A stretch of 64,000 nucleotides of DNA from a virus, in the IMG/VR virus record IMGVR_UViG_3300006098_000001; one strand, given 5' to 3'. The notes beneath the pieces are model-generated. The model did not search any database and was not told where the DNA came from. It saw nothing but the letters and a program-made list of their open reading frames with translations. This document shows, piece by piece, positions 1 through 64,000 of this stretch. The position numbers and the translations under genes are program-made. Every line of letters starts with the position of its first letter. Positions within the stretch are counted from its first letter, which is position 1.

Positions 1-608
1 ATAGGTTCTCCCAATTCGAACTCAGTCTTTCAGATCGGGAACGCGCATTGAGCGACGCCGTTCGCCAAAGATACGAAGACGACATTGTTGTAGAAGGAGT
101 TTGGCCGGTAGATATCTTTGAAGATTACGGAATTTTCAAATTCGTTAACTGGTCTAACGACAACAGACAACTGTTCCGCATCGCATACAGCGTTAATACT
201 GATGACTCAATCAAATTAGGTGATAAAACAGAGATTTTCTCAATGTATGTCACTCAAGAAGAGAAAAACAAGATTGAGGACAATCGGGCGAAATTAGCTG
301 ATTTAGAAACTAAGATCGCTGAACTTACTGAGTACAAGAACAACATTGAAATGTCTAAGAAAGAGAAGGCATTGGACGAGGTTAAGGCTTCATTAACAGC
401 TGAACAAATGAAGAATATCCGGGGCAAGTTTACAGAAATGTCTGTAGAAGACGTTGAACGAGAAATTGCCTACGCGATGTACTCAGCTAATAAACAAGAA
501 TTTACACACTCCAAGCGTGGAGGGGTTCGGACCACGAATTTCAACGCTAAGCAAGAGAGTGATTTTGGCTATGGAACGGCAGATGACCTGTTCCGTAAAC
601 GATATTAA
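1..608 (+). CDS. capsid scaffolding-like protein, 5'-partial
   Basis: The frame has no stop from nt 3 to 48, so the TTG at 48 in the ORF track is probably internal. It lies directly upstream of the decoration-like and major capsid genes. It has a central coiled-coil (KLADLETKIAELTEYKNNIE). Confidence 0.45.
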   Translation, partial: RFSQFELSLSDRERALSDAVRQRYEDDIVVEGVWPVDIFEDYGIFKFVNWSNDNRQLFRIAYSVNTDDSIKLGDKTEIFSMYVTQEEKNKIEDNRAKLADLETKIAELTEYKNNIEMSKKEKALDEVKASLTAEQMKNIRGKFTEMSVEDVEREIAYAMYSANKQEFTHSKRGGVRTTNFNAKQESDFGYGTADDLFRKRY

Positions 609-633
609 TCAAATGAGAGAAAGAGGTTAAAGA

Positions 634-1074
634 ATGGCTGAAGTTATTTTAGACAAGATTAGTGCTACTGCGCATATTGATAGCGTTGTGGCCGAAGAAG
701 ATCTAAAGAACGGTCAATGGTTAACTTTGGGCCTTCTTGATGCAGACGGTGAACGTCGTTTAGCAACAAAGGCAGCAAAGGAAGAAGAAGCAGATGTACT
801 TCTTGTAACTAGTTTTACTAAGTATGACCCTAACACAGATTTCGCAGATTACGTAACTAAGAGAGGTCAAACAGGACGTGGATTCCACATGATTTCTGGT
901 GACGTTATCTCTGTAACTAAGGATTTAGTTGCTGGAGCTAAGAAGGGTGACAGCCTAACCATTGGTGACGATGGATTAGGTTTCAAGAAGGCAGAAGGTC
1001 GCGGTATCGCTCAAATTATTGGCGAAGAAAATCAAGGCTTTTACGGCGACATGTTTGTGATCGCAATTCGCTAA
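634..1074 (+). CDS. putative head decoration / capsid-associated protein
   Basis: Good SD (GAGAGAAAGAGG) and ATG. A 146-aa ORF sits between the scaffold-like and major capsid genes. The function call is from position only. Confidence 0.35.
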   Translation: MAEVILDKISATAHIDSVVAEEDLKNGQWLTLGLLDADGERRLATKAAKEEEADVLLVTSFTKYDPNTDFADYVTKRGQTGRGFHMISGDVISVTKDLVAGAKKGDSLTIGDDGLGFKKAEGRGIAQIIGEENQGFYGDMFVIAIR

Positions 1075-1094
1075 TAAGGAAACGAGGTAAATTA

Positions 1095-2078
1095 ATGGAA
1101 AAGAATGATTTTATGAAATTTGCTCGCGACCTCTACTTCCACAAGGAATTTACAAAAGGCGAAGTTTCAGGTCAAGAAGCAATGCGTAACGCTATTTTAG
1201 ATGCTCTTGGTGGCGAATTTACCCCAACTTCATGGGGCAAGAATAAATACGATGTTTTCGAATTGATTTCAGAAGCAGTTGATGCTGTTGTTCCACGTTT
1301 GTTAACTGATCAATTTGCAAACATTGCCGATGTTCGGACAGTTGCACTTGGTGAAAAACCAATTTTCCAAGTGAAAGATCCAAAGGCTATTCGAGTTGGT
1401 CGTGTAGCTGCTGGTGACCAAGACATTCGTCGGCAAACAATTAAGGATACTCATTACTCAATTGAAACAGAAGACTTTGGTGCATCTGTATATACAGAAC
1501 TTCATCAATTCATGACTGGAACAGTTGATTGGAGCGACTTAATTGATCGGGTTGCGCAAGCTTTTACCAACCACATTCAAGCAACTATTGCAGAAGCCTT
1601 AAATGATAGTTACTCATTGCTTGACGCAACTGACAAGATTACTGGTAAAGCAACTCTTGATCAAATTGTTAAGTTAGCAGAACGAATTCAAGTTAAGTCT
1701 AACAGTAATGTAGAAGTTTACGGCACTAAGGCTGCTTTAAGTAAATTAGCAGAAATGGCTAATGTGAACCTTTACTCAGGATCAATGAAAGATGAATTAA
1801 ATCAAAAGGGCTACCTAGGTGTTGTGCGTGGCTTGAAGTTAAATGAAATTCCACAGGCATTTAAGGTTAATAAAGATGAGTTTGCCCTTGACGACAACAA
1901 GCTTTTGATCCTTCCAGAAGGTGAAAAGATTGTTGGTGTAGTCATGGAAGGTGACGCTATTACAGTTGAACCAGATTACACAGGACGTAATGATTTACAA
2001 ATGGGCTTTAAGACGATCGAACGGATTGGAATTATGGCTCTTCAAATGAAAGTGTACGGTATGGCCGACTTAGGCTAA
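1095..2078 (+). CDS. major capsid protein (putative)
   Basis: 327 aa, with an SD. It holds the canonical position after the scaffold/decoration genes. A conserved structured hairpin follows it, also seen after the tail-tube gene. Confidence 0.6.
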   Translation: MEKNDFMKFARDLYFHKEFTKGEVSGQEAMRNAILDALGGEFTPTSWGKNKYDVFELISEAVDAVVPRLLTDQFANIADVRTVALGEKPIFQVKDPKAIRVGRVAAGDQDIRRQTIKDTHYSIETEDFGASVYTELHQFMTGTVDWSDLIDRVAQAFTNHIQATIAEALNDSYSLLDATDKITGKATLDQIVKLAERIQVKSNSNVEVYGTKAALSKLAEMANVNLYSGSMKDELNQKGYLGVVRGLKLNEIPQAFKVNKDEFALDDNKLLILPEGEKIVGVVMEGDAITVEPDYTGRNDLQMGFKTIERIGIMALQMKVYGMADLG

Positions 2079-2084
2079 TCGTTT

Positions 2085-2115
2085 AGCTGAATGGGGTTCG
2101 ACTCCCTATTTAGTT
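2085..2115 (+). other. tRNA acceptor/T-arm-like minihelix, copy 1
   Basis: AGCTGAA-TGGGG-TTCGACT-CCCTA-TTTAGTT forms 12 contiguous pairs (7+5). The 7-nt loop TTCGACT fits the T-loop consensus and is closed by G-C. It covaries with the copy at 6773-6803. Confidence 0.6.
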
Positions 2116-2148
2116 GTAGTGACTAAGTACGAGAGAGAGGTTTTGAGA

Positions 2149-2712
2149 ATGTCACGTGAACAAAAGCGCCGGAAGCGCAAAATTATTGACCCCTCAACCG
2201 AAATAGTAGTGGCAAATAATACATATGGAATATTTGCTTATGAATCAAATAATGGGGCCCTTTCTTTTGTTTTGGAAGAAAACGGTGATGAAGAATATAT
2301 CACATATGCCGAAGCAAGAAAGTTAAAGAAATACTTTGAAAATATGTCTTTATTAATAATTGACGTCAACTCCGAGGAAGACATTTCAATTATGGATGTA
2401 GTTCGTGGATTGAGATTAACTGATGTTTATAAATCATATCTTGAGCTAGTTGAAGGTTTCGAAGAAGACGAGTTTGACGAAGTAGAAGCGTTATATGCAG
2501 AGGCATTAGCAGATTTCTGCTTAGACTCTGAACTTGACGACTTCAAGAAGGCATTAAAAACACCTTTAAGAAACGCAGTTATTATGACGACTGTTGAAAT
2601 GTATAAGCAACGGCGGTTATCTGATCGTGATAAACAAGACCTTGTAAATACCAGAGGTGAAGACTTCTGGGCCGATATTGATGTATCGGTTCGTGCAGCA
2701 GAAGGTCGCTAA
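2149..2712 (+). CDS. hypothetical structural-module protein (acidic)
   Basis: ATG at 2149 follows the SD GAGAGAGAGG. The GTG at 2119 in the ORF track has no SD. Confidence 0.5.
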   Translation: MSREQKRRKRKIIDPSTEIVVANNTYGIFAYESNNGALSFVLEENGDEEYITYAEARKLKKYFENMSLLIIDVNSEEDISIMDVVRGLRLTDVYKSYLELVEGFEEDEFDEVEALYAEALADFCLDSELDDFKKALKTPLRNAVIMTTVEMYKQRRLSDRDKQDLVNTRGEDFWADIDVSVRAAEGR

Positions 2713-2737
2713 ATCTTGTTTGGAAGGGGAATCTTTC

Positions 2738-3196
2738 ATGGCAAATGAGAGCAATGACCCGAAATATACATATTATGAAGAAGTCTATAAGGCGTTCTTG
2801 AATACTGTTGATTCATATGATCTTCCACGATTGGATGATGATGAATTGGCAGATGTCCTTTACGGGTATATGGACGCGGGTCGTTTGATGTTTAGCACTT
2901 ATATTGCTAAAGATTTCATGGATGATGACCCAGAAAATAAGCGTTTCAACTTTAAGATGACCAGGATTGAGATCACTCTTTTAGCCCAAGCAATGAAACT
3001 TGAATGGGTTAGGGAACACTTGAATTCCGAAGAATTGATGAGAAAAGCAATCGGTGACCGAGATTACACAACAGTGCAAGGTTATCAGTATATCGACAGA
3101 TTGCAAAATATGGAAAAGCAATTGAGCCGTGAAATTACTGCGCAAATCAATCGTTTGGAATATTCAAATTCAGAGCTCTATGGAGAAATGAAATGA
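2738..3196 (+). CDS. hypothetical head-tail connector-region protein
   Basis: ATG at 2738 follows GGAAGGGGA. The stop overlaps the next start (ATGA). Confidence 0.5.
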   Translation: MANESNDPKYTYYEEVYKAFLNTVDSYDLPRLDDDELADVLYGYMDAGRLMFSTYIAKDFMDDDPENKRFNFKMTRIEITLLAQAMKLEWVREHLNSEELMRKAIGDRDYTTVQGYQYIDRLQNMEKQLSREITAQINRLEYSNSELYGEMK

Positions 3197-4254
3197 GTAG
3201 TTTTTCAACATCTTATCGTAGAAAACAAAAAGTCCTCGGAGATAACAGGGTTACAAGAAATTATAACCGTCGACTTGAGGAATTTAATTTGTTCTATCGG
3301 GATACGTTGACAAGGCATGATTGTGTAATTGATGGTGTCCCAACGCAGGCGGTCTTTCAAGATCATTCACAAAGTAACAATAAAGATTTGTCTGATGACA
3401 AGTACGTTGTTGTCCCAAATTCAGTTGAAGTTGGTGTGGGCTCATATATTGAATGGGCGGACGAAACATGGATGGTTTTTACAGAAGAATATAAGACCAT
3501 TCCCACCCATCAACAATTAAAGATAAAGCATACGAATAGACGGCTTAAGTGGTTGACGAACAAGAACAGTAAGCTGATTTGCAACTTTGGGAAAGGTTGG
3601 CCTGCTTATGTACAGAACCAGACGCTTTATACATTAGGGGTGTCATTCGCAGGACAAAATATCGCATTAGCGAATGCAAAGATGTCTGTCTATATCAAAG
3701 ATATTCCTGAAACGCGTGCAGTTAAGGTTGGGACCAGATTATGGATAGCTGGGCAAGTCTATAAGGTTGAATTCGCTGACTACGTATCAAGACCGGGATT
3801 AGTTAACTGGTTATTAGACGAAGATACAAAGAATCCGGAAACCGATAATTCTGACTTAGAAATAGCTGATTATTGGAATTCTGGAGGTAAAGACGAAGAT
3901 GATTCCATAAAAGACGTATCTAAGTCGACTGTGCCTACAAACGGCTCTGGCAGCAGCCATTCTGAGGACGAAAAGCCGAAAGCTGAATGGAACATCGAAG
4001 GAACAATTAAAGCTCGCCTAGGGCATACCTATGTCTATACAGCGATGAATTCTGATGGAACTAAGGCAGATGTCTCCGAATGGATGATTGGAACCCTTGA
4101 AGACTCTCCATTTTATGTAAAAGAAAAAGATAATCATAGCATTACTGTGACCGTGAAAGACATCTATAAGCTAGTTGGACAAACAGTAACAATCACAGCA
4201 AAAGCCAATGACGAAATAAAAAATATTGCAATAAAAATTATAAAGAAGTTCTAG
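3193..4254 (+). CDS. structural protein with a C-terminal Ig-like domain
   Basis: Translationally coupled start. The C-terminal ~90 aa has a beta-sandwich-like pattern (HSITVTVKD...GQTVTITAKAND). Confidence 0.4.
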   Translation: MSSFSTSYRRKQKVLGDNRVTRNYNRRLEEFNLFYRDTLTRHDCVIDGVPTQAVFQDHSQSNNKDLSDDKYVVVPNSVEVGVGSYIEWADETWMVFTEEYKTIPTHQQLKIKHTNRRLKWLTNKNSKLICNFGKGWPAYVQNQTLYTLGVSFAGQNIALANAKMSVYIKDIPETRAVKVGTRLWIAGQVYKVEFADYVSRPGLVNWLLDEDTKNPETDNSDLEIADYWNSGGKDEDDSIKDVSKSTVPTNGSGSSHSEDEKPKAEWNIEGTIKARLGHTYVYTAMNSDGTKADVSEWMIGTLEDSPFYVKEKDNHSITVTVKDIYKLVGQTVTITAKANDEIKNIAIKIIKKF

Positions 4255-4257
4255 GGA

Positions 4258-4821
4258 GTGAATGAGAGAGTGCCCGCAAAGGAAATTACAAATGAGGCTC
4301 CAAAACATGTGTCTTCAGTTATGAAGATTAGTGAGTGGAAACAGCAAATGATGGAAACAATGGCAATGGATGATGATTTAGCAAAATTACTTTATTATGA
4401 CTCATCTGATGCATTAAGCCGTCCTGATTTAACCGAGGAGCAAAAATATGAACTGGTAACAGAGGGAGAAGAAAAGCGTCGGATTTATCCAACAAGATAT
4501 AAGCCTGGGGTCGTTATGGACCAGCAATCATTTATTGGTATGGCAATTTCTAATTTCTCATTTCCAGAAATTCATTATCACGTAGATAGTGATTTCGTGA
4601 TGGGGTACTTATACTTCTTTATCCTTGTTGATAACAAAATTATGGATATCGATGAAGGACAAAGGCAAGATCAAATACTCGCTAGAATTTATGACTTATT
4701 CTCCGATTCTAGAAGATACGGAATCGGGACTGTAAAAATTGGCCAACTTTCCGAATTATGGGAGCAAAACAATAAGTTTGGCGGCTACCAACTAATGATG
4801 AGAGTATACGACTTTAAGTAA
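4258..4821 (+). CDS. putative head-tail joining / tail completion protein
   Basis: ORF in the connector region. The start is uncertain (GTG 4258 or 4270). Confidence 0.35.
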   Translation: MNERVPAKEITNEAPKHVSSVMKISEWKQQMMETMAMDDDLAKLLYYDSSDALSRPDLTEEQKYELVTEGEEKRRIYPTRYKPGVVMDQQSFIGMAISNFSFPEIHYHVDSDFVMGYLYFFILVDNKIMDIDEGQRQDQILARIYDLFSDSRRYGIGTVKIGQLSELWEQNNKFGGYQLMMRVYDFK

Positions 4822-4833
4822 AGGACGTCTGCT

Positions 4834-5637
4834 ATGAGAATTAACTATTCTTACGTGATTCTCGGGAAAGATATACCCATAAACGATAAGGTAACTTTTC
4901 ATATTCCCACAATTGGCGAACTAGCAGAAGCAGAAAACAATGACTTTAGTGATTGTACTCGTGTTTTTGTAACAGGGGTTCGGGAACAATTTAGTGGTGT
5001 TCCTGAGCAGGTTGATCTGATAGAAGAAAGATTCCCGTCTCTATGGGATATGGCTTTTGACGATGAAATGAATGACCTTGTTGGAGAGGCCATGTTTGGT
5101 AAGGGCGCTACTTTATTACGACAATTTTTGAAAGCGATTTCGTACTGGACTAGGACGAAAGAAGAACAGTACAAAATCCTGAGTAATAAAAAGATCGTAA
5201 GCGAAGAACTGGATTGGATTATCGACAGGGAAACATACATTGACCTATCCAACCTAATCAAAGCAGTTACTTTGTCAAAGCCCAATAGGGATTTGATTGC
5301 ACCCAAGGGTGTGGGAAGTAATCCGAGAAAGATTCAAATGTGGAAAAACACATACAAAGGTCGATTACAACAAGCCATGAAAAGAAAAGGAACGGAATTA
5401 GGAGATCAAATCCTTCAGCTAGAAGTATTTGCGCCTGGATACATTAGCTTTGCTGATATTCAAGGTATGACCTACTACCAGTTTTCAAATCTTTTATCTG
5501 CTTACACCGCTAAGTATTCATCAGAAAAACAGTATCAGATTTACACATCAGAAAAGTTCGATACGAAAGATATGAAGATGCCTGATCTAAACGAAGAAAT
5601 AAAACTAATCAAATTTGATGAAAAAAATAAAGACTAA
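4834..5637 (+). CDS. hypothetical structural-module protein
   Basis: 267-aa ORF directly upstream of the major tail gene. Confidence 0.4.
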   Translation: MRINYSYVILGKDIPINDKVTFHIPTIGELAEAENNDFSDCTRVFVTGVREQFSGVPEQVDLIEERFPSLWDMAFDDEMNDLVGEAMFGKGATLLRQFLKAISYWTRTKEEQYKILSNKKIVSEELDWIIDRETYIDLSNLIKAVTLSKPNRDLIAPKGVGSNPRKIQMWKNTYKGRLQQAMKRKGTELGDQILQLEVFAPGYISFADIQGMTYYQFSNLLSAYTAKYSSEKQYQIYTSEKFDTKDMKMPDLNEEIKLIKFDEKNKD

Positions 5638-5660
5638 ATACGAAAGGAGACATTGATTAT

Positions 5661-6767
5661 ATGTCTACTTATGGTTTGAAGGATGCGTCAAATATCACAT
5701 TTGTAAAGCGTGGTACTACTACTCCCGTTTTATACATTGATTACGCAAACCAAACAAATACTCAATGGCAATCTAACCGTGTATATGCCAAGAAGAAGGG
5801 TACACAAGCAATTGCATGGGACTCTGCACGGACTGGTAAGTTAACCATTCAAACTGAAATGTTTGATCTTCGGCTCTTAGCAATGATGGCCGGTGATGAT
5901 GACTTACATAAGGGAACAAACACTATCTTTAAGCGAAAAGTATTCCAATTACGAGGAGATCGCTTAATTGATTTAGGCGCAAAGCCAGTTGAAGGTTCTG
6001 TATCTGTGTTCCGTGTAGACGACAAGGATAAGCGTGAACACATTACTGAAATCCCTATGTTAGTTTCTGGAGACGCTGGTTCAGTTCCACAAATGGTAAC
6101 TGATGTTGCTGTTTCTGCCAAGGATACAACTGCAACAATTACTTGGAGTTCTACAGCCAATGCAACTAGTTATGTTGTTTACCGAAATGGAGTAGCTACT
6201 GGATACCCTGTTGGTACTTCATTTAACGACTCAAACTTAACTCCTGAAACAGAATACAAGTACACAGTTGTTGCTAAGAATGAGGCAGGACAATCAGTTC
6301 AATCTGCTGAAGTAGTTATTACTACTGCTACATCAGGTACTAAAGAGGCCGGCGCTGCTGTTAAGGCAACTGAAGATGCAATCAAGAAGGCACAAGAAAA
6401 TGCTAGTGGGGCCAACTTAAATGGCTTGTACTTCAAGATGACTGATGGTGGAAACGGAATTCAACTTTCTGATGAAGCCGTTGTCGGTGCTGCTTACGCA
6501 GTGTACTACGTTGTAAAGCAAGACGGTGTATCTTCCTACACTATCAATGCACTTAAGTTTGCAACTAACTACGAAATTTACGCCGATGCCGTAATTCGTT
6601 CCCAAGACGGTGAAGATAAGTTTGCGCAAATTCACTTTACTAATGTAAAGCCCGCTGCAAATGTAACATTCAACCAAAACTCAGAACAAGTAACTTCCCT
6701 TTCATTAGAATTTGACTTGTTAGCTGATGAAAATAACGACCAAGCTATTTACGAATACATCGAATAG
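5661..6767 (+). CDS. major tail (tube) protein with an internal FN3 domain
   Basis: SD GAAAGGAG. A clear FN3 module is present (ATITWSSTANATSYVVYRNG...ETEYKYTVVAKNEAGQS). The same minihelix seen after the capsid gene follows, then a terminator. Confidence 0.55.
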   Translation: MSTYGLKDASNITFVKRGTTTPVLYIDYANQTNTQWQSNRVYAKKKGTQAIAWDSARTGKLTIQTEMFDLRLLAMMAGDDDLHKGTNTIFKRKVFQLRGDRLIDLGAKPVEGSVSVFRVDDKDKREHITEIPMLVSGDAGSVPQMVTDVAVSAKDTTATITWSSTANATSYVVYRNGVATGYPVGTSFNDSNLTPETEYKYTVVAKNEAGQSVQSAEVVITTATSGTKEAGAAVKATEDAIKKAQENASGANLNGLYFKMTDGGNGIQLSDEAVVGAAYAVYYVVKQDGVSSYTINALKFATNYEIYADAVIRSQDGEDKFAQIHFTNVKPAANVTFNQNSEQVTSLSLEFDLLADENNDQAIYEYIE

Positions 6768-6772
6768 CTATT

Positions 6773-6803
6773 AGCTGGATGGGGTTCGACTCCCCATTCA
6801 GCT
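6773..6803 (+). other. tRNA acceptor/T-arm-like minihelix, copy 2
   Basis: AGCTGGA-TGGGG-TTCGACT-CCCCA-TTCAGCT forms 12 pairs. All four differences from copy 1 preserve pairing. Confidence 0.6.
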
Positions 6804-6856
6804 TTCAACTAAGTAGATTAAATTAATCCATTTATACGGTTATGAATGGACAGAAA

Positions 6857-6882
6857 GTCCGAAACCTCGGGCTTTATTTTTT
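6857..6882 (+). terminator. rho-independent terminator
   Basis: GTCCGA-AACC-TCGGGC stem-loop followed by TTTATTTTTT. Confidence 0.7.
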
Positions 6883-6919
6883 CAAGAATTTATAGATTTT
6901 ACAAAAAGGGGAATCGTTG

Positions 6920-9900
6920 ATGGAGAAAACGATTAAGTATTTAGAAAACGGAGAATACCATTATGCTACAGTTCGCTCTGTTGGTGATTTGGCACAATTA
7001 AAGACTGATTCAAAGGAAACACTTGTCGAAGCCATCAACGAGCTCTGGAATGGTGGAGGTAATGCTGATCCAAGTAAAGCACCAAAACCAGAAGGCTATG
7101 ACCAATTAGTTCAAGATGTTGCTGATGCTGTAAAGAATCAACAAGAAATCAGTCAACAATGGATTGAGTGGCAAAACGAAGAAGCTCAATTAACGGAAGA
7201 ACGAAAACAAGCTTATCTTCAAGCAATGAAAGAAATGCAAGAAGCCATTGATAAGGCTAAAGCAGATGCAGCGGCTCTTGATGATAAGACAGCTAAATTG
7301 GACGAACAAATTACTAAGACCTTTAGTGATCTTGATACATCAATCCAAAATATGCATGAACAGCTTCAAAAAGAAGCAGATCGCATGAATAAAGATTTAC
7401 AAGACACTAAGGGAACCTTGTCAACCCTTCGTACCGATTTGCAAAATACGCAAATGGATAATGGGAAAATTCATGACGAGCTAACTAATATTAATGGGAA
7501 ATTTGAACACAAAGTTTGGCAAACAGATTTGGATCCATTAAAGGAGCAGATCGACAGAGCAGAAACCAGTGTTCAACAGACCAAAGATGAGTTACTTGGA
7601 AAGGCGAGTCGTCAAGACCTAGATACAGTAAGTAACACTGTTTCTAAGCTTGATACGCAACTGAAAGAAACCGCTAAAGGTGTAGAAATCAGCGTTAAGA
7701 AAGCTGAACTTGGTGGTGAAATCGCTGAGGCGCTGACTAATAAAACGAACATTTTACTAGGTACAAGAAGATTCACTACTAATAACTGGCAGCAACGAGA
7801 GCATGTTGAAATATGTAGCGATCCTTGGAAGGGATTCTTAGTAGCTAAGCAAAATAGTCCAATTGAGGGTATCCAACAAGCTTATGAAGCAAAAGCTGGA
7901 ACTACCTATACCTTTAGTCTTTTTGCAAAGATGGATACTTTGGACGATAGTAGCAAACCGCAAATTATTCTTGCCAAGAATAACCTTGATACTAGTCTAG
8001 ATACCAAAATTGATGTATGGCGTAAAGAAATTGATGATATTACCTCTGATTTCAAGAGATATGATTTGACCTTTACCCCAAGTGAAGATTGCACAATTTA
8101 TCCTCATGTTATATCAAATAGCAATAATCCTATATTCGTTTGTGGCTATCAGCTAGAAATTGGAAAGATATCAACTCCATGGGAACCTAATCAAGAAGAT
8201 GTTGGTGATTACGTAGAAAAGTCTGAGGCGCAATTCAATGTCTATAATGATAAGATTCAAGCCCTAACTGAAAAACAACGCCAACAAGGTGATACCCAAG
8301 AAAAGTTACGAACAGAAGTCACTCAGACAGCCGAGGGAACTCGACAAGTATCTGAAAATCTTAAAAAGACTAATGATGATATCACTAAACTTCGTGGCGA
8401 ATTTGAAGTAAAAGCGGATCACATGAAGTCTGAGTATGAGACTTATACGAATAAAGCTGTAGGTCAAATCAGTGATAGTACATTGAATCTTATTAGAAAT
8501 AGTTCATTCCAAAATAAAGATAGCGATTTTGACCAATGGCAAAATATAAGTGCTAAAGCTAATGTTCGCTCAGATGAGAATGGGCTACGTTGGGTTGAAC
8601 TAACTCAATCAGGATTAACAACTAATAATCCTGAAGGAATTACGAGTAACTACTTTAATATCAAACAAGGTAAGGTTACTGTTGCCGTCGATATTAAGAG
8701 TGGTGACAAAGCGAGTTTAGATAATGATTCGGTTCTTTCGCTAGAACTTTACAACGATGTAAAAAAACGTGTGGACTTCTACGATGTTTCTTTATCACAA
8801 TTGGGGTTAAGCAAAGAATTGCTTGGCGACCACAAGGTTCATAGAGGATTATACCGATTAGGTATTGATCGCAATGATGCTAAATATATGACAGTCAAAG
8901 CTAAATTAGTAAAAAATGGTGATTTATACTTTACTAATTTCTCTGCAAGATTGTCTTCGATTGACGATGGAGCTTATGAGCCCAATCCAGATGACTTAAA
9001 TCAACAAATTCTTAAACAGAATACAAAGATTGAACAGAATGCTAAAGAAGTAGCCATTAAGGCTAATTCAGTTGATGTAACAAGGGATATTAAAAGTGCT
9101 GTTGAAAATAATAATGGTGGGGGAGTTAATCTTTTAAAAGGGACGAAAGATTTTCGACCAGACAGTATATGGTTTCCATTAGGTGCATGGGTTAGAACTA
9201 ATGATACCTACAATGACCTAACGATATTTAAAGGAAAATCAACAGAAGATTGGAATGGTCTAACCCAATATTATTCGGTAAAAGCTGGCGAAACTTATAC
9301 GTTTAGCTTAAATGCTCGATATGAATCCGGCTCTGGTTCATCTGCGCTATACATTATGTTACACGAAGATCCCGAAAATGGGCATAAGGCAGCAAAGGTA
9401 TCTCCATGGTCACGTGATATTACTCTGAATGAAAACTGGCAAAGATATAGTATCACATTTACTGTGAATTCTGATGGTTATATCAAACCAAGAATTGAAC
9501 GAGGATCCCATAATAAGAATGTACTAGAAATTTGTGGGCTTAAGCTAGAGCGAGGGACAGTTGCTACTCCATGGACCCCGGCATCCGAGGACACTTCCAC
9601 TGAAATCAAATCGGCAAAAGATGCCGCAATTCAAGTAGCTAGTGACCAAATTAATCTTCATGTTAACGAAATATCCACTCAATTTGATGATAAGTTAAAT
9701 AGACGAATCAATGAACAAAAAACGGCCAGTGAAAAGTTCACGTCCGATGGTATTGAGCAGGTCGTAACTAAGGTTACTAATGTAAAGAATGATGTTGATA
9801 GATTGGGAGATAATCTACGTAATACGGGTTCACGGAATCTTCTTCATAATACAAGTGATCAGTGGAGAACTTTAACTAATAACAATGACTGGCTACAACA

Positions 9901-12900
9901 GACAACAGCATCTTCTTGTTGGACTTCTACTTCTGATTACCATGGCGGGAATAAATTTACTTATGCTGCGAAGATTACTAATAATAGCCATCAACAAGCT
10001 GAATTAGAAATTTGGTTATGTGATCAGAATAAGAATTTCATTAATGGGCAAGCATTCCATGCTCCTATTCCTAAAGGTGCGAATGCTTATGATGTGAATG
10101 TTACATTTCCGATTACGACAGGAACTTGGTATATAAGAAGTTGGATTATCTTTACGGGCGGACACGCCCCTAAAGGAGATATTGTTCAGGTTAAAGATGA
10201 ACGTTTGGTTGAGGGGGTCGCTCCCGGGAGTTGGTCACCTAATCCTGAAGATATTAACCAACAGATTACTAATACTAATAAAAAGATTGATACCCAAACA
10301 CTTGACTCAGCCAATATAGATAATATGCGTACCCAGGGTCATTACTTTGTAAGAAATCTTTCTGGAAATCCTATCGGCGGATGGGTCTATGTTGATGTGA
10401 CTGGTAACAATAATAATCGTGTGCGGCAAGATGTTTATGCTGACCAAAATAATCAACATAAATATAGATCATGGAATGGATCAAGATGGTCCGATTGGGA
10501 ACAAGGCGCTTATTTAAGTGATGTTAAAACTGAAGTTACTGCTTCGGTTAAGAATCTTGGAGATAGAGTTACAACTGAAGTCAATTCAGTTACAAGTAAG
10601 ATTAATAATGTTGACGGTAAAGTCAACAATCTGAAAATAGGTGGCCGGAACTTACTAAAAGGCACTCGTGACTTCAATAGTAAGTATTGGTATCAAAGTG
10701 GAGATCATACTGCGTTAGCTGATAACTCTACAGATCCGTCCACCAAAGAGCTCCATAGTTGGCTAGATTGGCACAGTTATAAAAATAATCAAACTATTCA
10801 GTTAGATCCATCGAAGAATTATATGATTAGTGCTGATATTGCGATTTATGGTGGTGACGGTAATGGATTATATGTTACTCCATATGGAACGGTAGACGGA
10901 CAGGGGAGCAATTTAGTTGGCACAGATGTTAACTTAGCTGGATTCCCTAGACAGGTTAAAGGCGAAGGATTTCGACGAATTTATCTTCCTGTGACGGCAC
11001 ATGGACGAACCTTAAAAGATTTTCGTATCGAAGGGCATGGTAATTGGAACGCAGGTAGTGGCTCAGTATTTATTTCTAAAATTGCGCTTTACGAGGGTAA
11101 TACTCCAATGGCATGGTCGGATTCTTCAGATGATTTTGTTGAAGCCATTAAGGAGGTTAATACCAAATGGGACGTTGCTAACGGTCAAATTCAAGGTAAG
11201 GTAACGGCCACGGATGTAAATAATATTCTAAACGGCAAGGGATATGCTACACAGTCATGGGCACAAACGATGTTCCAAATGAAAAGCGATTCCATTACTT
11301 TGCAGGCTGTTAGAGATAATATTACGAATGGAATTCAGAACCAGGTAAATAGTATTAATAACCGTGTAACGAATGCTCAAATTGGGGAACGTAATTTAGC
11401 GGTTGGAACTAATCGAGGAAAAGCTGGATGGTGGGTCGATCCAGGAAATGGAACAGCAAGTACAGATATAGCACTTCTAAATGGTGTCAAAGGTCTTCAT
11501 ATAAATAATACAAAGAAAAGTACATCTTGGTGGGTTGTTTGTTACCCCTTTGATATGGGGAAATTAAAACCGAATACTTATTACACAATAAGCTTTGACA
11601 TACAAACGAGTGAAAACACCAATGGTGGAGCAATAATTGACCTTGCAAGAGGTAATTCATCTGGTAGTCCTTTTATTGAAGGACGAGGCGGGAACATTAC
11701 GACCCGTGGTGGAGAAATTACTCATATAACTCGCACTTTAAAGACAGGCGCAAGTATAGAAAATAATGGGCAAGCTCTATATATAAATAGTATAGCTTTT
11801 GGTAGCTCTAATGTAGTTAACATTGCTAATTTAATGATTGTTGAAGGTACACAAAGTTCTGTTTGGAAACCAGCTCCAGAAGACCAAGGTAGTGGACAAA
11901 ATCTTTTAAGAGGTACAGCTGATTTCAGTTGGCCTACTGGAATAGGAATGAATAATTCATTCGAATTTAATTATGAGCGTTTTGATGATTCTACTATTGC
12001 CATGCATCTTTGGAATATAAAAAGTAATGGTACGGGTATTTACACCAAATGGGGTGGAGCCTTCCCAGATGGACAGATACAAGTCGGTGAACAATATACA
12101 TTCTCATTTGATGTAAAAGGTTCAGGAAAGTTTCTAACTGTAAAAAATGAAAGCGAACCTGGAAAAGGCATGCTTACGCTAGATGGAGTAAATGTCCCTA
12201 GCGAATGGGCTAGAGTGTCAGTTGCAGGAACAATTCAGGCACTCGATAAAGCATTTATTATTTATTTCGCACAAGGCGCTAATGTTTGGATAAAGAATGT
12301 AAAGATTGAACGAGGGGCGATTGCTACTCCTTGGACACCACACCCGTTTGATGATAAAGACAAAGGTGTAAATCTTCTTAAGTCTACTGCCTATTGGAAT
12401 CCAGCTGACTGGAACCATATTAGTAATAATGTCTGGTATGACGATGGTTGGGTAGATAGTAGTGGACATAAAGCGTATGGACATCATACAGCATGGCAGG
12501 GATTAGGGCAGACCGTATATGTAACTCAGGGTGTTTATACATGGAGTGCCAAGATATATCTGAACGGTTTAGATAGCAATGATTTTGTGTATCCTTATAT
12601 GGGTGATGGTCAATATAATGGTACAGCACAAGTTCAAGATATACGAAAGCCTATGCTGGGAGTTAATGACCAAAATCGATGGATTGATTATAGTACAACC
12701 TTTTATGTTAAAAATGCGGGCAATCTATGTGTAAGACCAGAATTAAATCGAGATCATGGGAACATTCATGTTGGCTCTCAGAAATTAGAACATGGAATGG
12801 TTGCGACTCCGTGGAGCCCTTCCCCATTAGATGATAAGAATGCGACAATAACTCTTGATTCCGCAGATATTAATAGCATGAAGACACAGGGGCATTACTT

Positions 12901-14080
12901 TGTTAGAAACTTAGCAAATAGTCCAATAGCTGGTTGGGTTTATGTTGATGTCACTGGTAACAATAATAATCGCTTGAAACAAGAGGTTTATCAAGACAAT
13001 GGCTATGAACATAGATCCAGACGATGGACTGGTAGGGGTTGGACTGAGTGGACAACAGATGTAAACAATAAAAATGTTGTTTCGCAAATTAATATCACCC
13101 CAGATCAGATTAAGATTGCTTCAAATAAGATTGTTATTGATGGTAATACTGATATTCATGGTGATTTAAGAACTGATAGAGTACGCCTTGTTGGGAAAAA
13201 TGGGGCTATTGATATGACTGGTGACACTGGTATAAAGCTAACCAACAACGATGGAAGTTCGATGTTATTAGGACGTGGAAATATTGATTTAATGTACAAA
13301 AATGATTTCCGAATGAATATTGATAGTTCTTTGATGACAATCATGCAAAGGAATCAATTTACTGGTCAAAATAAACCGATGGCTATTTTAAATATTGGAG
13401 CATCTTGGAACCATAGCTATGAAAAGATACGCGGAGCGGATATTAGATATAATCCTGGAAATGTTAATGATGTTAATTTACATGGCGCAGATTATCTAGC
13501 TCTAAGTTATAATAGACCAAATTTCATACCAGGAGAGGCCAATATTCATCCTCAGCTTGTAATGGCATATCAAGACCTTAAGTTTGATGAAAATCACTAT
13601 CTATGGCGTAAAGGAGTCAATGTAGCCGATGATTTAACTATTCAGGAATATCAAAGAATTAATGTTGGGTACAGAGATAAGGAAGATCAGAGTGGAAAAT
13701 GGACCAACGATCCATTGATGATTCATCGAATGCAATGGGGAGTTTCTTCTCAAGCTGATCGCTATCAACCAACAGTAAGACTTGGCTATAGCAAAGACAG
13801 TATGGGGAGTGCAGGAGTAACCTTTCTATGGAATCAAGTAAAGCCCTTTGGGAATATGGATATAAGTGATTTAGGAGAAATTTTGTTTAATGGACAAAGA
13901 TTTGTCTTTGGTTGGGCTAGTCATGAAAGAATGTTTAATAACCAGAATCAACCAGCGTTTATGAGACTCGATGATAAAGGCGGAATTATGTCTGGAATAG
14001 CATTTACTCCCGGATCAACATGGGATTTAGGATCAGGAGCATGGAATATTACAGCATCGGTAATGAATCATGGGGGTTAA
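6920..14080 (+). CDS. giant tail fibre / host-recognition protein (2,386 aa)
   Basis: ATG 6920 lies 7 nt after AAAGGGGA. The N-terminus carries the fibre anchor motif LVEAINEL and about 200 aa of coiled-coil. About 8 jelly-roll/CBM-like modules each end in a (K/Q)LE.G..ATPW.P.P.D-type motif. Two pyocin-knob-like domains are present. Confidence 0.65.
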   Translation: MEKTIKYLENGEYHYATVRSVGDLAQLKTDSKETLVEAINELWNGGGNADPSKAPKPEGYDQLVQDVADAVKNQQEISQQWIEWQNEEAQLTEERKQAYLQAMKEMQEAIDKAKADAAALDDKTAKLDEQITKTFSDLDTSIQNMHEQLQKEADRMNKDLQDTKGTLSTLRTDLQNTQMDNGKIHDELTNINGKFEHKVWQTDLDPLKEQIDRAETSVQQTKDELLGKASRQDLDTVSNTVSKLDTQLKETAKGVEISVKKAELGGEIAEALTNKTNILLGTRRFTTNNWQQREHVEICSDPWKGFLVAKQNSPIEGIQQAYEAKAGTTYTFSLFAKMDTLDDSSKPQIILAKNNLDTSLDTKIDVWRKEIDDITSDFKRYDLTFTPSEDCTIYPHVISNSNNPIFVCGYQLEIGKISTPWEPNQEDVGDYVEKSEAQFNVYNDKIQALTEKQRQQGDTQEKLRTEVTQTAEGTRQVSENLKKTNDDITKLRGEFEVKADHMKSEYETYTNKAVGQISDSTLNLIRNSSFQNKDSDFDQWQNISAKANVRSDENGLRWVELTQSGLTTNNPEGITSNYFNIKQGKVTVAVDIKSGDKASLDNDSVLSLELYNDVKKRVDFYDVSLSQLGLSKELLGDHKVHRGLYRLGIDRNDAKYMTVKAKLVKNGDLYFTNFSARLSSIDDGAYEPNPDDLNQQILKQNTKIEQNAKEVAIKANSVDVTRDIKSAVENNNGGGVNLLKGTKDFRPDSIWFPLGAWVRTNDTYNDLTIFKGKSTEDWNGLTQYYSVKAGETYTFSLNARYESGSGSSALYIMLHEDPENGHKAAKVSPWSRDITLNENWQRYSITFTVNSDGYIKPRIERGSHNKNVLEICGLKLERGTVATPWTPASEDTSTEIKSAKDAAIQVASDQINLHVNEISTQFDDKLNRRINEQKTASEKFTSDGIEQVVTKVTNVKNDVDRLGDNLRNTGSRNLLHNTSDQWRTLTNNNDWLQQTTASSCWTSTSDYHGGNKFTYAAKITNNSHQQAELEIWLCDQNKNFINGQAFHAPIPKGANAYDVNVTFPITTGTWYIRSWIIFTGGHAPKGDIVQVKDERLVEGVAPGSWSPNPEDINQQITNTNKKIDTQTLDSANIDNMRTQGHYFVRNLSGNPIGGWVYVDVTGNNNNRVRQDVYADQNNQHKYRSWNGSRWSDWEQGAYLSDVKTEVTASVKNLGDRVTTEVNSVTSKINNVDGKVNNLKIGGRNLLKGTRDFNSKYWYQSGDHTALADNSTDPSTKELHSWLDWHSYKNNQTIQLDPSKNYMISADIAIYGGDGNGLYVTPYGTVDGQGSNLVGTDVNLAGFPRQVKGEGFRRIYLPVTAHGRTLKDFRIEGHGNWNAGSGSVFISKIALYEGNTPMAWSDSSDDFVEAIKEVNTKWDVANGQIQGKVTATDVNNILNGKGYATQSWAQTMFQMKSDSITLQAVRDNITNGIQNQVNSINNRVTNAQIGERNLAVGTNRGKAGWWVDPGNGTASTDIALLNGVKGLHINNTKKSTSWWVVCYPFDMGKLKPNTYYTISFDIQTSENTNGGAIIDLARGNSSGSPFIEGRGGNITTRGGEITHITRTLKTGASIENNGQALYINSIAFGSSNVVNIANLMIVEGTQSSVWKPAPEDQGSGQNLLRGTADFSWPTGIGMNNSFEFNYERFDDSTIAMHLWNIKSNGTGIYTKWGGAFPDGQIQVGEQYTFSFDVKGSGKFLTVKNESEPGKGMLTLDGVNVPSEWARVSVAGTIQALDKAFIIYFAQGANVWIKNVKIERGAIATPWTPHPFDDKDKGVNLLKSTAYWNPADWNHISNNVWYDDGWVDSSGHKAYGHHTAWQGLGQTVYVTQGVYTWSAKIYLNGLDSNDFVYPYMGDGQYNGTAQVQDIRKPMLGVNDQNRWIDYSTTFYVKNAGNLCVRPELNRDHGNIHVGSQKLEHGMVATPWSPSPLDDKNATITLDSADINSMKTQGHYFVRNLANSPIAGWVYVDVTGNNNNRLKQEVYQDNGYEHRSRRWTGRGWTEWTTDVNNKNVVSQINITPDQIKIASNKIVIDGNTDIHGDLRTDRVRLVGKNGAIDMTGDTGIKLTNNDGSSMLLGRGNIDLMYKNDFRMNIDSSLMTIMQRNQFTGQNKPMAILNIGASWNHSYEKIRGADIRYNPGNVNDVNLHGADYLALSYNRPNFIPGEANIHPQLVMAYQDLKFDENHYLWRKGVNVADDLTIQEYQRINVGYRDKEDQSGKWTNDPLMIHRMQWGVSSQADRYQPTVRLGYSKDSMGSAGVTFLWNQVKPFGNMDISDLGEILFNGQRFVFGWASHERMFNNQNQPAFMRLDDKGGIMSGIAFTPGSTWDLGSGAWNITASVMNHGG
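10298..10507 (+). repeat. knob-like domain, copy 1, inside the giant fibre
   Basis: TLDSANIDNMRTQGHYFVRNLSGNPIGGWVYVDVTGNNNNRVRQDVY...RWSDWEQ is paralogous to 12851-13060. Confidence 0.6.
12851..13060 (+). repeat. knob-like domain, copy 2, inside the giant fibre
   Basis: TLDSADINSMKTQGHYFVRNLANSPIAGWVYVDVTGNNNNRLKQEVY...GWTEWTT. Confidence 0.6.
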
Positions 14081-14086
14081 AAATAT

Positions 14087-14404
14087 ATGTATAAAGTAGT
14101 GCGGCTTGTTAAGACAATTAAAGATAATGACGGAAATAACATAGCTACAATTCAAGTAGATTTAAATGGAGACGGATCAACACCAGATCCTTTGACTGCA
14201 ATATATGGTTCTGCTCAAATTATAGGATTTAATGACGATGGATCTCCAATCTATGACATGGAAATTAAACAGCGGATTAAAGATGAGAAGCAAAAATTTA
14301 TGGCAGAAGCTATAAAAGAACAAAAAAAGTTATGCATTGAGAATGGTGTGGACCCAGATTTAGTCAACATCTTAAATGCTGAAAAGAAGGTAAATAATGA
14401 ATAA
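14087..14404 (+). CDS. hypothetical protein
   Basis: SD GGGGG, ATG, 105 aa. Confidence 0.4.
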   Translation: MYKVVRLVKTIKDNDGNNIATIQVDLNGDGSTPDPLTAIYGSAQIIGFNDDGSPIYDMEIKQRIKDEKQKFMAEAIKEQKKLCIENGVDPDLVNILNAEKKVNNE

Positions 14405-14609
14405 TCAACGACAAGCGCCCGGAAAAGGTGAAAAAGTAGCAAGTAAGTTAATTAATAAATTGGCGTTAACAGAACTGGAATTAGCTAATCGTGAAGTTGA
14501 TATTGATGAACTTAACGAAAAAATTCAACAACTAACTCAAGCTAATCAACAACTCTCTGCTGAAAATCAACAACTTAAAAGTAAACAAGAAACTAAAACA
14601 GAAGAATAA
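14397..14609 (+). CDS. small coiled-coil protein
   Basis: Overlapping start. Heptad-rich sequence (ELNEKIQQLTQANQQLSAENQQLKSK). Confidence 0.4.
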   Translation: MNNQRQAPGKGEKVASKLINKLALTELELANREVDIDELNEKIQQLTQANQQLSAENQQLKSKQETKTEE

Positions 14610-14630
14610 GAAGAAAAGGGGAATATTAGC

Positions 14631-14909
14631 ATGGCTTTACGCAAAACTAAATCAACATCATTAACTGGTGAATCAGTAATCAATGGCACTACTGTTGTGC
14701 GCATGACTGCTAGTTTATCAACGAGCGGTGGTTCAGACTCGGTAAATCAGTATGTCCAAAATGTAGACTTATATAACGCAAACAAGCGAGACGTGCGTAA
14801 GGATATCTCTGCATTTCAAGAATATGTATATGAGCAACAAGATGCTATTGACGCAGAACTTGAAGCTGATAAGGAAGCTGCCGATTCTGAAAAGAAAGAA
14901 GCTAAATAA
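14631..14909 (+). CDS. hypothetical protein
   Basis: SD AAAAGGGGA, ATG, 92 aa. Confidence 0.4.
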   Translation: MALRKTKSTSLTGESVINGTTVVRMTASLSTSGGSDSVNQYVQNVDLYNANKRDVRKDISAFQEYVYEQQDAIDAELEADKEAADSEKKEAK

Positions 14910-15008
14910 AACAAGGCTTTTACCAGCATATTTGGTTTTCGAGAACGCCTAATATACTGGATATTTCGTCGCCTAAGAAATTCACAGTTCCTTAATTGAG
15001 GGGCGGCC

Positions 15009-15293
15009 ATGATCGGTGGTGACAGCATGGACAAAGATAAAGAGCTTGAACTACTAATGGATATTCAAGAAAAAGTCGGTCGAATTGATGAGAGACTTAA
15101 AAAGGTTGAAGATACAGATCGCAAAGCGGAAGAGGCGATTCGTTTAAGTGAAAAGAATGAAGAAAAAATTGTTGAGCTTTCCGCAGCAGTTGAAGAACTT
15201 AAGGAAGGTCGAAAGTGGACCCAAAGAACTGCCATTGGTGCCATTATCAGTGCCGCAATTGCAGTTTTATCTTGGATTCACCCGCCATTCTAA
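15009..15293 (+). CDS. XhlA-like lysis-associated membrane protein
   Basis: N-terminal coiled-coil (IQEKVGRIDERLKKVEDT) plus one C-terminal TM (TAIGAIISAAIAVLSWI), as in the PBSX XhlA family. An alternative start is at 15027. Confidence 0.5.
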   Translation: MIGGDSMDKDKELELLMDIQEKVGRIDERLKKVEDTDRKAEEAIRLSEKNEEKIVELSAAVEELKEGRKWTQRTAIGAIISAAIAVLSWIHPPF

Positions 15294-15306
15294 AGGGGTA
15301 AATAAA

Positions 15307-15564
15307 ATGAAAAAAGTATTGAATTTAATTAAAAATAAGGTAGTTAAGCCAGATGGAACGCTGAATGGGAAGATCATTAGTGGTTTGGTAGCACTAATCA
15401 TTGTATTTGTACAACAAATCTTTGCCTGCTTTGGAGTTCAACCCAAAGGTGACGTGACTGCTTTTGTTGGACTTGCTAATACAGCCTTAACTATTCTTGG
15501 ATTGGTTGGAGTATTAAGCGATCCAACGCCTGTGGAAGTTCCTGTTAAGACAGAAAATAAATAA
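15307..15564 (+). CDS. holin (two TM segments, phi LC3-like)
   Basis: 85 aa. TM1 is IISGLVALIIVFVQQIFACFGV and TM2 is AFVGLANTALTILGLVGVL. It lies adjacent to the XhlA-like gene. Confidence 0.6.
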   Translation: MKKVLNLIKNKVVKPDGTLNGKIISGLVALIIVFVQQIFACFGVQPKGDVTAFVGLANTALTILGLVGVLSDPTPVEVPVKTENK

Positions 15565-15619
15565 AAAATGTTACCGATAGATGCAATTTTGTGACAGCGA
15601 TTGCAGAATTTGGTAGAAT
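15563..15619 (+). promoter_or_regulatory. conserved phage promoter, copy 1
   Basis: A-tract, then GTTACCGATAGATGCAATTTTGTGAC. The -35-like GTGACA is followed by a 17-nt spacer and TAGAAT (15614-15619). Confidence 0.6.
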
Positions 15620-15658
15620 AATCGGTGTGGTACGAACGGGAAACGGAGAGTACACGAA

Positions 15659-16267
15659 TTGGTACAATTTAATAGTTTTTATAATGATCCAAATAATCGA
15701 CAAATTCTTGAGGTTATTAATACACCTACGGGTGCTGTTACAATCTTTGAACCATCAAAAGATGATGTTAATAAGATAATGCAGCTTAAGGAAATGGTAG
15801 ATGCATTTAATCAAGAAAATACTGATGAAAATCTACTAGATATTAATGGAACTACAATTTTAAAGGAATTAATTCCTCTTCTTACAGATTTGGAAATTGA
15901 TCCAGATATGACTGATGAAGAAATGGCTCAAATCATTGAAAATCCTACAGTGGAATTAAGTTTAATTACGTCAGTCCTTTCAAGTGTAGTAACGAATATC
16001 TATACGTTAATGATTATGAACTTTAAGAATAATCTAGAATTACGTAATATGGTAGATCAAACTGAAGAGATTTCTGATAGTGCTTTAGCTATGTTTATTT
16101 CTAAACAGTCTAAGACTGACGAAGGACGTAAACAAATCGAAGAGATCAATAAGCAATCAGATAAGATCGTTAAGATGGAAACGGCTATTAAACAAGCTGA
16201 AGAAAAAGAAAAAACAAACGCAAAACCAGAGGAAGAGTCGCAAACTTCCGAAAAACAAGCTGGTTAA
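15659..16267 (+). CDS. acidic protein, possibly a tail assembly chaperone
   Basis: TTG start 8 nt after GGAGAG. It is acidic and lies upstream of the tape measure. No G/GT-type frameshift partner ORF was found. Confidence 0.3.
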   Translation: MVQFNSFYNDPNNRQILEVINTPTGAVTIFEPSKDDVNKIMQLKEMVDAFNQENTDENLLDINGTTILKELIPLLTDLEIDPDMTDEEMAQIIENPTVELSLITSVLSSVVTNIYTLMIMNFKNNLELRNMVDQTEEISDSALAMFISKQSKTDEGRKQIEEINKQSDKIVKMETAIKQAEEKEKTNAKPEEESQTSEKQAG

Positions 16268-16307
16268 TAAAAATAAAATGGTACATAAAAATAGCGCAAG
16301 TAATGAA

Positions 16308-16333
16308 ATGGACAGGAGATAGTCCATCTTTTT
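16308..16333 (+). terminator. weak rho-independent terminator
   Basis: ATGGAC-aggagata-GTCCAT followed by CTTTTT. Confidence 0.4.
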
Positions 16334-16370
16334 GCTTACGCTATTTTTGATTTTAAACAAGGAGGTTTTT

Positions 16371-16895
16371 ATGTCTAGTTTTGTTATTGAAGGTACTTTA
16401 ACCGTAGACATAAGTGGCCTAGAAGGATTGGCAGGAGAAATTCGCTCTGTAAGTATTAAGGCGCTTCAGGGTGAAATAAGAAAAGTAGCAGATCAAATAT
16501 TAAGAGAATTAGTTGAGAAGGATTGGCCGGCAGGTCGGGCTTCTCCAGGATACGTTTCAACTGGTGAGTTAGTAGATGCCATCAATGTAACGGGTGGTGG
16601 GACTAGTTTATCTATTGAAATGGATGGTTCTCGTATGAGTATGAGTCCTCCAAGCACAGGAAATAGTGCAAACGGAGACTGGGGTGGAATTGAAAGCTGG
16701 GGAACCCATATGGGTGTACAGTCTCAGCCATTTAATGACGAGATGCCAGCATATCTTAACTATGGTGGTGGCGGACTTGTTCCACATCAAGGTACTCACT
16801 ATTTTGACAATGCATTTTCTAAATATGTAGAAATAATTCCTAAACTCCTTGCTGATGCTCTTCGTGCTGCTGGGTTTGAAGTATCTAGCGCATAA
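16371..16895 (+). CDS. HK97 gp10-like tail/neck component (putative)
   Basis: ATG follows AAGGAGG. The profile resembles gp10-family proteins (KAL...ADQILRELVEK...HYFDNAFSKYVEIIP). Confidence 0.3.
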   Translation: MSSFVIEGTLTVDISGLEGLAGEIRSVSIKALQGEIRKVADQILRELVEKDWPAGRASPGYVSTGELVDAINVTGGGTSLSIEMDGSRMSMSPPSTGNSANGDWGGIESWGTHMGVQSQPFNDEMPAYLNYGGGGLVPHQGTHYFDNAFSKYVEIIPKLLADALRAAGFEVSSA

Positions 16896-16907
16896 GAGGG
16901 GATATAT

Positions 16908-17936
16908 TTGAAACGAAAAGAAGGATTAACGTATCAAACAAAAAGCGATAGAAAAATCGTAAGATACGCAACGAAAGCAAGAATGGCAAAAGTAAATCCT
17001 AAAAACATTAAGATTTATGAGCGCTATCTTAAGAGTCGAATCATTCACAATTCTGATGTTAAAGATACTACTTATAAGGTTTACCACTCTTATATGAATA
17101 TCTTCATGTGTTATATTGCAGAAGAATGGGACAATTTTTATCTTTTAGATGAAGATATGCTAGAAGATGAAATGATCGACGTAATGGAAGGCTATATGGC
17201 TTTCCTTGCCGATGAATGTGGTAATGGTAAAAAAGTCATTAACACTAAATTAAGTGCTGTATCCAGTTTCTACCTATGGGCAACTAAGCGAGGAATGATT
17301 CGAAGTCATCCTTTTGATGGAAAATTAGACCGTATTAAGAATGCTCAAGATGAAAAGAAGATTTCAGTTCACTTTTTACACGAAGACAAGATTAATCAAA
17401 TTTATAAAACTCTTGAAGAAGAAGCAGAACCTGAGGGAGCAAGATATGATTATCAAGACAGATTGATTTGGGAGATTGCTTTTTATAGTGCTTGTCGTAT
17501 TGGAGCATTGTATAACTTAAGTTTGTCTAATCTGAAACTTGATGAAAATAAGTTTGTCGACATTCGAGAAAAGCGAGGAAAGAGAGTGGAGGTTCCGTTC
17601 ACAAATGAAACTAAGGAATTAATTAAGAAGTTCCTTAAGTGGCGTGAGGATAATGGAATTGATACAGATGCGTTCTTTGTTAATCGCCTAGGTGGTCATA
17701 TGAGTAAACAAGCCATGTCAATCCGTATTCGCAAAATAGGAGAAATTGTTGGTGTTGGTGATTTCAGAGCTCACAGTATTCGTAAGAGTCGATTAAACCA
17801 AGTTGGGCAAAAGAATATTGAATTAGCTAAGCAATTAGCACACCACGAATCAATGGATACAACAGCACGCTTCTATATGGAAAAGAAGAGTGAAACAGCA
17901 ACATTGAAAGAAATCGATGCATTACTTTCAGAATAA
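16908..17936 (+). CDS. tyrosine recombinase / integrase (342 aa)
   Basis: TTG follows AGAGGGGA. It has an N-terminal SAM-like domain. The catalytic pattern is R (ACRIGAL), HxxR (AHSIRKSR) and H...Y (HHESMDTTARFY). Confidence 0.7.
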   Translation: MKRKEGLTYQTKSDRKIVRYATKARMAKVNPKNIKIYERYLKSRIIHNSDVKDTTYKVYHSYMNIFMCYIAEEWDNFYLLDEDMLEDEMIDVMEGYMAFLADECGNGKKVINTKLSAVSSFYLWATKRGMIRSHPFDGKLDRIKNAQDEKKISVHFLHEDKINQIYKTLEEEAEPEGARYDYQDRLIWEIAFYSACRIGALYNLSLSNLKLDENKFVDIREKRGKRVEVPFTNETKELIKKFLKWREDNGIDTDAFFVNRLGGHMSKQAMSIRIRKIGEIVGVGDFRAHSIRKSRLNQVGQKNIELAKQLAHHESMDTTARFYMEKKSETATLKEIDALLSE

Positions 17937-18035
17937 AATATCCATTTTATAAAGTTGTAATTAATAATTTTATAATTTAAACCGCAGAAGAATGGTACAA
18001 ACGCAAAATCATTTCTTTTAGGCGGGTGAAATATA

Positions 18036-21000
18036 TTGGCAAGTAAAGAACTGTCAATAAAAGTTAAAGTTAACCTCCCAACGGCAGGGGAAATTGAAAA
18101 TCAAATTCAACGTTCTCTGCGTGGGTTAAAGGATATTAAGGTTGACGCAAATGTAAAATTAAAAGTTGGCAAGCTTGGCAATCTCAAACGCCAACTAAGA
18201 AATGCTCTTGGTAAAGAAAACTTTAGAGTAAACGCAAATGTTAAAGTACATGGAATGTCCGAATTAAATCGGGTATCCAGTAAATTAAAAGAAATTAGAC
18301 GTTTAGCAAATGAGCCAATTAAGTTAAACGTTGATATGGGTGGACATGATTTTGATAAGTCCATCGAAGAGGCACGGCGAAAGGCTAATAAAGAGTTAGA
18401 GAATACTAATTCTAGAAGTCACTATGCTCGAGCAGCAGTTGATGTGCAAAAGGAAATGCGAGCACAACAGCGTGCTATTGAAAAAGCACAACAAGAGTAT
18501 TTAAAGCTCCAAAATCAAGCTGCTAAGGCTAGTGACGAACGTATTCGACAAAATATACAACATTATGCTAGTCAAGTTGCTAAACAACAAGAGCAAGCTG
18601 AAATGCGGTATAGAATGGCTGCGAATAAGGCTGGCTTGAGTGATTCAGAAATTAGTAAAAATGTTCTTGGTTTCAGAGAACAGCCCAAAGCTCGCATGAC
18701 TCTCAAGAACACTGAAATTGAACAACAGTTAAAAAGAGACGCAGAAGCCTTTAGGAGATATAAAAGTGCATTAAATGACGTCACTAAAGCGCAAATGACC
18801 CTGGCAAAAGGTGGTTTAGGTGACAATGTGTTTGCCGAAGTTCAGAGACAAGCTGGGGCAGCAGAAAAAAAGGTACGATCTCTTGAAAGTGCTATAAGAA
18901 AAACAAAGTATGCATCTCAAGCATCAGATCTTAGAGAAGCTTCAGACGCAAGAATTAGAATGGCGCGAGCTCAAGCGGCAGATCGGGAAAATGTAAAGAT
19001 ACGTCGAGGTAGAAAATCTTCTGCTGGCATGATGAATACCTTAAACACTTGGGACGTATTACAAAATGGTATATATGGAGCCGCTGCTGTTGTAAATGGT
19101 TTAAATGAAGTTGATAAGGCCATTACAAAAGTTACAAAAGTTGTTCCCGACAGTCAAGCAGCAGTAAATAGATGGAAGAAGAATATCTATAAGGATGCTT
19201 CAGAAGTTGGTAAGACTGCTCCAGAATTTGCTGCCGCTGTAGAACAATGGGCAACAGCTGGATATAATCTTAAACAATCAAATCGTCTTGCAAAGGCGTC
19301 AGTTATGGGTTCTTTCGTTGGTGAAGTGCCTGTAGAAGACATGGTTAAGTATATGTCTGTTCCAATGAAAGCTTTCCAAAAGGAAGGTATTAAATCGAAA
19401 GACATTATTAACGCAATGAACCAAGTTTCTAACAAACATGCCATTGAAATGAATGACTTGGGGGCTGCATATCAGAAAGCTAGTTCAACAGTTGGTGCTA
19501 CTGGAACTAAGTTCTCACAACTAACAGGTATTATTACAGCTGCTCAAGAAGGTACTCGTGCGGGTGGAGATATGATTGGAACCGCATATAAGACGATTGG
19601 CTCACGTCTTGCTAAGATGGGTACTGGATTAACAAAGCAGGATCAAACCCGTGCAGCGTTCTTTAAGAAGTTGGGTGTTGATTTAACTGACAGCAATGGA
19701 AAGTTGAAATCTACTTGGCAAATTATGGATCAGTTAGGTAAGCAATGGGATAAGTTAGATAGTAAAGACAAGAATACGGCAGCTCAATATGCCGCTGGAG
19801 CGAACCATGCTAACATTTTCCAAGCTACGATGGATAATTGGAAAATCGCACGTAAAGCCATGAAAGAAGCACAAGCTCAGGTTGATTTAAAAGATAAAGA
19901 TCATGGATCGGCATATCAAGAATTTGAGAAGCAAAAGCAATCTATCGAATTCCAGTTAGCTTCATTAAAGAATACATGGATGTCATTCTTAAACAATATA
20001 TCTGGTGGTAGAGAAGGAATTTCCCAAATTCTTCAAAGTCTTAATGGAATAGGATCTGTTGCAGATAAACTTGCTTCAAATAAATTATTCTCACAAGCTA
20101 TTAGATGGGGTGCAATCACTGCTGGAATAGTTATGGCACGTAACGCTATAACAGGAATGGTTAAAAGCTTTGCAAGCATTGGAAATGCGGGCAAAGGAAT
20201 TGAGGGATTAAAATCTAAATTTACTAATGTTGGAAGTTCTGTTTCTGAATTAAAGGCAAAAATTCATGAATTAAGAGCAGAGTTAGATGGCTTAAATGCC
20301 AAGGGCTTTAAGTCAAAAACAAAGCTAGATAGAGATGCAAAAGGAAGAACCAAGGGAGAGTATACAGGTAAAGACGTAGGTTTAATTAAATACTCTATTC
20401 CAGAGAATAACGTCCTCCAAACTAGACGTGGGGCCCGAAGACAATATGGTCTATCTAAGAAGTATCCAACTCATTTTGCTCCAAAGGAACTTGCAAAAGA
20501 AAATGAAGATTTAGCAAAATCATATTCAAATGTTACTCCTGCAATTAGTAGAGCAGAACAAAAACTAAAAGACACCAATGGTACTCTTTCTAAAGGAACT
20601 AAAGCAACTGCTAAATTAGGAAAAGTCATGGGTGTTGCTGGTAGTGTACTGGGAGTAATTGGTAGCGGACTTGGTGTCGTTGGATTAGGCATTGATGCGA
20701 TTACTATTGCGTCAGGAGCCTTAGAAATGATGGGCGTTCATCCATGGGAGCTTATCCGAAAGGCAATTAAGCCGGCCCAAGCTAATGCTGAAGCATTTAG
20801 TAAATCTATGCAGAAAATTCATTCCGATATTGGAAATGTTAATTCTGGATTAAAAGACAATGTATTATTTAATGGCACTGCTGAAAAGTCGAAAAAGAGT
20901 CTTTCTGGATTAGATAAAGTCTTAAAAGGCGTTACAGATGGTTCTAATCAATTGAGCAAAGGTGACTGGAAAAACTTCAAGGATAGCTTTAATGCAATTT

Positions 21001-24000
21001 CAAAGGCTAATGGGCTTGGAATTAGAGCATATTCAAATAATGTTGAAGTCTTAAAAGGCCAAATGACAGATCTTAAGAATGCTATTCACGATGTTAACTT
21101 GGAACAACTAAAGTCTGGTTCAAGAGAATTAGATAAGCTTGATAAGACTGGTAAAAAAATTAATAGTCAAAAGACATTAAATGACTTACTCAAGACTAAT
21201 AATGATTATCTAAAAAAATCTAAGGAATTAGAGCAAGAGCGAGACAATGCTAATAACGGGGTTACAAATAGTGCTCAAGCCAAGAAGAATAATGATAAAT
21301 ATGAGCACAAGTTAGCAGCTTTACGTGGCTCTGCAATTCGTAAAGAAATGGGTTCCGCTGCGTACCAAGAGTGGGCTCAACAATATCAAGACTATGGTGA
21401 CTCTGTAAGAAAACAATATGGTGAATTAGCATCGATCCTTGATTCTGGTATATTCAAGAAGACAGACTTTAATATGATGTCTTCAAATGAATTGCGGAAG
21501 ATGGGAACTGCTCAAACTATGAATCTGCAAAATGCAGCTAGAGCAAATAAAATTTGGAATGATGTTAATAAGCAGTTAACTCAGAATAATAAATTAGGCA
21601 GTCAGCAAGGTAAGTTAACAAAAGAGCAACAGCAATATCTTTCTAAGAATGTTAAAGGACTTGAAGGTATTAGTCGTAACATGCGTAAGTGGACTGATGC
21701 TCAAAGAACAGCGTTCGATGAGTATGGTAAGACTGCGGCAAAGAATCTTAAGAATCAACAAAGTCGAATGATGGATATCCTTACGGCTCAAGGAATGTCA
21801 AAAAGTGCTGCTCAAAAACAAATTAATAAGCTTGACGGTACTGGTTCAGGATATATTAATGCTCTTGGGAACAATTACAATGCTCAGGCATTGTTGAATG
21901 TTGATCCTGATTATGCGGCGTTATATGGGAAAAAGTGGTTCCCACAGCTACAAGAGCAACAGCGGCAAATTCAAAATTACCAGAATAGAAAAGGAAAAAA
22001 GAATAGCGATACAATAGATGCATTTCTTGATCCGCAAACTGGGGTAATGAATACTGGTATGATCGCCAGAAGTCAGGCTGTTATGACCTATAACTCAAAG
22101 CGACAAAAGCAATTCCAAAAGATGGGATTCATTGATGGCGATGGGAATATAAAATTCGATAAGGTATCAGACGCATTTGATGGTGTTAAAGGTCGCGATA
22201 ATCCAATGCAGCTTATTAGTTCATTAGCAGATGGTTCTATTAATAAGTTTAGTAAGCTGCATATTTCTGCAAACCAAAGCCATGGAAAGTTAACTAAGGA
22301 TGTTAAAAGTGATATCAGAAACTTGGTGAAGAGTAAAGGAGCTGAAGCGGCAGGAAATTATATTAAAGGGTTACAAGCCGATAACGTCTTAGGAAAAGAT
22401 GCAATGAATTACTATGATGCCCTTGTTCGCAAAGGTAATGAGACTAAGCGAACACCTAAGAGTCAGCGTAGTCAAAGAAAGCCATCAGGTTCTAGAAAAT
22501 CTTCAGGGTCATCTAAAAAGAATTGGTACGACAAAGATGATGATGACCCAATGGCGAAACCATTATGGAAACGTAATGATACTAAACCATCATCAAGTCG
22601 TCATCGTGGTACATCGAAGCCTGATACTAAGAATCAACCTAGAACTTCTAAGAATCAGCAAAAAGCATTAGAGAAAGCGGCACAAGGTAAACAGCAGACC
22701 AAGAGCCCTAATTTAATACCTAATTTGCTTAAGAAATTAGGACTTATTACAGATGCGAAAGCTGATACTAAACCAAAAACAGCCAAGGATGTCGAAAAGA
22801 ATCTTAAGGGCCGTAAGGTATCAGACAAAGAGCTTAAGAATGCTCAGGCGCTCCTTAAGAACAAGAAAGAGCAGAAAAAACTCGAAGATGATTTGAGGAA
22901 GAATGGGCAATTAAAGACTTCGAAACCATCTAGCTCCAATTCTAATAAAAAGAATTCATCAAAGAATAAGAAACAAGCCGAAAAGGAAGGGCGCGAAGAA
23001 GAGAAAGCCTGTCAAAAGGGTAGAGATAGTGCAAAGAAAACATCATCCAAGAAATCTAATTCTTCCAAAAAACAGAATCAAGAACAAAAAGATCTTGCCA
23101 AACAGTTAAATAAAGGCAAAGGAGTAAAAGTAAAACTTCAACCAGATGCTAAAAGTTTAACGAAGGGGTTGAAAAATCTTGGTGGTAAAAAAGGTACCAA
23201 GATTAAGTTACAACCAGATACAAAATCTCTTACAAAAGGCCTTAAAAACTTAGGCGGCAAAAAGGGTACTAAAATAAAACTTCAAGCCGACACGAAAAGT
23301 TTAACAAAAGATCTTAAGAATCTCGGTGGTAAAAAAGGCACTAAAGTCAAGTTACAAGCAGACACCAAGGGACTTACTAAGAGTCTTAAGAATCTAGGCG
23401 GTAAGAATGGAACAAAGGTTAAGCTTCAAGCTGATACTAAGTCTCTAACAAAGAGTTTATCTAATCTTGGTAAAGGTAAAGGGGTAAAGGTAAAGCTCCA
23501 AGCAGACACCAAAGGACTAGATAAGTCACTCAAAAGCCTAAAAGGGCTTAAAAAGTCTCAGAATATTAAGATTAATGTTTCTGGTAACGCTTCAAGCAAG
23601 ATAAGTAAGATCAAGTCTTCTCTAAATGGGTTGAGTGGTAAGAGTAAGAATATCTCTATTAACGTTCGAGGTAATGCAGTTAGTCAGGTAAATAAAATAA
23701 AGTCTGCATTAAACGGGATAAAAGGTTCTAAGAATATCTCAATCAATGCCTCTGGTAACGCAGCCTCCTTTGCTTCCAAGGTTAAATCATCGCTTGCCGG
23801 AATTCATAATAAGCATGTAAATATTAGTGCTTCTGGCAACGCTGCATCGATGGCACAAAGAGCGTCCTCAGCAATTAATAGTATCCCGACTAGTCATCAG
23901 ACGAATATAACTGCTCACGATGGAGCCTCTCCTAAGGCAAATGCAGCTAAATCGGCAATTGAGAATATTCCCAAAAAACATAATACTCATATTAGTGTTA

Positions 24001-27000
24001 CTGGAGACGGACAAGCTATAGCAAAAGCACACAGTGTAGCAGCCGCTATAAATAGTATTCCAAGTAGCAAGACAGTTACTATCAATGTTAATAAGAACGA
24101 AACTCACACCATTACAACAGAACATAAGTCTAAATCAATGGCTATTACACCAGAAAATTCACAGCCAGTTAGCCCGATGACTTCTATGTCTGTCGTTGCA
24201 GGAAATCCTGCTATGAATATGGCCGTAAATAGTGGAGCTGCTAACATGGGTGTTGATACGAATTCTGCAACTAATGGCGATAAGGTAAGCGGAATTGCTA
24301 CAACAGATCGTTCTGATTCTACCCAAAAAGTTAGTGAAGATTATTGGCGTTATATGGGAAATGAACTTTACACGGGCTTACCACTTGACGAAAAAGTTCA
24401 GAACCTTGAAAATGCAGTAACCCAAGCTGACGAAGATATGGACAAGCTTATTAATCTATCAAAGCAGAGAATTGACTTAGATAATAAGCAAATCGCATAT
24501 CAAAGAACTATGCAGGGCGCTTATCAGCAACAAATTACTGATGTCCTTAATGAATTGCATAAATATGGTTTCCAAACAAATGGTAATCAGATTACTAATT
24601 TGAACCATGCAAAGGATATTACAGGTGATAATGCAAGTAAAGCTGATGAATTACTTGGGAAATACCAAACTGCTTATCAAAACTTCTCTGAAGCTACAAA
24701 GAAGATTGATGAGTTGCAAACAGATATTTGGCAACAAGGTAAGAATCAACAAGATTATAACAACACTAAAGATCAAAAGATGGTTGAAAAGTTACAACGT
24801 GAATTAGAGCTTGTGACTACTGCTATTGATAACCAAAAGAATATTCTTGAGCGTGAAGGTAATTCACTAGAAGATAGTGATTATCGTATGAAGTTAAAGA
24901 ACAATTCTGATCAGATCTATGCTAAGTCCGAGGCTGTTCAACAGTTGTTAGCCGAATTTAATCAATTAAGTGTTGCCAATTTTGTTGGTACAAAAGACGC
25001 CGATAATGCAAAGAATTTAGCTGACTCCTTAAGTCAAATTCGTGATGCTATCATGGAAAACCTTGATTCCATTGATGAATTAAAGAAGAGCATTCGGGAT
25101 ATTCAACTTAATTCTATTATTGAAAGCCTGTCTAAATACACCGACAATCTTAGCAATAGTATTGATCGGCTAAAGAACAATGTAACAAATCTTCAAGATG
25201 GGTTATTAAGTGGAACATCTTATAACGACCTTATGAGTAGTAATTTTGATGTTGTTAACCTTAATCAAAAATCTGCTTATGAGAAGAGTGTGGCCGATAA
25301 GATTTCATTAGAACGTCAATTGGATAGTGCTCTAGATCAATTCGCTAGAAAGAACGTTGATCGAACGGCACAAGTAGCCAATGATCAACTTCAAATTGAA
25401 GCACAAAAGTATAACGATATGCTTTCGATGGCAATTAACTATGCTAGAGGTGCGCGTAATGAAGTTGGAGCTATTGATGTTAAATACAATGTATCTGTTG
25501 AATCTGACAAGATTGAAGTTCCTAACCTTACTCATAACCAAGAGTATGTACAGTCCTCAATTGCTTATCAGAAAGAAATGAATGAATTAAAGGCTGAGTA
25601 CAACCGTTTAATGGGCGAAGCTAATACTGCTGAACAAAAAGAAGCAATTAATTCTGAAATGATCTATAAGCAATTAGAACTCCAGGAAAAAGTTTACAAG
25701 TCCATGATTGAGGCCGATCAAAAGGCGATCAATGATTTACGTGAACAAGCTAAGAATCCAGATATGACTACTGAACAGCTTAAAACGATAACCGACCAAA
25801 TTACAGAGTATGAAAAAAATGTTATTGATGCCCAAAATAGCATTAAGGACGTTGTTAAGAATCGTTTTGAGTATGAAAAGTCTCTTATTGATAAGCAAAT
25901 TGATGAGTATAAACGTGCCAGCGACACAATAAGTACTTTAGTAAGTATTGCTGATACCCTTCATTTAGAAGGTTCTACTCAAGCCGCTATTATAAATCAG
26001 CAATATGCCTCCACTTACCGTGAGTACAATAATTACCTTGATTTACTCCAAAGACTTCGAAATGAATTATCTGGATACGAAAAGAATTCCTACGAATACA
26101 ATCAATTGAAGGCAATGATTGATGAATATCAAACTTCGCTTGATAGCACAATGTCTTCGCTTATGGATATAAGCAAAAATGAGTTTGGCCAGACTCTTGA
26201 TTCCATTCAAAAGGAATTTGAAAAGAGTGTTAACAAGGGAATGACCGCTGATCAGGCTAAGTTCGACCAAGATGTATGGTATAACCCCATGCAAAAAGAA
26301 CTTCGCCTTGAGGAAATGCGGTTAAAGATTGTTGAGTTGGAAGATAAGACGGTTGAAAAACGTATAGCTGCTCTCGACGCCCAAGAGAGAATGTCTAAGG
26401 CGGAAGCTGATTACGTTGACAAGCAACTTGATTTGGCACTTGCTCAACAAAAACTTGATAACACTATAAATAAAAAAGACGTCCGTTACCTTGAAAAAGA
26501 TAAGGACGGCAAGTTTAACTGGACATACATTGCTGACCAAGCAAATGTAGAAGAGGCACAAAGAGCTGTCAACTCTGCAAAACAAGCTCTTGAAGAGTCA
26601 AAGATTTCCAATCGAAATGATTACATTCAAAAAGTCAGTGAAACTATTAATAGTATTAAAGACGGTTCGATTAATCAGGAAGAAGCTCGGAAACGTCTCG
26701 AACAGTTAAATGATTCATATAAGTTTATTCTTAAGGACATTCCTACTTTTGATATTGCAAAAGTTGAGGATGTCATCAAAGCCTACAATGACTATGAAAA
26801 GAAGAATAGCGACATATTAAATGATTACAAACGAAGCGTTAAGCCAGAGGTAACACAAGGCTATGAAACAATCGTTAAAGGATTTGGAGATCAGTTTAAA
26901 GCTGTATCAAAAGATCTAGGTGAGATTTTCGGAAAGCAGCTAAGAGAAGCTCTTAATCTACCAAGTGGCATTCGTAATGCATATGGTAATGGAAATGATA

Positions 27001-27125
27001 GATCATTAGTAATTAATGGTGGACTTACCATTAAGCTCCCTAATGTTAAAGACGCTGACGGTTTTACAGAAGCGATGAAGAATCTTCCCCAATTAGCTCA
27101 ACAATACGCGACTAAGAAATTGTAA
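18036..27125 (+). CDS. tail tape measure protein (3,029 aa)
   Basis: A TP901-type TMP core is present (...GKTAPEFAAAVEQWATAGYN...MNDLGAAYQKASSTVGATG...). It also has a Gly-rich TM segment (VAGSVLGVIGSGLGVVGLGI), very long coiled-coils, a basic low-complexity block and two tandem-repeat blocks. Confidence 0.85.
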   Translation: MASKELSIKVKVNLPTAGEIENQIQRSLRGLKDIKVDANVKLKVGKLGNLKRQLRNALGKENFRVNANVKVHGMSELNRVSSKLKEIRRLANEPIKLNVDMGGHDFDKSIEEARRKANKELENTNSRSHYARAAVDVQKEMRAQQRAIEKAQQEYLKLQNQAAKASDERIRQNIQHYASQVAKQQEQAEMRYRMAANKAGLSDSEISKNVLGFREQPKARMTLKNTEIEQQLKRDAEAFRRYKSALNDVTKAQMTLAKGGLGDNVFAEVQRQAGAAEKKVRSLESAIRKTKYASQASDLREASDARIRMARAQAADRENVKIRRGRKSSAGMMNTLNTWDVLQNGIYGAAAVVNGLNEVDKAITKVTKVVPDSQAAVNRWKKNIYKDASEVGKTAPEFAAAVEQWATAGYNLKQSNRLAKASVMGSFVGEVPVEDMVKYMSVPMKAFQKEGIKSKDIINAMNQVSNKHAIEMNDLGAAYQKASSTVGATGTKFSQLTGIITAAQEGTRAGGDMIGTAYKTIGSRLAKMGTGLTKQDQTRAAFFKKLGVDLTDSNGKLKSTWQIMDQLGKQWDKLDSKDKNTAAQYAAGANHANIFQATMDNWKIARKAMKEAQAQVDLKDKDHGSAYQEFEKQKQSIEFQLASLKNTWMSFLNNISGGREGISQILQSLNGIGSVADKLASNKLFSQAIRWGAITAGIVMARNAITGMVKSFASIGNAGKGIEGLKSKFTNVGSSVSELKAKIHELRAELDGLNAKGFKSKTKLDRDAKGRTKGEYTGKDVGLIKYSIPENNVLQTRRGARRQYGLSKKYPTHFAPKELAKENEDLAKSYSNVTPAISRAEQKLKDTNGTLSKGTKATAKLGKVMGVAGSVLGVIGSGLGVVGLGIDAITIASGALEMMGVHPWELIRKAIKPAQANAEAFSKSMQKIHSDIGNVNSGLKDNVLFNGTAEKSKKSLSGLDKVLKGVTDGSNQLSKGDWKNFKDSFNAISKANGLGIRAYSNNVEVLKGQMTDLKNAIHDVNLEQLKSGSRELDKLDKTGKKINSQKTLNDLLKTNNDYLKKSKELEQERDNANNGVTNSAQAKKNNDKYEHKLAALRGSAIRKEMGSAAYQEWAQQYQDYGDSVRKQYGELASILDSGIFKKTDFNMMSSNELRKMGTAQTMNLQNAARANKIWNDVNKQLTQNNKLGSQQGKLTKEQQQYLSKNVKGLEGISRNMRKWTDAQRTAFDEYGKTAAKNLKNQQSRMMDILTAQGMSKSAAQKQINKLDGTGSGYINALGNNYNAQALLNVDPDYAALYGKKWFPQLQEQQRQIQNYQNRKGKKNSDTIDAFLDPQTGVMNTGMIARSQAVMTYNSKRQKQFQKMGFIDGDGNIKFDKVSDAFDGVKGRDNPMQLISSLADGSINKFSKLHISANQSHGKLTKDVKSDIRNLVKSKGAEAAGNYIKGLQADNVLGKDAMNYYDALVRKGNETKRTPKSQRSQRKPSGSRKSSGSSKKNWYDKDDDDPMAKPLWKRNDTKPSSSRHRGTSKPDTKNQPRTSKNQQKALEKAAQGKQQTKSPNLIPNLLKKLGLITDAKADTKPKTAKDVEKNLKGRKVSDKELKNAQALLKNKKEQKKLEDDLRKNGQLKTSKPSSSNSNKKNSSKNKKQAEKEGREEEKACQKGRDSAKKTSSKKSNSSKKQNQEQKDLAKQLNKGKGVKVKLQPDAKSLTKGLKNLGGKKGTKIKLQPDTKSLTKGLKNLGGKKGTKIKLQADTKSLTKDLKNLGGKKGTKVKLQADTKGLTKSLKNLGGKNGTKVKLQADTKSLTKSLSNLGKGKGVKVKLQADTKGLDKSLKSLKGLKKSQNIKINVSGNASSKISKIKSSLNGLSGKSKNISINVRGNAVSQVNKIKSALNGIKGSKNISINASGNAASFASKVKSSLAGIHNKHVNISASGNAASMAQRASSAINSIPTSHQTNITAHDGASPKANAAKSAIENIPKKHNTHISVTGDGQAIAKAHSVAAAINSIPSSKTVTINVNKNETHTITTEHKSKSMAITPENSQPVSPMTSMSVVAGNPAMNMAVNSGAANMGVDTNSATNGDKVSGIATTDRSDSTQKVSEDYWRYMGNELYTGLPLDEKVQNLENAVTQADEDMDKLINLSKQRIDLDNKQIAYQRTMQGAYQQQITDVLNELHKYGFQTNGNQITNLNHAKDITGDNASKADELLGKYQTAYQNFSEATKKIDELQTDIWQQGKNQQDYNNTKDQKMVEKLQRELELVTTAIDNQKNILEREGNSLEDSDYRMKLKNNSDQIYAKSEAVQQLLAEFNQLSVANFVGTKDADNAKNLADSLSQIRDAIMENLDSIDELKKSIRDIQLNSIIESLSKYTDNLSNSIDRLKNNVTNLQDGLLSGTSYNDLMSSNFDVVNLNQKSAYEKSVADKISLERQLDSALDQFARKNVDRTAQVANDQLQIEAQKYNDMLSMAINYARGARNEVGAIDVKYNVSVESDKIEVPNLTHNQEYVQSSIAYQKEMNELKAEYNRLMGEANTAEQKEAINSEMIYKQLELQEKVYKSMIEADQKAINDLREQAKNPDMTTEQLKTITDQITEYEKNVIDAQNSIKDVVKNRFEYEKSLIDKQIDEYKRASDTISTLVSIADTLHLEGSTQAAIINQQYASTYREYNNYLDLLQRLRNELSGYEKNSYEYNQLKAMIDEYQTSLDSTMSSLMDISKNEFGQTLDSIQKEFEKSVNKGMTADQAKFDQDVWYNPMQKELRLEEMRLKIVELEDKTVEKRIAALDAQERMSKAEADYVDKQLDLALAQQKLDNTINKKDVRYLEKDKDGKFNWTYIADQANVEEAQRAVNSAKQALEESKISNRNDYIQKVSETINSIKDGSINQEEARKRLEQLNDSYKFILKDIPTFDIAKVEDVIKAYNDYEKKNSDILNDYKRSVKPEVTQGYETIVKGFGDQFKAVSKDLGEIFGKQLREALNLPSGIRNAYGNGNDRSLVINGGLTIKLPNVKDADGFTEAMKNLPQLAQQYATKKL
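23115..23555 (+). repeat. tandem ~60-bp (20-aa) repeats, about 6-7 units, inside the tape measure
   Basis: The unit GGKKGTKIKLQ(P/A)DTKSLTK.LKNL is reiterated. Confidence 0.8.
23556..24110 (+). repeat. degenerate ~26-28-aa repeats, about 7-8 units, inside the tape measure
   Basis: The unit NISIN(V/A)xGNA.S...KIKS.LNGI is reiterated. A related motif also occurs at the protein N-terminus. Confidence 0.7.
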
Positions 27126-27130
27126 TCATA

Positions 27131-27161
27131 TTGACCGAGGTTAAAACCTTGGTTGTACATA
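27131..27161 (+). repeat. hairpin element, copy 1 (left flank of the membrane-protein cassette)
   Basis: TTGACCGAGGttaaaaCCTTGGTTGTACATA. Confidence 0.7.
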
Positions 27162-27230
27162 ACTTCTTATTCATTTTCTATAAAAGGTATGTCATCATAT
27201 TAAAGACACTTATCTAATGGAGGAATTGAA

Positions 27231-27752
27231 ATGAATAAAGTAAAAGTGTTTATTGTAAATCATAAACTTATTACTGTCGTATGTTTTTTTATTTTGATAT
27301 ATGCGATAGCAGGTGGACTATATTTAGCTGATCAACATAGAAAACAACAGGAATTTTATGATGAACACCCCTTAGTTAATAAGGTTTATAAGTCTCATGT
27401 CTTAGAGAAGCCAGCTGAGGGTGATTGGACTACTACAGACTCGTACTATATTTTTGGAAATAATGAATATAGAGATAAAGTTATTGAAATTTTCCAAGAT
27501 GAGGGAGGATTGAAGAGAGTAAAAGAAATAATGAATGATGAAAATGAATATAAAAAAGAATTTGAGTCTAATACCTCCGAAAAATATATAGTTGAAGATG
27601 GAAATAAATTAATCATTGGTGATAATCCCGAAAATGTCTATTCTCACCAAGTAAAAGATGGTGAGAATTGGGTTGGAATGTATAATCCCGATAATAAAAA
27701 TGAAGAAGAACCTGGTGAAATCCATAAGACTACACCAGTAAATATAGACTAA
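27231..27752 (+). CDS. N-terminally membrane-anchored protein (moron candidate)
   Basis: SD GGAGGA. A single TM (LITVVCFFILIYAIAGGLYLA) is present. The gene is bracketed by duplicated hairpin elements. Confidence 0.5.
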   Translation: MNKVKVFIVNHKLITVVCFFILIYAIAGGLYLADQHRKQQEFYDEHPLVNKVYKSHVLEKPAEGDWTTTDSYYIFGNNEYRDKVIEIFQDEGGLKRVKEIMNDENEYKKEFESNTSEKYIVEDGNKLIIGDNPENVYSHQVKDGENWVGMYNPDNKNEEEPGEIHKTTPVNID

Positions 27753-27775
27753 TTCATAACATAAACATATTTTAT

Positions 27776-27807
27776 TTGACCAAGGACACTCTTCTTGGTT
27801 GTACATA
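27776..27807 (+). repeat. hairpin element, copy 2 (right flank of the cassette)
   Basis: TTGACCAAGGacactcttCTTGGTTGTACATA. Confidence 0.7.
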
Positions 27808-27838
27808 TCAAAGAATAAAAAGAAAGGAGCTGAATTGG

Positions 27839-29470
27839 TTGACGCAACCAATACTAAATCAGGCGTCTAATTACGATGCGAAGAACTCATATACATTCAC
27901 ATTTACGTATTTGGGCGCAGAGCATACGACAACGAATACATTATCAATTCGTGAAGATGGTCCAGGAACAAAACCTGTCTACGAAAAGGATCAAGTGTCG
28001 CTAGATAAAAACCACATTTTACCAGCAAAAACTCTGAACAATGGTACGGCATATCTAGCAAAAGTTCGCGTTAAACTCAAAGATGGCTATTCTGAGTGGT
28101 CACCAGAGATTAAATTTACGTGTTATACAACACCACGAATTCTATTTGATACGATTGACCAACATCAATTTATCTATACGAATGATGTATTAATGTCGGC
28201 TATTTATACGCAAGCACAAAATGAGCCTGTTACGTCATATCAATATACTCTTTACGATCAAAGACATGTTGCTTTAGTTAAATATCCAATTCGGAAGCCG
28301 GAAAGAAATTCTCCAACAAGATTTTCAGAACGTGTTTCAAATATAAAAAAAGGTAAATTATATTACATTGGATTGAAGGTAGTAACAGAGCACGGAATTA
28401 TTTATGAGCAACTTCAAGAATTTACCGCTCAATATATCACGCCATCTGTATCGGGTATTATTCAGCCAACAATGAATAAAGATGACGGACAAATAGTTGT
28501 TGACCTTTTCCTAAAACAATTGTTAGGAACGTCAGCTCGTGCTTACATTCCTCATCGTAAAAATGATAATGCTGATAACTATACATATTGGAAAGATGAT
28601 TATGTCTTTGTCCCAAAAGAAAACCCTTTGATTTATACCAAGTTAGCGATGGCGAAAGCGAGTGATTGGATCGGAAAGTTCTGGGTAATGAATGTTCAGA
28701 ATGGATTATTCCTAGACTTCTCGCCAGCCGAAGATAGAGGACAGCATATAAAGTTCTATAAACATGATGATTATATTACCTGTGAAAAAGAATTTGGACA
28801 GATTAAATCCAGAACACGGTCTAATGTAATTAAGGATTTAAAACTGCGTCCTTTCTATATGTTTGTATATGTTAAGGAATATCGAGTTGAAATAAAGATA
28901 GTTCCTGATCAGACATTCAAAGATGATGATTGGAATGAAGAGTTATCCAAAGAAGAATTGTCTCAGTACGGTGAAATAACTAAAGAAACTCAACAAATGA
29001 TAGATGCAGCAGAAGCGAAAATTAACGCTGCAAGACAAAGGCTTCAACAAATCCACGATGAACATTGGCAACAATACATCACCAAGGTAGAGCAAGCAAT
29101 ATCAGACGCTAGAGCACGTATTTTAGGGCAAAATGAACTACGCGATCGAGTGATGGAAATTGACGACCAATATTGGGACTACTTTGAAAATACTGAAATG
29201 GTCAACTACTGGAAAGAATTAGCAAAGGCGGAACGTGAGTCCGAAGCCAAGTATGAAATCTATCGTACCGAATATGAGCAAAGAATTAATGAAACTTTAT
29301 CAGAAATTAAAAGTGGTGCTATGACGCTTGATGATGGACGTTTGAAGTTAACTCAATATAGCCTTGTGTATAGCTTTATTTTACGTGAAGTCATTGATTT
29401 TAACGATACGAAGCTAACATTAGATGGACTTCAAGAGCTCTACGATGAATATTTACAAAAATATAAATAG
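27839..29470 (+). CDS. tail-tip/baseplate protein with a C-terminal coiled-coil
   Basis: TTG at 27839 lies 9 nt after AAAGGAG. The ORF-track start at 27776 falls inside the hairpin repeat. Confidence 0.35.
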   Translation: MTQPILNQASNYDAKNSYTFTFTYLGAEHTTTNTLSIREDGPGTKPVYEKDQVSLDKNHILPAKTLNNGTAYLAKVRVKLKDGYSEWSPEIKFTCYTTPRILFDTIDQHQFIYTNDVLMSAIYTQAQNEPVTSYQYTLYDQRHVALVKYPIRKPERNSPTRFSERVSNIKKGKLYYIGLKVVTEHGIIYEQLQEFTAQYITPSVSGIIQPTMNKDDGQIVVDLFLKQLLGTSARAYIPHRKNDNADNYTYWKDDYVFVPKENPLIYTKLAMAKASDWIGKFWVMNVQNGLFLDFSPAEDRGQHIKFYKHDDYITCEKEFGQIKSRTRSNVIKDLKLRPFYMFVYVKEYRVEIKIVPDQTFKDDDWNEELSKEELSQYGEITKETQQMIDAAEAKINAARQRLQQIHDEHWQQYITKVEQAISDARARILGQNELRDRVMEIDDQYWDYFENTEMVNYWKELAKAERESEAKYEIYRTEYEQRINETLSEIKSGAMTLDDGRLKLTQYSLVYSFILREVIDFNDTKLTLDGLQELYDEYLQKYK

Positions 29471-29487
29471 TAAAGAGGTGAGAGTTT

Positions 29488-30528
29488 TTGATTATAGGTG
29501 TCGATTATTTTAATTATGGATTTGACCAACAATTTTATGATACTCCTATTCCAACTTCTGAGATTGACGAGGTTATGATGGGGGCCGGAATGTATGATGA
29601 AATGTTCATTAGTGTGGATACAACTTTAGATGATTCACAAACCAAACCAGCTCAATGGAATCTGAAAACTATTATGGACGCTAAGTTCAATAATTCTCTT
29701 GAAGCTGGGAGTATTGACGGAGCTGGTCATATTGTCACCAAAATACAATGTTATCGTCGAGAATACATGAGCACGAATACGGATTGGCAATTAGTAGCGC
29801 AATTTGATTATGATGACCATTATAACCTTTATACGGTAGTTGATAGATTCATTGAAAATGGCAAAACATATGAATATGCAGTTGTTCCATTAGCCAATGA
29901 AATTCAAGGTGACTTACAAGTTGGCCCACCAATTGATAGCAAGTTTTATGGCTCCTTTATTTCTAATCTAGGTTCGAATTATTCAATGAACATCGACTTC
30001 AAGTTCTCGGATTTAGTTTGGAATTCTAACACGAGTACCAGTGTGCCGCTTAATGGTCAATATCCAATAGTGACGTTTGGAAATGCAAACTATCGAACTG
30101 GTACAGTTTCGTTCTTACCACTTACTCCGCAACAAGAATTTGGTTATGAAAACGAAATTGATCCACACGCCGAATACATTAATAGAACTAATGTTATTGA
30201 CTTCCTTAATGATGGACAAACAAAGGTAATTCGTCGTGAAGATGGAGATATTATTGTTTGTGCAACACATAATATTAAAACTACTCCGAAAGATGAAAGT
30301 CTTGAAGCTATTTCTACGGTAACATTTGATTTCACTGAAATAGGTAAATTAGATTACAACACCATGGAAAAAGCGGGATTAATTGCTGATGCAGGTAAAT
30401 CTGTCTACACATACGATGAAGATGGGAATATTAAGTGGAATCAGGAATATATTGCTGAAGATGGTTCTATTCAATCTAGAACTAGATATAGAAATTCATT
30501 CTTATATGAACGAGACAATTTAAAGTAA
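29488..30528 (+). CDS. distal tail protein (Dit)-like
   Basis: TTG follows AAAGAGGTGAG. The call rests on position and size (346 aa), upstream of the Tal-like gene. Confidence 0.35.
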   Translation: MIIGVDYFNYGFDQQFYDTPIPTSEIDEVMMGAGMYDEMFISVDTTLDDSQTKPAQWNLKTIMDAKFNNSLEAGSIDGAGHIVTKIQCYRREYMSTNTDWQLVAQFDYDDHYNLYTVVDRFIENGKTYEYAVVPLANEIQGDLQVGPPIDSKFYGSFISNLGSNYSMNIDFKFSDLVWNSNTSTSVPLNGQYPIVTFGNANYRTGTVSFLPLTPQQEFGYENEIDPHAEYINRTNVIDFLNDGQTKVIRREDGDIIVCATHNIKTTPKDESLEAISTVTFDFTEIGKLDYNTMEKAGLIADAGKSVYTYDEDGNIKWNQEYIAEDGSIQSRTRYRNSFLYERDNLK

Positions 30529-30540
30529 GAGGGATAAAGT

Positions 30541-32637
30541 ATGCCACTGAAATACAAAAAGCCCAATTACAATGAAACGTTATCGAATATTGTAAATGGA
30601 CTTGAAGAAAAAGTAAGTGGTCGAGCAGCAAGTGTTTTACGACAACCAATTCGCAACCTTCAAACAACTATTCAAGTGTTGGATAATGATGGCTCCATAA
30701 TTGATACTATTACTGGAAAAACAACTGGTGGAACTATTAATTATGATGCAACTTCATTGATACGACGAACGGGAACTTTGAAGATGGTTGTTGATCCTTC
30801 ATATATGCCAAACAACAAAAGTGTTTTTTGGTTCGATAAGAAGTTTAGAGTCTATCAAGGAGTTGTTGATTTATCTCGTTTCCCCAGAGAGGCAGTTAAC
30901 TTTTTGCTAGGAACGTTTTGGGTTAACGAATCCTCTCTACGTTTTGATAAAACAACACGTGAAATATCAGTTACATTAGCTGACAAAATGACCTTATGGG
31001 ACGGCCAAGGACTAGAAAATAAACTCAAAATAAAGCGTGGAACTCCTATGAGTGATGCTATTAGGGGAATCATGGAATTAGTGGGAGAAACAGATTTTGG
31101 GTATATGTACACCAGTAATGGTGAAGAAATACTTCAGTACGATTACGAAAAGGAACCGGGAACTTCAATCAATGATATCATTGAAGACTTTCGTGATATG
31201 TACATGGATTTTATCTGTGGATATAATTCTCTTGGTCAATTTGAGTATCGGAAGTTGCCTATTCAAAAGGAAGAAGAAATTCCTAAGCCTAAATGGGAAT
31301 TTGATGCAACTTCACAAGATAGAGCAGATCTCACCTTATCATTTCAAGAAAGCTACGACTTAAAGAATGTTAAGAACAGATTTGTTGTTATTGGGTCCAC
31401 ATCAACCAAAACAGGCTATACACCTAAAGGTTCAGTAAAAATTACTGATACAAATAGCGAGTTTAATATAGATGCTATCGGAACTAGAACAAAAGTTATC
31501 CAAAATAGTGATCTAACAAATGATCTACAGTGTGTATCTCAAGCACGATATGAAATGTGGAAAGCTGCACACTTCCAAGAAAAAGTAAGCATTGATGTTT
31601 CTCCAGTTTACTTCTTGCAACCCAATGATATTATTCTGGTCACCAATCCTGTAACAAAAAAAGTATATCAGTACATGATTGATACTATTCAAATTGACTT
31701 AGCTGTCGATGGAATTATGTCAATTGACGCTCATAAAATGTACTTTGTTAAGCCGGATTATGGTGAGGCAGATATGCCAATTGTGGCGGCTATCAAAAAT
31801 GGTATCAATAAATTAGGCTGGTTGTCACTTCCAGAAGAAAGAATTAAGGATACGTATGGTATTTCCGCCGATGGAAAGAATTACTTGAGTATACGATTCG
31901 TCGTTGATGAAGAAGGTGGATGGCAAGCAGAAACAACTGCGTATAACACTTCCAGAAATCAAACACTAGAAATCGACCTTCGAGATTTTGAAAAGCTCAA
32001 TCTTAAGGATGAAAATGGTGACGTTGGTAGATCTAAAGGTGATTATGCAGATCGTGTACTCGGACATGAAATGTTTCATGCAGTATGTAACGATTTCTAT
32101 GGTGCTGTTAAAACGATGGATATGCCTGTGTGGTTCAAAGAAGGCTTTGCGGAATTGCTTCATGGTGGAAAAGATCGTTATGTAACGATAACGGGATTTG
32201 AAAACAGGGAAGCTAAGAAGCAAGCATTAATTAAGCGAGCTAGAAACCAACTAAACGGAACATGGGAGAGTACATCAGATGACTATGTAGCCGCGTATCT
32301 TATTGCTTGTGCTATGTATTATTTGGCTGGAGACTTAAAAGGTATTCATGACATGTTTCAGCGACTAGAAAAAGAAAGTAACTTAAATTTGAACTTTCTG
32401 TACAAAGCATTACCTATTACTGAATCGGCAGGTCAAATCTTCGATAAGGTAATTGATGAAATGCAAAAGATGCCAATTTGGGATTTCTTAAATGACCCCA
32501 CAGATGTAGACACATGTTCTATTGGTGGAAATCATATGCTTAATCTATATGGCAGACCGCTTAGTCCAGAAGATGTGTTTAACAATCAGACGGCAACAAC
32601 TGATTCATTAGGATTCAAAATTAAGTTTGACGAGTAG
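30541..32637 (+). CDS. tail-associated (Tal-like) protein with a C-terminal HExxH metallopeptidase domain
   Basis: VLGHEMFHAV followed 20 aa later by WFKEGFAE, a gluzincin/MA-clan pattern. Confidence 0.5.
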   Translation: MPLKYKKPNYNETLSNIVNGLEEKVSGRAASVLRQPIRNLQTTIQVLDNDGSIIDTITGKTTGGTINYDATSLIRRTGTLKMVVDPSYMPNNKSVFWFDKKFRVYQGVVDLSRFPREAVNFLLGTFWVNESSLRFDKTTREISVTLADKMTLWDGQGLENKLKIKRGTPMSDAIRGIMELVGETDFGYMYTSNGEEILQYDYEKEPGTSINDIIEDFRDMYMDFICGYNSLGQFEYRKLPIQKEEEIPKPKWEFDATSQDRADLTLSFQESYDLKNVKNRFVVIGSTSTKTGYTPKGSVKITDTNSEFNIDAIGTRTKVIQNSDLTNDLQCVSQARYEMWKAAHFQEKVSIDVSPVYFLQPNDIILVTNPVTKKVYQYMIDTIQIDLAVDGIMSIDAHKMYFVKPDYGEADMPIVAAIKNGINKLGWLSLPEERIKDTYGISADGKNYLSIRFVVDEEGGWQAETTAYNTSRNQTLEIDLRDFEKLNLKDENGDVGRSKGDYADRVLGHEMFHAVCNDFYGAVKTMDMPVWFKEGFAELLHGGKDRYVTITGFENREAKKQALIKRARNQLNGTWESTSDDYVAAYLIACAMYYLAGDLKGIHDMFQRLEKESNLNLNFLYKALPITESAGQIFDKVIDEMQKMPIWDFLNDPTDVDTCSIGGNHMLNLYGRPLSPEDVFNNQTATTDSLGFKIKFDE

Positions 32638-32684
32638 ATTTTATTGAGGAGGACATTAATACATATGAGAGGAAGTTGTATTAA

Positions 32685-33419
32685 ATGTCGAGATCTACTT
32701 TTCCGCAAAAGATAGATGTATTTAGAGAATTATTTGATCTTCCGGCAAATCAAGTTGCAAATGCACTAGAATTGCAGAGATTAAAACAAAAGACAACACT
32801 AACAAATGATGAACAAAACCAAATTTCCGCATTAAGCGCCCAACTACAAGATTATATGATTACGCCTGAAACCATGAATAAACTTCAGGACGCAATTGTA
32901 GAAATCGAAACATTCTTTGATGGGAATGTAAGAAAGTACATCCTTGAAAAGCAGAAAGAATGGGATACCTATGTCAATGATTTTGATTATATAGGCGAAT
33001 GGGACGCAACGAAGAAATTTAAGAAACATAATCTTATAACATATCAAGGTGCATTATATATTGTTACAAAAGATGTGGTAGCGGATAGGCAACATACACC
33101 AGATAATGATTCCGATCATTATCGGCCTGCATCTAGTAAGGGTGACAAAGGTGATATAGGATTAAATGCTATTTTTAAGGGTGAATGGAATGGAGCAACT
33201 AGCTATAAGGCTGGTGATGCCGTGTCTGTTCGTGAAGGTCAAAGTTGGCGCCCATTAGATTTAGTATTTATTGCTAAAAAAGATAATCAAGGTCAAAAGC
33301 CAACAATAGGCGCTGCAAGCGATTATTGGTTCCCATATCATAATTTAATTGTTGTTCCTAAAGAATATGCTAACTATAAATTTCATCCAGATATTCATCG
33401 AATCCAGATAGTTGATTAG
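32685..33419 (+). CDS. baseplate protein with two CBM5/12-like repeats
   Basis: W..(8-10)..Y..GD.V...G..W-type units are present (EWNGATSYKAGDAVSVREGQSW...DYW). Confidence 0.4.
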   Translation: MSRSTFPQKIDVFRELFDLPANQVANALELQRLKQKTTLTNDEQNQISALSAQLQDYMITPETMNKLQDAIVEIETFFDGNVRKYILEKQKEWDTYVNDFDYIGEWDATKKFKKHNLITYQGALYIVTKDVVADRQHTPDNDSDHYRPASSKGDKGDIGLNAIFKGEWNGATSYKAGDAVSVREGQSWRPLDLVFIAKKDNQGQKPTIGAASDYWFPYHNLIVVPKEYANYKFHPDIHRIQIVD

Positions 33420-33429
33420 AGGTGGGAGA

Positions 33430-33819
33430 ATGGAAGTTAGCGAACAACAAAAAGGATTATTAGAAGCCATGCGAACAATAGCTCAGCATGAAGCACAACG
33501 TAATTCAGGACCACAGTTTCAAACAGGTGTCGTGGTGGAAGATCCTGCTGGATATAAATGTATTGTCAGAGTGAATGATACCGAAAAAACATGTACTTTG
33601 CCAGAACATTTGCATGATTGGGTAAGCAAAGACGATATAGTTCAAATTTGCGATATGTATGGAAATGGTGCTGAGCTAATTGTCACTGGATCTTCTGGAT
33701 CAACAAGAAAGAAAACATTGGTTGTTAACGATGAAGATAAAGATAAGTTAACTGGTGGCGTTACTAAATTTGCAGATGATAGTGGAAATTTAACCGATAA
33801 TACACTAACGCTAGAGTAG
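33430..33819 (+). CDS. hypothetical baseplate-region protein
   Basis: ATG 33430 follows GAGGTGGGAG. Confidence 0.4.
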   Translation: MEVSEQQKGLLEAMRTIAQHEAQRNSGPQFQTGVVVEDPAGYKCIVRVNDTEKTCTLPEHLHDWVSKDDIVQICDMYGNGAELIVTGSSGSTRKKTLVVNDEDKDKLTGGVTKFADDSGNLTDNTLTLE

Positions 33820-33833
33820 AGAGAAGGTATTAA

Positions 33834-35189
33834 ATGGCTGTAAAGAGAGCAAAATATTTAGTTGCAGATGATGAATATCATTTCGTAACGGACGACAAGG
33901 CTCTTAGAGTCCTAGATTCAAATAATAATGAAATTGGAACGTTTAGAGAATTAGGCTTTGAGGGAAAGCTAATCACAAGCGGTGATTATAGAGACATAAA
34001 ACATACTGGAGTATACCGAATCAAAGGAGTAGGAGGTTTACCCGGAAACATTCCAGGAGACAAGGAATCCATTCTGACAGTTACATCGATTGGTGATCAG
34101 GGTAATCCAGAATTAACCTTTTATAAGGTAATTAGTCCTAACGGAGTAATTTTAGAAAATACTGTCTCACGGAGTAATCAGTCTGGATGGGGATCTGGTG
34201 GTGTTGATTTACGAAATACCATTACAAGTATTAACAATATTATTGGTGATATTTCAAAACTTCAGACAGATTCCAAGAATATGACTGGGGCAATTAATGA
34301 GTTAAATTCCAAAATAAATAATGTATCTGGCAACTCGCAAAGTGGGTTGGAAGACTTAAAAAAAGATAGTAACAATAGATATTTGTTCAAATGGGGAGAT
34401 ACAGTCAACGGTGACCTTTCAGTTAAGTTTGGGGCAAAATACAAACTTCGAGGTAAGAATGGTCACGACTACAATTTAGCTTCTATTGACGATAACAATA
34501 ATATCCATATTGGCGATGCAGATACCAATTTACAGTTTTGGGGTAATGATAATCCTACTTTTAATGGTAAAAAGATATTCACAGAAGCTAATGTAGGTAG
34601 TGGATCGGGGTTAGATGCTGATAAGCTTGATGGAATTGATAGTTCAGGTTTCTTAAAGACTAATAGCGATGATACTAAATATAGTGGTCTTCGCATGGAT
34701 AAACGGAACATTCACTTCAATATCAAAGATGGCGAAAATACAGAAACAGGCTTAGTTTTTGATAAGAATAATAAGTGGACTGCTAAAGTTGTTGCAACCG
34801 ATATTGGTGATGTCCATATTCAAACAGGTGGTAAAGAGTATAAATATCCTCCATTTACGTTCAATCAAGATCGTAATTTTGTTCAATATGGTGGTATGCA
34901 CGTTATTCGAGCCAATGAGCCACAAATTAATTTTCAGACATTTGATGAAAAAACTGGAAACTTTGATAAAGGAGTAGGGTTTTTCAAGCCAACATGGGAT
35001 CAAGGATCATTAGCTGTTGGTAACTGGAATACTAGTGAGGTTGTTGCGCAATTTGCCGTTGGTACTAATCATGAAGCGGTTAAGCTCAATCATTCTCCTT
35101 ATATTGGTGATCATAATAGACGGTTATTCTTGCAAGACGAACAGCCTAGTGGTGACGTTCCCGTAGGATCTGTTTGGATTGGTATTTAG
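33834..35189 (+). CDS. tail fibre protein
   Basis: Fibre motifs are present: AINELNSKI and GSGSGLDADKLDGIDSSGF. Confidence 0.55.
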   Translation: MAVKRAKYLVADDEYHFVTDDKALRVLDSNNNEIGTFRELGFEGKLITSGDYRDIKHTGVYRIKGVGGLPGNIPGDKESILTVTSIGDQGNPELTFYKVISPNGVILENTVSRSNQSGWGSGGVDLRNTITSINNIIGDISKLQTDSKNMTGAINELNSKINNVSGNSQSGLEDLKKDSNNRYLFKWGDTVNGDLSVKFGAKYKLRGKNGHDYNLASIDDNNNIHIGDADTNLQFWGNDNPTFNGKKIFTEANVGSGSGLDADKLDGIDSSGFLKTNSDDTKYSGLRMDKRNIHFNIKDGENTETGLVFDKNNKWTAKVVATDIGDVHIQTGGKEYKYPPFTFNQDRNFVQYGGMHVIRANEPQINFQTFDEKTGNFDKGVGFFKPTWDQGSLAVGNWNTSEVVAQFAVGTNHEAVKLNHSPYIGDHNRRLFLQDEQPSGDVPVGSVWIGI

Positions 35190-35200
35190 GAGGTGAACAT

Positions 35201-35890
35201 ATGCCATTTGTAAATTATAGAGGAGCCAATGGAGAATGGATCAAACTTGGCGGTGGCAATGTTCGCGTTTCTAATGGACATAATTGGATTCCTCCCAGAG
35301 CAAAAATTTGGACTGGGAGTGAATGGAAAAATTTACTTGAAGACCGTCATGTAGATACATGGGAAGCGACTGCATCGGAAGGCTATTGGGGACCAACAAA
35401 AGGGAATCTTGCTCATACTCATTATAATTCCTTAGTTCGTCATGACAGATTATGTCAAGGAAATTATCTTCCATATCATGACTCTTTCATTGGGCGTAAT
35501 GGTAAAGAAGGCGGAATGTTTTGGGTAGATATAGATAATATGAGAAATGCTCTACAAGGTAGCCGTATAGAAAAGGTCGAGGTATATATGCATGTTTTAC
35601 ACTCAGGGTATAGATCGGGTACACAGCTAACGATTGGAACCCACAACACTAGAGGGTGGCAAGATAGATTTAGCCAGATTAATTATGGAGTAGCGTCTGC
35701 GCGTTATTATGGTCAAGATCAGGGACAATGGATTACGGTTCCTACTTGGGTTGGTAATGATCTTAGAGATGGTAAGATATGTGGCTTTACGACCTTCGAC
35801 AATCAACCAGATCTATGGCATTATTGCTATATTGCTGGAATATGGGATGGCTGGAAAAAGCCAAAGATTCGTATTACCTACTGGAAGTAA
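35201..35890 (+). CDS. hypothetical fibre-associated protein
   Basis: ATG 35201 follows AGGAGGTG. Confidence 0.4.
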   Translation: MPFVNYRGANGEWIKLGGGNVRVSNGHNWIPPRAKIWTGSEWKNLLEDRHVDTWEATASEGYWGPTKGNLAHTHYNSLVRHDRLCQGNYLPYHDSFIGRNGKEGGMFWVDIDNMRNALQGSRIEKVEVYMHVLHSGYRSGTQLTIGTHNTRGWQDRFSQINYGVASARYYGQDQGQWITVPTWVGNDLRDGKICGFTTFDNQPDLWHYCYIAGIWDGWKKPKIRITYWK

Positions 35891-36006
35891 CAATTGAATA
35901 ATCAGATTCTTATTTTTTAACACAAAATAGTAAGCGCTTACTAAAAACTGAGGAGGAAACTTCATTAAGGAGGACAAAATAAAACACTCGAAAGGAGCAA
36001 TTTATT

Positions 36007-37302
36007 TTGTTCAAGAAGTTTCTAAAGAAAGCTGCTTTAACAGTAGCAGTATTAGGATTGACTATACCTGTGACGACAGGTGTTGTTAATGTAACAAATC
36101 ATGACAATGTGGCATATGCTGCTAAGGGAGACCATGGCCCCGACTGGTCGAAATATCAGGGCGCAAATGGCATTTTCGGTTATCCAGACGATAAGTTCGC
36201 TATTATTCAAATGGGTGGAACTACAAGTGGATGGAACCTTTACGACCAATGGACTTATGGCTCACAAGTTTCTAGTGCAATTGCACAAGGAAAACGGGCC
36301 CATAACTATATTTGGTGGCAAAACGTTACTACTAATCAACAGGCAGACCAAGTATTAAATTACTTTCTGCCTAAGGTGCAGACACCGAGAGGCTCAATTA
36401 TCGCTCTGGACGTTGAGTCAGGCTACCAGAGTACCCAGGCAATTGATTACGCTTGTCAACGAATTAAAGACGCAGGTTTTACGCCAATGGTTTACGGTTA
36501 CAAGAATTATCTTGTGAATAACACAGATCTTCATTATCTAGCAAGCAAGTATCAACTGTGGCTGGCAGAGTATCCAAACTATGCCGTAACTAGAGAACCA
36601 AACTATAACTTCTTCCCTAGTTTTGAGAATATTGGCCTTTTCCAATACACCTCAACTGCAATTGCTGGTGGTCTTGATCGGAATATTGACCTTACTGGTA
36701 TTACCGATAATGGTTACGTCAATGGAAATTCACAAAAGCCAAAGACTGAAACTCCGGCAACTGAACAAGGCAAGCAAATTCATAAGGACACTCATAACTA
36801 CACTGTAAAGCCAAATGATAGCTGGTGGGCAATAGCAAATCGTTATGGCATGGAAATGAACGCTTTAGCACAACTGAATGGCAAGACCATCAATGATGTA
36901 ATTCACCCAGGTCAAGTTATTCGTGTTGCTGATAAAGGAGATGGTCAATCTGTTTCAAACAAGGTTAACACCACCCCCGCACAACCATCAAATAATACTC
37001 AATACTACACTGTACAACCAAATGATACGCTCTCAGGTATCGCTACAAAATTTGGGACAACATATCAATCAATCGCATTCCTTAACAGAATTGATAATCC
37101 AAATTGGATTTATCCTGGTCAGCGACTAAAAATTAATAGGGCGACTCAAAATAACAGTTCTAACAGAGTACACTATGTGCGTTACGGTGAAACACTAAGC
37201 GGCTTGAGTTATTCTCTTGGAGTTAATTACCAGACACTGTTAAGCAAAAATAATATAGCTAATCCTAATTTTATTCGTGTAGGTCAGGCCATTTACTACT
37301 AA
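36007..37302 (+). CDS. endolysin: Sec-type signal peptide, GH25 muramidase and 3 LysM domains
   Basis: MFKKFLKKAALTVAVLGLTIPV...AYA signal. GH25 motifs DWSKYQG, ALDVES and LWLAEY. Three LysM repeats are present. Confidence 0.8.
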   Translation: MFKKFLKKAALTVAVLGLTIPVTTGVVNVTNHDNVAYAAKGDHGPDWSKYQGANGIFGYPDDKFAIIQMGGTTSGWNLYDQWTYGSQVSSAIAQGKRAHNYIWWQNVTTNQQADQVLNYFLPKVQTPRGSIIALDVESGYQSTQAIDYACQRIKDAGFTPMVYGYKNYLVNNTDLHYLASKYQLWLAEYPNYAVTREPNYNFFPSFENIGLFQYTSTAIAGGLDRNIDLTGITDNGYVNGNSQKPKTETPATEQGKQIHKDTHNYTVKPNDSWWAIANRYGMEMNALAQLNGKTINDVIHPGQVIRVADKGDGQSVSNKVNTTPAQPSNNTQYYTVQPNDTLSGIATKFGTTYQSIAFLNRIDNPNWIYPGQRLKINRATQNNSSNRVHYVRYGETLSGLSYSLGVNYQTLLSKNNIANPNFIRVGQAIYY

Positions 37303-37324
37303 AAGAGATACAAGGAGGAAATTA

Positions 37325-38125
37325 ATGAAAGAAATTTGGAAAGATATAGAAGAATTTGAGGGATATTATCAAATCTCTAATTTGGGACAAGTTAAAAGTA
37401 TGGATAGAGATGTTATTTATAGCAATGGGGTTATTCGACATTACGAAGAAAGAATTAGGACCCCAGTAACAGATAAGAATGGATATTTGATGGTAACGTT
37501 AAATAAAAGTTCTAAAAGTTATCCTAAAAGAGTACATCAGCTTGTTGCCAGAGCGTTTATTCCCAATCCAGATAATTTACCATCAATTAATCATATTGAC
37601 GAAGATAAGACAAACAATCGAGTGGATAATTTAGAATGGTGTTCGGTTTACTATAACAATCATTATAATGGTAGATATGAACGAATAAAGCGCTATCCCA
37701 AGTCGGTTTGCTTGTTTAATGTTGTAAATGGTGAGGTAATAAAAATCGAGTCTATATCTGAGGCTGCTCGTAGGCTGCACGGGTCCGCCGGAAATATTGA
37801 AGAAGTGATAGATGCAAAAGGAAGGACTTTTAAGGGGTGGATGATATTTTCTGAACGCAATTTTAATGGCTTAGCTATTAAACAGAGTTTGGAGGAATAT
37901 AATAAACATCGCCCTAGGGGTATTGTCGTTGAATTTATTGACACCGAAGATAAAAGGTTCTATGCGACCGAAAATGAATTCTGTCACGAATATAATGAGC
38001 ATCCAGGTAGCATAAACACGTATTTAAGAAATAACAGAGATGTATTCAAAAATAAATACGTTATACGATACGCTCTCCCATTTGAGGAGTCTAAATATCA
38101 AAATGGGCAGTTGCTAGATTATTGA
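37325..38125 (+). CDS. free-standing HNH homing endonuclease (NUMOD4 + HNH_3)
   Basis: WKDIEEFEGYYQISNLGQVKS and INHIDEDKTNNRVDNLEW. Confidence 0.8.
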   Translation: MKEIWKDIEEFEGYYQISNLGQVKSMDRDVIYSNGVIRHYEERIRTPVTDKNGYLMVTLNKSSKSYPKRVHQLVARAFIPNPDNLPSINHIDEDKTNNRVDNLEWCSVYYNNHYNGRYERIKRYPKSVCLFNVVNGEVIKIESISEAARRLHGSAGNIEEVIDAKGRTFKGWMIFSERNFNGLAIKQSLEEYNKHRPRGIVVEFIDTEDKRFYATENEFCHEYNEHPGSINTYLRNNRDVFKNKYVIRYALPFEESKYQNGQLLDY

Positions 38126-38304
38126 TCTGGGTCGGCCAAAGAATCGCTGCATAACATATTCGTTTGTAAAACATGGGTTTTATAAACTTTAGGGAATGTG
38201 TAGACTCAATGTCTACGCATTTTCATACATAAATATATTTATACTAATCCACCGATTGGTAATTAAGGAGGAAAAATTAATTACTCATGAGGTGAAATAA
38301 AGAT

Positions 38305-41300
38305 ATGAGATATTTAACAACATATCTTGACGATGAAATTAATTTCAAGTTTGGCAATAATGGCTCAATCATTGAGTTGAAAGCTGTTGATGACCATGCG
38401 GTTATGAGTTTCTCAAACGAAGAAAAACTCCTCATTCGTATTAAGAATGAGGAATCATATATCAAAACGGTGCCCGTTACTGCCGAACGTAAGATTATTC
38501 AACTCCCTACCAAGTTATTAAAAGACCTAACGGTAGGTCAGTACGATGTTGAGTTATGGCAAGGCGAAGGTGACGATCAAGTTATCTATCCTGACGAAGG
38601 ATTCCTTAGATTAAAGATTCATGGCAACGCATCACAAATTGATGGTAGCTTGGTTTCTTCTATTACTCTTGCTGATTTTGAAAAGAAGTTTAATGAACTA
38701 GCTCAAAAGATTGAGGATAAATTAGAGAAATTACCAGATATCGATGGGAAGAATATTAGCATCGATGTGAAAGTAGTTGATGGCAACCTTTGTATTAACG
38801 GCAAAGATACAGGAATTAACCTAACTGCCAAGGATGGTAGGGACGGAAGAGATGGACATACGCCAGAAATCACTGTATCAGATGCAGGTACACTTGTTGT
38901 TGATGGAATTGACACTAATAAATCTTTAATCGGTCCTAGAGGTGAGAATGGACTTCCGGGTAAGGATGGAGTTGCTGGTCAAGATGGTAAATCTGCCTAT
39001 CAAGTAGCTGTCGATAATGGGTTTGATGGGACAGAAGTCGAATGGTTACGCTCATTGCATGGAAATGATGGCCTTGATGGAAAGTCAGGTAGAGACGGAC
39101 TTCCAGGACAGAGTGGTAAATCTGCCTATGAGATAGCTATCGCAAACGGGTTTATGGGAACTGAAACTGAATGGCTAGAATCCCTCAAAGGTAAGGATGG
39201 GCGAGATGGTAATGACGCTAATGTCGATTTATCTGAATTCTTAACTAAAGAAACTGCGAATTCAGAATATGCTAAAAAGAATGATGTTCCTCTTATCGTA
39301 TATGATGCAGAAAACAATACTCTAACTATCAATGGTCAAAAGGTAGAAATACCTTCTCAAGTAGATTTGTCTAGTTATGTTACCAAGACTGATGCAGATA
39401 AATATGCTTTAAAATCTGATGTAAAGAATATTGTCCTTGATAAAAATGAAAGAACTTTAACTGTTGGAAAAGAATCAATTAATATTCCTAATAATATTGA
39501 CCTTTCTCCTTATTACACTAAAGAAGAAATTGATAAGAAGTTAACTGACATTGCGACAAATGGAAAGGTTGACCTTACTGGTTATCTTAGACAGAGTGAT
39601 TTAACGGATTACGCTAAGAAATCAGATATCCCAAGTCAACCAGACCTTACTCCATATGCTAAAAAGTCAGAGCTACCCAAGATTTCAATAGACGTTGAGA
39701 AACGAACGCTTACTTTAAACGATAGTGTTATCAATATTCCAGATAGTGTTGACTTAACTGACTATGCTAAAAAATCAGAAATTCCAAGTATCGTATTAGA
39801 CACGGAAACTAATACCCTAACCATTAACGGAACAAAAGTAGTTATTCCAGGTAATGTTGACCTCACTCATTACTACACTAAAGGAGAAATTGATGAAAAA
39901 ATAGCTGATATTCAATCTGGCGGAAAAATTGATTTAAGTAATTATGTCAATAAGCAAGAACTTTCTGATTATGCTAAGAAAGCAGATATTCCTGAAACGC
40001 CTGACTTAACTCCTTATGAGACTAAAGAGAATGCAGATAAGACTTATGCTACTAAGAAAGCGTTGGAAGATATTCAACTCACTCCCGGAAAAGATGGGAA
40101 GAATGGTAAGTCTGCTTATGATTTGGCGGTAGAAGCTGGTTTTGAGGGTAGCGTAGACGAATGGTTACAATCACTACATGGAGCCAATGGTAAAGATGGC
40201 CGAGACGGAGCTAATGGTCATGATGGAGCCAAAGGTCAGGACGGACAAAACGGTAAGAGTGCCTATGAGATCGCCATTGCTAATGGTTTTAAAGGAACGG
40301 AAGAAGAATGGCTCAATTCTCTTAAAGGTCGTGATGGTTCCAATGGAGCCTCTGGACGAAACGGGGCTGATGGAAAGAACGGAGTAGACGGATTAAGCGC
40401 TTATGAATTAGCTAAAAAGAACGGATTCCAAGGAACTGAGCAAGAATGGTTAGGTTCACTTAAAGGTGAACAAGGACATGATGGTATTCAGGGCCCTAAA
40501 GGAGATGCTGGTGAAAGAGGCCCACAAGGGTTCCCGGGGAAGGATGGATCAGATGGTAAGGATGGCGCTCAAGGGCCAGCTGGGGCTAACGGAAAAGATG
40601 GTCAATCCACATACCAATTATGGCTATCCAAAGGAAATACTGGTAGCGAAGAGGACTTCTTAAACTCTCTTAAGGGTGCTAAAGGAGACCAAGGTGCCCC
40701 TGGTAAAGATGGTGCTCCTGGGGTTAAAGGTGATACCGGAGAAAGAGGGCCTCAAGGGGAACGTGGAGAAACTGGTTTACAAGGTCCTGCTGGTCCTAAA
40801 GGAGATATTGGTAATGTTGGCCCACAAGGCCCTAAAGGAGATAAAGGTGATACAGGTCCACAAGGACCTAAAGGGAATACAGGGGATCGAGGTCCACAAG
40901 GTGTAGCAGGAAAAGATGGTCATTCTGTTTGGTATAATAGAATGCACTATAGTCCTAACGGACAACTACAGTGGTTTACAGATTTGACTAACGCAAGTGC
41001 TTCTAACCCACCTAAAGTTAATGATATTATGATTAATGCTGACGGTAATATTGCAATGATTACTAAGGTCAATATTACTAATGATGCAGGTGAAGGTGGA
41101 GGAACGTTTAACTATGGTCCTTGGATTGGTAACATCAAGGGTCCCACTGGCCCTCAAGGTCCACAAGGATTAAATGGGAAAGATGGACTTTCAGCTTATG
41201 AGATTGCTAAACGAAATGGATTCACTGGAACTGAAAAAGAATGGTCGAGTTCGCTTAAAGGTGAACGTGGAGAAGCTGGCTTACGAGGACCCAAAGGTGA

Positions 41301-42489
41301 TCCAGGTCAGATTCCAGATGTATCAAACATTAATAAGGGCATTTCGGATAACAAGTCTGATATTTCTAAAATTAATCTAAAAATGAGTACTATGTTTGTT
41401 AACCTCTTAGATTTTGGTGCTCAACCAGAAAATGTGAATTTTGATAATGCACCTGCTTTTAATAAAGCAATTCAGGCTCTTCCATCAGTTGGCGGAACAA
41501 TATTTATTCCTAATGGAAATTACTTTCTGAAATCAACAGTTAATATAGATCGTTCCTACGTCCATGTAATGGGATTAAATCATGGACTCCGAAGTGGTAT
41601 TGATCCAGTTGATGGTTCTACGCAAGCAGGAGGTGGCGGAGCAAAAGTTACTGTTCAAAATCCAATCACTGCTTTTAAGCTTGAGAATACCCATAACAAC
41701 AATAGACTTTCAGGTATTACTTTCAGTGGATTCGATCTTCGGGGAGATACTAACGCTGGCGTTGGTATTGACGGGATAAGCAATACAGACCGAGTAGTAA
41801 TTGACAATATGACTATAAATAATGTTGGTATTGGAGTGAGATTACATGCCGCAGATGCGCCGAGAATTACCAATTCATGGATTGCGGAAACTCAATCAAG
41901 TATTCTTCTGACTGGGGCAAGTCAACAAGCAGAAATTAAAAACAATTCATTAGGTGCACAGCCAAAAGGAACTACAATTTATATGGAAAATCCAGACAGA
42001 TTTAATATTTCTGGTAATAATATTTATCCAGATGGGGCTTCGGCTATTAGAATATTAAATCCAGTACATGGTTCTATTGTTGGAAACACAATTTCAGCTT
42101 ACTATAATGGAATGATTGAATTTCTTCCTAACTCGGAGGGTACGTTTGGTAATGGAAATGTTATTTCTAGCAACGTGATTGCGCTGGAGTCATGGCACGA
42201 TAATCCTGATGGCAAGGACAATAAGTGGGGTATTGTTCATATTGAAGCATTCAGCAACGTTATTTCTGACAATAATATTCTTGCCAATGGATCTCCTGCA
42301 AACACGACTGGTATATTGGTAATGAAAGGTGACTATAATAGAATAGCTAATAATGTTATGAATATTTCAGATACGAATTCGAAAGTCGTAATTAATGGTG
42401 CTGCTAATAATAACTGGGTTATTTACAGCACAGAGGGATCAGCGTTCCAGGATGGTGGAAACCAGTCAAATAAAAATATAGGTATTTAA
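38305..42489 (+). CDS. collagen-like repeat protein with a C-terminal right-handed beta-helix (pectate-lyase-like) domain; putative tailspike/depolymerase
   Basis: Long GXY runs are present. About 8 copies of SAY(E/Q)(I/L)A..NGF.GTE.EWL.SLKG occur, plus repeated DL(T/S).YAKKS.IP units. The C-terminus reads NLLDFGAQP...GGTIFIPNGNYFL followed by beta-helix-like repeats. Confidence 0.65.
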   Translation: MRYLTTYLDDEINFKFGNNGSIIELKAVDDHAVMSFSNEEKLLIRIKNEESYIKTVPVTAERKIIQLPTKLLKDLTVGQYDVELWQGEGDDQVIYPDEGFLRLKIHGNASQIDGSLVSSITLADFEKKFNELAQKIEDKLEKLPDIDGKNISIDVKVVDGNLCINGKDTGINLTAKDGRDGRDGHTPEITVSDAGTLVVDGIDTNKSLIGPRGENGLPGKDGVAGQDGKSAYQVAVDNGFDGTEVEWLRSLHGNDGLDGKSGRDGLPGQSGKSAYEIAIANGFMGTETEWLESLKGKDGRDGNDANVDLSEFLTKETANSEYAKKNDVPLIVYDAENNTLTINGQKVEIPSQVDLSSYVTKTDADKYALKSDVKNIVLDKNERTLTVGKESINIPNNIDLSPYYTKEEIDKKLTDIATNGKVDLTGYLRQSDLTDYAKKSDIPSQPDLTPYAKKSELPKISIDVEKRTLTLNDSVINIPDSVDLTDYAKKSEIPSIVLDTETNTLTINGTKVVIPGNVDLTHYYTKGEIDEKIADIQSGGKIDLSNYVNKQELSDYAKKADIPETPDLTPYETKENADKTYATKKALEDIQLTPGKDGKNGKSAYDLAVEAGFEGSVDEWLQSLHGANGKDGRDGANGHDGAKGQDGQNGKSAYEIAIANGFKGTEEEWLNSLKGRDGSNGASGRNGADGKNGVDGLSAYELAKKNGFQGTEQEWLGSLKGEQGHDGIQGPKGDAGERGPQGFPGKDGSDGKDGAQGPAGANGKDGQSTYQLWLSKGNTGSEEDFLNSLKGAKGDQGAPGKDGAPGVKGDTGERGPQGERGETGLQGPAGPKGDIGNVGPQGPKGDKGDTGPQGPKGNTGDRGPQGVAGKDGHSVWYNRMHYSPNGQLQWFTDLTNASASNPPKVNDIMINADGNIAMITKVNITNDAGEGGGTFNYGPWIGNIKGPTGPQGPQGLNGKDGLSAYEIAKRNGFTGTEKEWSSSLKGERGEAGLRGPKGDPGQIPDVSNINKGISDNKSDISKINLKMSTMFVNLLDFGAQPENVNFDNAPAFNKAIQALPSVGGTIFIPNGNYFLKSTVNIDRSYVHVMGLNHGLRSGIDPVDGSTQAGGGGAKVTVQNPITAFKLENTHNNNRLSGITFSGFDLRGDTNAGVGIDGISNTDRVVIDNMTINNVGIGVRLHAADAPRITNSWIAETQSSILLTGASQQAEIKNNSLGAQPKGTTIYMENPDRFNISGNNIYPDGASAIRILNPVHGSIVGNTISAYYNGMIEFLPNSEGTFGNGNVISSNVIALESWHDNPDGKDNKWGIVHIEAFSNVISDNNILANGSPANTTGILVMKGDYNRIANNVMNISDTNSKVVINGAANNNWVIYSTEGSAFQDGGNQSNKNIGI

Positions 42490-42496
42490 TAATTTT

Positions 42497-42535
42497 AAAC
42501 AGTCTTTCTTTACAGGGGGCTGTTTTTATTTTATT
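42497..42535 (+). terminator. rho-independent terminator
   Basis: AACAGTCTTT...GGGGGCTGTT stem (with G.U pairs) followed by TTTATTTT. Confidence 0.5.
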
Positions 42536-42658
42536 CAGACGGTTTACAGCGAAAATTACCGTCAACTATATGGTATAAAAAATATATTCTCAATAAATAA
42601 AATTTTTATTTAGAAATTTATTGCCATTTGGTAATAAATCAGGAAAGGATGTTTGAAA

Positions 42659-42835
42659 ATGCTCAAACAATCTTTAATTAAAATTTTCGAGAAAGTAATG
42701 GGATATATAGTTGATTACAGTATAGTTATTCTTTATTTGGCAACAATTTGTTTGATTTGGAAAGCCTTTAATATTCATCCGTTTGTCACTCTTCCAGTCA
42801 TGGCATATGTAATGAAGTACTTTATAAAATCTTAG
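42659..42835 (+). CDS. small two-TM membrane protein
   Basis: ATG lies 9 nt after AAAGGA. Two hydrophobic segments are present. Confidence 0.4.
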   Translation: MLKQSLIKIFEKVMGYIVDYSIVILYLATICLIWKAFNIHPFVTLPVMAYVMKYFIKS

Positions 42836-42843
42836 TTTTATAA

Positions 42844-42877
42844 AACGCTCAGAAGAGATTCTGGGCGTTTTTTTGCT
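42844..42877 (+). terminator. rho-independent terminator
   Basis: ACGCTCAGAA-gaga-TTCTGGGCGT followed by TTTTTTT. Confidence 0.8.
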
Positions 42878-42880
42878 TAA

Positions 42881-42937
42881 AAAATTGTTACCGATAGATG
42901 CAATTCTGTGACTCGCCTACACGGTTTTTGATATAGT
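42881..42937 (+). promoter_or_regulatory. conserved phage promoter, copy 2
   Basis: A-tract, then GTTACCGATAGATGCAATTCTGTGAC. GTGACT is followed by an 18-nt spacer and TATAGT (42932-42937). Confidence 0.6.
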
Positions 42938-42963
42938 AACGAAGGTGAAAGGGGTTAGAAAGC

Positions 42964-44013
42964 TTGCAAGCAAAGGAATTAAAGGAATACATACTAGCTG
43001 ATACAAAGAGACTTTACATAATTTTACGCAATGCTGGATTTCATGATTTCCGGGAGCGAGCCGAAGAAATTAGGTGCGCCTTGCCTAACTACACTAATCC
43101 TACGGGTGTCATGATTAAACTAAATAATTCATTGAATACATCGCTATTTGAATTGGGGTATTCCGGGGATATTTTGGGAGCCCTAGGCGTTGTTCTTGAA
43201 AAACAATTTTATGAAGTGATGAGTTATATTCATAGCCTATTGGGTTTGTCCAGCAATCATGTTGCCAACTCATTTGATCCATTGGCGACTTTAAAAAAGT
43301 TGTCGAAAAACTCTAATACTCAACATCGTCGGATAACAAATAATAAGTTATACGATAAAGGGGTTTTAAATAAATTTGTCAACGGAATTCATGCATCGGT
43401 AATTGAGGAAGGAATTTCCCCGGATATTGCTAGGCGTTTTGATGTTATGTACGACCCACACTTAGATAGAGTTGTTTTCCCACACTATGACTGGAATGAA
43501 TTTGACAAAGTTGTGGGTATTCAAGGGCGCTCAACTATGTCTAAGGCCGAACTTGAATTAACAGGGACGCCAAAGTATCTGAATTACATTAAGGATTATT
43601 ACAAGCTATTAAATCTGTATGGATATAATCAGGCTTATCAAAATATTAATGATCATAAAAGGATAATCTTATTTGAGGCTGAAAAGTCAGTATTAAAGGA
43701 GTTTACTTTAAGCCGAGGAGATGGGGTGTCAGTTGCCTTAGGTGGACATTCAATTAGCGAGCAGCAAGTTGATTTTATTCTACGCAAGTTACCTGTCGAT
43801 GGGGAAGTAATTATTGCATTTGATCATGACGTAATGACTAAGGAACAAGAGGGAGAAGAATATATTTTGAGTCAAGCTAAGAAGTTCTCTCCGTTCCGCA
43901 AAACAAGTTATATATTTGATAGTTACAATATTTTGGGCGAAAAAGACTCGCCAATAGATAAGGGTAAAGTGATTTGGGATCACTTATTGAAATGGAGGAA
44001 ATTTATCAGTTGA
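42964..44013 (+). CDS. TOPRIM-domain primase-like protein
   Basis: The TOPRIM Glu (LFEAEKS) and DxD (AFDHDV) are present. It is the first gene of the replication module. Confidence 0.5.
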   Translation: MQAKELKEYILADTKRLYIILRNAGFHDFRERAEEIRCALPNYTNPTGVMIKLNNSLNTSLFELGYSGDILGALGVVLEKQFYEVMSYIHSLLGLSSNHVANSFDPLATLKKLSKNSNTQHRRITNNKLYDKGVLNKFVNGIHASVIEEGISPDIARRFDVMYDPHLDRVVFPHYDWNEFDKVVGIQGRSTMSKAELELTGTPKYLNYIKDYYKLLNLYGYNQAYQNINDHKRIILFEAEKSVLKEFTLSRGDGVSVALGGHSISEQQVDFILRKLPVDGEVIIAFDHDVMTKEQEGEEYILSQAKKFSPFRKTSYIFDSYNILGEKDSPIDKGKVIWDHLLKWRKFIS

Positions 44014-45200
44014 GATTAAATAAAGAACAAAGAAAAGCTTTAGAAAAGAAATACGGGGTAGATAGAATTTGGAGTTTCTCACGCCTTCAAACATTTCACA
44101 ATTGTATTCAGGAATATGTGCATCTATACCTTCGTCACGATGTGCCACGAACAGATAATGTTTACACGATTTTTGGTAGTGAGGTTCATGATATTACCGA
44201 AGGGTTAACTAAAAAAGAATTTGATTTAACTTCAGCTAAATCCTTATGGGATAACTTCGTAAAACGTTGGGAGAATGACCCCGATGGATTAAGATTTGAT
44301 ACCGAGAAGATTAAACAAGGTTATATTGGAAATCTCGGTCATTACTTTACTCATACAAACATTCCGGAAGGAAGTAAATTCCACACAGAATTACCTGTTA
44401 TGACAAAGGTTGGTGGGACAAAAGAGAAGCCTCATTATGTATTTGTCGGATATATCGATACTGAATACATTGACAAAGAAGGCAATGTAGTTTTAGTAGA
44501 TTATAAGTCTTCTAGTAAGTCTAGTTTCTCTAAATCAAAATTGCCAGAAAAGTCTATGCAATTAATGCTTTATTCCATTGGTATTCATCAACAGGAGAAT
44601 ATTCCTTATGAAAAAATCAAAGCACGCTTTGACATGATGAAATATGTAACTGTCCATTATAAGCAAGAAAATGGTAAATGGAATACCAGTGTGCAAGAAC
44701 GATCGATTTGGGTTCTAAAAATGCAAAAGAAATTGGAAACCAAGTTAAAGAAATTAGGTATAGATAAAGAAGAAGCAAGAAAATTGATTCAAATTGCTTC
44801 ACTTGCGAATAATATGGACAACCTTCCCAAAGAGGTTCAAGACCAATTTTATATAACTAATTATTATATTGAGTTAGATATTAATGAAGACGACTGCAAT
44901 GATTTGTTGAGAAAGATTGAAAAACAATGTGATGAAATCATTGAGTTAGAACAATTATCACCAGATGCGCAAGATAGTTTTGCTGATGTGAATCATCATT
45001 ATAATCCAGATGATTACTACGATAAAAAATTATGTGCATATCACACTTCTGCTAAGTTCTTGGAACAAGAGAAGACGTTAATTGGTGAACCACAGTCAGA
45101 ATTTAAGATTGAAGATAAGGGTAATGACGTTTTAGATTTATTTAAATCTGACAATAAGGAACGAAATGATGAAATTCTTATGAAAGAACTATTTGCTTAG
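44010..45200 (+). CDS. PD-(D/E)XK (RecB/Cas4-like) nuclease
   Basis: TTG 44010 lies 10 nt after GGAGGA and overlaps the upstream stop (TTGA). Motifs are GSEVHD and GYIDTEY...VLVDYKSS...QLMLY. An alternative start is ATG 43974. Confidence 0.55.
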   Translation: MRLNKEQRKALEKKYGVDRIWSFSRLQTFHNCIQEYVHLYLRHDVPRTDNVYTIFGSEVHDITEGLTKKEFDLTSAKSLWDNFVKRWENDPDGLRFDTEKIKQGYIGNLGHYFTHTNIPEGSKFHTELPVMTKVGGTKEKPHYVFVGYIDTEYIDKEGNVVLVDYKSSSKSSFSKSKLPEKSMQLMLYSIGIHQQENIPYEKIKARFDMMKYVTVHYKQENGKWNTSVQERSIWVLKMQKKLETKLKKLGIDKEEARKLIQIASLANNMDNLPKEVQDQFYITNYYIELDINEDDCNDLLRKIEKQCDEIIELEQLSPDAQDSFADVNHHYNPDDYYDKKLCAYHTSAKFLEQEKTLIGEPQSEFKIEDKGNDVLDLFKSDNKERNDEILMKELFA

Positions 45201-45215
45201 ATTAGAGGTGCTAGT

Positions 45216-45755
45216 TTGAAGAAAATTCATTTAATCAATGTTGATACAAGCAACGGCGCAAATGAAGAGGCAGGAACATGTGAACTATGCTTCTATACGA
45301 TGTGGTGTGATAATCCTACATTTATTTTTGAGATGGATGGTGAACGTCTTGCTATTGATGGATACTGGTGGGATTGGGGCGACTATTCTGAAATATTTAT
45401 TAATAATACCGTAGACTTTGGATTATGGTTAGACACACAAGAGTTTGCTGACGATACTGATTTTAATACCGATTGGTTATTAAATATTGTCGATAAATAT
45501 AACAGAACTGTAGCTCAGACCGAATACAAAGACATTAACGGTCGTCCAATATATATGGATTCCAAAATTGCTGTGGAATTCGATCATAAACAGATAGAAG
45601 CTCATATTGGATACGATGGATATTGTCCAGAGATATCTTTTGTCAATCCATTTACTAGTAAATATGAATATTTAGAAAGTAATGATTATGGAAATCTAAA
45701 ACCTTATAAGGTTATTAGGTTAGAAGAGCACACGAATAATAAGGTTGCAGCATAA
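45216..45755 (+). CDS. hypothetical protein
   Basis: TTG follows AGAGGTG. 179 aa. Confidence 0.4.
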   Translation: MKKIHLINVDTSNGANEEAGTCELCFYTMWCDNPTFIFEMDGERLAIDGYWWDWGDYSEIFINNTVDFGLWLDTQEFADDTDFNTDWLLNIVDKYNRTVAQTEYKDINGRPIYMDSKIAVEFDHKQIEAHIGYDGYCPEISFVNPFTSKYEYLESNDYGNLKPYKVIRLEEHTNNKVAA

Positions 45756-45771
45756 ATTAAGGGGTAATTAA

Positions 45772-48700
45772 ATGAGCTACAATTATTGGATTTCTTGCCA
45801 TCAACATACTCATTTTAGTAACAATTCGTACTTTGAAGTTGTTACAAAACCAGAAGATTATATTAAATATGCTGAGGAAAATAATCTTCCCGCGGTATGT
45901 ATTACTGAGCATGGTGGTGTTCAAGGATGGATTAAAAAGAAAGAATTAGTTGATGCGGCAGGGCTCAAGTTCATAGATGGAATTGAAGCGTATGTAACAA
46001 TGAATCTTAATGATAAGAATCGGGGCTATCATACTATCATTATTGCGAAGAATTATGAGGGGGTTAAAAAAATTAACAAACTTTCCTCCGATAGTTTTAA
46101 TCGCGAAGATGGGCATTTTTATTATCGCCCCCGGATTTTATTTGATGACTTAGAAAGTGCTGTTAAGCAAGGAAATATTTATGTAACTACCGCTTGTTTA
46201 GCTGGTGCAGTTGCCCAAAATCTTCCAGAGCATAGCGAGAATAAGGATAGATCTGAGGAGAAGCAATTGGTTTTAGAAAAATGGTTACAGCTCGCCATTA
46301 ACTATCCAGACAATGTATTCCTTGAAGTACAACCTCATCATGATAAAGAGCAGATTAGGCTTAATCATTCGCTACAAAACTATGCAACAACATATGGATT
46401 GAAGCTGATTGCTGCAAACGATATTCACTCACTTAATCCAGAACATGATCGCCTGCGTAAGATTATTAAAAAGGGTAAGAAAAATAGATATGATGACGAT
46501 GATAAATTTGAATTATGGTGTAAGTCTCGTTCGGAAATGTTTGAAGCATTTCAAGAACAGGGCGTATTAACGGACAAAGAAATAAATGATGCTCTTGATT
46601 TAACTGTTGAAATTGCTAATTCTGTAGAGTCATTCGAATTAGATAAAAGTCATAAATATCCTCAATTATACACGGACCCAGACAAAGAATTTCAAAAACG
46701 TATTAAGCAAGGCTTAGTTGATAGAGGGGTTGATAAACTACCTAAAGATGAACGAAAGATATATATTGATCGAGTTAACCGTGAATACAAGGTTTATAAG
46801 CATAATGGAGCAATTAACTATATGTTGTCCCATCAAGACATCTTAAATGCAGCCAAGGCTCATGGCGTTCGTTTTGGTTATTCAAGAGGTTCTGTTTCGG
46901 GCTCTTTAATAGCATACTTATGTGGTCAAACCGAAATGGATTCCGTGAAATTTAACTTAAACTTTGGACGCTTCATGAATCCATCTAGGATTAGTCTCGC
47001 AGACATAGATACAGACATGTGGAAACCAGAGCAGCAATGGACACAGCAGTGGATCTTACAAAATCCAAAATGGCACGCCGCTTCAATTATGACTGCAAAT
47101 ACCTATGGATTAAAAGCCGCGATTAAGGCTATTGCAGACGGAATGGAGCGATATGAAGGAAGACCAGCTTATATTCAGTCTATCCGCAACCAGATTGCAG
47201 AGGATGGTTTTATTCCTGAAGCTTTATACGAAGAGCATCAACAGTTAATTGATGACGCCAAGAAGGTTGTTGGAGTTATAGATTCATTTGGTCGTCATGC
47301 AGCCGGAATTGTAATTGACACTAATACAATTGACGATGCAATGGGGACTCAGACCATTTCAGGCTGGGATTATCCTGTTACGCAGGTAGCAATGAAAGAA
47401 ATTGACCATGTTAATTGGGTTAAGTACGACGTATTAGGACTAGATAATATAGGGTTAATCTCACGTACCGCTGAATTAGCGGGGATTCCCTTTCCAACAC
47501 CCGATAGTGATTTTATAGATTTTAACGATGAAAAGGTATGGAAGTCTATGAGAAATAATAATATCGGTATTTTTCAATTCGAAGGGGATAGAGCCGGTAA
47601 AATCTTAAGAAGTCTATTCTCAAAAGAAACGCTCCAAAATATTAAAGACAAGGTTCCAAATGTAAAATATATGGATTTATTATCACTTGCCAATGGCGCG
47701 ATGAGACCGAGCGGAGCAGGATTCATCGATGCAGTTACTCATGGTAAATTCAAAGACAATGGTCATCCAGCTTTGAATGAGTTTCTAGCTCCAACTCTCG
47801 GATATCTCGTCTACCAAGAACAATTGATGGAGTTTCTAGTTAAATTTTGCGGATTTTCAGAGCCCGAAAGTGATTTAGTTCGGCGGGGCATAGGTAAGAA
47901 GGATAAAAGGATTATGGACGAAGAAGTCCCTAAAATAAAGCCAAATTTCGTTAAAACAATGATAAATGTTTATCAAGATACTCAAGAACACGCTGAAAAA
48001 ATAGCCGATGACTTCATTCAAGTTTTCATGGACGCAGCTAATTATGGTTTCTCCATCAATCACTCAATGGCTTATTCTTATATTGGGTATATTTCAACTT
48101 GGCTTCGATACTATTATCCTCTTGAATGGTGTACGGCGGCCTTCCAAATCTGGAAGGGAAAGCAGGATAAACTTAACAAAGTAGTTAGATTTGCAGAGTC
48201 TCAACGTATAACACTTAAACCTTTTAAATTCAGAAAATCAAAAAGTGACTATTATATGGACTCTCAAAACAATTCTATATATGAGGGAACTGCTAGTATT
48301 AAAGGAGTATCAAGCAATGTCGGCAATTACCTATATTTACTACGCGATAAACAAAATAAAAACTTTGTAGACTTATTAATGGACATTTATGACAATTCAC
48401 AAATAGAAGTAAAAAATGTTGGAGATAGTAGCAAGGATGGAACGTATGAAATTAAAGAACTTTATAATACGTTTACTGAAGATGAATTAAAAGAAATCGA
48501 TAAGCTAGTGAAAAATAATTCACTATCGCCGATCAAACAAGAAAGTCCAGCCATTGCTGTTACGCAAAGGGATTTGCTAAACTTGATCTTGCTGAACTTC
48601 TTCTCAGAATATGGTTCGCCGAAGAGGTTAAAATCTGTTTATGAAAAGTTTCATAAAAATTACAAGCCTAAAAATAAGAGATTCGTTGGTAAAAGTCAAA

Positions 48701-49089
48701 AATATCACGAATGTTTAGAATATGAAAAGTCGTTAGACGATGATAACTTCCCATTAATTACTACGCTACAAAACGAATATGATTTACTAGGTAGATGCCT
48801 AACTACTAATAGTAATATTCCATCTAATTATGCTTTTATTACCAGTCTAGTAGTAAGAAGCAATAAGGTCGTTGTAGGACTGTATTCAATTAAACACGGG
48901 AAAGAAATCAAAGCGTTTATTTCTAAAAGACTTTATAACTCAAGTAGTATCGCAAAAGGAGATCTCATCAAAGTTGGTGATACTTCAGCTCGACCGAAGA
49001 CCATTATGCAAGACGGTAAATGGGTGAAGAGCAGGACTGACAAGGACTTATGGATCGACGGTTTCGAACATGTTAACAAGGCTAATTAA
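45772..49089 (+). CDS. dnaE: DNA polymerase III alpha subunit (DnaE-type, with PHP domain)
   Basis: PHP motifs CHQHTHFS and ITEHGG. The palm motif is GYSRGSVSGSLIAYLCG...RFMNPSRISLADIDTD. Confidence 0.85.
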   Translation: MSYNYWISCHQHTHFSNNSYFEVVTKPEDYIKYAEENNLPAVCITEHGGVQGWIKKKELVDAAGLKFIDGIEAYVTMNLNDKNRGYHTIIIAKNYEGVKKINKLSSDSFNREDGHFYYRPRILFDDLESAVKQGNIYVTTACLAGAVAQNLPEHSENKDRSEEKQLVLEKWLQLAINYPDNVFLEVQPHHDKEQIRLNHSLQNYATTYGLKLIAANDIHSLNPEHDRLRKIIKKGKKNRYDDDDKFELWCKSRSEMFEAFQEQGVLTDKEINDALDLTVEIANSVESFELDKSHKYPQLYTDPDKEFQKRIKQGLVDRGVDKLPKDERKIYIDRVNREYKVYKHNGAINYMLSHQDILNAAKAHGVRFGYSRGSVSGSLIAYLCGQTEMDSVKFNLNFGRFMNPSRISLADIDTDMWKPEQQWTQQWILQNPKWHAASIMTANTYGLKAAIKAIADGMERYEGRPAYIQSIRNQIAEDGFIPEALYEEHQQLIDDAKKVVGVIDSFGRHAAGIVIDTNTIDDAMGTQTISGWDYPVTQVAMKEIDHVNWVKYDVLGLDNIGLISRTAELAGIPFPTPDSDFIDFNDEKVWKSMRNNNIGIFQFEGDRAGKILRSLFSKETLQNIKDKVPNVKYMDLLSLANGAMRPSGAGFIDAVTHGKFKDNGHPALNEFLAPTLGYLVYQEQLMEFLVKFCGFSEPESDLVRRGIGKKDKRIMDEEVPKIKPNFVKTMINVYQDTQEHAEKIADDFIQVFMDAANYGFSINHSMAYSYIGYISTWLRYYYPLEWCTAAFQIWKGKQDKLNKVVRFAESQRITLKPFKFRKSKSDYYMDSQNNSIYEGTASIKGVSSNVGNYLYLLRDKQNKNFVDLLMDIYDNSQIEVKNVGDSSKDGTYEIKELYNTFTEDELKEIDKLVKNNSLSPIKQESPAIAVTQRDLLNLILLNFFSEYGSPKRLKSVYEKFHKNYKPKNKRFVGKSQKYHECLEYEKSLDDDNFPLITTLQNEYDLLGRCLTTNSNIPSNYAFITSLVVRSNKVVVGLYSIKHGKEIKAFISKRLYNSSSIAKGDLIKVGDTSARPKTIMQDGKWVKSRTDKDLWIDGFEHVNKAN

Positions 49090-49172
49090 TACCGTGGGAG
49101 GTTAATTAGTTCTTATTGGTGTGCGGATGGAAGCTGCTAAACACATGAATCCCAAATAATAAAAACAGGAGC

Positions 49173-49218
49173 GCCTCTCTTCCATAGTATAAAAATGCTA
49201 TGTCTTCCCAAGAGAGGC
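49173..49218 (+). promoter_or_regulatory. SD-sequestering hairpin
   Basis: GCCTCTCTT...(inner CATAG/CTATG)...AAGAGAGGC. The 3' arm contains the SD (AGAGAGG) of the gene starting at 49227. Confidence 0.5.
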
Positions 49219-49226
49219 AATTTATA

Positions 49227-49655
49227 ATGAAGACTTTCCAGGTTACTATTACTAATGAATGGTTTAACGCAAGCGAAGAATTAATTGCAGTTGTACAACA
49301 GCTATATGATTTACGTACAGCTTTACTTAAAACAAAATCATTGGAGGGCTACAAAGCTTACTGTAATTGCTACACTAAGATGAACGCTCTATTGCGCAAG
49401 ATAACTAAGACTGAAACAGCTAATGTGATGCTATGTAAGGTTGAACGTGGAATCTGTTGGATCTTAGAACTTGATTATCTTGAAGATGGCGATTCTCCAA
49501 TTGAAATCTATGGTTGGCCGTCTATAGAAGAATTAAACGAAGAAGGCTTAGATACTCTCAAGGGAGAAAATATTACAGTAGTTCGTCTAGATGAAGAACT
49601 AGAAGATAATGACGAAGAAGGTTTCATCGAAGAATTAGTGGACGAATTTAAATAA
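49227..49655 (+). CDS. hypothetical acidic protein
   Basis: ATG lies 9 nt after AGAGAGG. The C-terminus is acidic. Confidence 0.45.
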   Translation: MKTFQVTITNEWFNASEELIAVVQQLYDLRTALLKTKSLEGYKAYCNCYTKMNALLRKITKTETANVMLCKVERGICWILELDYLEDGDSPIEIYGWPSIEELNEEGLDTLKGENITVVRLDEELEDNDEEGFIEELVDEFK

Positions 49656-49675
49656 TAAGGTGGACTTTAATAAAT

Positions 49676-51040
49676 ATGATAGAAACAATCATTAATAACT
49701 TAAAAGCAATTATTGATGAAATTAGTGCGGAGAGCTCTAACAACAACAAAATTACTATCTTAAAGAAGAATGCGGATAATGAAGAATTCAAAAAACTATT
49801 AAAGTTTGTCTATGACGACTTTATTCGTACAGGGTTATCAGTAAAGACGTTGAACGAAACACCGAGATCAAGTGTTGCGACTACAGATTATACTGGTGAA
49901 TATACTCTTGAAGGTTTGATGAATTACGTAAGGGAACATAATACTGGGACCCTATCCACTGTATACTTGATTCAAGACTTTGCTTCATTATTTGATGATG
50001 ACACTAAGCAGTTTATCTATCAAATTTTTGGTAAAGAATTAAAGATCGGTATCACGGCCAAAACTATTAATAAAGCGCTAGGCAAAGGATTTATCCGTGA
50101 ATTTAGCGTTCAACTTGCGCATCCTTATCATAAGTATACAGAAAAGGTTCCAGGTAACGAATTTACCTTAACTCAGAAGTTGGACGGCCATAGATCTGTA
50201 TTTATTGTTAAGAATGGCAAGGGGCAATTCTATACTCGTAAAGGGTTGCCGATTAATGGATTAGAGATACAAACAGAACAAGCGTTAAAACTTGCTGATT
50301 CGCTTGGGAATCATGGCGCTGAGGATTATGTATTAGATGGAGAACTATTGTTATCTAATGATGAGAATATGGAAACAAAAGATTTATTCCGTGCCACCTC
50401 ACGTATATTACGTAGTGAGACTGCCGATAAGAGTAATATTCAATATAATGTCTTTGACGCCCTGTCCACAAAGGAATTCGAGGATGGTAAATCTGAAAAT
50501 ACATTTGACGATCGTAAAAGGTTCTTAACGATGGCTTTTAGCGACTTTGATTACAATGAACCACAATCAATTGATCATATTCATCTTGTTAAAGATTTAT
50601 ATGTAGGTTCTGATATTTCAATAATTAAGAAACTGCAACATGAATTCGTTGAACCAAATGGTTGGGAGGGGCTTATGCTAAATCTTAATAATGAATATTA
50701 TGTAACCAAGCGAACAAGTGGATTGCTTAAAATTAAGGAGTTCTTTGATGCCGACGTCTTGGTGAAGGATATATTCGAGGGGACCGGCAAGTTTAAAGGA
50801 ACCCTTGGCGGAATTGTTGTTGATTACAAAGGATATGATATTCGTGTCGGGTCTGGATTTACGGACGCTGATAGAGAATGTTATTGGAATAATCCAGATG
50901 AGATTATTGGCAAGATAGTTGATATTAGCTATTTTGAAGAAACACACAACCAGAAGAACGACGATATCAGTCTTCGTTTTCCCACATTTCTCTCAGTAAG
51001 ATTTGACAAGACACCTGCTGACATTTCATATGAGGTTTAG
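49676..51040 (+). CDS. ATP-dependent DNA ligase
   Basis: Adenylation motif I is KLDGHR (LTQKLDGHRSVF). Downstream, a motif IV-like DGELL and LLKIK are present. Confidence 0.75.
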   Translation: MIETIINNLKAIIDEISAESSNNNKITILKKNADNEEFKKLLKFVYDDFIRTGLSVKTLNETPRSSVATTDYTGEYTLEGLMNYVREHNTGTLSTVYLIQDFASLFDDDTKQFIYQIFGKELKIGITAKTINKALGKGFIREFSVQLAHPYHKYTEKVPGNEFTLTQKLDGHRSVFIVKNGKGQFYTRKGLPINGLEIQTEQALKLADSLGNHGAEDYVLDGELLLSNDENMETKDLFRATSRILRSETADKSNIQYNVFDALSTKEFEDGKSENTFDDRKRFLTMAFSDFDYNEPQSIDHIHLVKDLYVGSDISIIKKLQHEFVEPNGWEGLMLNLNNEYYVTKRTSGLLKIKEFFDADVLVKDIFEGTGKFKGTLGGIVVDYKGYDIRVGSGFTDADRECYWNNPDEIIGKIVDISYFEETHNQKNDDISLRFPTFLSVRFDKTPADISYEV

Positions 51041-51061
51041 AAGAAGCAAAAACTTTTTCAA

Positions 51062-51119
51062 AAAAAACGTTACTGATAGATGCAAATCTGTGACTTGCCT
51101 ATCTTGAATTTTATATAAT
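51062..51119 (+). promoter_or_regulatory. conserved phage promoter, copy 3
   Basis: A-tract, then GTTACTGATAGATGCAAATCTGTGAC. GTGACT is followed by an 18-nt spacer and TATAAT (51114-51119). Confidence 0.65.
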
Positions 51120-51123
51120 GACT

Positions 51124-51160
51124 GAGCATTGAGATATGAATTCTTAATGCTCTTTATTTT
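51124..51160 (+). terminator. promoter-proximal intrinsic terminator / attenuator
   Basis: GAGCATTGAG-atatgaatt-CTTAATGCTC followed by TTTATTTT. It begins about 5 nt after the -10. Confidence 0.55.
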
Positions 51161-51231
51161 ATGTTTAGTCACAACAAAAATACTAAAATAAATTAATTGC
51201 GACAGGAAAATTAATACATAGAACGAAAGGA

Positions 51232-51723
51232 ATGTCTTACATAGCGAAGAATAAAGCAGGAACATGGTTTGGACAAAAAATAGAAAAAGACGGTTATAAG
51301 TTCGATTCAATTAAAGAATATAACTTTTACGAAAACTTTGTTAAGCCGTCTGGATTAAAGTTCGAAGTGCATAAGGGATTTAAGTTGCATCCTATTATTG
51401 AACTGCAAAATGGTGATTTGAGACTTAGATCTAGTATTTATACACCAGACTTTGTTATCTATAACGAAGATGGCGGAATGAAGCATGTGATTGATATTAA
51501 GTCAGGATTTACTCAATTCGCTATTGATTCTGCTGCAGCATTAAGATTCAAGTTGTTTGCGGATAAATACAAAATCCCCGTTGAAGTTATTGTCCCAAGA
51601 GTTCATGACTTTCGAGTGAAGATCATGGGGACTACGAAGAAATTTGATCCACTTATTAGAGAAGATTTGACGTATAACACATCTGAATTAGTAAAGGAAG
51701 CTTTTTCGAATTTGAAGGACTGA
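51232..51723 (+). CDS. DUF1064-like nuclease (putative Holliday-junction resolvase)
   Basis: FDSIKEYNFYENF...IYTPDFVIY...HVIDIKS, a PD-(D/E)XK-like pattern. Confidence 0.45.
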   Translation: MSYIAKNKAGTWFGQKIEKDGYKFDSIKEYNFYENFVKPSGLKFEVHKGFKLHPIIELQNGDLRLRSSIYTPDFVIYNEDGGMKHVIDIKSGFTQFAIDSAAALRFKLFADKYKIPVEVIVPRVHDFRVKIMGTTKKFDPLIREDLTYNTSELVKEAFSNLKD

Positions 51724-51729
51724 ATTAGT

Positions 51730-52020
51730 ATGGTTTACAACATTTGGAACGATCCAGAAATTGAGATTGTTGAGGCAGCTATTAGCAGGTATATAGATAA
51801 TATTGACGATGAAGATATTATGTTAACCGTAAAAGCCTTAAAGGAACCATATCCTAAGGATATTGAAGGCTACGAAAACATTCGGGCTAAATTGCTGATT
51901 GAAATGCGGGACACCTATTTCATTGACATTGAGGATGTAAACAATCTCAATTATTTTAACGATAAATTAAAAGAAAGGTTGCTAAATAATGGCTTCAATT
52001 TGGGAAAAGACATTCGGTAA
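51730..52020 (+). CDS. hypothetical protein
   Basis: 96-aa ORF in the operon. Confidence 0.4.
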   Translation: MVYNIWNDPEIEIVEAAISRYIDNIDDEDIMLTVKALKEPYPKDIEGYENIRAKLLIEMRDTYFIDIEDVNNLNYFNDKLKERLLNNGFNLGKDIR

Positions 52021-52300
52021 ACGAAACGCTAAGAAAAACGTTACCCGAGAATTGTCTGAAAAGATTATTGAATACAAAAATGCCTATGGTTACGAAACAA
52101 TTGCAGAAGCAGTGGTTCAAGTAGGTAATTCATACGAATTTGCTAAAGATATGGACCATGCAGCTCCAATTTACGCAGTATGGAGAAGTGCCAAGGAACT
52201 AAATGTACTTGATGTGGCTGTTATGAGAGCCATCGTGCATCAAGATGAGTATGAAAGTGATTCTGACGATACTTCGGGCACTAGCTTAGCAATGGTGTAG
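51989..52300 (+). CDS. hypothetical protein
   Basis: ATG follows AAAGAAAGG. 103 aa. Confidence 0.4.
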   Translation: MASIWEKTFGKRNAKKNVTRELSEKIIEYKNAYGYETIAEAVVQVGNSYEFAKDMDHAAPIYAVWRSAKELNVLDVAVMRAIVHQDEYESDSDDTSGTSLAMV

Positions 52301-52332
52301 TTAGTAAAAGGTGGATTTTAACAGGAGGATAT

Positions 52333-53583
52333 ATGAAATTTATTGATTTTTTCGCCGGAATTGGTGGCTTCCATTCTGGTTTAGAAAATGCCGGTCATGA
52401 AATGGTCGGCTGGGTAGAGTGGGATAAATATGCCCGCAAATCATACAAAGCACTATACGATACAGAAGGGAAGTACACAGCTAGTGACATTAAATCAATT
52501 AAAACTGGAAAAGAGTTGCCAACAGCAGATCTCTGGGCATTCGGATCACCATGCACAAATATTAGCGTGGCTGGAAACCGAGTCGGACTCAAAGGAGAAC
52601 AATCAAGCATGTTCTTTGAGGTTATCAGACTCCTTAATGACCGATCATGGGAAGAGAAACCAGCCGTTCTCCTCATGGAAAATGTTAAAAACTTACTTTC
52701 TTCAAATCGAGGATGGGACTTTGCCACAGTCATCAATAAAATGGACGAAGCTGGGTATGATGTCGAATGGGAAGTGTTTAATTCCAGTTGGACTATCCCG
52801 CAAAACCGTGAACGAGTATACATTGTTGGACACAAACGCGGCATAGCATACACTCCCGTATTTCCAATTAGTAGACAAAATCTTGAAGCTAAACGTAAAT
52901 ATAATGTTTTACGAGATGTTCTTGAACGAGAGGTTGATGAAAAGTTCTACCTTTCCAAAGATAAAGTTGAACAATTGTTAGCTAACGATAAAAAATCCAC
53001 CTTTTCTAATGGCGGATATATTAAGGTCGTTGGAAATACTTCTGAATCGAAACATCATAGCGGAGATATTCTTGAAGATGCAGGATTATCAAAGACATTA
53101 ACTGCTACCGATTATAAACATCCAGTTAAAATCGCCACCGAAGTAAAGCAGGTTGGAAATATTAGTCATTCAACTAGCTTTGGAGGGAATCCTCAAACAG
53201 GACGTGTTTACGATGAGTTTGGATTATCCCCTACATTAAATACGATGCAGGGTGGTGGAAGAGAACCAAAAGTTTTAGTCGAACCATGTTTAACTCCTGA
53301 TAGAGTTAATAAACGGCAAAATGGACGGCGTTTTAAGAACAATGATGAACCAAGTTTCACGTTAACTGCGGCCGATCGTCATGGAATTTTGCTTAGTAAC
53401 GGTAAAACATATGTTATTAGAAAATTGACTCCACTTGAATGTTGGAGATTGCAAGGATTCACAGATGAACAATTTAACAAAGCAAAGGAAGCTGGAGTAA
53501 GTAATAGTCAGCTTTATAAGCAGGCGGGAAACGCTGTTACTATTCCAGTTGTAGAAGCAATTGGAGAAAAACTAAATGCTTAA
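52333..53583 (+). CDS. dcm: DNA (cytosine-5)-methyltransferase
   Basis: Motif I is FAGIGGF, IV is GSPC, VI is ENV, VIII is QNRERVYIVG and X is GNAVTIPV. Confidence 0.85.
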   Translation: MKFIDFFAGIGGFHSGLENAGHEMVGWVEWDKYARKSYKALYDTEGKYTASDIKSIKTGKELPTADLWAFGSPCTNISVAGNRVGLKGEQSSMFFEVIRLLNDRSWEEKPAVLLMENVKNLLSSNRGWDFATVINKMDEAGYDVEWEVFNSSWTIPQNRERVYIVGHKRGIAYTPVFPISRQNLEAKRKYNVLRDVLEREVDEKFYLSKDKVEQLLANDKKSTFSNGGYIKVVGNTSESKHHSGDILEDAGLSKTLTATDYKHPVKIATEVKQVGNISHSTSFGGNPQTGRVYDEFGLSPTLNTMQGGGREPKVLVEPCLTPDRVNKRQNGRRFKNNDEPSFTLTAADRHGILLSNGKTYVIRKLTPLECWRLQGFTDEQFNKAKEAGVSNSQLYKQAGNAVTIPVVEAIGEKLNA

Positions 53584-53836
53584 TTTCATAAAGAAAAACA
53601 AATATAAAATTATCATTTTACCTGCGGTTTTATTAGTTGGAATTTTCGTTGGCGGTTGCACTAATGGTGAGACAAAGGCAGATATTCAGGATATTCTCGA
53701 TGATGCTAGTTTTACCTCTAAAATTGTTGTAGATAAGGAAATAAGCGTTGAATACATTGTTGTTAAACGTGGAATTAATGTTTATGGAATTTCACCTCGT
53801 TTAAACAGTGATGGCAAACCTATTATTAAAAAATAA
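53576..53836 (+). CDS. small lipoprotein
   Basis: Signal sequence with a lipobox (LLVGIFVGG-C). Confidence 0.55.
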   Translation: MLNFIKKNKYKIIILPAVLLVGIFVGGCTNGETKADIQDILDDASFTSKIVVDKEISVEYIVVKRGINVYGISPRLNSDGKPIIKK

Positions 53837-53852
53837 GGAGAGAATTAATTAA

Positions 53853-53996
53853 ATGACAGGATTAAAAGCACAAATTAAGAAGTATTTACGTAGCAACGGA
53901 ATTAACATGATTACTAACGATCAAGGGCGTTCAATTCGTTTGGGTAATGCGAAAACACAAGATTTACTCAAGGTAGCAGTAAAGCATGGTTTCTAA
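53853..53996 (+). CDS. 47-aa HeH/SAP-like protein (below the ORF-track cutoff)
   Basis: SD AAGGAGAG plus ATG. MTGLKAQIKKYLRSNGIN...QDLLKVAVKHGF. Confidence 0.35.
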   Translation: MTGLKAQIKKYLRSNGINMITNDQGRSIRLGNAKTQDLLKVAVKHGF

Positions 53997-54222
53997 ATTA
54001 AAGAAAAAGTTTTCAACCCTACCAACCTGGTTTCAATACTATTTAATTATACTTTCTATATTTTTGGGCTTTGTACTTTTTATGTTTCTTCCAATATTTT
54101 TAGCAACCTTTTGTTTTTGTTCTGGACACTGGATTTGGGGATTGCTAACGGTGTTCTTTGTTGCTCTTCCTTCAATAACATTTATCACTGTTTGGACAAA
54201 TGAACACGATGGATGGTGGTAA
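53986..54222 (+). CDS. small membrane protein (2 TM)
   Basis: Hydrophobic 78-aa ORF. Confidence 0.4.
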   Translation: MVSKLKKKFSTLPTWFQYYLIILSIFLGFVLFMFLPIFLATFCFCSGHWIWGLLTVFFVALPSITFITVWTNEHDGWW

Positions 54223-54488
54223 CAATCGAGACATTAGTTAAAGAAAAGGAAGTTAAAAGCGCCCAGACTATAACGGCGTTGGGCTGTACTTATTGCCAGG
54301 AACCTTACAAGAAAATGTGGCTATTTGACGGTTTGATTTACTTGCAAATTGAACATGCCGATGGTCTGCATTACTTAAATGTAGTACCTAATGGTGATTC
54401 AGAAGATGTGGGGTTCTTGTATAATCTTTGCGCTAGTCAAGAAATACATTTTTGTCCAATGTGCGGAGAAGGATTTAAGGAGGAATAA
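54213..54488 (+). CDS. zinc-ribbon protein (paralog 1)
   Basis: CTYCQ ... CPMCG. Confidence 0.45.
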   Translation: MVVTIETLVKEKEVKSAQTITALGCTYCQEPYKKMWLFDGLIYLQIEHADGLHYLNVVPNGDSEDVGFLYNLCASQEIHFCPMCGEGFKEE

Positions 54489-54694
54489 TGAAATTAACTG
54501 AAAAGCAAAAGAATTGTCCGTACTGTCAGGAACCTAAGATGACCTTTATTGGAGAAGATGGAGTTCTTTATCAAGTTAGTGAAGATGTCTTCACAACACC
54601 AAAGCTAATTACGATAACCAATGGTCAAACTCACATTGTTAAGATTGAATATTGTCCAATGTGCGGTCGTTCTCTGAAAGAGGAGGAAAAATAA
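54488..54694 (+). CDS. zinc-ribbon protein (paralog 2)
   Basis: CPYCQ ... CPMCG. Coupled start (ATGA). Confidence 0.45.
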   Translation: MKLTEKQKNCPYCQEPKMTFIGEDGVLYQVSEDVFTTPKLITITNGQTHIVKIEYCPMCGRSLKEEEK

Positions 54695-54897
54695 TGAACA
54701 TCTATGAAGTCATGCGCTCTAAGGGATTACATTTTGGTAGCCATATTGTGATAGCTAAGAACGAGGAAAACGCTAAAAGATTGGTTGCAGATATGCTAAA
54801 TGAAACTCAAACTGCTATTTTTTATAAGCCTAGTGAGTTTGTAGTTAGTGGTCCAATTGATCCCGACAATTACTTCGAAGAGACGGTGATCGCTTAA
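54694..54897 (+). CDS. hypothetical protein
   Basis: ATG 54694 follows GAGGAGGAAAA. Confidence 0.4.
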   Translation: MNIYEVMRSKGLHFGSHIVIAKNEENAKRLVADMLNETQTAIFYKPSEFVVSGPIDPDNYFEETVIA

Positions 54898-55157
54898 TGC
54901 TACATAAATACACAAAGATAACGGCTATTGAAGCTGAGCAGTTTGATGGTTCGGATGAAATGATGAATAAATATTGTATTACTGATGATGGCTGGGGAGA
55001 AACGTTCACTTTTCGGAAAGATAATAATTGTCTACCACTAAAGCGTGGCTGGTGGATTATTAATCTTGGAAAGATTACCGTGTTTGATGTGACATTCACC
55101 GATTGGAGAACTATGAGTGATGAAAAATTTCGTAGAACTTACAAGAGGTGTGATTAA
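54897..55157 (+). CDS. hypothetical protein
   Basis: Coupled start. 86 aa. Confidence 0.4.
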   Translation: MLHKYTKITAIEAEQFDGSDEMMNKYCITDDGWGETFTFRKDNNCLPLKRGWWIINLGKITVFDVTFTDWRTMSDEKFRRTYKRCD

Positions 55158-55387
55158 TGAGTAGTAGCAGAGCGAGAAATCATCAAGATTTAGTATGGGA
55201 AGCCCAGCATTTCAAACACTCTCATAGAAGATACGTTAAGCACTTCATAATTCGCTCGTATCATTCAAGAACACGATGGCGTCAATTAAGGAGAGAATGT
55301 CATATGAATATTTTCTCTTACCTATATCTTCATGCTACTCGTATTAAATCAACACCTAGAGGAAAGTGGAGTGACAATAATGAATAA
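55157..55387 (+). CDS. very basic small protein (hypothetical)
   Basis: ATG lies 6 nt after AGAGGTG. Arg/His-rich. Confidence 0.3.
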   Translation: MSSSRARNHQDLVWEAQHFKHSHRRYVKHFIIRSYHSRTRWRQLRRECHMNIFSYLYLHATRIKSTPRGKWSDNNE

Positions 55388-55586
55388 ATGGGAAATATTC
55401 ATGCAAGGATTTTTCTCAGCGTTTAATTCTTATGCGTTATTTATATCTGTATTTGGCGATTATAGAGTAAAGCTTATCACTGGAGCTGAGTGGGTATTAT
55501 CTGAACATCCTGGTTGGAAATTTGCTCTAGTATCACTTTTCTTGGTTGGATTAGTTTGTTCAATTTACAGTGTACGGAAAGGGTAG
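55380..55586 (+). CDS. small membrane protein
   Basis: ATG follows GGAAAGTGGAG. Two TM segments. Confidence 0.4.
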   Translation: MNKWEIFMQGFFSAFNSYALFISVFGDYRVKLITGAEWVLSEHPGWKFALVSLFLVGLVCSIYSVRKG

Positions 55587-55596
55587 GAAAGACTGA

Positions 55597-56490
55597 ATGA
55601 GTAAAGAAAAATGTCCATACTGTCATTTTGTTGACATTAACGATCCCGATAGCGATCCATTAGATACCATTATCAGCTCAGGTAACGACATAGAACTATT
55701 TATGCGACCCAATCGAACATTTGAAGCTATTCTTAACTGTTATGACGGAGTTGATGGAGATTATAGTTTCGCATACAAGATTCCTGACACACTTAATTAT
55801 TGTTATCACTGTGGCCGTCGCCTAGATGGGAAAGAGGGTATAGACTGGAACGATTTATTAATAAAGATTGGATTCACATTATCATTACTTCTCGTCCCTA
55901 TTAGCATAACTTTAGCAGTTACAGTTAGTCCAAACTTCTTATGCGGAGTTATGTTGGGTATTATTTTGCCAGTCATTTCTATTGTTTTCGGATTAGGAGC
56001 TTATGTTTATTCCGTTAAGGTTTCACGTGATGATTTCGGACAAGCTTTGAAAGCTACCGCTTGCGTTATTGATGGTAAAGAGAAAGTTATTTTTAAGGCG
56101 CCTCATTCAAAAAAAGAAGCGTTCAAGCGTTCTCCTCATGGGGCGGTATCAATCCATGGTAAATCTGGGGAATATCATATGATTGAAAATTTGACTATGG
56201 AAGAAGCAGCTAGAAAATATAATATCAAAAAAGATACGGTACGGTGGAGATATTTACATGGCAAAAGAGGTTGGGACTTAGTTGATCATCATGATAGTTC
56301 TAAGGTATATGTGTTCATTGATGGTGAAGAAATGACTCTTAAAGAGATTAGTGAAGCCTACAATATCCCTATAACAACTCTATATCATTGGCGGAAACAC
56401 AAAAAAGATAGATGTGAGTTTGAAACGAAAGTACATAATTATAAGGAGGAACAAAGCATTGAGCACGAACAAGAGCTTCAACTATCCTGA
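55597..56490 (+). CDS. zinc-ribbon / multi-TM / double-HTH protein
   Basis: CPYCHF...CYHCGRRL, then about 3 TM segments, then two HTH-like repeats (EEAARKYNIKKDTVRWRY and LKEISEAYNIPITTLYHWRK). Confidence 0.45.
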   Translation: MSKEKCPYCHFVDINDPDSDPLDTIISSGNDIELFMRPNRTFEAILNCYDGVDGDYSFAYKIPDTLNYCYHCGRRLDGKEGIDWNDLLIKIGFTLSLLLVPISITLAVTVSPNFLCGVMLGIILPVISIVFGLGAYVYSVKVSRDDFGQALKATACVIDGKEKVIFKAPHSKKEAFKRSPHGAVSIHGKSGEYHMIENLTMEEAARKYNIKKDTVRWRYLHGKRGWDLVDHHDSSKVYVFIDGEEMTLKEISEAYNIPITTLYHWRKHKKDRCEFETKVHNYKEEQSIEHEQELQLS

Positions 56491-57613
56491 TAACGAATTA
56501 TATCAATTTGTTCAGGAAGAATTACATAAACGAGGTATTACAGCATATTCTATTGGTGAGATTGCATACGAAATGCAGCATGATTATTTGCCAGATTATG
56601 AAATTAGCGATTTTGCGGAACAATTCAGCGAAGTTCTTAAGAAGCGTGAGGTATTAAATCTTCTTGCATTTGCATTTGAACTAGACAATCTTGCTAATAA
56701 ACGTATGTTTAGTGAACCAATTCAAAATATTATTGAAAATGATGCTGGCTTCTGGCAGATTGATGAAATTTTAGCTTCATCCTTGGCACAATTATTCGGC
56801 ATGCTTGCGATTACGAATTACGGATACCTTGACAAAAATAAAGTAGGAATTGCAAGACGACTTGATGAGGAGGACAGTATTACTGTATTTTCAGACGATA
56901 TTGTTTCTGCTCTTGCTTCGGCAGTAATTGGTCGCTGTGGTCATGGTTCCAAGCTGGAACTTGATGACAATACTGTAGAAGATAAACAAATTAATGATGA
57001 ATTTAAAGAACTCAAGTTTGTGGTAAACGGTAAAGAAGTTGAACCCCAAGGCGATCTACGTTATTTTGCGAAGCCTATTAAGAGTGATCGTAAATTACCT
57101 AATTGGGATCTAAATAAGTTTGCAAATGATTTAGGAAAAGCAATTAATAATTCACGATCACTCGCTGATAGCTTAGAAGAAGAATTCAGTCACGATTATT
57201 ATGTCAACCTGAGTGTAGACATGGACGACGAATTTACTTGGCAACTAGCTATTGACCTATTAGATAATCAAATGGAATTAGTCGATGTAATTTTCGTCGA
57301 TTTGGAATACTTCCTTGATTACGTATATCTCGAAGTTGATCCGCCTAGTGAGTTTGTTGATACAGCGCAAATGATTGCTCAATTCGTATTTGAACACGAT
57401 CTTTATCCATATCCAGAGGACAGTAACGATTTAGAAGAAGCAGATGACGAAGACGATGAACTCGATATGAGTGAAATGACCAAGGCACTTGCTGCAATTA
57501 CCCCATTATTCATGGAACACTTCAACTCATTGATAAAGTCTGGATCACTAGACAGTCTAATTGATATATTGAGTGACAAAGAAGATAATCGAAAGGATGA
57601 TGCTAATGAATAA
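56459..57613 (+). CDS. PgpA/YutG (LtrC)-like domain protein with a long acidic C-terminal extension
   Basis: TTG follows AGGAGG. The N-terminal ~160 aa resembles B. subtilis YutG as recalled from memory (KREVLN...SEPIQNIIENDAGFWQIDEILASSLAQLFGMLAITNYGYLDKNKVGIARRL...SDDIVSALASAVIG). Confidence 0.5.
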   Translation: MSTNKSFNYPDNELYQFVQEELHKRGITAYSIGEIAYEMQHDYLPDYEISDFAEQFSEVLKKREVLNLLAFAFELDNLANKRMFSEPIQNIIENDAGFWQIDEILASSLAQLFGMLAITNYGYLDKNKVGIARRLDEEDSITVFSDDIVSALASAVIGRCGHGSKLELDDNTVEDKQINDEFKELKFVVNGKEVEPQGDLRYFAKPIKSDRKLPNWDLNKFANDLGKAINNSRSLADSLEEEFSHDYYVNLSVDMDDEFTWQLAIDLLDNQMELVDVIFVDLEYFLDYVYLEVDPPSEFVDTAQMIAQFVFEHDLYPYPEDSNDLEEADDEDDELDMSEMTKALAAITPLFMEHFNSLIKSGSLDSLIDILSDKEDNRKDDANE

Positions 57614-57968
57614 CGAAACACAAGAAAACATTGATATGAAATTGAGCCCAGATAATATTTACGGCTACATTTTTACAACCCAGGGCTATTCAGAAGATCA
57701 AGACGACAAACGTAAGAAACCGTTATTCTTCTGGAAAGGATTCCATATGTATCCACTTGTTGTGCAAAATCCAGAAGACTATGATTTTGAAGATCCAGAT
57801 TTTGATGCAACGGAATTGGAATTTTTGGTTTGTACAGAAGGCGGAGACCAAGATAACTATGAGTATGTTGAAATGAATGCAACAGAACTGCGTGATTTCT
57901 TACGTGCGCATCCAGCATTCCGTATGTTCCCAGCAGCAGACTTATTTGAAGAATTACACGTGATTTAA
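57606..57968 (+). CDS. hypothetical acidic protein
   Basis: ATG overlaps the upstream stop (ATGAATAA). Confidence 0.4.
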   Translation: MNNETQENIDMKLSPDNIYGYIFTTQGYSEDQDDKRKKPLFFWKGFHMYPLVVQNPEDYDFEDPDFDATELEFLVCTEGGDQDNYEYVEMNATELRDFLRAHPAFRMFPAADLFEELHVI

Positions 57969-57969
57969 T

Positions 57970-58593
57970 ATGGCTCAATTATTCTTTAAATATGGGGCGA
58001 TGAATGCTGGCAAGTCATTGTCCCTATTGACTACAGCACACAATTATCAAGAACAAGATAAAGATGTTTTGATCATGACCAGTGCCATAGATGATCGCTA
58101 TGGCGTTGGAAAGGTTTCAAGTCGAGTAGGATTAAGTTGTGAAGCACAACCAATTAAACAAGAAGATAACGTAATTGAATTGATTACAAAGTTATTGAAG
58201 TTAGACACAGAAGGAAAAACTGTTTGGCCACACTGTATTTTAATCGACGAAGCTGAATTCTTAACCGCACAGCAAGTCGTTGATTTAGCTAATATTGTTG
58301 ACACATATAATATTCCCATAATTTGTTATGGCTTACGGACTGATTTTCAATGCAATCTGTTTGAAGGCTCAAAAGCATTATTTGAAGTGGCCGACAAATT
58401 AGAAGAAATCAAAACAGTTTGTCAATGGTGTGACCACAAGGCAACAATGAATTTAAGAATGGTAGATGGCGCTCCAGCTTATGATGGAGATCAAATTCAA
58501 ATTGGTGACCAGGAATATATTTCGGTTTGCCGATACCACTACACAAATCCATTAATTCAAGTAACTAAGAATAAAAAAGAAAAGGAAGTATGA
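57970..58593 (+). CDS. tdk: thymidine kinase
   Basis: P-loop GAMNAGKS, plus IDEAEF, and a C-terminal Zn motif (CQWC...CRYHY). Confidence 0.85.
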   Translation: MAQLFFKYGAMNAGKSLSLLTTAHNYQEQDKDVLIMTSAIDDRYGVGKVSSRVGLSCEAQPIKQEDNVIELITKLLKLDTEGKTVWPHCILIDEAEFLTAQQVVDLANIVDTYNIPIICYGLRTDFQCNLFEGSKALFEVADKLEEIKTVCQWCDHKATMNLRMVDGAPAYDGDQIQIGDQEYISVCRYHYTNPLIQVTKNKKEKEV

Positions 58594-59219
58594 TATTTAT
58601 TTTGAACACTAAGAATAACAACGGCGCAAAGATTGCATTAACAGCTATGGGAGCATTCGCACTAGGTCTTGTAGCAACAGGAACAACAGCAAATGCCGAC
58701 ACAACTATTGACAGCAACCACGTGCAAGTAGAAGCGGGTGACACATTATCTGCCATCGCTCAAAAGCACGGAACCGACGTTGATACTCTTGTGCGTGAAA
58801 ATCATATTGCAAACAAACATTTAATTCACGTAGGAGATAAGTTGGTTGTTATGCCTGGTGTAAAGAACACCGATGTAAACGGGAAAGATACTGATAATCA
58901 TGTAACGAACCCTGTAACTACACCAACTAGCGACCAACAAACAACTACAACTAATGACACACCAGTTACTCAACAAGCACCCGCTACAAGCGGTATTTCA
59001 AGCAACTCAGCTAAGGAAGCTATCGCCCAAAAGGAATCTGGCGGTAGTTACACAGCTACAAACGGTAAGTATATTGGGCGCTACCAACTTGATGCGAGTT
59101 ATTTAAATGGTAATTACTCAATCGAAAATCAAGAAAAAGTGGCTGAACAATATGTGGCTCAAAGATACGGTAGTTGGGACGCTGCTTTAGCATTCCATAA
59201 TGCACATGGCTGGTACTAA
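58590..59219 (+). CDS. secreted LysM protein with an APF/IsaA-SceD-like transglycosylase-type C-terminal domain
   Basis: Signal peptide (...TGTTANA/DT), a LysM domain, a T/P-rich linker and AIAQKESGGSYTATNGKYIGRYQL...AHGWY. Confidence 0.6.
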   Translation: MIFILNTKNNNGAKIALTAMGAFALGLVATGTTANADTTIDSNHVQVEAGDTLSAIAQKHGTDVDTLVRENHIANKHLIHVGDKLVVMPGVKNTDVNGKDTDNHVTNPVTTPTSDQQTTTTNDTPVTQQAPATSGISSNSAKEAIAQKESGGSYTATNGKYIGRYQLDASYLNGNYSIENQEKVAEQYVAQRYGSWDAALAFHNAHGWY

Positions 59220-59269
59220 ACTTAATTTCATTGTACTTAATTAACTAAGTATGATATTATAATTATGTA

Positions 59270-59410
59270 AACAAAAAGAGCCATGCTGCAACATGACTCT
59301 TTCAGCGTCATCGGATTTTAGCGGTGGCAAGTTACTAACGTCATTTATTTTTATTAAACGAAGACTTCAGAAAACACTGCCCCGGTTCCAAAAGGCGGTG
59401 TTTTTCTTTT
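59270..59410 (+). ncRNA. candidate antisense sRNA of locus A
   Basis: A -10 TATAAT at 59258-59263 with an upstream TG. The 5' hairpin is shared with locus B. A terminator ACACTGCC...GGCGGTGT followed by TTTTCTTTT lies at 59374-59410. The RNA would be antisense to the 3' part of the minus-strand ORF. Confidence 0.4.
59272..59301 (-). terminator. terminator of the locus A mRNA (bidirectional hairpin)
   Basis: On the minus strand: AAGAGTCATG-ttgcag-CATGGCTCTT followed by TTTGTTT. It is homologous to the hairpin at 63013-63041. Confidence 0.6.
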
Positions 59411-59625
59411 GCATCTCTGTCTAATTCTGTGTCATTCGGTGGAGATTTCCACGTCAACACAACCCTTTTTGCAGCTCGGATTACTGTGCCCACTGCATCA
59501 ATACAGTAAGCCACACTGAGTAACAATAGGCGTAGAGCCAGAAATATTCCGACCAAGCCTAGTATCGTTACAATCATCCCAACCGCCCAGGGGCAACTTG
59601 ATTGCAAAAGTCCAATTAAGGACAA
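59341..59625 (-). CDS. small membrane protein (toxin candidate, locus A)
   Basis: TTG lies 13 nt after the conserved CGTAAGAAGGGAG leader. TM segment VGMIVTILGLVGIFLALRLLLLSVAY. Confidence 0.4.
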   Translation of the reverse strand: MSLIGLLQSSCPWAVGMIVTILGLVGIFLALRLLLLSVAYCIDAVGTVIRAAKRVVLTWKSPPNDTELDRDAKEKHRLLEPGQCFLKSSFNKNK

Positions 59626-59742
59626 ACTTCACGGCGCACTCCCTTCTTACGGATAGAGGAGAGTACCACGAACTTACGCTCATAGTGACCACCATCCTTC
59701 CATGGATTCGCGCCACCGCCATTAAATCTTTTTGACATTAAT

Positions 59743-59751
59743 ATTATATCA
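59743..59751 (-). promoter_or_regulatory. extended -10 promoter TGATATAAT (locus A mRNA)
   Basis: The minus strand reads cgTATGATATAATATTaat, identical in core to the 62608-62622 promoter. Confidence 0.55.
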
Positions 59752-59862
59752 TACGATTACAATAAAACAGTTAAACTATAGAATAATACTGCTCACAGCG
59801 TCTAAAATAATCCTTGACAAGTTTTGACTCCCACTAATTTACAAATGTGATACAATAACATT

Positions 59863-59929
59863 AAGGAAATCCAAATACGGATTCCTACCTTCCTAAGATG
59901 GCTCCACTTTATGTGGGGCTTTTCTTTTT
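59863..59929 (+). ncRNA. candidate short leader/sRNA upstream of the small recombinase
   Basis: An extended -10 TGATACAAT at 59848-59856. A hairpin GGAAATCC/GGATTCC is present. A terminator GCTCCAC-tttat-GTGGGGC followed by TTTTCTTTTT lies at 59901-59929. Confidence 0.35.
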
Positions 59930-59945
59930 ACTTATTTTTAGTAAA

Positions 59946-59974
59946 GAAGTGTTATTTGTTTTTAATAACACTTC
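59946..59974. promoter_or_regulatory. 11-7-11 perfect palindrome, candidate tyrosine-recombinase core site
   Basis: GAAGTGTTATT-tgttttt-AATAACACTTC. Confidence 0.5.
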
Positions 59975-60018
59975 CTAATTTAAGCTATTTTAGCACTCAT
60001 TTTTCTGGTAAAATAAAG

Positions 60019-60054
60019 AAGTGTTATAATTCTATATATCAAAAAATAACACTT
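60019..60054. promoter_or_regulatory. second inverted pair of the AAGTGTTAT motif, overlapping the recombinase promoter
   Basis: AAGTGTTAT-18 nt-ATAACACTT. The left arm overlaps the extended -10 gTGtTATAAT (60022-60030). Confidence 0.45.
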
Positions 60055-60069
60055 GTATTAGGTGGTTTT

Positions 60070-60663
60070 ATGAAACAGTTAGTCTTACCCATAAAAGACT
60101 CTTATGTGTTATCTGAAGTACAAGATACGTTACTAAATAACTTTAGAGCTGGTGTTAGAAACTACACTATCTTTCAAGTTGGAAAAGCTACCTTACTTCG
60201 AGTAAGTGACGTACTCAGATTAAAACAAGAAGATGTCTATGATAAATATGGTGAGGTAAAAAGAAATGCATTTATTAAAGACAAAAAGACGGGGAAGCAA
60301 AATACATTGTATTTAAAACCTGTCCGTGAAGATTTAGAAAATTACAAAAAATGGTTAGAAGAAAATGATTATTATTTAACAACGCCCTGGTTATTTCCTT
60401 CAACTACCAGACCCAACAAACATATTGATGAAAGGCAATATTATACGGTCATGCACGAAGTTGGAGATCTCTTGGACATTCCATATCTTGGAACACACAC
60501 TATGAGAAAGACTGGGGCATATCGAGTTTATGTACAGAGTAATTATAATATCGGATTAGTCATGTCATTACTTAACCATTCATCAGAAGAAATGACCCTG
60601 AGATATTTGGGATTAGATCAAGTATCCCGAGAAAGATTGTTGGACAAGGTCGATTTTGGGTAA
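60070..60663 (+). CDS. small (197-aa) tyrosine recombinase, catalytic domain only
   Basis: ATG follows AGGTGG. The catalytic pattern is R (LLRVSDVL), HxxR (GTHTMRKTG) and H...Y (LNHSSEEMTLRYLG). Confidence 0.7.
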   Translation: MKQLVLPIKDSYVLSEVQDTLLNNFRAGVRNYTIFQVGKATLLRVSDVLRLKQEDVYDKYGEVKRNAFIKDKKTGKQNTLYLKPVREDLENYKKWLEENDYYLTTPWLFPSTTRPNKHIDERQYYTVMHEVGDLLDIPYLGTHTMRKTGAYRVYVQSNYNIGLVMSLLNHSSEEMTLRYLGLDQVSRERLLDKVDFG

Positions 60664-60673
60664 GGAGAAAAAT

Positions 60674-60931
60674 ATGCAACCATTATATATTTTGCAGGGA
60701 CTTATATGTCTCAATATTCTATTTCAATTAATCGTTATTTCATTTTTTAATAGGAAGAAAAAGCATTGGATTGCCATTGCGCAAATGAGTTTAAGCGTTG
60801 TTGTTTTAGCTCTCGTCTCAACAGAGCTATTTGTTATTGGACGTGTCAACTTTCCAGTAGTGCTTACATTCATTATTCAATGCGCCTTGATTCGTATATT
60901 TTGGAAGACGCTTAGACAGTTCGAAAATTAA
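60674..60931 (+). CDS. small membrane protein (3 TM)
   Basis: ATG follows AAGGAG. Confidence 0.45.
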   Translation: MQPLYILQGLICLNILFQLIVISFFNRKKKHWIAIAQMSLSVVVLALVSTELFVIGRVNFPVVLTFIIQCALIRIFWKTLRQFEN

Positions 60932-60980
60932 CACTATATAATAGGAAGAAACTCGTTCAAAAAAGAAAAAGGTGAGGACT

Positions 60981-61655
60981 ATGGGAAGAAGATTTGGTAG
61001 CAAAAATGGTATGGGGACTGGTTCAACAAGGATGTCTAGGCATACTGGAAGTGGAAAATATGGTAGTGGTGGACGAAATTCTTCTATTCATGTTCCTACA
61101 CGGCCATTCTGGACAACTAAGAAATGGAAAAAGAAACCATTATCTGCCAAGATATTTGATATTGTTATTATGTTAGCTGGATTAGCAATTATTTTGGTTG
61201 TAGCTATGTTTCTTGTTAATGGCACAAAGAACGGAAATAATAACGAGAATGTAACATCTGTATATTCAAGTAATAGCAAGAAAAAGAAGAATTCATCTTT
61301 TAGGGATAAGAATGAAGGAGTAGAGGGGACAAAAGAAACCGAAGAGGGGAGTACAGATACTATAAAAAGTGGAACGATCGATTCTTCACTTTCTAGAGAA
61401 GAAAGTATCGCTCGTGAAGAATCTATTGGTAGAAGCCATAGAGAATATAAGGATGATAACAACGGAAATAATAGTCGAGAATATTATGATGCAGATAGTA
61501 TCTCATCTCGACTTCACATAACACCTACCCCTAAACGAAACCAGGACGAATACCCAAACCTGCAATCTCAGGAAACACCGCAACAAAGTCAATCCAATAA
61601 CACATCAACTCAACCAGCCAAAAATAATGCTCCACAACCAATTAGTCCACAATAA
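60981..61655 (+). CDS. low-complexity single-TM protein
   Basis: ATG follows AAAGGTGAGG. It has a basic G/S-rich N-terminus, one TM, and an N/S/E/Q-rich C-terminus. Confidence 0.4.
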   Translation: MGRRFGSKNGMGTGSTRMSRHTGSGKYGSGGRNSSIHVPTRPFWTTKKWKKKPLSAKIFDIVIMLAGLAIILVVAMFLVNGTKNGNNNENVTSVYSSNSKKKKNSSFRDKNEGVEGTKETEEGSTDTIKSGTIDSSLSREESIAREESIGRSHREYKDDNNGNNSREYYDADSISSRLHITPTPKRNQDEYPNLQSQETPQQSQSNNTSTQPAKNNAPQPISPQ

Positions 61656-61958
61656 GCCTTATTATTATTCCTGCTTAGACGAAACGAAAAATTAATTAAC
61701 ATATAGTTGATCATTTAGATTGCGCTGAGAGCTTGTTTTTAATGCTGAGTTGCAAGAAAAACTTCGGTAAAATAAAAAGGTAGATATTTTCCCACAAATA
61801 TCTCACCCCAATATTCATATACTAAAATCTCCCTCAAGGAATTTTAGTGAAAATATGTTTCTTTATAACCTTTTGACATTCTACAATGAGTAGGATGTCT
61901 TTTTTTATACTCTGAAGCAGGATAAATGCCAAGTTTTATGTTATGATATAATTAGGGT

Positions 61959-62045
61959 ATTATATGCTGCACAGTAAGAACCTAACAAAAATAGACATCT
62001 ATCATTACCTCAATTGAAGTAGTTAATAGATGCCTATTTTTCTTA
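61959..62045 (+). ncRNA. candidate sRNA
   Basis: An extended -10 TGATATAAT at 61944-61952. A terminator AATAGACATCTAT...ATAGATGCCTATT followed by TTTTCTTATTT. No plausible ORF. Confidence 0.35.
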
Positions 62046-62147
62046 TTTCTATCAATTGTCCCCCTGTGCAGGACACAAACCACCAATTTTATCATAACAT
62101 TAAAATAATACTATGATCAAGTATGACTAATAGGGTATAATATACCT

Positions 62148-62221
62148 AGTTACTATTTAGAGTAACTATTTTCATCTTCATTGGAGCTCCAGGACATCTT
62201 CCCAGTCCTGGACTTCTTTTT
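62148..62221 (+). ncRNA. candidate sRNA
   Basis: A -10 TATAAT at 62136-62141. A 5' hairpin AGTTACT/AGTAACT is present. A terminator TCCAGGAC-9 nt-GTCCTGGA followed by CTTCTTTTT. Confidence 0.35.
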
Positions 62222-62483
62222 ATCTATATGATATTTTTCACATTTTGTGCATAGTAAAAGACCGTCCTCGTATAACTTTGGCGAGTTGCAGGACGATCTT
62301 TTATTAGTTAATCTGTAACATGGCCACCGTCTTTTTAACGGGCCTGCTTTTTGCGTATCTATATTATAGCATGAAAGAAGGGAATTGAGTAGTCGGTGAA
62401 TACTTAGTGAGGTGTTCATGAGTCTTTTGTGTTATAACCAGTCATTAAAATTTTTATTTTAATGCGACGAAAATAAGGCAAAC

Positions 62484-62541
62484 AAAAAAACACCATCTAA
62501 TAAAGTTTTGACCGACTTTAGATGGTGCTTAGTCTCTACAT
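62484..62541 (-). ncRNA. candidate short sRNA sharing its 3' module with sRNA B
   Basis: A minus-strand -10 TATAAT (plus-strand 62548-62553). A 10-bp hairpin CACCATCTAA/TTAGATGGTG followed by T7. Confidence 0.35.
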
Positions 62542-62610
62542 TGTCTTATTATACACTATAGAAAAACTTAGTGTAAGTTGTAATCATTTAATTTCAAATA
62601 ATCTTTCCTA

Positions 62611-62619
62611 TGATATAAT
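62611..62619 (+). promoter_or_regulatory. extended -10 promoter TGATATAAT (locus B mRNA)
   Basis: cTATGATATAATATTt, the same core as the locus A promoter. Confidence 0.55.
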
Positions 62620-62751
62620 ATTTATGGATTATAAGGAAGCGTTGGTGGTTCCTAATCTCTGGTTTATAATACTGGAGGTGCTGCCAATGAAAGCAGTTAA
62701 ACAAACTTGACCCTAAGTTCAATTTTCGTAAGAAAGGAGAATGGCGGGTAA

Positions 62752-62901
62752 ATGAGTTTCAACAGCCTAGACCCATTTGAAGGCCTTGCAAAGGTTATTC
62801 GGGCTATGCGTGGACTCGATACCGGTGTGCAATATGCCACCCTTGCCACATTTGTAATTGTGGTTGGCATTATTGCGTTTACTATTTGCTATACGCACTA
62901 G
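62752..62901 (+). CDS. 49-aa membrane peptide (toxin candidate, locus B; below the ORF-track cutoff)
   Basis: ATG lies 12 nt after the conserved CGTAAGAAAGGAG. MSFNSLDPFEGLAKVIRAMRGLDTGVQYATLATFVIVVGIIAFTICYTH. Confidence 0.45.
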   Translation: MSFNSLDPFEGLAKVIRAMRGLDTGVQYATLATFVIVVGIIAFTICYTH

Positions 62902-62914
62902 CGTTAACAGCAAA

Positions 62915-63046
62915 TAAAAAACACCATTCGTGAGTTTAGCAGCGAACGATGGTGTTTAGTCTCAACGTCATTAAGAGATTAGGCATTATCAACAATACTT
63001 ATTAATCTCAGGAAGAGCTATGCTGCAACATAGCTCTTTTTGTTTA
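62915..63046 (-). ncRNA. candidate antisense sRNA of locus B
   Basis: A minus-strand -10 TATAAT (plus-strand 63054-63059). The 5' hairpin is shared with locus A. A minus-strand terminator CACCAT...ATGGTG followed by T6 lies at 62915-62954. Confidence 0.4.
63013..63041 (+). terminator. terminator of the locus B mRNA (bidirectional hairpin)
   Basis: AAGAGCTATG-ctgcaa-CATAGCTCTT followed by TTTGTTT. Confidence 0.7.
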
Positions 63047-63127
63047 CACAAGTATTATAACATCTTATGTTCGTTACGTACATAAAAATTAAAAAATCTT
63101 CTTGACATTGTTATTTTGTAATAATTA

Positions 63128-63364
63128 CTATGCTGCTTGCTCCATTTTAGTTAACTTAGTCCTCATCATTGCAGCTGCATGGCAATAAATTTCGTAACAA
63201 GGATCATCTTTTTCAAAGATTAATGCTTCGTTTAAATTAGGTGTCAAATATACTTCATTAACTTCAATATCAGAGGTCTTCATACCAAATCTACTCGTTA
63301 AGTGCTTGCCATCAACTCCACATACATATAACTGTCCAACCTTGATTAATTGAACTACTCCCGC
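63128..63364 (-). pseudogene. 3' fragment of an unknown gene abutting the IS end
   Basis: The frame is open from 63364 down to the stop at 63128-63130, with no start codon or SD at its 5' edge. That edge coincides with the IS right-end region. Confidence 0.35.
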
Positions 63365-63520
63365 TTATCTAAACCTACGGTTTAATGCTTGAAGTGGGAG
63401 ATTCTGGAAACATCGCATACTTACCCTACTGATTCTGAACGAACCTTCAAGCAGAGGTTACGACTATTAACCAAGGCTCGTCCCGAGCCTAACTTTATCT
63501 ATCGGATAGCTAATCCTTTT
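63362..63520 (-). ncRNA. omegaRNA / right-end (RE) region of an IS200/IS605-family element (extent approximate)
   Basis: Directly 3' of, and overlapping, the tnpB stop. Stems are AGGCTCG-gga-CGAGCCT, a long-range CTTGAAG/CTTCAAG pair, and AAACC-gta-GGTTT. Confidence 0.45.
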
Positions 63521-64000
63521 TGCAAGATGACTTGTGCAGCGTTAATATCACGATCTAAATGTTTACCACAGTTTGGACAATCCCACTCACGTACCGCTAA
63601 CCATTCCGATTTATTCAATCCTAACCGATGATTATTCTTCCCACAATTAGCACAAATTTGGCTAGTATATGACGGATTGACCTGAATAAGCTTTTTACCG
63701 TACCAGTCACACTTATATTGCAATATATCTACTAATTTTGACCAGCTAGCGTTAGCGATTCCTCTAGCTAAATGGTGATTTTTCATCATTCCCTTAGTAT
63801 TAAGTTTTTCCAACACAATAATGTCGTACTTTTTGACCAATTTAGTAGTGAATTTTTGTAGCTGTTCCAACCGTTGGTTGGCAATCTTTTGCCGATACTT
63901 CGCCACCATAATACGAGCTTTCTGATAATTCTTAAAATCGTCTAATTGCCGTGGAACTAACACTTTATTATGATGATCCCAGGCGATTTCCTGCTGGGCC
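63499..64000 (-). CDS. tnpB: TnpB (RNA-guided nuclease of IS200/IS605), C-terminal part; N-terminus lies beyond the window
   Basis: The RuvC/Zn-ribbon region reads NPSYTSQICANCG...WDCPNCGKHLDRDINAA. The frame stays open to nt 64000. Confidence 0.8.
   Translation of the reverse strand, partial: AQQEIAWDHHNKVLVPRQLDDFKNYQKARIMVAKYRQKIANQRLEQLQKFTTKLVKKYDIIVLEKLNTKGMMKNHHLARGIANASWSKLVDILQYKCDWYGKKLIQVNPSYTSQICANCGKNNHRLGLNKSEWLAVREWDCPNCGKHLDRDINAAQVILQKGLAIR

Follow-up and report, generated by a model that had tools for sequence, protein, structure and literature searches.

The window, meaning the whole analysed stretch of 64,000 nucleotides (IMG/VR virus record IMGVR_UViG_3300006098_000001), is judged from its sequence to be part of a Limosilactobacillus reuteri phage-plasmid of roughly 130-140 kb. 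Two elements, p53608_1 (LN906635.1) and NZ_CP065541.1, are 92-95% identical to it (94.7% for NZ_CP065541.1 across 1000-8000), and in the annotation of NZ_CP065541.1 the plasmid genes ParM and RepA are placed beside terminase, tape measure and holin; no near-identical phage was found in INPHARED. The following features of the window are considered here:

1095..2078, + strand: major-capsid-like ORF, 327 aa (ORF list; phrog_4088, E = 6e-97; tblastn)
2085..2115, + strand: minihelix copy 1, AGCTGAA-TGGGG-TTCGACT-CCCTA-TTTAGTT (fold, models, orthologues)
2085-2091/2109-2115, + strand: acceptor-like stem of copy 1; its T-stem at 2092-2096/2104-2108 and T-loop UUCGACU at 2097-2103
2116..2118, + strand: 3' flank of copy 1, with discriminator-equivalent G73, invariant U74 and A75, no CCA (flank statistics)
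2119..2155, + strand: possible 5-bp stem of GUGAC (2119-2123) and GUCAC (2151-2155) (consensus fold)
5661..6767, + strand: tail-tube-like ORF, 368 aa, with FN3 insertion (phrog_2729, phrog_7440, PDB chains)
6773..6803, + strand: minihelix copy 2, AGCTGGA-TGGGG-TTCGACT-CCCCA-TTCAGCT (fold, models, orthologues)
6773-6779/6797-6803, + strand: acceptor-like stem of copy 2; its T-stem at 6780-6784/6792-6796 and T-loop UUCGACU at 6785-6791
6804..6806, + strand: 3' flank of copy 2, U73 U74 U75
6827..6850, + strand: second hairpin, UCCAUUUAUA-CGGU-UAUGAAUGGA (fold; sequence conserved in relatives)
6854..6882, + strand: Rho-independent terminator, 9-bp stem then AUUUUUU (terminator scan, fold)

Large Bacillus siphoviruses have annotated major capsid proteins that align to 98% of the first ORF with approximately 30% identity (tblastn, E = 1e-37 to 1e-45); a PDB sequence search with it gave no match, and a Pfam search of the capsid and neighbouring ORFs gave nothing informative. 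The first-pass annotation had located copy 1 just after the capsid gene, and this is confirmed, the stop codon of the ORF lying 6 nt before the helix. It had also located a second copy after the major tail gene. The position stands, as copy 2 starts 5 nt past the stop of ORF 5661-6767, and the name of the gene is likely, judging by similarity and gene order, yet less firm than the capsid identity of 1095-2078: residues 250-362 resemble tail-tube proteins of known structure (8k98_A and 9jgh_A, E about 1e-4), residues 148-219 form an FN3 domain, and in relatives the syntenic gene is the one preceding the tail-chaperone genes. Copy 1 lies within the operon, 15 nt before the start of the next gene's RBS. 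Copy 2 is followed after 50 nt by the terminator at 6854-6882, the sole convincing intergenic terminator on the + strand within positions 1-15000 of the window. The hairpin at 6827-6850 has a near-identical sequence 3' of the tail copy in the relatives L001-L006, L018, L019 and L026.

Both copies are built of 7 + 5 contiguous base pairs closing the 7-nt loop UUCGACU, as described in the first-pass annotation and as borne out by sequence and fold. The minimum free energy fold of copy 1 has 11 pairs with A1-U72 open (-14.4 kcal/mol, z = -4.3) and that of copy 2 has all 12 pairs (-20.7 kcal/mol, z = -5.0); none of 200 shuffles folded as well as the native copies. The opposite strand of copy 1 fails to fold (-4.2 kcal/mol, z = -0.5), since each of the three G.U pairs turns into A.C there. 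The two copies differ at four stem positions and every difference preserves a pair, as had been claimed (one change from A-U to G.U and three from G.U to G-C). Their core GGGGTTCGACTCCC occurs exactly twice in the window versus 0.06 times expected. Two covariance models, R1 and R2, score copy 1 at 47.7 and 42.7 bits and copy 2 at 51 and 44.4 bits respectively, and R1, which was made from 13 distinct sequences of the L. reuteri family, found copies 1 and 2 only when run with filters off over the whole window, the next match being the antisense of copy 2 with 14.9 bits.

Several known identities were tried and rejected. The elements are not canonical tRNAs, in agreement with the earlier opinion, as ARAGORN found 0 tRNA genes in the 64-kb window, there is no D or anticodon arm, and the 5' strand of the acceptor-like stem abuts the T-stem directly. 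Neither the window nor five related loci, including loci of other phage lineages, gave an Rfam match that passes the gathering threshold. The mascRNA-menRNA family (RF01684) reached 17.8 bits against a gathering threshold of 42.5. The tRNA-like domain of tmRNA was discarded, since G3.U70 is missing and the T-arm alone matches the Rfam tmRNA model (10-13 bits), and the elements were found to fall outside the viral tRNA-like structures. As for intrinsic termination, neither window copy is followed by a U-tract (the 3' sequences are GUAGUGAC and UUUCAACU), the real terminator is at 6854-6882, and at copy 1 the terminator scan flags just a sub-hairpin inside the element.

Relatives were fetched from IMG/VR and GTDB by capsid homology, from 99% down to 55% capsid identity. 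A minihelix is located just past the capsid stop in all of them and a second one past the tail gene in most, the stop-to-helix gap being 5-31 nt. Stems as different as AATTAGG-GTGGG / CCCAC-TCTAATT, ACATGAT-AAAGG / CCTTT-GTCATGT and AGATTGG-GTGGG / CCCAC-TTAATCT occur at this site. Among 13 distinct sequences of the L. reuteri family 98.7% of cells are paired, with changes on both sides at 8 of the 12 pairs, versus 45-58% paired in a register-slid control in which the 3' partner was shifted by 1-3 columns. The covariance-model search of relatives proposed in the first-pass annotation thus succeeds, the motif being kept with compensatory changes, and this covariation is far stronger support for a selected RNA structure than the two copies alone could have given. 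Imperfect copies do occur in the family (L008 has a bulged C, L002/L004 a C.U mismatch), an L. mali relative with 54% capsid identity has a plain 6-bp hairpin at the site instead, and at 26% capsid identity one relative shows an ordinary terminator there. In three relatives the helix is followed at about 27 nt by an inserted IS605-type TnpB element.

The motif is also found in further lineages of phages. True tRNAs, tRNA-Met 3'-half attachment fragments and non-tRNA minihelices on unrelated contigs all came up in a pattern scan of IMG/VR; the attachment fragments (AGCTTGT...ACTTGCT) are a different thing, since they pair by chance at 10/12 and include the anticodon loop. DUF3277 (phrog_280) genes are the tail-tube genes of a group of myoviruses and lie after the sheath gene. 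When such loci were fetched by protein homology, a minihelix with 7 + 5 bp and a 7-nt loop (TTCGACT, TTCAACT, TTCGATT, TCCAACT or TGCAACT) was present downstream in 33 of 34, either 3-13 nt past the stop or 42-68 nt past it, behind a normal terminator. Lactobacillus phage LBR48 belongs to the examples, with an unannotated minihelix at 35043-35073, 4 nt past the tube stop. In the locus L339 a TP901-1-type major tail protein gene (phrog_238) is followed by a minihelix 4 nt later and by the tail chaperone gene 30 nt further. In Streptococcus thermophilus phages the copies lie in an untranslated region of about 400 nt before an ArpU-type late regulator, and the first copy overlaps the stop codon of phrog_1814, a flanking gene present in 336 INPHARED records. 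The phages Sfi21 and TP-778L carry two copies each, both unannotated, and the model search of the S. thermophilus set gave 43 sense-strand matches in 33 loci, 19 of them distinct. Some of these phages carry chimeric single or truncated copies, the chimeric ones apparently being products of recombination between the two copies; phage 2972 has lost copy one by a 16-nt deletion and retains a copy two with 5/7 acceptor pairs. Further copies are placed 56-131 nt downstream of late-activator genes.

It can be said that the 12-bp motif with its 7-nt loop is widespread among Firmicutes phages, unannotated, missed by ARAGORN and contained in no Rfam family. The first-pass annotation had proposed that it marks the ends of the two most abundant structural mRNAs, which proved too narrow, because the motif also adjoins genes of late-transcription activators, sometimes downstream of a normal terminator. 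A closely related phage-plasmid of L. reuteri, moreover, has it within a cluster of tRNAs. A U-tract follows the copies of LBR48, L150, L167 and L339, and such copies may double as terminators. No description of tRNA-like minihelices of phages or prophages, or of tRNA-like elements of S. thermophilus phages, was found in the literature, and neither was a report of RNase Z or RNase P cutting a phage late mRNA.

Thirty-one sequences from several lineages were pooled in one alignment. Changes on both sides are seen at 10 of the 12 pairs and 98.1% of cells are paired, a percentage inflated by the DUF3277 part of the alignment, which was picked by best pairing within 110 nt; the T-loop sequence and U74 were not selected for and are unaffected by this choice. 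No variation is seen in the columns G52, G53, U54, C56, A58, U60, C61, C62 and U74; 90% or more of the sequences retain U55 and C59, and all have a purine (G or A) at 57. U55 is absent from a few loops (UGCAACU, UCCAACU). By their sequence, the invariant columns are the universal signature of a tRNA T-arm, with a 5-bp stem closed by G53-C61 and a T-loop.

The flanks were counted in 48 distinct copies belonging to three sets, which had been retrieved by protein homology, so that the counts are free of bias from a DNA search pattern. U was present at position 74 in 48/48 copies, CCA at positions 74-76 in 0/48, and a Watson-Crick pair between positions -1 and 73 in 0/48; the lack of this thirteenth pair keeps the helix to precisely 12 bp. 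Base 73 and base -1 are variable, +1 is A in 28/48, and the 3:70 pair is C-G in most copies and never G3.U70. In family 1 a mean of 2.8 T was counted in the 8 downstream nucleotides, which equals the background, thus its U74 is not part of a U-tract. The sense orientation was observed for 47 of the 48 copies, and many of their G.U pairs would become A.C mismatches on the other strand.

In more distant phages the same places are taken by ordinary terminators. The minihelix model found no match in the syntenic but distant phages Bacillus vB_BcoS-136, Staphylococcus SPbeta-like 2 and Lactococcus PMBT69, all of which have hairpin-plus-U-tract terminators at both equivalent positions (in vB_BcoS-136 these hairpins are annotated as 'terminator'). 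Similarly, Listeria phage B054 and Aeribacillus phage AP45 have plain terminators where LBR48 has its minihelix. It follows that the minihelices occupy slots which elsewhere in the group are filled by hairpins forming 3' ends.

The explanation favoured here, to which we give a probability of about 0.5, is that of a tRNA-mimic punctuation signal which is cut by RNase Z (possibly by RNase P too, and then CCA-tailed) and fixes stable mRNA ends. The structure, its selection, strand and placement and the rules of its flanks are established by the sequence data, and from them we infer recognition by enzymes, cleavage, CCA addition and an effect on stability. Both elements would act as sense-strand RNA structures in the late structural transcript, mimicking the 'top half' (acceptor stem and T-arm) of a CCA-less precursor tRNA, and their 12-bp helix and T-loop would be recognised by the tRNA-maturation enzymes of the host. 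RNase Z would cut past the discriminator-equivalent base, that is after G2116 and after U6804, the invariant U74 stimulating the cut. The upstream capsid or tail-tube cistron would then end in a 12-bp helix with a 1-nt overhang, an end which the CCA-adding enzyme could extend to NCCA and which should be a poor substrate for 3' exonucleases, and the downstream RNA would gain a 5'-monophosphate end and either decay or be translated independently. RNase P may cut at +1 as well, leaving a flush 5' helix on the downstream RNA, and cuts by both enzymes would set free an RNA of about 32 nt. The net effect would be a 'tRNA punctuation' by which the most abundant virion proteins are expressed independently of the low-copy genes that come next, the same outcome as is reached by the leaky terminators of related phages.

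The first-pass annotation had suggested a 3'-end stabiliser or a substrate of RNase P, RNase Z or the CCA-adding enzyme, and such a mechanism gains indirect support from the invariant U74, the missing CCA, the fixed helix length of 12 bp and the terminators that stand at the same positions in distant relatives. It presupposes that a bare minihelix is cut efficiently by bacterial RNase Z, as it is in vitro. With regard to natural substrates, B. subtilis RNase Z is described in PMC10100781 (citing Pellegrini et al. 2012) as processing CCA-less precursors, with an endonuclease activity that rises approximately 200-fold when a uracil lies no more than 2 nt past the discriminator; set beside such a substrate, the phage elements have the 12-bp coaxial helix, the U within 2 nt and no CCA. 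Streptococcaceae encode no CCA in any of their tRNA genes, and RNase Z there makes its cut right behind the discriminator (PMC8549757). The plasmid NZ_CP065541.1 encodes six tRNAs and one tmRNA in a region without counterpart inside the window, and as 7/7 of these genes are CCA-less, the RNase Z, RNase P and CCA-adding enzyme of the host must serve transcripts of such elements. U74 is found in just 4/7 of them, thus it is not obligatory for real substrates, and UUCGACU, the dominant loop of the minihelices, occurs in the tmRNA and in none of the six tRNAs. On the opposite side, imperfect copies are tolerated (L008, L002/L004, S. thermophilus phages including 2972), the U-tract copies of LBR48, L150 and L339 could simply be terminators, and the canonical terminator 50 nt past copy 2 could alone stabilise the 3' end there. 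A role purely as a 3' stabiliser of the upstream cistron does not explain the layouts with a minihelix behind a terminator (DUF3277 subgroup) or before ArpU.

These last layouts would suit a role for the downstream message better, and one can imagine RNase P as the central enzyme, which would cut 5' of +1 and leave a flush 12-bp helix shielding the downstream mRNA from decay by RNase J1 and RNase Y. Classically, RNase P needs as a minimal substrate no more than an acceptor/T stack of 12 bp and a T-loop; the element has this architecture, Watson-Crick pairing of its leader base -1 with 73 is never seen, and copies behind a terminator or in the 5' UTR of ArpU and other genes are in line with the proposal. 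Nevertheless it appears rather unlikely, because it leaves the invariant U74 unexplained, the preferred U(-1)/G(+1) is replaced by a variable -1 and mostly A at +1, and there is no 3' RCCA contact, the CCA needed for a P15-type interaction being missing. Moreover, the capsid and tail-tube messages would lose any 3' structure, and copy 2 precedes a terminator, not a gene in need of protection. About equally doubtful is a passive hairpin, working as an exonuclease block or as a weak attenuator or terminator, in which the T-loop is merely a compact stable loop and no tRNA enzyme takes part. The ordinary terminator hairpins of the distant relatives, the U-tracts behind the copies of LBR48, L150, L167 and L339, and the plain hairpin of the L. 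mali relative all speak for it; however, it offers no reason for the fixed 7 + 5 bp, the T-loop residues, the unextended helix and U74 in at least four unrelated lineages, and the window copies lack a U-tract, copy 1 being internal to an operon.

A role in binding is quite unlikely, be it as a T-loop site for enzymes of the TruB or TrmA type or as a released, CCA-tailed decoy or sponge for tRNA-binding factors or anti-phage toxins. It is favoured by the conservation of the universal T-loop residues, by the loop shared with the tmRNA of the related phage-plasmid and not with its six tRNAs, by the weak Rfam matches to the tmRNA T-arm and mascRNA, and by the site after the most highly expressed genes, which would provide a high copy number. 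The variable discriminator and the absence of G3.U70 mean, however, that no aminoacylation identity or consistent code for protein recognition can be seen in the acceptor end; U55 is replaced in some copies, and nothing connects the element to a defence system. We regard as very unlikely the special case that RNase P and RNase Z release an abundant small RNA of 32 nt with a CCA tail, a phage 'mascRNA', made in proportion to the capsid and tail message and acting in trans. If true, it could be a decoy for host factors or anti-phage toxins acting on tRNA acceptor ends, or a mimic of tmRNA or the T-arm, and would represent a new class of phage RNA for counter-defence or manipulation of translation. 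The least probable group, already largely refuted, comprises a remnant of a tRNA gene, a site acting at the DNA level (attachment, recombination, IS target) and a stimulator of frameshifting or readthrough. The tRNA 3'-half attachment fragments returned by the same scans and the TnpB insertions close to the helix could point to a remnant or DNA site, but compensatory changes preserve the helix, the G.U pairs and strict sense orientation point to RNA, and the 5' acceptor strand runs straight into the T-stem, as in no tRNA gene fragment. The +1 frame of the window is open from the capsid stop into the next gene, as recoding would need; a frameshift or readthrough stimulator was nevertheless rejected, since stop and helix are separated by anything between 5 and 31 nt and the relatives share no open downstream frame.

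The processing by RNase Z proposed above has counterparts in known systems. Mitochondrial tRNA punctuation and the t-elements of plants share with the phage element a tRNA-shaped structure in a polycistronic transcript beside coding regions. In mitochondria RNase P and RNase Z set the ends of the mRNAs, which for the phage element is a proposal, and the organellar structures are full tRNAs or cloverleaf-like, whereas the phage element is a 31-nt acceptor/T-arm half in DNA phages of Firmicutes. MALAT1 mascRNA and MEN-beta (RF01684) are tRNA-like modules at the 3' end of long RNAs, processed by RNase P and RNase Z and CCA-tailed, and the RF01684 model aligns to copy 2 by the acceptor and T-arm alone; mascRNA is, however, eukaryotic and cloverleaf-like, and its upstream RNA is protected by a triple helix, unlike in the phage case. 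An identical architecture (7 bp, 5 bp and a 7-nt T-loop) is known from the synthetic minihelix substrates of RNase P, tRNase Z, the CCA-adding enzyme and some aminoacyl-tRNA synthetases. These are laboratory constructs, usually ending in NCCA, whereas the phage elements are natural, conserved, located in mRNAs and followed by N-U-W. With the CCA-less pre-tRNAs and tmRNA of Firmicutes the phage element has in common the lack of an encoded CCA, the U after the discriminator and a canonical T-arm, but it has no D arm, anticodon arm, variable region or G3.U70, and no decoding or charging can be predicted for it. The terminators and 3' stabiliser hairpins of related phages stand at the same positions in the gene order and likely have the same outcome, more of the upstream than of the downstream message; in contrast to the minihelices, they do not need a fixed 12-bp length and a T-loop, and the window copies have no U-tract.

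What is new here is probably a tRNA-like mRNA processing signal reduced to the top half and residing in Firmicute phages, such signals being already known as a kind. If the elements are indeed cut by tRNA-maturation enzymes, phages of lactic acid bacteria punctuate their late polycistronic mRNAs with a 31-nt tRNA 'top half'; bacteria and phages would then have their own equivalent of the tRNA punctuation of mitochondria and of the MALAT1/mascRNA signal. Messenger RNAs would join the very few natural substrates other than tRNAs that Firmicute RNase Z and RNase P have, and it would be explained how capsid and tail-tube messages are set apart from low-copy downstream genes with no terminator between them. 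Annotators would gain a compact and easily modelled motif, and RNA engineering in Gram-positive bacteria would gain a ready-made minimal processing tag.

Two minor observations concern the acceptor-like stem and the 3' surroundings of copy 1. G2.U71 is enriched, being present in 15/31 and 13/19 copies. The possible stem of GUGAC and GUCAC would enclose the start region of the following gene, with its RBS at 2131-2140 and its AUG at 2149-2151; it is predicted by the consensus fold, and its bases are invariant, without covariation.

The capsid and tail minihelices of the related L. reuteri phage-plasmid NZ_CP065541.1 differ by one base, and the tail copy (L029:27246-27290) is followed on its 3' side by GTAGTGACTAAG, a flank normally seen at the capsid copy. 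Taken together, these two features suggest that the copies of this 31-nt hairpin, similar to the acceptor/T-arm half of a tRNA, underwent gene conversion. Some S. thermophilus phage contigs have a single hairpin:
~2081-2236, chimeric minihelix (contigs L195, L196, L199, L202, L208, L219, L221)
Its 5' strand derives from the first copy while the T-arm and 3' strand come from the second, leaving the acceptor stem mismatched; this composition suggests that the two copies recombined with deletion of the ~100-165-nt spacer. In phage 2972, unlike the chimeric loci, a 16-nt deletion removed the 3' half of copy 1.

Related structures accompany tRNA genes outside the window, in NZ_CP065541.1 and in Lactobacillus phage LBR48:
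L347:29145-33640 (NZ_CP065541.1, ~121.8-126.3 kb), tRNA/tmRNA cluster
L347:29464-29497, third, weaker minihelix (25.9 bits) inside this cluster
L188 (LBR48) ~20010-20070, tRNA-like sequence 3' of the late-activator gene
LBR48 20150-20224, adjoining CCA-less suppressor-type tRNA, anticodon UUA (ARAGORN)
The cluster comprises six tRNA genes (Arg-tct, Trp-cca twice, Asn-gtt, Ile-tat and Phe-aaa) and its own tmRNA with the tag ANNHRVTALAA, all of them CCA-less, and T-arm-only hairpins are also present there. The loop UUCGACU is common to the minihelices and this tmRNA and is absent from the six tRNAs. The LBR48 tRNA-like sequence, which like its suppressor-type neighbour is not annotated in the record, has acceptor, D and T arms without an anticodon arm.

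Within the minihelix itself the wobble G2.U71 is strongly over-represented at pair 2:71 (tRNA numbering), being found in 15 of the 31 distinct sequences of the pooled alignment (A4) and 13/19 of those from S. thermophilus phages (A5); in both sets it is accompanied by A1-U72 or G1-C72.

The regions 3' of the two copies, in the window or in relatives, contain further elements:
2119-2155, invariant GUGAC, 3 nt past the discriminator-equivalent base (position 73) of the capsid copy, and its potential partner GUCAC
6827-6850, 10-bp hairpin UCCAUUUAUA-CGGU-UAUGAAUGGA, between minihelix 2 and the terminator (6854-6882, + strand)
L029:21275-22450 in NZ_CP065541.1, IS200/IS605-type TnpB element, also in L002/L013 and L003/L014 (~9030)
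GUGAC and GUCAC are kept in six diverged relatives without covariation. GUCAC shares bases with the start codon AUG of the gene that follows, and a stem formed by the two could enclose the ribosome-binding site of that gene. In three relatives the TnpB element is inserted inside this ribosome-binding site, ~27 nt 3' of the capsid minihelix, which is intact in all three. The 6827-6850 hairpin is near-invariant in sequence, again without covariation, in relatives down to 66% capsid identity. It may serve as a binding site for a protein, or belong to a 3'-UTR-derived small RNA freed by cleavage at the minihelix.

Follow-up and report, generated by a model that had tools for sequence, protein, structure and literature searches.

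A probable type I toxin-antitoxin module of the txpA/RatA layout on a Limosilactobacillus reuteri megaplasmid

Annotation usually overlooks the small genes of type I toxins. The toxins that they encode typically have fewer than 60 aa (PMC6562991). For txpA/RatA, bsrG/SR4 and EF3263 of Enterococcus faecalis, a layout in which the two RNAs overlap at their 3' ends has been described together with its mechanism (PMC6562991, PMC2887945). In this class, the complementarity of an antisense RNA of ~110-220 nt to the toxin mRNA is restricted to the 3' end of the mRNA, each terminator lies inside the transcription unit of the partner, and the toxin mRNA is structured (PMC6562991, PMC2887945). Fozo et al. 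reported TxpA-family toxins in Lactobacillales, and a 110-nt RNA overlapping the 3' UTR of EF3263 was detected (PMC2887945).

Two plasmid-borne systems are also relevant here, namely hok/sok of plasmid R1 and par (fst/RNA II) of E. faecalis pAD1, the latter with related Fst/Ldr loci in Lactobacillaceae. The full-length hok mRNA is closed by pairing between its 5' end and its 3' end, and Sok pairs with the 5' leader. In par, direct repeats allow RNA II to pair with the region of translation initiation at the 5' end.

The locus described here, locus A, lies in a stretch of 64,000 nt recorded in IMG/VR as a virus (IMGVR_UViG_3300006098_000001), referred to below as the window. By its matches to L. 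reuteri megaplasmids, the window is Limosilactobacillus reuteri megaplasmid DNA, and a phage collection contained no DNA match to it. On comparative sequence evidence, locus A is probably a type I toxin-antitoxin module of this megaplasmid, made up of the mRNA of a small membrane toxin and an antisense RNA. As in txpA/RatA, bsrG/SR4 and EF3263, a small hydrophobic ORF, the putative toxin, is combined with a predicted convergent antisense RNA. The antisense RNA predicted for locus A falls in the size range of the class and is likewise complementary to the 3' end of the mRNA only; each terminator again falls within the unit transcribed from the other promoter, and a structured toxin mRNA is predicted. 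The architecture thus appears to be of the known txpA/RatA class, and the toxin families of locus A and of its counterpart in the window, locus B, appear to be new and outside the described families. Compared with TxpA and BsrG, the A and B proteins (83-94 and 49-54 aa, respectively) do not match the Hol_Tox profile, and the A proteins are longer than known members. In contrast to txpA/RatA and bsrG/SR4, locus A resides on a plasmid and not on a prophage or the skin element. In addition, a predicted helix closing the 5' end of the mRNA onto its 3' end, and a box upstream in the leader that combines a Shine-Dalgarno (SD) sequence with ATG, are not among the features given for the txpA/RatA class (PMC6562991, PMC2887945).

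These two features bring locus A closer to hok/sok, with which it also shares a plasmid location. The predicted 5'-3' fold-back resembles that of hok mRNA. The SD plus ATG of the leader recalls the reading frame translationally coupled to hok (PMC6562991). However, the predicted antisense RNA of locus A overlaps the mRNA 3' end whereas Sok acts at the leader, the host is Gram-positive, and the proteins of loci A and B have no sequence similarity to Hok. With par, locus A has in common that it is plasmid-borne in Lactobacillales, that the predicted transcription is convergent, and that the protein, like Fst, is a small single-pass membrane peptide, although Fst toxins have only ~30 aa and no match to Fst/Ldr was found for the A or B protein in Pfam or NCBIfam. 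Complementarity at the 5' ends as in par was not seen at locus A, where the predicted antisense RNA matches the mRNA at its 3' end only; the two promoter regions are similar to each other, so the 5' ends of the two RNAs would be alike and not complementary.

A preliminary description made from the letters of this DNA had assigned to the minus strand an extended -10 promoter, a leader of ~110 nt with an SD sequence, a TTG start, a 94-aa membrane ORF and a terminator hairpin with a T-run, and to the plus strand a TATAAT promoter and a terminator. We found all of these elements at or within a few bases of the positions proposed (Table 1). The -10 box of the toxin mRNA is classed as extended because TG precedes the hexamer, and the 14-mer that contains it is identical in locus B, and the promoter is kept in all copies of the three module types A, B and C. 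The leader, of ~111 nt, carries GGAAGGATGGTGGTC in addition to the toxin SD, and the TTG follows GGGAG after 13 nt. The plan of the leader is common to types A, B and C, with ~95-100% identity among the A subtypes. Together, these elements predict a minus-strand mRNA of ~470 nt. Three signature motifs occur in the 64-kb window at loci A and B only, where dinucleotide-preserving shuffles give 0.00, 0.15 and 0.08 matches expected by chance. A simple consensus scan for promoters and terminators flagged neither promoter of locus A and missed the outer terminator, which counts mildly against a toxin-antitoxin reading; the promoters were missed because their -35 boxes are weak.

Table 1. Positions of the features of locus A, of locus B and of related elements in the window.
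Feature	Position	Strand	Details
Locus A toxin-mRNA promoter	59740-59753	-	Extended -10 TATGATATAATATT; hexamer 59743-59748; predicted start near 59736
Locus A 5' leader	59626-59736	-	G-box GGCGGTGGC at 59712-59720
SD-like box plus ATG	59681-59697	-	GGATGGTGGT; within locus A leader
Toxin SD	59639-59651	-	Within CGTAAGAAGGGAG; locus A leader
Locus A toxin ORF	59341-59625	-	94 aa; TTG start at 59625; hydrophobic segment ~residues 13-40; basic C-terminal tail
3'-UTR partner of leader G-box	59320-59340	-	GTAACTTGCCACCGCT; from MFE fold; inside antisense overlap
Toxin-mRNA terminator hairpin	59269-59302	-	GAGTCATG/CATGGCTC plus T-run; doubles as 5' stem-loop of antisense RNA
Antisense-RNA promoter	59231-59263	+	-35-like TTGTAC 59231-59236; -10 region 59252-59263, TGaTATTAT (59252-59260) overlapping TATAAT (59258-59263)
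Inner hairpin, predicted antisense terminator	59374-59410	+	Long T-run TTTTTCTTTT on plus strand only
Predicted antitoxin RNA of locus A	59270-59412	+	~140 nt; bounds inferred from promoter and terminator
Tyrosine recombinase gene	59911-60663		Phage_integrase family; between loci A and B
Type C (Hol_Tox, TxpA/BsrG) locus remnant	62238-62400	+	nhmmer E 8.5e-40; aligned to intact YLR001 locus
Isolated B2-type inner hairpin, remnant of further module	62466-62545	+	nhmmer E 8.8e-9 to FN041 module
Locus B toxin mRNA unit	62609-63046	+	Promoter 62609-62622
Locus B leader boxes	62641-62660	+	GTTGGTGGT/CCTAATCTCT
Locus B SD-like box plus 7-codon uORF	62674-62710	+	
Locus B toxin SD	62727-62739	+	
Locus B ORF	62752-62901	+	49 aa
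Locus B inner hairpin	62915-62957	+	
Locus B 3' partner	62974-62993	+	
Locus B mRNA terminator	63011-63045	+	
Locus B antisense RNA gene	62906-63064	-	Extended -10 TGtTATAAT 63054-63062; predicted RNA ~63047 to 62906

The A proteins fall into three subtypes. A1 is found in the window and in metagenome contigs, A2 in p53608_1, L012 and L019, and A3 in L035 (protein P0011). The three align without gaps over 77 codons and have 39-47 of the 77 residues in common (51-61%). Between A1 and A2 (p53608), codons 14-72 differ at 25, 14 and 41 first, second and third positions, respectively, and overall dN/dS of the ORF is ~0.17. This pattern indicates that the ORF is a genuine coding sequence under purifying selection. 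A single segment of each subtype is strongly hydrophobic, its hydropathy over 19 residues peaking at 2.4-3.4, in keeping with the membrane protein of the preliminary description. The tail contains the conserved pieces CI(D/N)A, (V/I)(V/I)RAxK, K(S/D)PP and DAKEKHR. Conservation of the protein stops near DAKEKHR (codon 77), and the last ~17 codons of the 94-aa ORF, which cross the inner hairpin, are without protein conservation. The TTG start is kept in every A copy. By contrast, a 45-aa frame begun at a nearby GTG loses its start in p53608 and L033 (GTA), and the ATG at codon 17 is missing from relatives. Other candidate frames were rejected as well: 74-aa and 40-aa frames in the leader show no protein conservation and are shifted by one base in A3, the other two frames over the ORF contain stop codons or lack conservation, and a plus-strand ORF of 43 aa inside the antisense RNA is not conserved.

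Neither the A nor the B protein gave a Pfam match at E values up to 10, and searches of NCBIfam, PHROGs and PADLOC likewise placed them in no known family, of toxins or otherwise. An exhaustive HMMER search with the A protein recovered its close relatives and one 52%-identical subtype (A3), and nothing more; the relatives with a recorded source organism are from L. reuteri. Similarly, a scan of genome and metagenome contigs with a 23-nt terminator/promoter motif yielded true relatives in L. reuteri sequences only, the remaining matches being confined to the motif itself.

Locus B (~62591-63099, plus strand) mirrors every element of locus A, as had been proposed. Aligned with each other, the two loci match in their 3' halves over ~190 nt (nhmmer, E 1.6e-7), and a search for paralogues in the window added two decayed relatives, the type C remnant and an isolated inner hairpin directly upstream of locus B (Table 1). 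Similarity between A and B is confined to the promoter, the SD and the 3' RNA elements, and the ORFs between them are unrelated. The ORF of locus B likewise appears to be coding: compared with its variant in FN041, it differs at 15, 6 and 26 first, second and third codon positions, with a dN/dS of 0.13. In YLR001 it is annotated as a hypothetical protein. A profile search with the B family returned 41 protein clusters, all without a Pfam domain; those clusters with a name or organism are given as "hypothetical protein" from Limosilactobacillus.

On the L. reuteri plasmid YLR001, an intact type C locus is found directly upstream of locus B. It has in common with the other types the TATGATATAAT promoter, the leader spacing to a G-box (GGACGGTGGCC) and the SD-like box with its downstream ATG, and these are followed by a GGCCACCGTC box on the 3' side and an antisense TATAAT. 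Its ORF encodes MSAYQALMLMLAFATFIIALLTFIFNFIG, a Hol_Tox peptide of 29 aa, which passes the Pfam model Hol_Tox (PF16935) with an E value of 2.1e-11 and 43.9 bits against a cut-off of 23.3 bits, and weakly matches the NCBIfam model of the PepG1 type I toxin. Members of the TxpA/BsrG family carry the N-terminal motif M-S/T-x-Y-E/Q-x-L-M within the membrane helix. Because Hol_Tox holds both TxpA and BsrG, the likeness of loci A and B to these systems, which the preliminary description had pointed out, rests on more than analogy: it comprises the 3'-overlapping layout and a Hol_Tox paralogue on that same layout.

Decay among the copies is one-sided. Six copies have a lost or disabled ORF, and five of these keep the antisense half only. 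The type C remnant of the window has lost the toxin ORF by deletion and retains the hairpins together with the GGCCACCGTC box and the antisense -10 (62363-62368). The antisense half is also kept in pAN417A, where the ORF is deleted or truncated, in LL7, where the 5' half is replaced and a stop codon is present, and in both the B and the C remnants of L022. The sole defect in L019 is a frameshift that cuts the ORF to 45 aa. As indirect evidence, loss of this kind fits what is expected of a harmful ORF protected by its partner.

The strongest competing explanation is that the ORF encodes an ordinary, non-toxic membrane protein, such as a holin-like or cell-envelope accessory protein, which is tuned by a cis-antisense RNA and does not form part of an addiction module. 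Locus A always adjoins the gene of a LysM protein, and a B-type homologue in L. mucosae is located directly upstream of a GH25 lysozyme gene. Furthermore, a size of 83-94 aa, which exceeds the length typical of type I toxins and is at the long end of the range for the small hydrophobic proteins of their mRNAs, and a charged C-terminal tail are holin-like, and some candidate type I toxins, such as YhzE-2, were non-toxic when tested (PMC2887945). However, neither the A nor the B protein matches a holin family in Pfam or PHROGs, and the ORF of locus A and the LysM gene are convergent and not co-transcribed. No cell-wall enzyme adjoins locus B of the window or the copies in FN041 and L035, or a second copy in L. 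mucosae. The repeated loss of the ORF beside a retained antisense half and the Hol_Tox/TxpA-family toxin of the type C paralogue on the same layout also speak against a harmless product. We consider this explanation unlikely.

The antisense RNA is predicted from the -10 box and the inner hairpin. The comparison covered 14 copies, whether modules or remnants, belonging to types A1-A3, B1-B2 and C. The antisense -10 box keeps a constant distance from the mRNA terminator in every one of the 14, across three types and two species, although flanking bases and upstream genes differ. The box is TATAAT in 10 copies, five of these with a TGn extension, and in the four remaining copies (A1/A2) it is TGaTATTAT with TATAAT overlapping 3 nt downstream. 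A direct reading of two L. mucosae homologues also showed TATAAT immediately beyond the terminator. In A, in B and in the L. mucosae homologue read, the inner hairpin has a strong T-run in the antisense direction only, and it is retained in decayed copies. The putative antisense promoter and its terminator are thus conserved in every copy. Taken together, an invariant -10 box and an antisense-oriented terminator predict an RNA of ~140 nt whose entire length is complementary to the 3' end of the mRNA, with stem-loops at its termini and weaker pairing in the center. An Rfam scan of the whole window gave no match at gathering score.

Alternatively, the 3' block could consist of two terminators, one for the ORF and one for the neighboring gene (LysM in A), with no antisense RNA and with TATAAT as a coincidence in an AT-rich region. 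The LysM gene ends at 59219, is directed toward the hairpins of locus A and runs in the same direction as the antisense promoter, so the inner hairpin could also terminate LysM transcription; the failure of the consensus scan to report the antisense promoter is consistent with this possibility. Yet coincidence does not account well for a -10 box fixed in position in every copy, for the TGn before TATAAT or the TGa before the overlapping TATTAT, or for the persistence of the antisense half as a unit in copies that have lost the ORF and have a different upstream neighbor. We regard this alternative as improbable.

A further explanation takes loci A and B for inverted repeats at the two ends of a segment that the tyrosine recombinase would mobilize or invert. 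This is very improbable: the mirror orientation of the loci on either side of ~2.8 kb with the recombinase gene would agree with it, but A and B occur separately on other plasmids, A beside the same recombinase gene without B nearby in p53608_1 and QGHZ01000002, and B without a recombinase among the adjacent annotated genes in YLR001 and FN041, and the A-B similarity, limited as it is to RNA elements, does not extend to the ORFs. Synteny of p53608_1 with the window covers thymidine kinase, the LysM protein, locus A and the tyrosine recombinase, in that order. In the PLSDB gene table, the locus A region of p53608_1 has no gene listed.

Folding predictions concern both RNAs. In the outer terminator stem of A, pairing is kept by two-sided changes (GAGTCATG/CATGGCTC versus GAGCTGTG/CGCAGCTC), and in the consensus fold two pairs are changed on both sides in three of eight sequences. 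The MFE fold of the A mRNA pairs the leader, including GGCGGTGGC, with the 3' UTR, including GCCACCGC. All pairs of this fold-back are kept in the consensus fold of the eight sequences, with one change from G-C to G-U; the partner segments are nearly invariant across these sequences, and the energy of the 5'-3' duplex is not significant (z -1.6, 35 of 500 shuffles). For B, whose MFE fold closes in the same manner, a 5'-3' helix of 29 bp is 97.7% paired in three sequences and has two compensatory double changes, as compared to 29-46% pairing in slid controls; its duplex energy reaches z = -4.7 versus shuffles, and with only three sequences the observed level of covariation is reached in 51 of 500 shuffles. 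The shuffle test of duplex energy was significant for B alone, and the slice used for C left out its partner box. In an L. mucosae homologue of unrelated primary sequence, the 5' end also closes on the 3' UTR, with 25 pairs in the MFE fold, and matching boxes were recognized by eye in the second copy, which lies on the same plasmid. The prediction that the 5' leader pairs with the 3' UTR thus extends to every lineage, including the L. mucosae homologues, and covariation lends thin support to this pairing. We make no claim of compensatory change in the G-box helix between paralogue types because MAFFT chose another register for these segments. The antisense RNA would cover the 3' arm of the A fold-back.

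The comparative evidence supports a convergent, 3'-overlapping pair of mRNA and antisense RNA around a small membrane ORF, and a type I toxin-antitoxin module remains our preferred reading of locus A. In such a module, the extended -10 promoter would drive the minus-strand mRNA of a single-pass membrane protein with a conserved core of ~77 aa, and the convergent plus-strand promoter just outside the mRNA terminator would yield the antisense RNA. Three features, namely the 5'-3' helix, the start at TTG and the wide interval of 13 nt between it and the SD, suggest that the full-length mRNA would be closed, with its leader folded onto the 3' UTR, and poorly translatable. Pairing of the antisense RNA would take in the mRNA 3' end and with it the 3' arm of the fold-back, leading to duplex cleavage and mRNA decay, and this pairing may also refold the region around the ribosome-binding site as for txpA/RatA and bsrG/SR4 (PMC6562991). 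We assume a role in post-segregational killing: upon loss of the plasmid, the antisense RNA, if less stable as in known systems, would be gone first, whereupon the cell would produce the membrane protein and be harmed by it. Those parts of the scheme that concern transcription of the two RNAs, toxicity and its rescue, the RNase and a role in addiction are inferred.

A more far-reaching proposal, which we put forward tentatively and consider possible though doubtful, is that a single conserved RNA chassis on Limosilactobacillus plasmids has received at least three membrane-toxin ORFs unrelated to one another, namely those of Hol_Tox (29 aa), of the B family (49-54 aa) and of the A family (83-94 aa). 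The chassis would comprise the extended -10 promoter, the leader with G-box and SD plus ATG, the 5'-3' fold-back, the inner terminator in antisense orientation and the antisense promoter abutting the mRNA terminator. Because one arm of the fold-back is part of the antisense target, the antitoxin RNA might act on the 5'-3' lock, which is hok-like, and by opening or re-setting it might regulate toxin translation from afar, in addition to promoting decay. The occurrence of unrelated toxins on a single regulatory layout, shared with a TxpA/BsrG-type paralogue, suggests that the coding part is exchangeable.

In conclusion, if confirmed, the proteins of loci A and B would add two toxin families to those described, both so far restricted to Limosilactobacillus. 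L. reuteri is widely used as a probiotic and as an engineering host. Modules that stabilize its megaplasmids bear on plasmid curing, on vector design and on the reading of differences between strains.

The toxin part of the predicted type I toxin-antitoxin modules may undergo loss or gain through recombination between copies of the inner hairpin, the predicted antisense-RNA terminator at or behind the 3' end of the toxin ORF. A lone hairpin upstream of locus B, together with the relative L022, which carries ORF-decayed copies, suggests that such events can occur. A remnant of a type C locus also lies in the window, and of its promoter only the stub ctatatgatat (62223-62233) remains. The 88-aa ORF listed on the minus strand at 62153-62419 covers this remnant and is probably spurious. 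As a separate observation, two promoter-like boxes about 130 nt apart form another convergent pair and have in common a hairpin at ~61990-62045 with T-runs on both strands. By its sequence, this pair is predicted to give two overlapping RNAs of ~90 nt each; no membrane ORF is evident in it.

Coordinates of features in and around the modules (window positions unless a compared sequence is named)
Feature	Position	Strand	Remark
Promoter-like box TTATGATATAAT	within 61934-62104	plus	convergent pair
Promoter-like box TTATGATAAAAT	within 61934-62104	minus	convergent pair
Antisense half of Hol_Tox (TxpA/BsrG) type locus	62238-62400		toxin ORF and most of promoter deleted
Lone hairpin	62466-62545		near-identical to inner hairpin of FN041 (B2-type); immediately upstream of locus B promoter
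Upstream SD-like box and ATG	59681-59697	minus	locus A
Upstream SD-like box and ATG/uORF	62674-62710	plus	locus B
Upstream SD-like box and ATG	L023 1094-1109; L036 about 1425-1520		relatives
LysM protein gene	58590-59219		adjoins locus A
GH25 lysozyme gene	L036 1880-2824		adjoins Limosilactobacillus mucosae B-type copy
51-aa ORF (MKTSDIEVNEVYL...TKMEQAA)	63128-63283	minus	just outside locus B antisense promoter
IS605-type TnpB protein, C-terminal part	63499-63963	minus	continues past window end

Of the locus B ORF variants found in metagenomes (P0004-P0006 and P0009), several have CAG in place of the TAG stop, and the frame continues into the inner hairpin to give 61-75 aa, like the A-type ORF. 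On sequence comparison, the C-terminal extension therefore looks unconstrained. All module types have an ATG far upstream of the SD that serves the toxin ORF, and 6-8 nt before this ATG stands a strong SD-like box. In locus B this ATG starts a uORF of 6-7 codons (MKAVKQT*), and in L. mucosae a uORF overlaps the toxin start. The upstream box and its ATG may serve in coupling, as a standby site or as a decoy.

Homologues of the 51-aa ORF occupy the equivalent position beside modules in LL7 and L022 (both with ORF-decayed copies) and L035 (type A3), and the protein had no family match in Pfam, NCBIfam or PHROGs. The TnpB fragment has an OrfB_IS605 domain and a Cas12f1-like TNB domain. The metagenome contigs L027 and L028 also carry a TnpB gene, close to their A-type modules. 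The LysM protein gene adjoins locus A in every A1/A2 copy. That cell-wall enzyme genes adjoin these modules could be a chance arrangement, or it could point to a holin-like function.

Follow-up and report, generated by a model that had tools for sequence, protein, structure and literature searches.

A candidate type I toxin-antitoxin-like module of Limosilactobacillus megaplasmids with a nested 3′-UTR antisense RNA and hok-like mRNA features

In type I toxin-antitoxin systems of the 3′-overlap class, such as txpA/RatA and bsrG/SR4, the two RNAs are complementary over 100-140 bp and decay depends on RNase III (PMC6562991, PMC8594479). Homologs of txpA/RatA are found in Enterococcus, Lactobacillus and Leuconostoc, and members have been described from Lactobacillales (PMC2887945). 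One RNA scaffold can also be combined with different toxins, as in the bsrG and bsrE loci (PMC6562991), a situation paralleled by loci A and B described below. Plasmid type I systems with convergent transcripts are likewise known from Lactobacillales, namely par (fst/RNAII) of pAD1 and Lpt/RNAII of Lacticaseibacillus plasmids (PMC5608710, PMC7472228); their toxins are short, with 29-33 aa for Fst and Lpt, and 29 aa for Lpt (PMC6811638).

The window analysed here, the whole stretch of 64,000 nt, is a Limosilactobacillus reuteri megaplasmid-type sequence. A sequence-only reading had described in it a type I toxin-antitoxin-like locus (locus B), considered the mirror-image paralog of a second one (locus A). 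All the elements listed for locus B are in the sequence, with offsets of 1-2 nt (Table 1), and they were compared among seven homologous loci, comprising six L. reuteri-type copies and one copy from an L. mucosae plasmid. The core of that reading stood, because the ORF is coding, the antisense signals are kept, the untranslated regions are constrained and decayed copies exist; a proposed inversion of the adjoining 3.7-kb segment did not. On this comparative basis, locus B is probably a type I toxin-antitoxin-like module of Limosilactobacillus megaplasmids, whose transcripts and toxicity are predicted.

Table 1. Features of locus B, with coordinates in the window.
Feature	Position	Strand	Description
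mRNA extended -10 promoter	62611-62619	+	TGaTATAAT, from sequence; predicted transcription start near 62626
Clamp 5′ arm	62626-62661	+	starts at predicted mRNA nt 1; in minimum-free-energy fold
Mini-ORF	62674-62710	+	SD GGAGG 62674-62678, 8-nt spacer, ATG 62687, seven codons (MKAVKQT), TGA 62708-62710
Ribosome-binding region of peptide ORF	62730-62739	+	AAGAAAGGAG, 12 nt before ATG, within local hairpin
Peptide ORF (putative toxin)	62752-62901	+	49 aa, a single long helix with residues 28-47 as C-terminal membrane segment
Predicted antisense RNA (putative antitoxin)	62912-63047	-	about 135 nt, three hairpins, no ORF overlap
Antisense terminator	62912-62960	-	hairpin 62956-62921, then U6AU3
Clamp 3′ arm	62973-63009	+	also complement of the middle hairpin of the antisense RNA
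mRNA intrinsic terminator	63009-63048	+	core 63013-63041; its complement forms the antisense 5′ hairpin; shared with locus A
Antisense extended -10 promoter	63054-63062	-	TGtTATAAT, from sequence
Inverted repeat with locus A	right arm 63013-63092, left arm 59222-59301		80 nt, imperfect

The ORF for a 49-aa peptide with a C-terminal transmembrane segment was read at the place proposed, with the hydropathy peak coinciding with this segment, and AlphaFold2 modeled residues 8-48 as a helix (pLDDT 84). The product is annotated as a hypothetical protein (WP_019253498.1) in NZ_CP065541. Between copies, dN/dS was 0.13-0.31, with saturated synonymous sites (dS about 1-1.9), and identity by codon position was 71/88/46 %; the ORF starts at the same place in the homologs, with ATG or GTG, and an in-frame indel occurs among them. 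The ORF is under purifying selection and hence is a real gene, coding for a small (<60 aa) membrane peptide as is general in type I systems. In the window allele, a TAG stop removes a short basic tail that is kept in relatives (QR, PRK, KRK, KKPRE), and a frameshift in allele P0007 destroys the membrane segment. No match to the peptide was found in Pfam, NCBIfam or PHROGs, including the Fst, Hok_Gef or any other toxin family of Pfam, and a scan of viral contigs found nothing; HMMER retrieved only two close relatives among 1.84 billion representative proteins. Homology to TxpA/BsrG-type peptides was likewise not detected at the level of these family searches, provided that the libraries include a TxpA model.

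The mRNA for this peptide would be transcribed from the promoter TATGATATAATATT, found at 62609-62622 (62608 in the sequence-only reading). It was missing from a consensus scan because it is of the extended -10 type with a weak -35, and its TGnTATAAT motif is kept in 6/6 L. reuteri-type homologs despite upstream flanks that cannot be aligned. The leader contains AAGGAAGCGTTGGTGGTTC and CGTAAGAAAGGAG, as had been noted, with a spacing of 12 nt from the end of GGAG (62739) to the ATG. Both the GGAG and its CGGG spacer are invariant among copies, and the local fold of this region has -14.8 kcal/mol; the peptide's own ribosome binding site (RBS) is poor, owing to its spacing of 11-12 nt and its partial inclusion in a hairpin. 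The 3′ UTR, estimated previously at ~110 nt, measures 111 nt up to the base of the terminator and about 147 nt overall. The terminator, described as a 10-bp stem, forms a hairpin of 14 bp (-18.4 kcal/mol, z -5.0) with UUUUUGUUU after it, and shows compensatory changes from CG to UA pairs among homologs; the scan possibly missed it because a G-U extension of the stem uses up the T-run. The fold of the whole mRNA had a z of -6.96, and UTR segments were 63-89 % identical vs. 46 % at third codon positions, that is, the untranslated regions are more constrained than third codon positions and synonymous sites.

An antisense RNA of ~130 nt had been placed fully inside the 3′ UTR of the mRNA, and the RNA predicted here, slightly longer, is indeed wholly nested. 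Its TATAAT (63059-63054) is present and is preceded by TGt, being thus also an extended -10, with a weak -35 box in the window copy (3/6). The -10 box is at the same distance from the hairpin in all homologs, with promoter variants such as TTGAAA-17-TATAAT in the FN041 group, TGgTACAAT in L011 and TTGATT-17-TATAAT in L. mucosae. The minus-strand hairpin plus T6 reported at 62954-62915 corresponds to the antisense terminator in Table 1, giving an end near 62912, and it is kept in seven homologs with compensatory pairs; there is no U-run on the plus strand at this site, so that the mRNA can read through it. The antisense RNA folds with a z of -3.7, and the consensus of the seven homologs contains three hairpins with 37 pairs, 8/37 of them with double-sided changes. 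The cis antisense gene with promoter and terminator of its own that is general in type I systems can therefore be recognized in locus B at the level of sequence.

Loci A and B produced only sub-threshold matches in Rfam, to Ref66 (30.4 vs. 92 bits), RatA (30.8 vs. 49 bits), rli28 and ctRNA, and homologs L008, L011 and L016 produced none. The similarity to RatA (RF01776, gathering score 49) was weak, with an E of 0.41, and was restricted to the block of the antisense 5′ hairpin of locus A, with no match from locus B. We treated these sub-threshold matches as similarity in a hairpin and an A-rich leader, and not as family membership.

Binding in trans of the antisense RNA to the 5′ leader or the RBS, as in fst/RNAII and SprA1as, was considered and rejected, since its duplex with the first 150 nt of the mRNA was no better than those of shuffled sequences in six copies. 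The par and Lpt systems resemble locus B in their plasmid type I design with convergent transcripts and in their occurrence in Lactobacillales. Nevertheless, RNAII pairs with the 5′ region via direct repeats, whereas this complementarity is at chance level in locus B, and RNAII shares a bidirectional terminator, whereas the antisense RNA of locus B has its own.

Three features of locus B were absent from the sequence-only reading: a pairing between both ends of the mRNA, an upstream mini-ORF with a strong SD, and the cover of the 3′ strand of that pairing by the antisense RNA. All three matter for the mechanism. The pairing, designated here the clamp, joins the 5′ end of the mRNA to its own 3′ UTR over about 30 bp and was found, with covariation, in 7/7 copies by duplex folding of each sequence and base-pair ladders. 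Its duplex had -31 kcal/mol in the window (z -3.9), from -26.5 to -37.1 kcal/mol in the six L. reuteri-type copies (z -3.5 to -6.6), and -40.5 kcal/mol in L. mucosae (z -4.4), where its sequence is unrelated. Changes in the arms are compensatory, from CCU/AGG to UUC/GAG to UUU/GAA, and from AAU/AUU to GGU/ACC in L011; paralog A has a clamp of its own in its minimum-free-energy fold. RNAalifold on a default MAFFT alignment was discarded for this purpose, as it preferred other mid-helices with the 5′ arm off by one base in two sequences.

The mini-ORF and its optimal SD are kept in 7/7 copies, with 6-7 codons, or 23 codons in L. mucosae. The stretch CTGGAGGTGCTGCCAATG is invariant in five copies, and an in-frame indel of 3 nt occurs among the seven related sequences on which this evidence is based. 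In six copies, 40-41 nt separate the mini-ORF stop from the peptide AUG; in L. mucosae the mini-ORF overlaps the peptide start by 17 nt, in the same way as mok overlaps hok. Alternatively, the conserved GGAGG could be a structural or mRNA-stabilising element. Another mini reading frame in the window, ATGGCGGGTAAATGA, which overlaps the ATG of the putative toxin, was dropped because it is not conserved in YLR001. We also considered a switch model, in which binding of the antisense RNA would free the 5′ arm and lead to sequestration of the mini-ORF SD. In silico it held for only 2/5 copies and was not adopted: the window and YLR001 copies alone showed the expected shift in unpaired probabilities, and the SD was already sequestered in FN041, L008 and L009.

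The architecture of locus B matches the Gram-positive 3′-overlap class, and we consider it likely that this is its best class, with a new toxin and hok-like features in the mRNA. In bsrG/SR4 and bsrE/SR5 of Bacillus subtilis, as predicted for locus B, the RNAs are convergent and complementary over 100-140 bp at the 3′ end of the mRNA, the toxin mRNA has a 5′/3′ main helix whose 3′ strand is invaded by the antitoxin, and the RBS is partly sequestered; the corresponding in silico traits here are the ~135-nt overlap and the position of the clamp 3′ arm inside the antisense target. There is, however, no sequence similarity of peptide or RNAs, and BsrG and BsrE have 30-38 aa vs. 49 aa in locus B. 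The membrane segment of BsrG and BsrE is N-terminal. Locus B also differs from these loci in its antisense RNA, nested wholly in the 3′ UTR and short of the ORF, and in its upstream mini-ORF. The txpA/RatA pair, from the B. subtilis skin element, is similar in its convergent 3′ antisense RNA, its location on a mobile element, and a mechanism expected to involve mRNA decay by RNase III, although RatA reaches well past the mRNA end. In turn, hok/mok/sok from plasmid R1 and aapA/IsoA from Helicobacter have toxin mRNAs with long-distance 5′-3′ pairing, as in locus B, and likewise a leader frame located ahead of the toxin start or overlapping it; a plasmid-borne logic of post-segregational killing would be a further common trait. 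They are Gram-negative systems, unlike locus B, and Sok and IsoA bind the 5′ translation-initiation region, whereas the antisense RNA of locus B sits on the 3′ UTR. The likeness to hok would thus be an analogy limited to the long-distance pairing and the leader ORF.

These features suggest the following mechanism. A sense mRNA of ~423 nt (about 62626-63048, plus strand), encoding the 49-aa peptide, would adopt a very compact fold in which the initial ~35 nt form a duplex with ~35 nt of the 3′ UTR, so that the 5′ end is buried; this would protect it from 5′ exonuclease and make it long-lived. Ribosomes finishing the mini-ORF would open the RBS hairpin and license translation of the peptide, as mok does for hok. 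The antisense RNA would begin just past the mRNA terminator and stop 11 nt downstream of the ORF. It has perfect complementarity to the tail of the mRNA, within which the 3′ strand of the clamp lies. If it acts as in txpA/RatA and bsrG/SR4, a loop-loop contact may spread to a duplex of ~135 bp, displacing the 5′ arm, and RNase III would cut this duplex. In the presence of the plasmid, the mRNA would be destroyed or kept untranslated; if the antisense RNA were lost faster than the mRNA, the peptide would be made and the membrane damaged.

Tentatively, locus B could represent an undescribed family of type I systems, a possibility to which we give somewhat less than even weight. This family would combine a 3′-UTR antisense design with a hok-like clamp and mini-ORF; its antitoxin would strip the 3′ strand of the clamp instead of masking the RBS, its toxin would be a helix anchored at the C-terminus, and its chassis would carry interchangeable toxins, as in loci A and B. 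Consistent with the earlier proposal of a common RNA scaffold with unrelated ORFs, the two loci share that scaffold, and BLASTP showed no similarity between their peptides at E <= 100.

The peptide is atypical for type I toxins in having a long N-terminal soluble or amphipathic part, and its shape, a long helix with a C-terminal membrane segment, could also be that of a small membrane protein regulated by an antisense RNA that tunes its level, for instance a holin-like or envelope effector of a phage-like plasmid, and not an addiction toxin. In L. mucosae the homolog is situated directly upstream of a GH25 lysozyme gene, locus A adjoins a LysM cell-wall protein, and Pfam Hol_Tox peptides are encoded nearby in related plasmids; moreover, YhzE-2, a predicted type I "toxin", was not toxic on testing (PMC2887945). 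This link with hydrolases is nevertheless not kept, because in L. reuteri the next element after locus B is either an IS element or an unrelated operon that runs leftward, and a terminator and separate promoters lie between the peptide and lysozyme genes in L. mucosae. The elaborate silencing, with a clamp, a poor RBS and full-length antisense cover, fits a product that would be harmful on expression, as do frameshift alleles and copies that are decayed or orphan: pAN417A contains only the antisense part, LL7 only a 3′ fragment of the module, and the window itself a remnant at 62468-62546. We regard a role other than addiction as unlikely, although such an effector and a toxic peptide are not mutually exclusive. 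In its location on megaplasmids, its orphan and truncated copies, its frameshift allele and its scaffold with two paralogs, the module behaves like a toxin-antitoxin system.

The module is common in the megaplasmids of L. reuteri, a species in wide probiotic use and a model gut symbiont; 905 indexed assembly blocks contain the exact peptide. To our knowledge, the Fst-like Lpt is apparently the sole system studied in lactobacilli, and our literature search turned up no report of a comparable type I system from L. reuteri and no discussion of Ref66. If functional, the module would help to explain the stable upkeep of these large, non-mobilizable plasmids, and it could serve as a compact plasmid-stabilising or counter-selection cassette for the engineering of Lactobacillaceae. 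It would also offer the combination of 5′-3′ clamp, leader mini-ORF and 3′ antisense RNA for joint dissection in a Gram-positive system.

The imperfect inverted repeat of ~70 bp described between loci A and B measures 80 nt and is 76-79 % complementary. The block CTCTTTTTGTTTACA that both loci share has exactly two occurrences in the window, at 59266-59280 (minus) and 63034-63048 (plus), compared with 0.53 matches expected at up to two mismatches. A scan of 185,579 species genomes with the terminator/antisense-promoter block gave a single match, in L. reuteri plasmid p53608_1; the exact block was thus found only in L. reuteri. Since this repeat brackets a segment with a tyrosine recombinase gene, its arms had been proposed as recombination sites for inversion of the 3.7-kb segment, which we now consider very improbable. 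The repeat is already accounted for as the terminator plus antisense-promoter block of two opposed paralogous modules, which occur independently of each other (B only in FN041 and L018/L022, A only in p53608_1), and at 76 % identity it offers no long identical core. In addition, a palindrome cluster of the recombinase gene itself (AAGTGTTAT/ATAACACTT), conserved in p53608_1, lies right upstream of that gene (59937-60054). The genes for thymidine kinase, LysM protein and recombinase, together with locus B, never differed in relative orientation among the plasmids and contigs seen, and the opposite orientation of the segment was not found in any related plasmid or contig inspected. This orientation was shared by four plasmids and by recombinase-bearing contig contexts (6/8), four with both arms; the comparison includes these four both-arm contigs and 16 further similar places that are not individually displayed. 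The inverted repeat would then be a by-product of paralogous modules and not a DNA switch.

A casual resemblance of AT-rich intergenic DNA to such elements, with no functional unit behind it, could be argued from the failure of the consensus promoter and terminator scan to flag the sites and from promoter-like sites being no more numerous in the whole region than in shuffles, but it has a negligible probability and is already refuted by the comparative data, given that the whole unit is kept across seven loci and two species, the ORF is under purifying selection, four helices covary and the folds are highly significant.

Locus B comprises a predicted peptide mRNA on the plus strand and a putative antisense RNA on the minus strand. 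The antisense RNA, of ca. 135 nt, would lie wholly within the 3′ UTR of the mRNA, ending 11 nt short of the ORF. The elements that the sequence-only reading listed for this locus are all in the sequence, within 1–2 nt. None of these sites was flagged in a scan for consensus promoters and terminators; the promoters were missed because their −35 boxes are weak, and the terminator may have been missed, at a guess, because a G-U extension of the stem uses up the T-run.

Predicted elements of locus B in the window
Feature	Position	Strand	Details
Extended −10 promoter of the peptide mRNA, TGaTATAAT	62611–62619	+	Predicted start near 62626
Leader of the peptide mRNA		+	126 nt
SD region AAGAAAGGAG	62730–62739	+	12 nt before the ATG
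Peptide ORF	62752 (ATG)–62901	+	49 aa
3′ UTR of the peptide mRNA		+	ca. 147 nt; strong terminator at its end
mRNA terminator core	63013–63041	+	Fold of 14 bp, −18.4 kcal/mol, z −5.0; followed by UUUUUGUUU
Extended −10 promoter of the antisense RNA, TGtTATAAT	63062–63054	−	Just past the mRNA terminator
Antisense terminator hairpin	62956–62921	−	Followed by U6AU3

For comparison, we collected seven homologous loci at full length, plus L010, which is partial. Besides locus B of the window, the full-length loci are from plasmids YLR001 (94% nucleotide identity) and FN041 (73.5% nucleotide identity), metagenome contigs L008 and L009 (64–66% amino-acid identity), Logan contig L011 (55% amino-acid identity), and a plasmid of Limosilactobacillus mucosae (NZ_CP058956; L016 2382–2779). 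The latter is a distant homolog of 52 aa (41% amino-acid identity) with the same RNA architecture; it is directly followed by a GH25 lysozyme gene (L016 2880–3824), and the record also contains a second match. Between divergent copies of the ORF, dN/dS is 0.13–0.31, with saturated synonymous sites (dS ca. 1–1.9), and identity by codon position is 71/88/46%; the position of the start codon (ATG or GTG) is constant and the indel is in frame. Judging from its sequence, the 49-aa ORF is a gene. Its product is predicted to fold as one helix (residues 8–48, pLDDT 84), with a conserved N-terminal motif, DPFxGLAKV, and a membrane segment at residues 28–47. In relatives, the peptide continues into a short, basic tail at its C-terminus (QR, PRK, KRK or KKPRE). 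At 62899–62901, the window allele and YLR001 have a TAG stop where several metagenome alleles read CAG and are extended by 2 to 26 residues (QR, QLALTANKKHHS and others); therefore, the basic tail of all more distant relatives is cut off in the window allele. The peptide has no family in Pfam, NCBIfam or PHROG, does not match any toxin family, and found only two matches among 1.84 billion representative proteins; it constitutes an orphan family, which we encountered in Limosilactobacillus alone. Public assemblies contain the exact 49-aa peptide in 905 indexed blocks, in contigs of up to 50–200 kb, and RefSeq labels it as a hypothetical protein in one plasmid.

In the same copies, UTR segments are 63–89% identical, versus 46% at third codon positions. 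The full mRNA folds with a z of −6.96, and its nucleotides 1–36 can pair with positions 62973–63009, in its own 3′ UTR, in a clamp of ca. 30 bp. All six copies of the L. reuteri type have this clamp (−26.5 to −37.1 kcal/mol; z −3.5 to −6.6 versus shuffled arms), with double-sided compensatory changes (CCU/AGG to UUC/GAG to UUU/GAA; AAU/AUU to GGU/ACC), and in L. mucosae an unrelated sequence forms it (−40.5 kcal/mol; z −4.4). The conserved mRNA terminator, with CG to UA exchanges, doubles as the 5′ hairpin of the antisense RNA, which is conserved as three hairpins with double-sided changes in 8 of their 37 consensus pairs. The antisense promoter is likewise conserved, at a constant distance to the hairpin and in varying form: the window and L011 have an extended −10, the FN041 group has TTGAAA-17-TATAAT, and L. 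mucosae has TTGATT-17-TATAAT. The antisense RNA is no more complementary to the 5′ leader than expected by chance, so the 3′ UTR must be where it acts; since its middle hairpin mimics the 5′ arm of the mRNA, its binding must displace that arm.

The best-conserved stretch of the leader, CTGGAGGTGCTGCCAATG, is identical in five copies and supplies a GGAGG, an 8-nt spacer and an ATG (62687), with a stop 6–7 codons later. The mini-ORF peptides from the six L. reuteri-type copies are MKAVKQT, MQAVRQI, MTVRKT (twice), MKAVRKT and MVVLEET; the frame is preserved through a 3-nt indel, and the stop is 40–41 nt from the peptide AUG in all six. The mini-ORF from L. mucosae starts with MMKVVLT, spans 23 codons, crosses the toxin SD and stops 17 nt into the toxin ORF, an overlap with the toxin start that resembles mok/hok. 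For most copies, the predicted local folds place the final mini-ORF codons in a pairing with the SD or start region of the toxin. We infer that this arrangement fits translational coupling, on evidence that is thin. The GGAGG can also be sequestered by an upstream CUCUGG; a clean switch model held in silico in only two of five copies and was not adopted.

Locus B is a real, conserved and well-organised module that, by its anatomy, belongs with the Gram-positive 3′-overlap type I systems, in which the antisense RNA is complementary to the mRNA 3′ end over 100–140 bp and brings about decay that depends on RNase III (PMC6562991, PMC8594479). The antisense RNA of bsrG/SR4 additionally invades the main 5′/3′ helix of the mRNA, at its 3′ strand, and alters the fold at the ribosome-binding site (PMC6562991, PMC8594479), and we propose a mechanism of this kind for locus B. 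The clamp would keep the mRNA stable, with its 5′ end buried, and the toxin, with a poor ribosome-binding site, would need the mini-ORF to be translated. Starting from loop-loop contacts, the antisense RNA would zip over ca. 135 nt, stripping the clamp and creating a substrate for RNase III; upon its loss, the surviving mRNA would give the membrane peptide. That locus B is a type I toxin-antitoxin-like module acting in this way is, in our judgment, reasonably probable; what the analysis itself shows is the anatomy, its conservation and the covariation. It resembles txpA/RatA and bsrG/SR4 in its mode of working, and hok in features of its mRNA, but is not a member of these families; the pairing mode of fst/RNAII is absent from it. 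RatA scored below threshold for locus A and was absent for locus B and its homologs, and we found no paper describing the module. Its operating principle is already known; most likely, locus B is of the type I toxin-antitoxin kind and new in combining an orphan toxin with a 3′ antisense RNA, a 5′-3′ clamp and a leader mini-ORF.

Its paralog, locus A (59266–59736, minus strand), shares with it the promoter, leader fragments, SD context, antisense terminator and terminator/antisense-promoter block. The window contains just two copies of the CTCTTTTTGTTTACA block, one in each locus, which together with the antisense promoters make up an 80-nt inverted repeat (76–79% identity). No similarity was found between the two peptides, which agrees with the earlier proposal of a common scaffold carrying unlike ORFs. 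The mRNA of locus A has its own 5′-3′ pairing, of different sequence (GGCGGUGGC with GCCACCGC, also given as GAUUUAAUGGCGGUGGC with GCCACCGCUAAAAUC), and its ORF, with an apparent TTG start 13 nt past the SD, extends through the antisense terminator; the A-type peptide (ca. 90–94 aa) is conserved as a protein in p53608_1. Toxin exchange on one RNA scaffold is known for the bsrG and bsrE/H loci (PMC6562991). Among decayed relatives, an A-type module is reduced to its antisense part in pAN417A and only a 3′ fragment is left in LL7, while a frameshift destroys the membrane segment in allele P0007. Decayed copies, the frameshift allele and the sharing of a scaffold are typical of toxin-antitoxin loci. 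The atypical shape of the peptide and the lysozyme gene downstream of the L. mucosae copy would suit an antisense-tuned holin-like or envelope peptide instead of an addiction toxin; we consider this unlikely, because linkage to the lysozyme gene is not conserved, and a harmful product would better account for the heavy silencing and the pattern of decay.

The sequence-only reading also contemplated inversion of the 3.7-kb segment between the repeats of loci A and B, which now appears highly improbable. The 80-nt repeat is merely the module end common to both loci, these are found apart in relatives, and the orientation of the window recurs in every plasmid and contig inspected, among them four in which both arms are present. 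Additionally, the tyrosine recombinase gene (60071–60663, 197 aa) has its own AAGTGTTAT/ATAACACTT cluster immediately upstream (59937–60054; four copies as two palindromes), conserved in p53608_1, and these palindromes are likelier than the module-derived repeat to be a binding or crossover site of the recombinase. That the features of locus B arose by chance is excluded by the comparative data.

Locus B and its surroundings match L. reuteri megaplasmids of 52–179 kb, mostly rep_cluster_2483 and non-mobilizable, with a common gene order (thymidine kinase, LysM protein, small tyrosine recombinase), which identifies the window as a plasmid of that type. Of 185,579 species genomes scanned, only a single one had the exact terminator/antisense-promoter block, on a plasmid of L. 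reuteri. After locus B, a minus-strand ORF (63499–64000, continuing past the window end), TnpB-like (IS200/IS605-type) by reading of its translation, stands in place of the leftward operon of small phage-like genes of most related contigs. Matches to Hol_Tox (PF16935, putative holin-like toxin) occur in 29-aa ORFs of L. reuteri assemblies (L020 3965–4054 and L023 692–781), ca. 1.6–2 kb upstream of locus B and in contexts without the recombinase segment; the region may be a collector of small-toxin genes.

Positions 62468–62546 hold what is left of a second module of B type. The surviving part runs from the end of the ORF to the antisense-terminator hairpin, which it includes; it is ca. 95% identical to the 3′ UTR of L008 and L010 and lacks the ORF, 3′ arm, terminator and antisense promoter. 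The same remnant precedes locus B in YLR001. An unannotated block at 61934–62221, 93% identical in L. reuteri plasmids NZ_CP030090 and NZ_CP041677, showed no convincing ORF and contains a 41-nt inverted repeat made up of two TATGATATAAT-like promoter boxes in convergent orientation, with intervening hairpins; the block may represent a further pair of small RNAs or a module that has decayed. Lastly, the interval from locus A to the recombinase gene contains back-to-back hairpins (59860–59925), with T-runs on both strands, and the same element adjoins the orphan antisense copy in pAN417A (L003 2755–2830).
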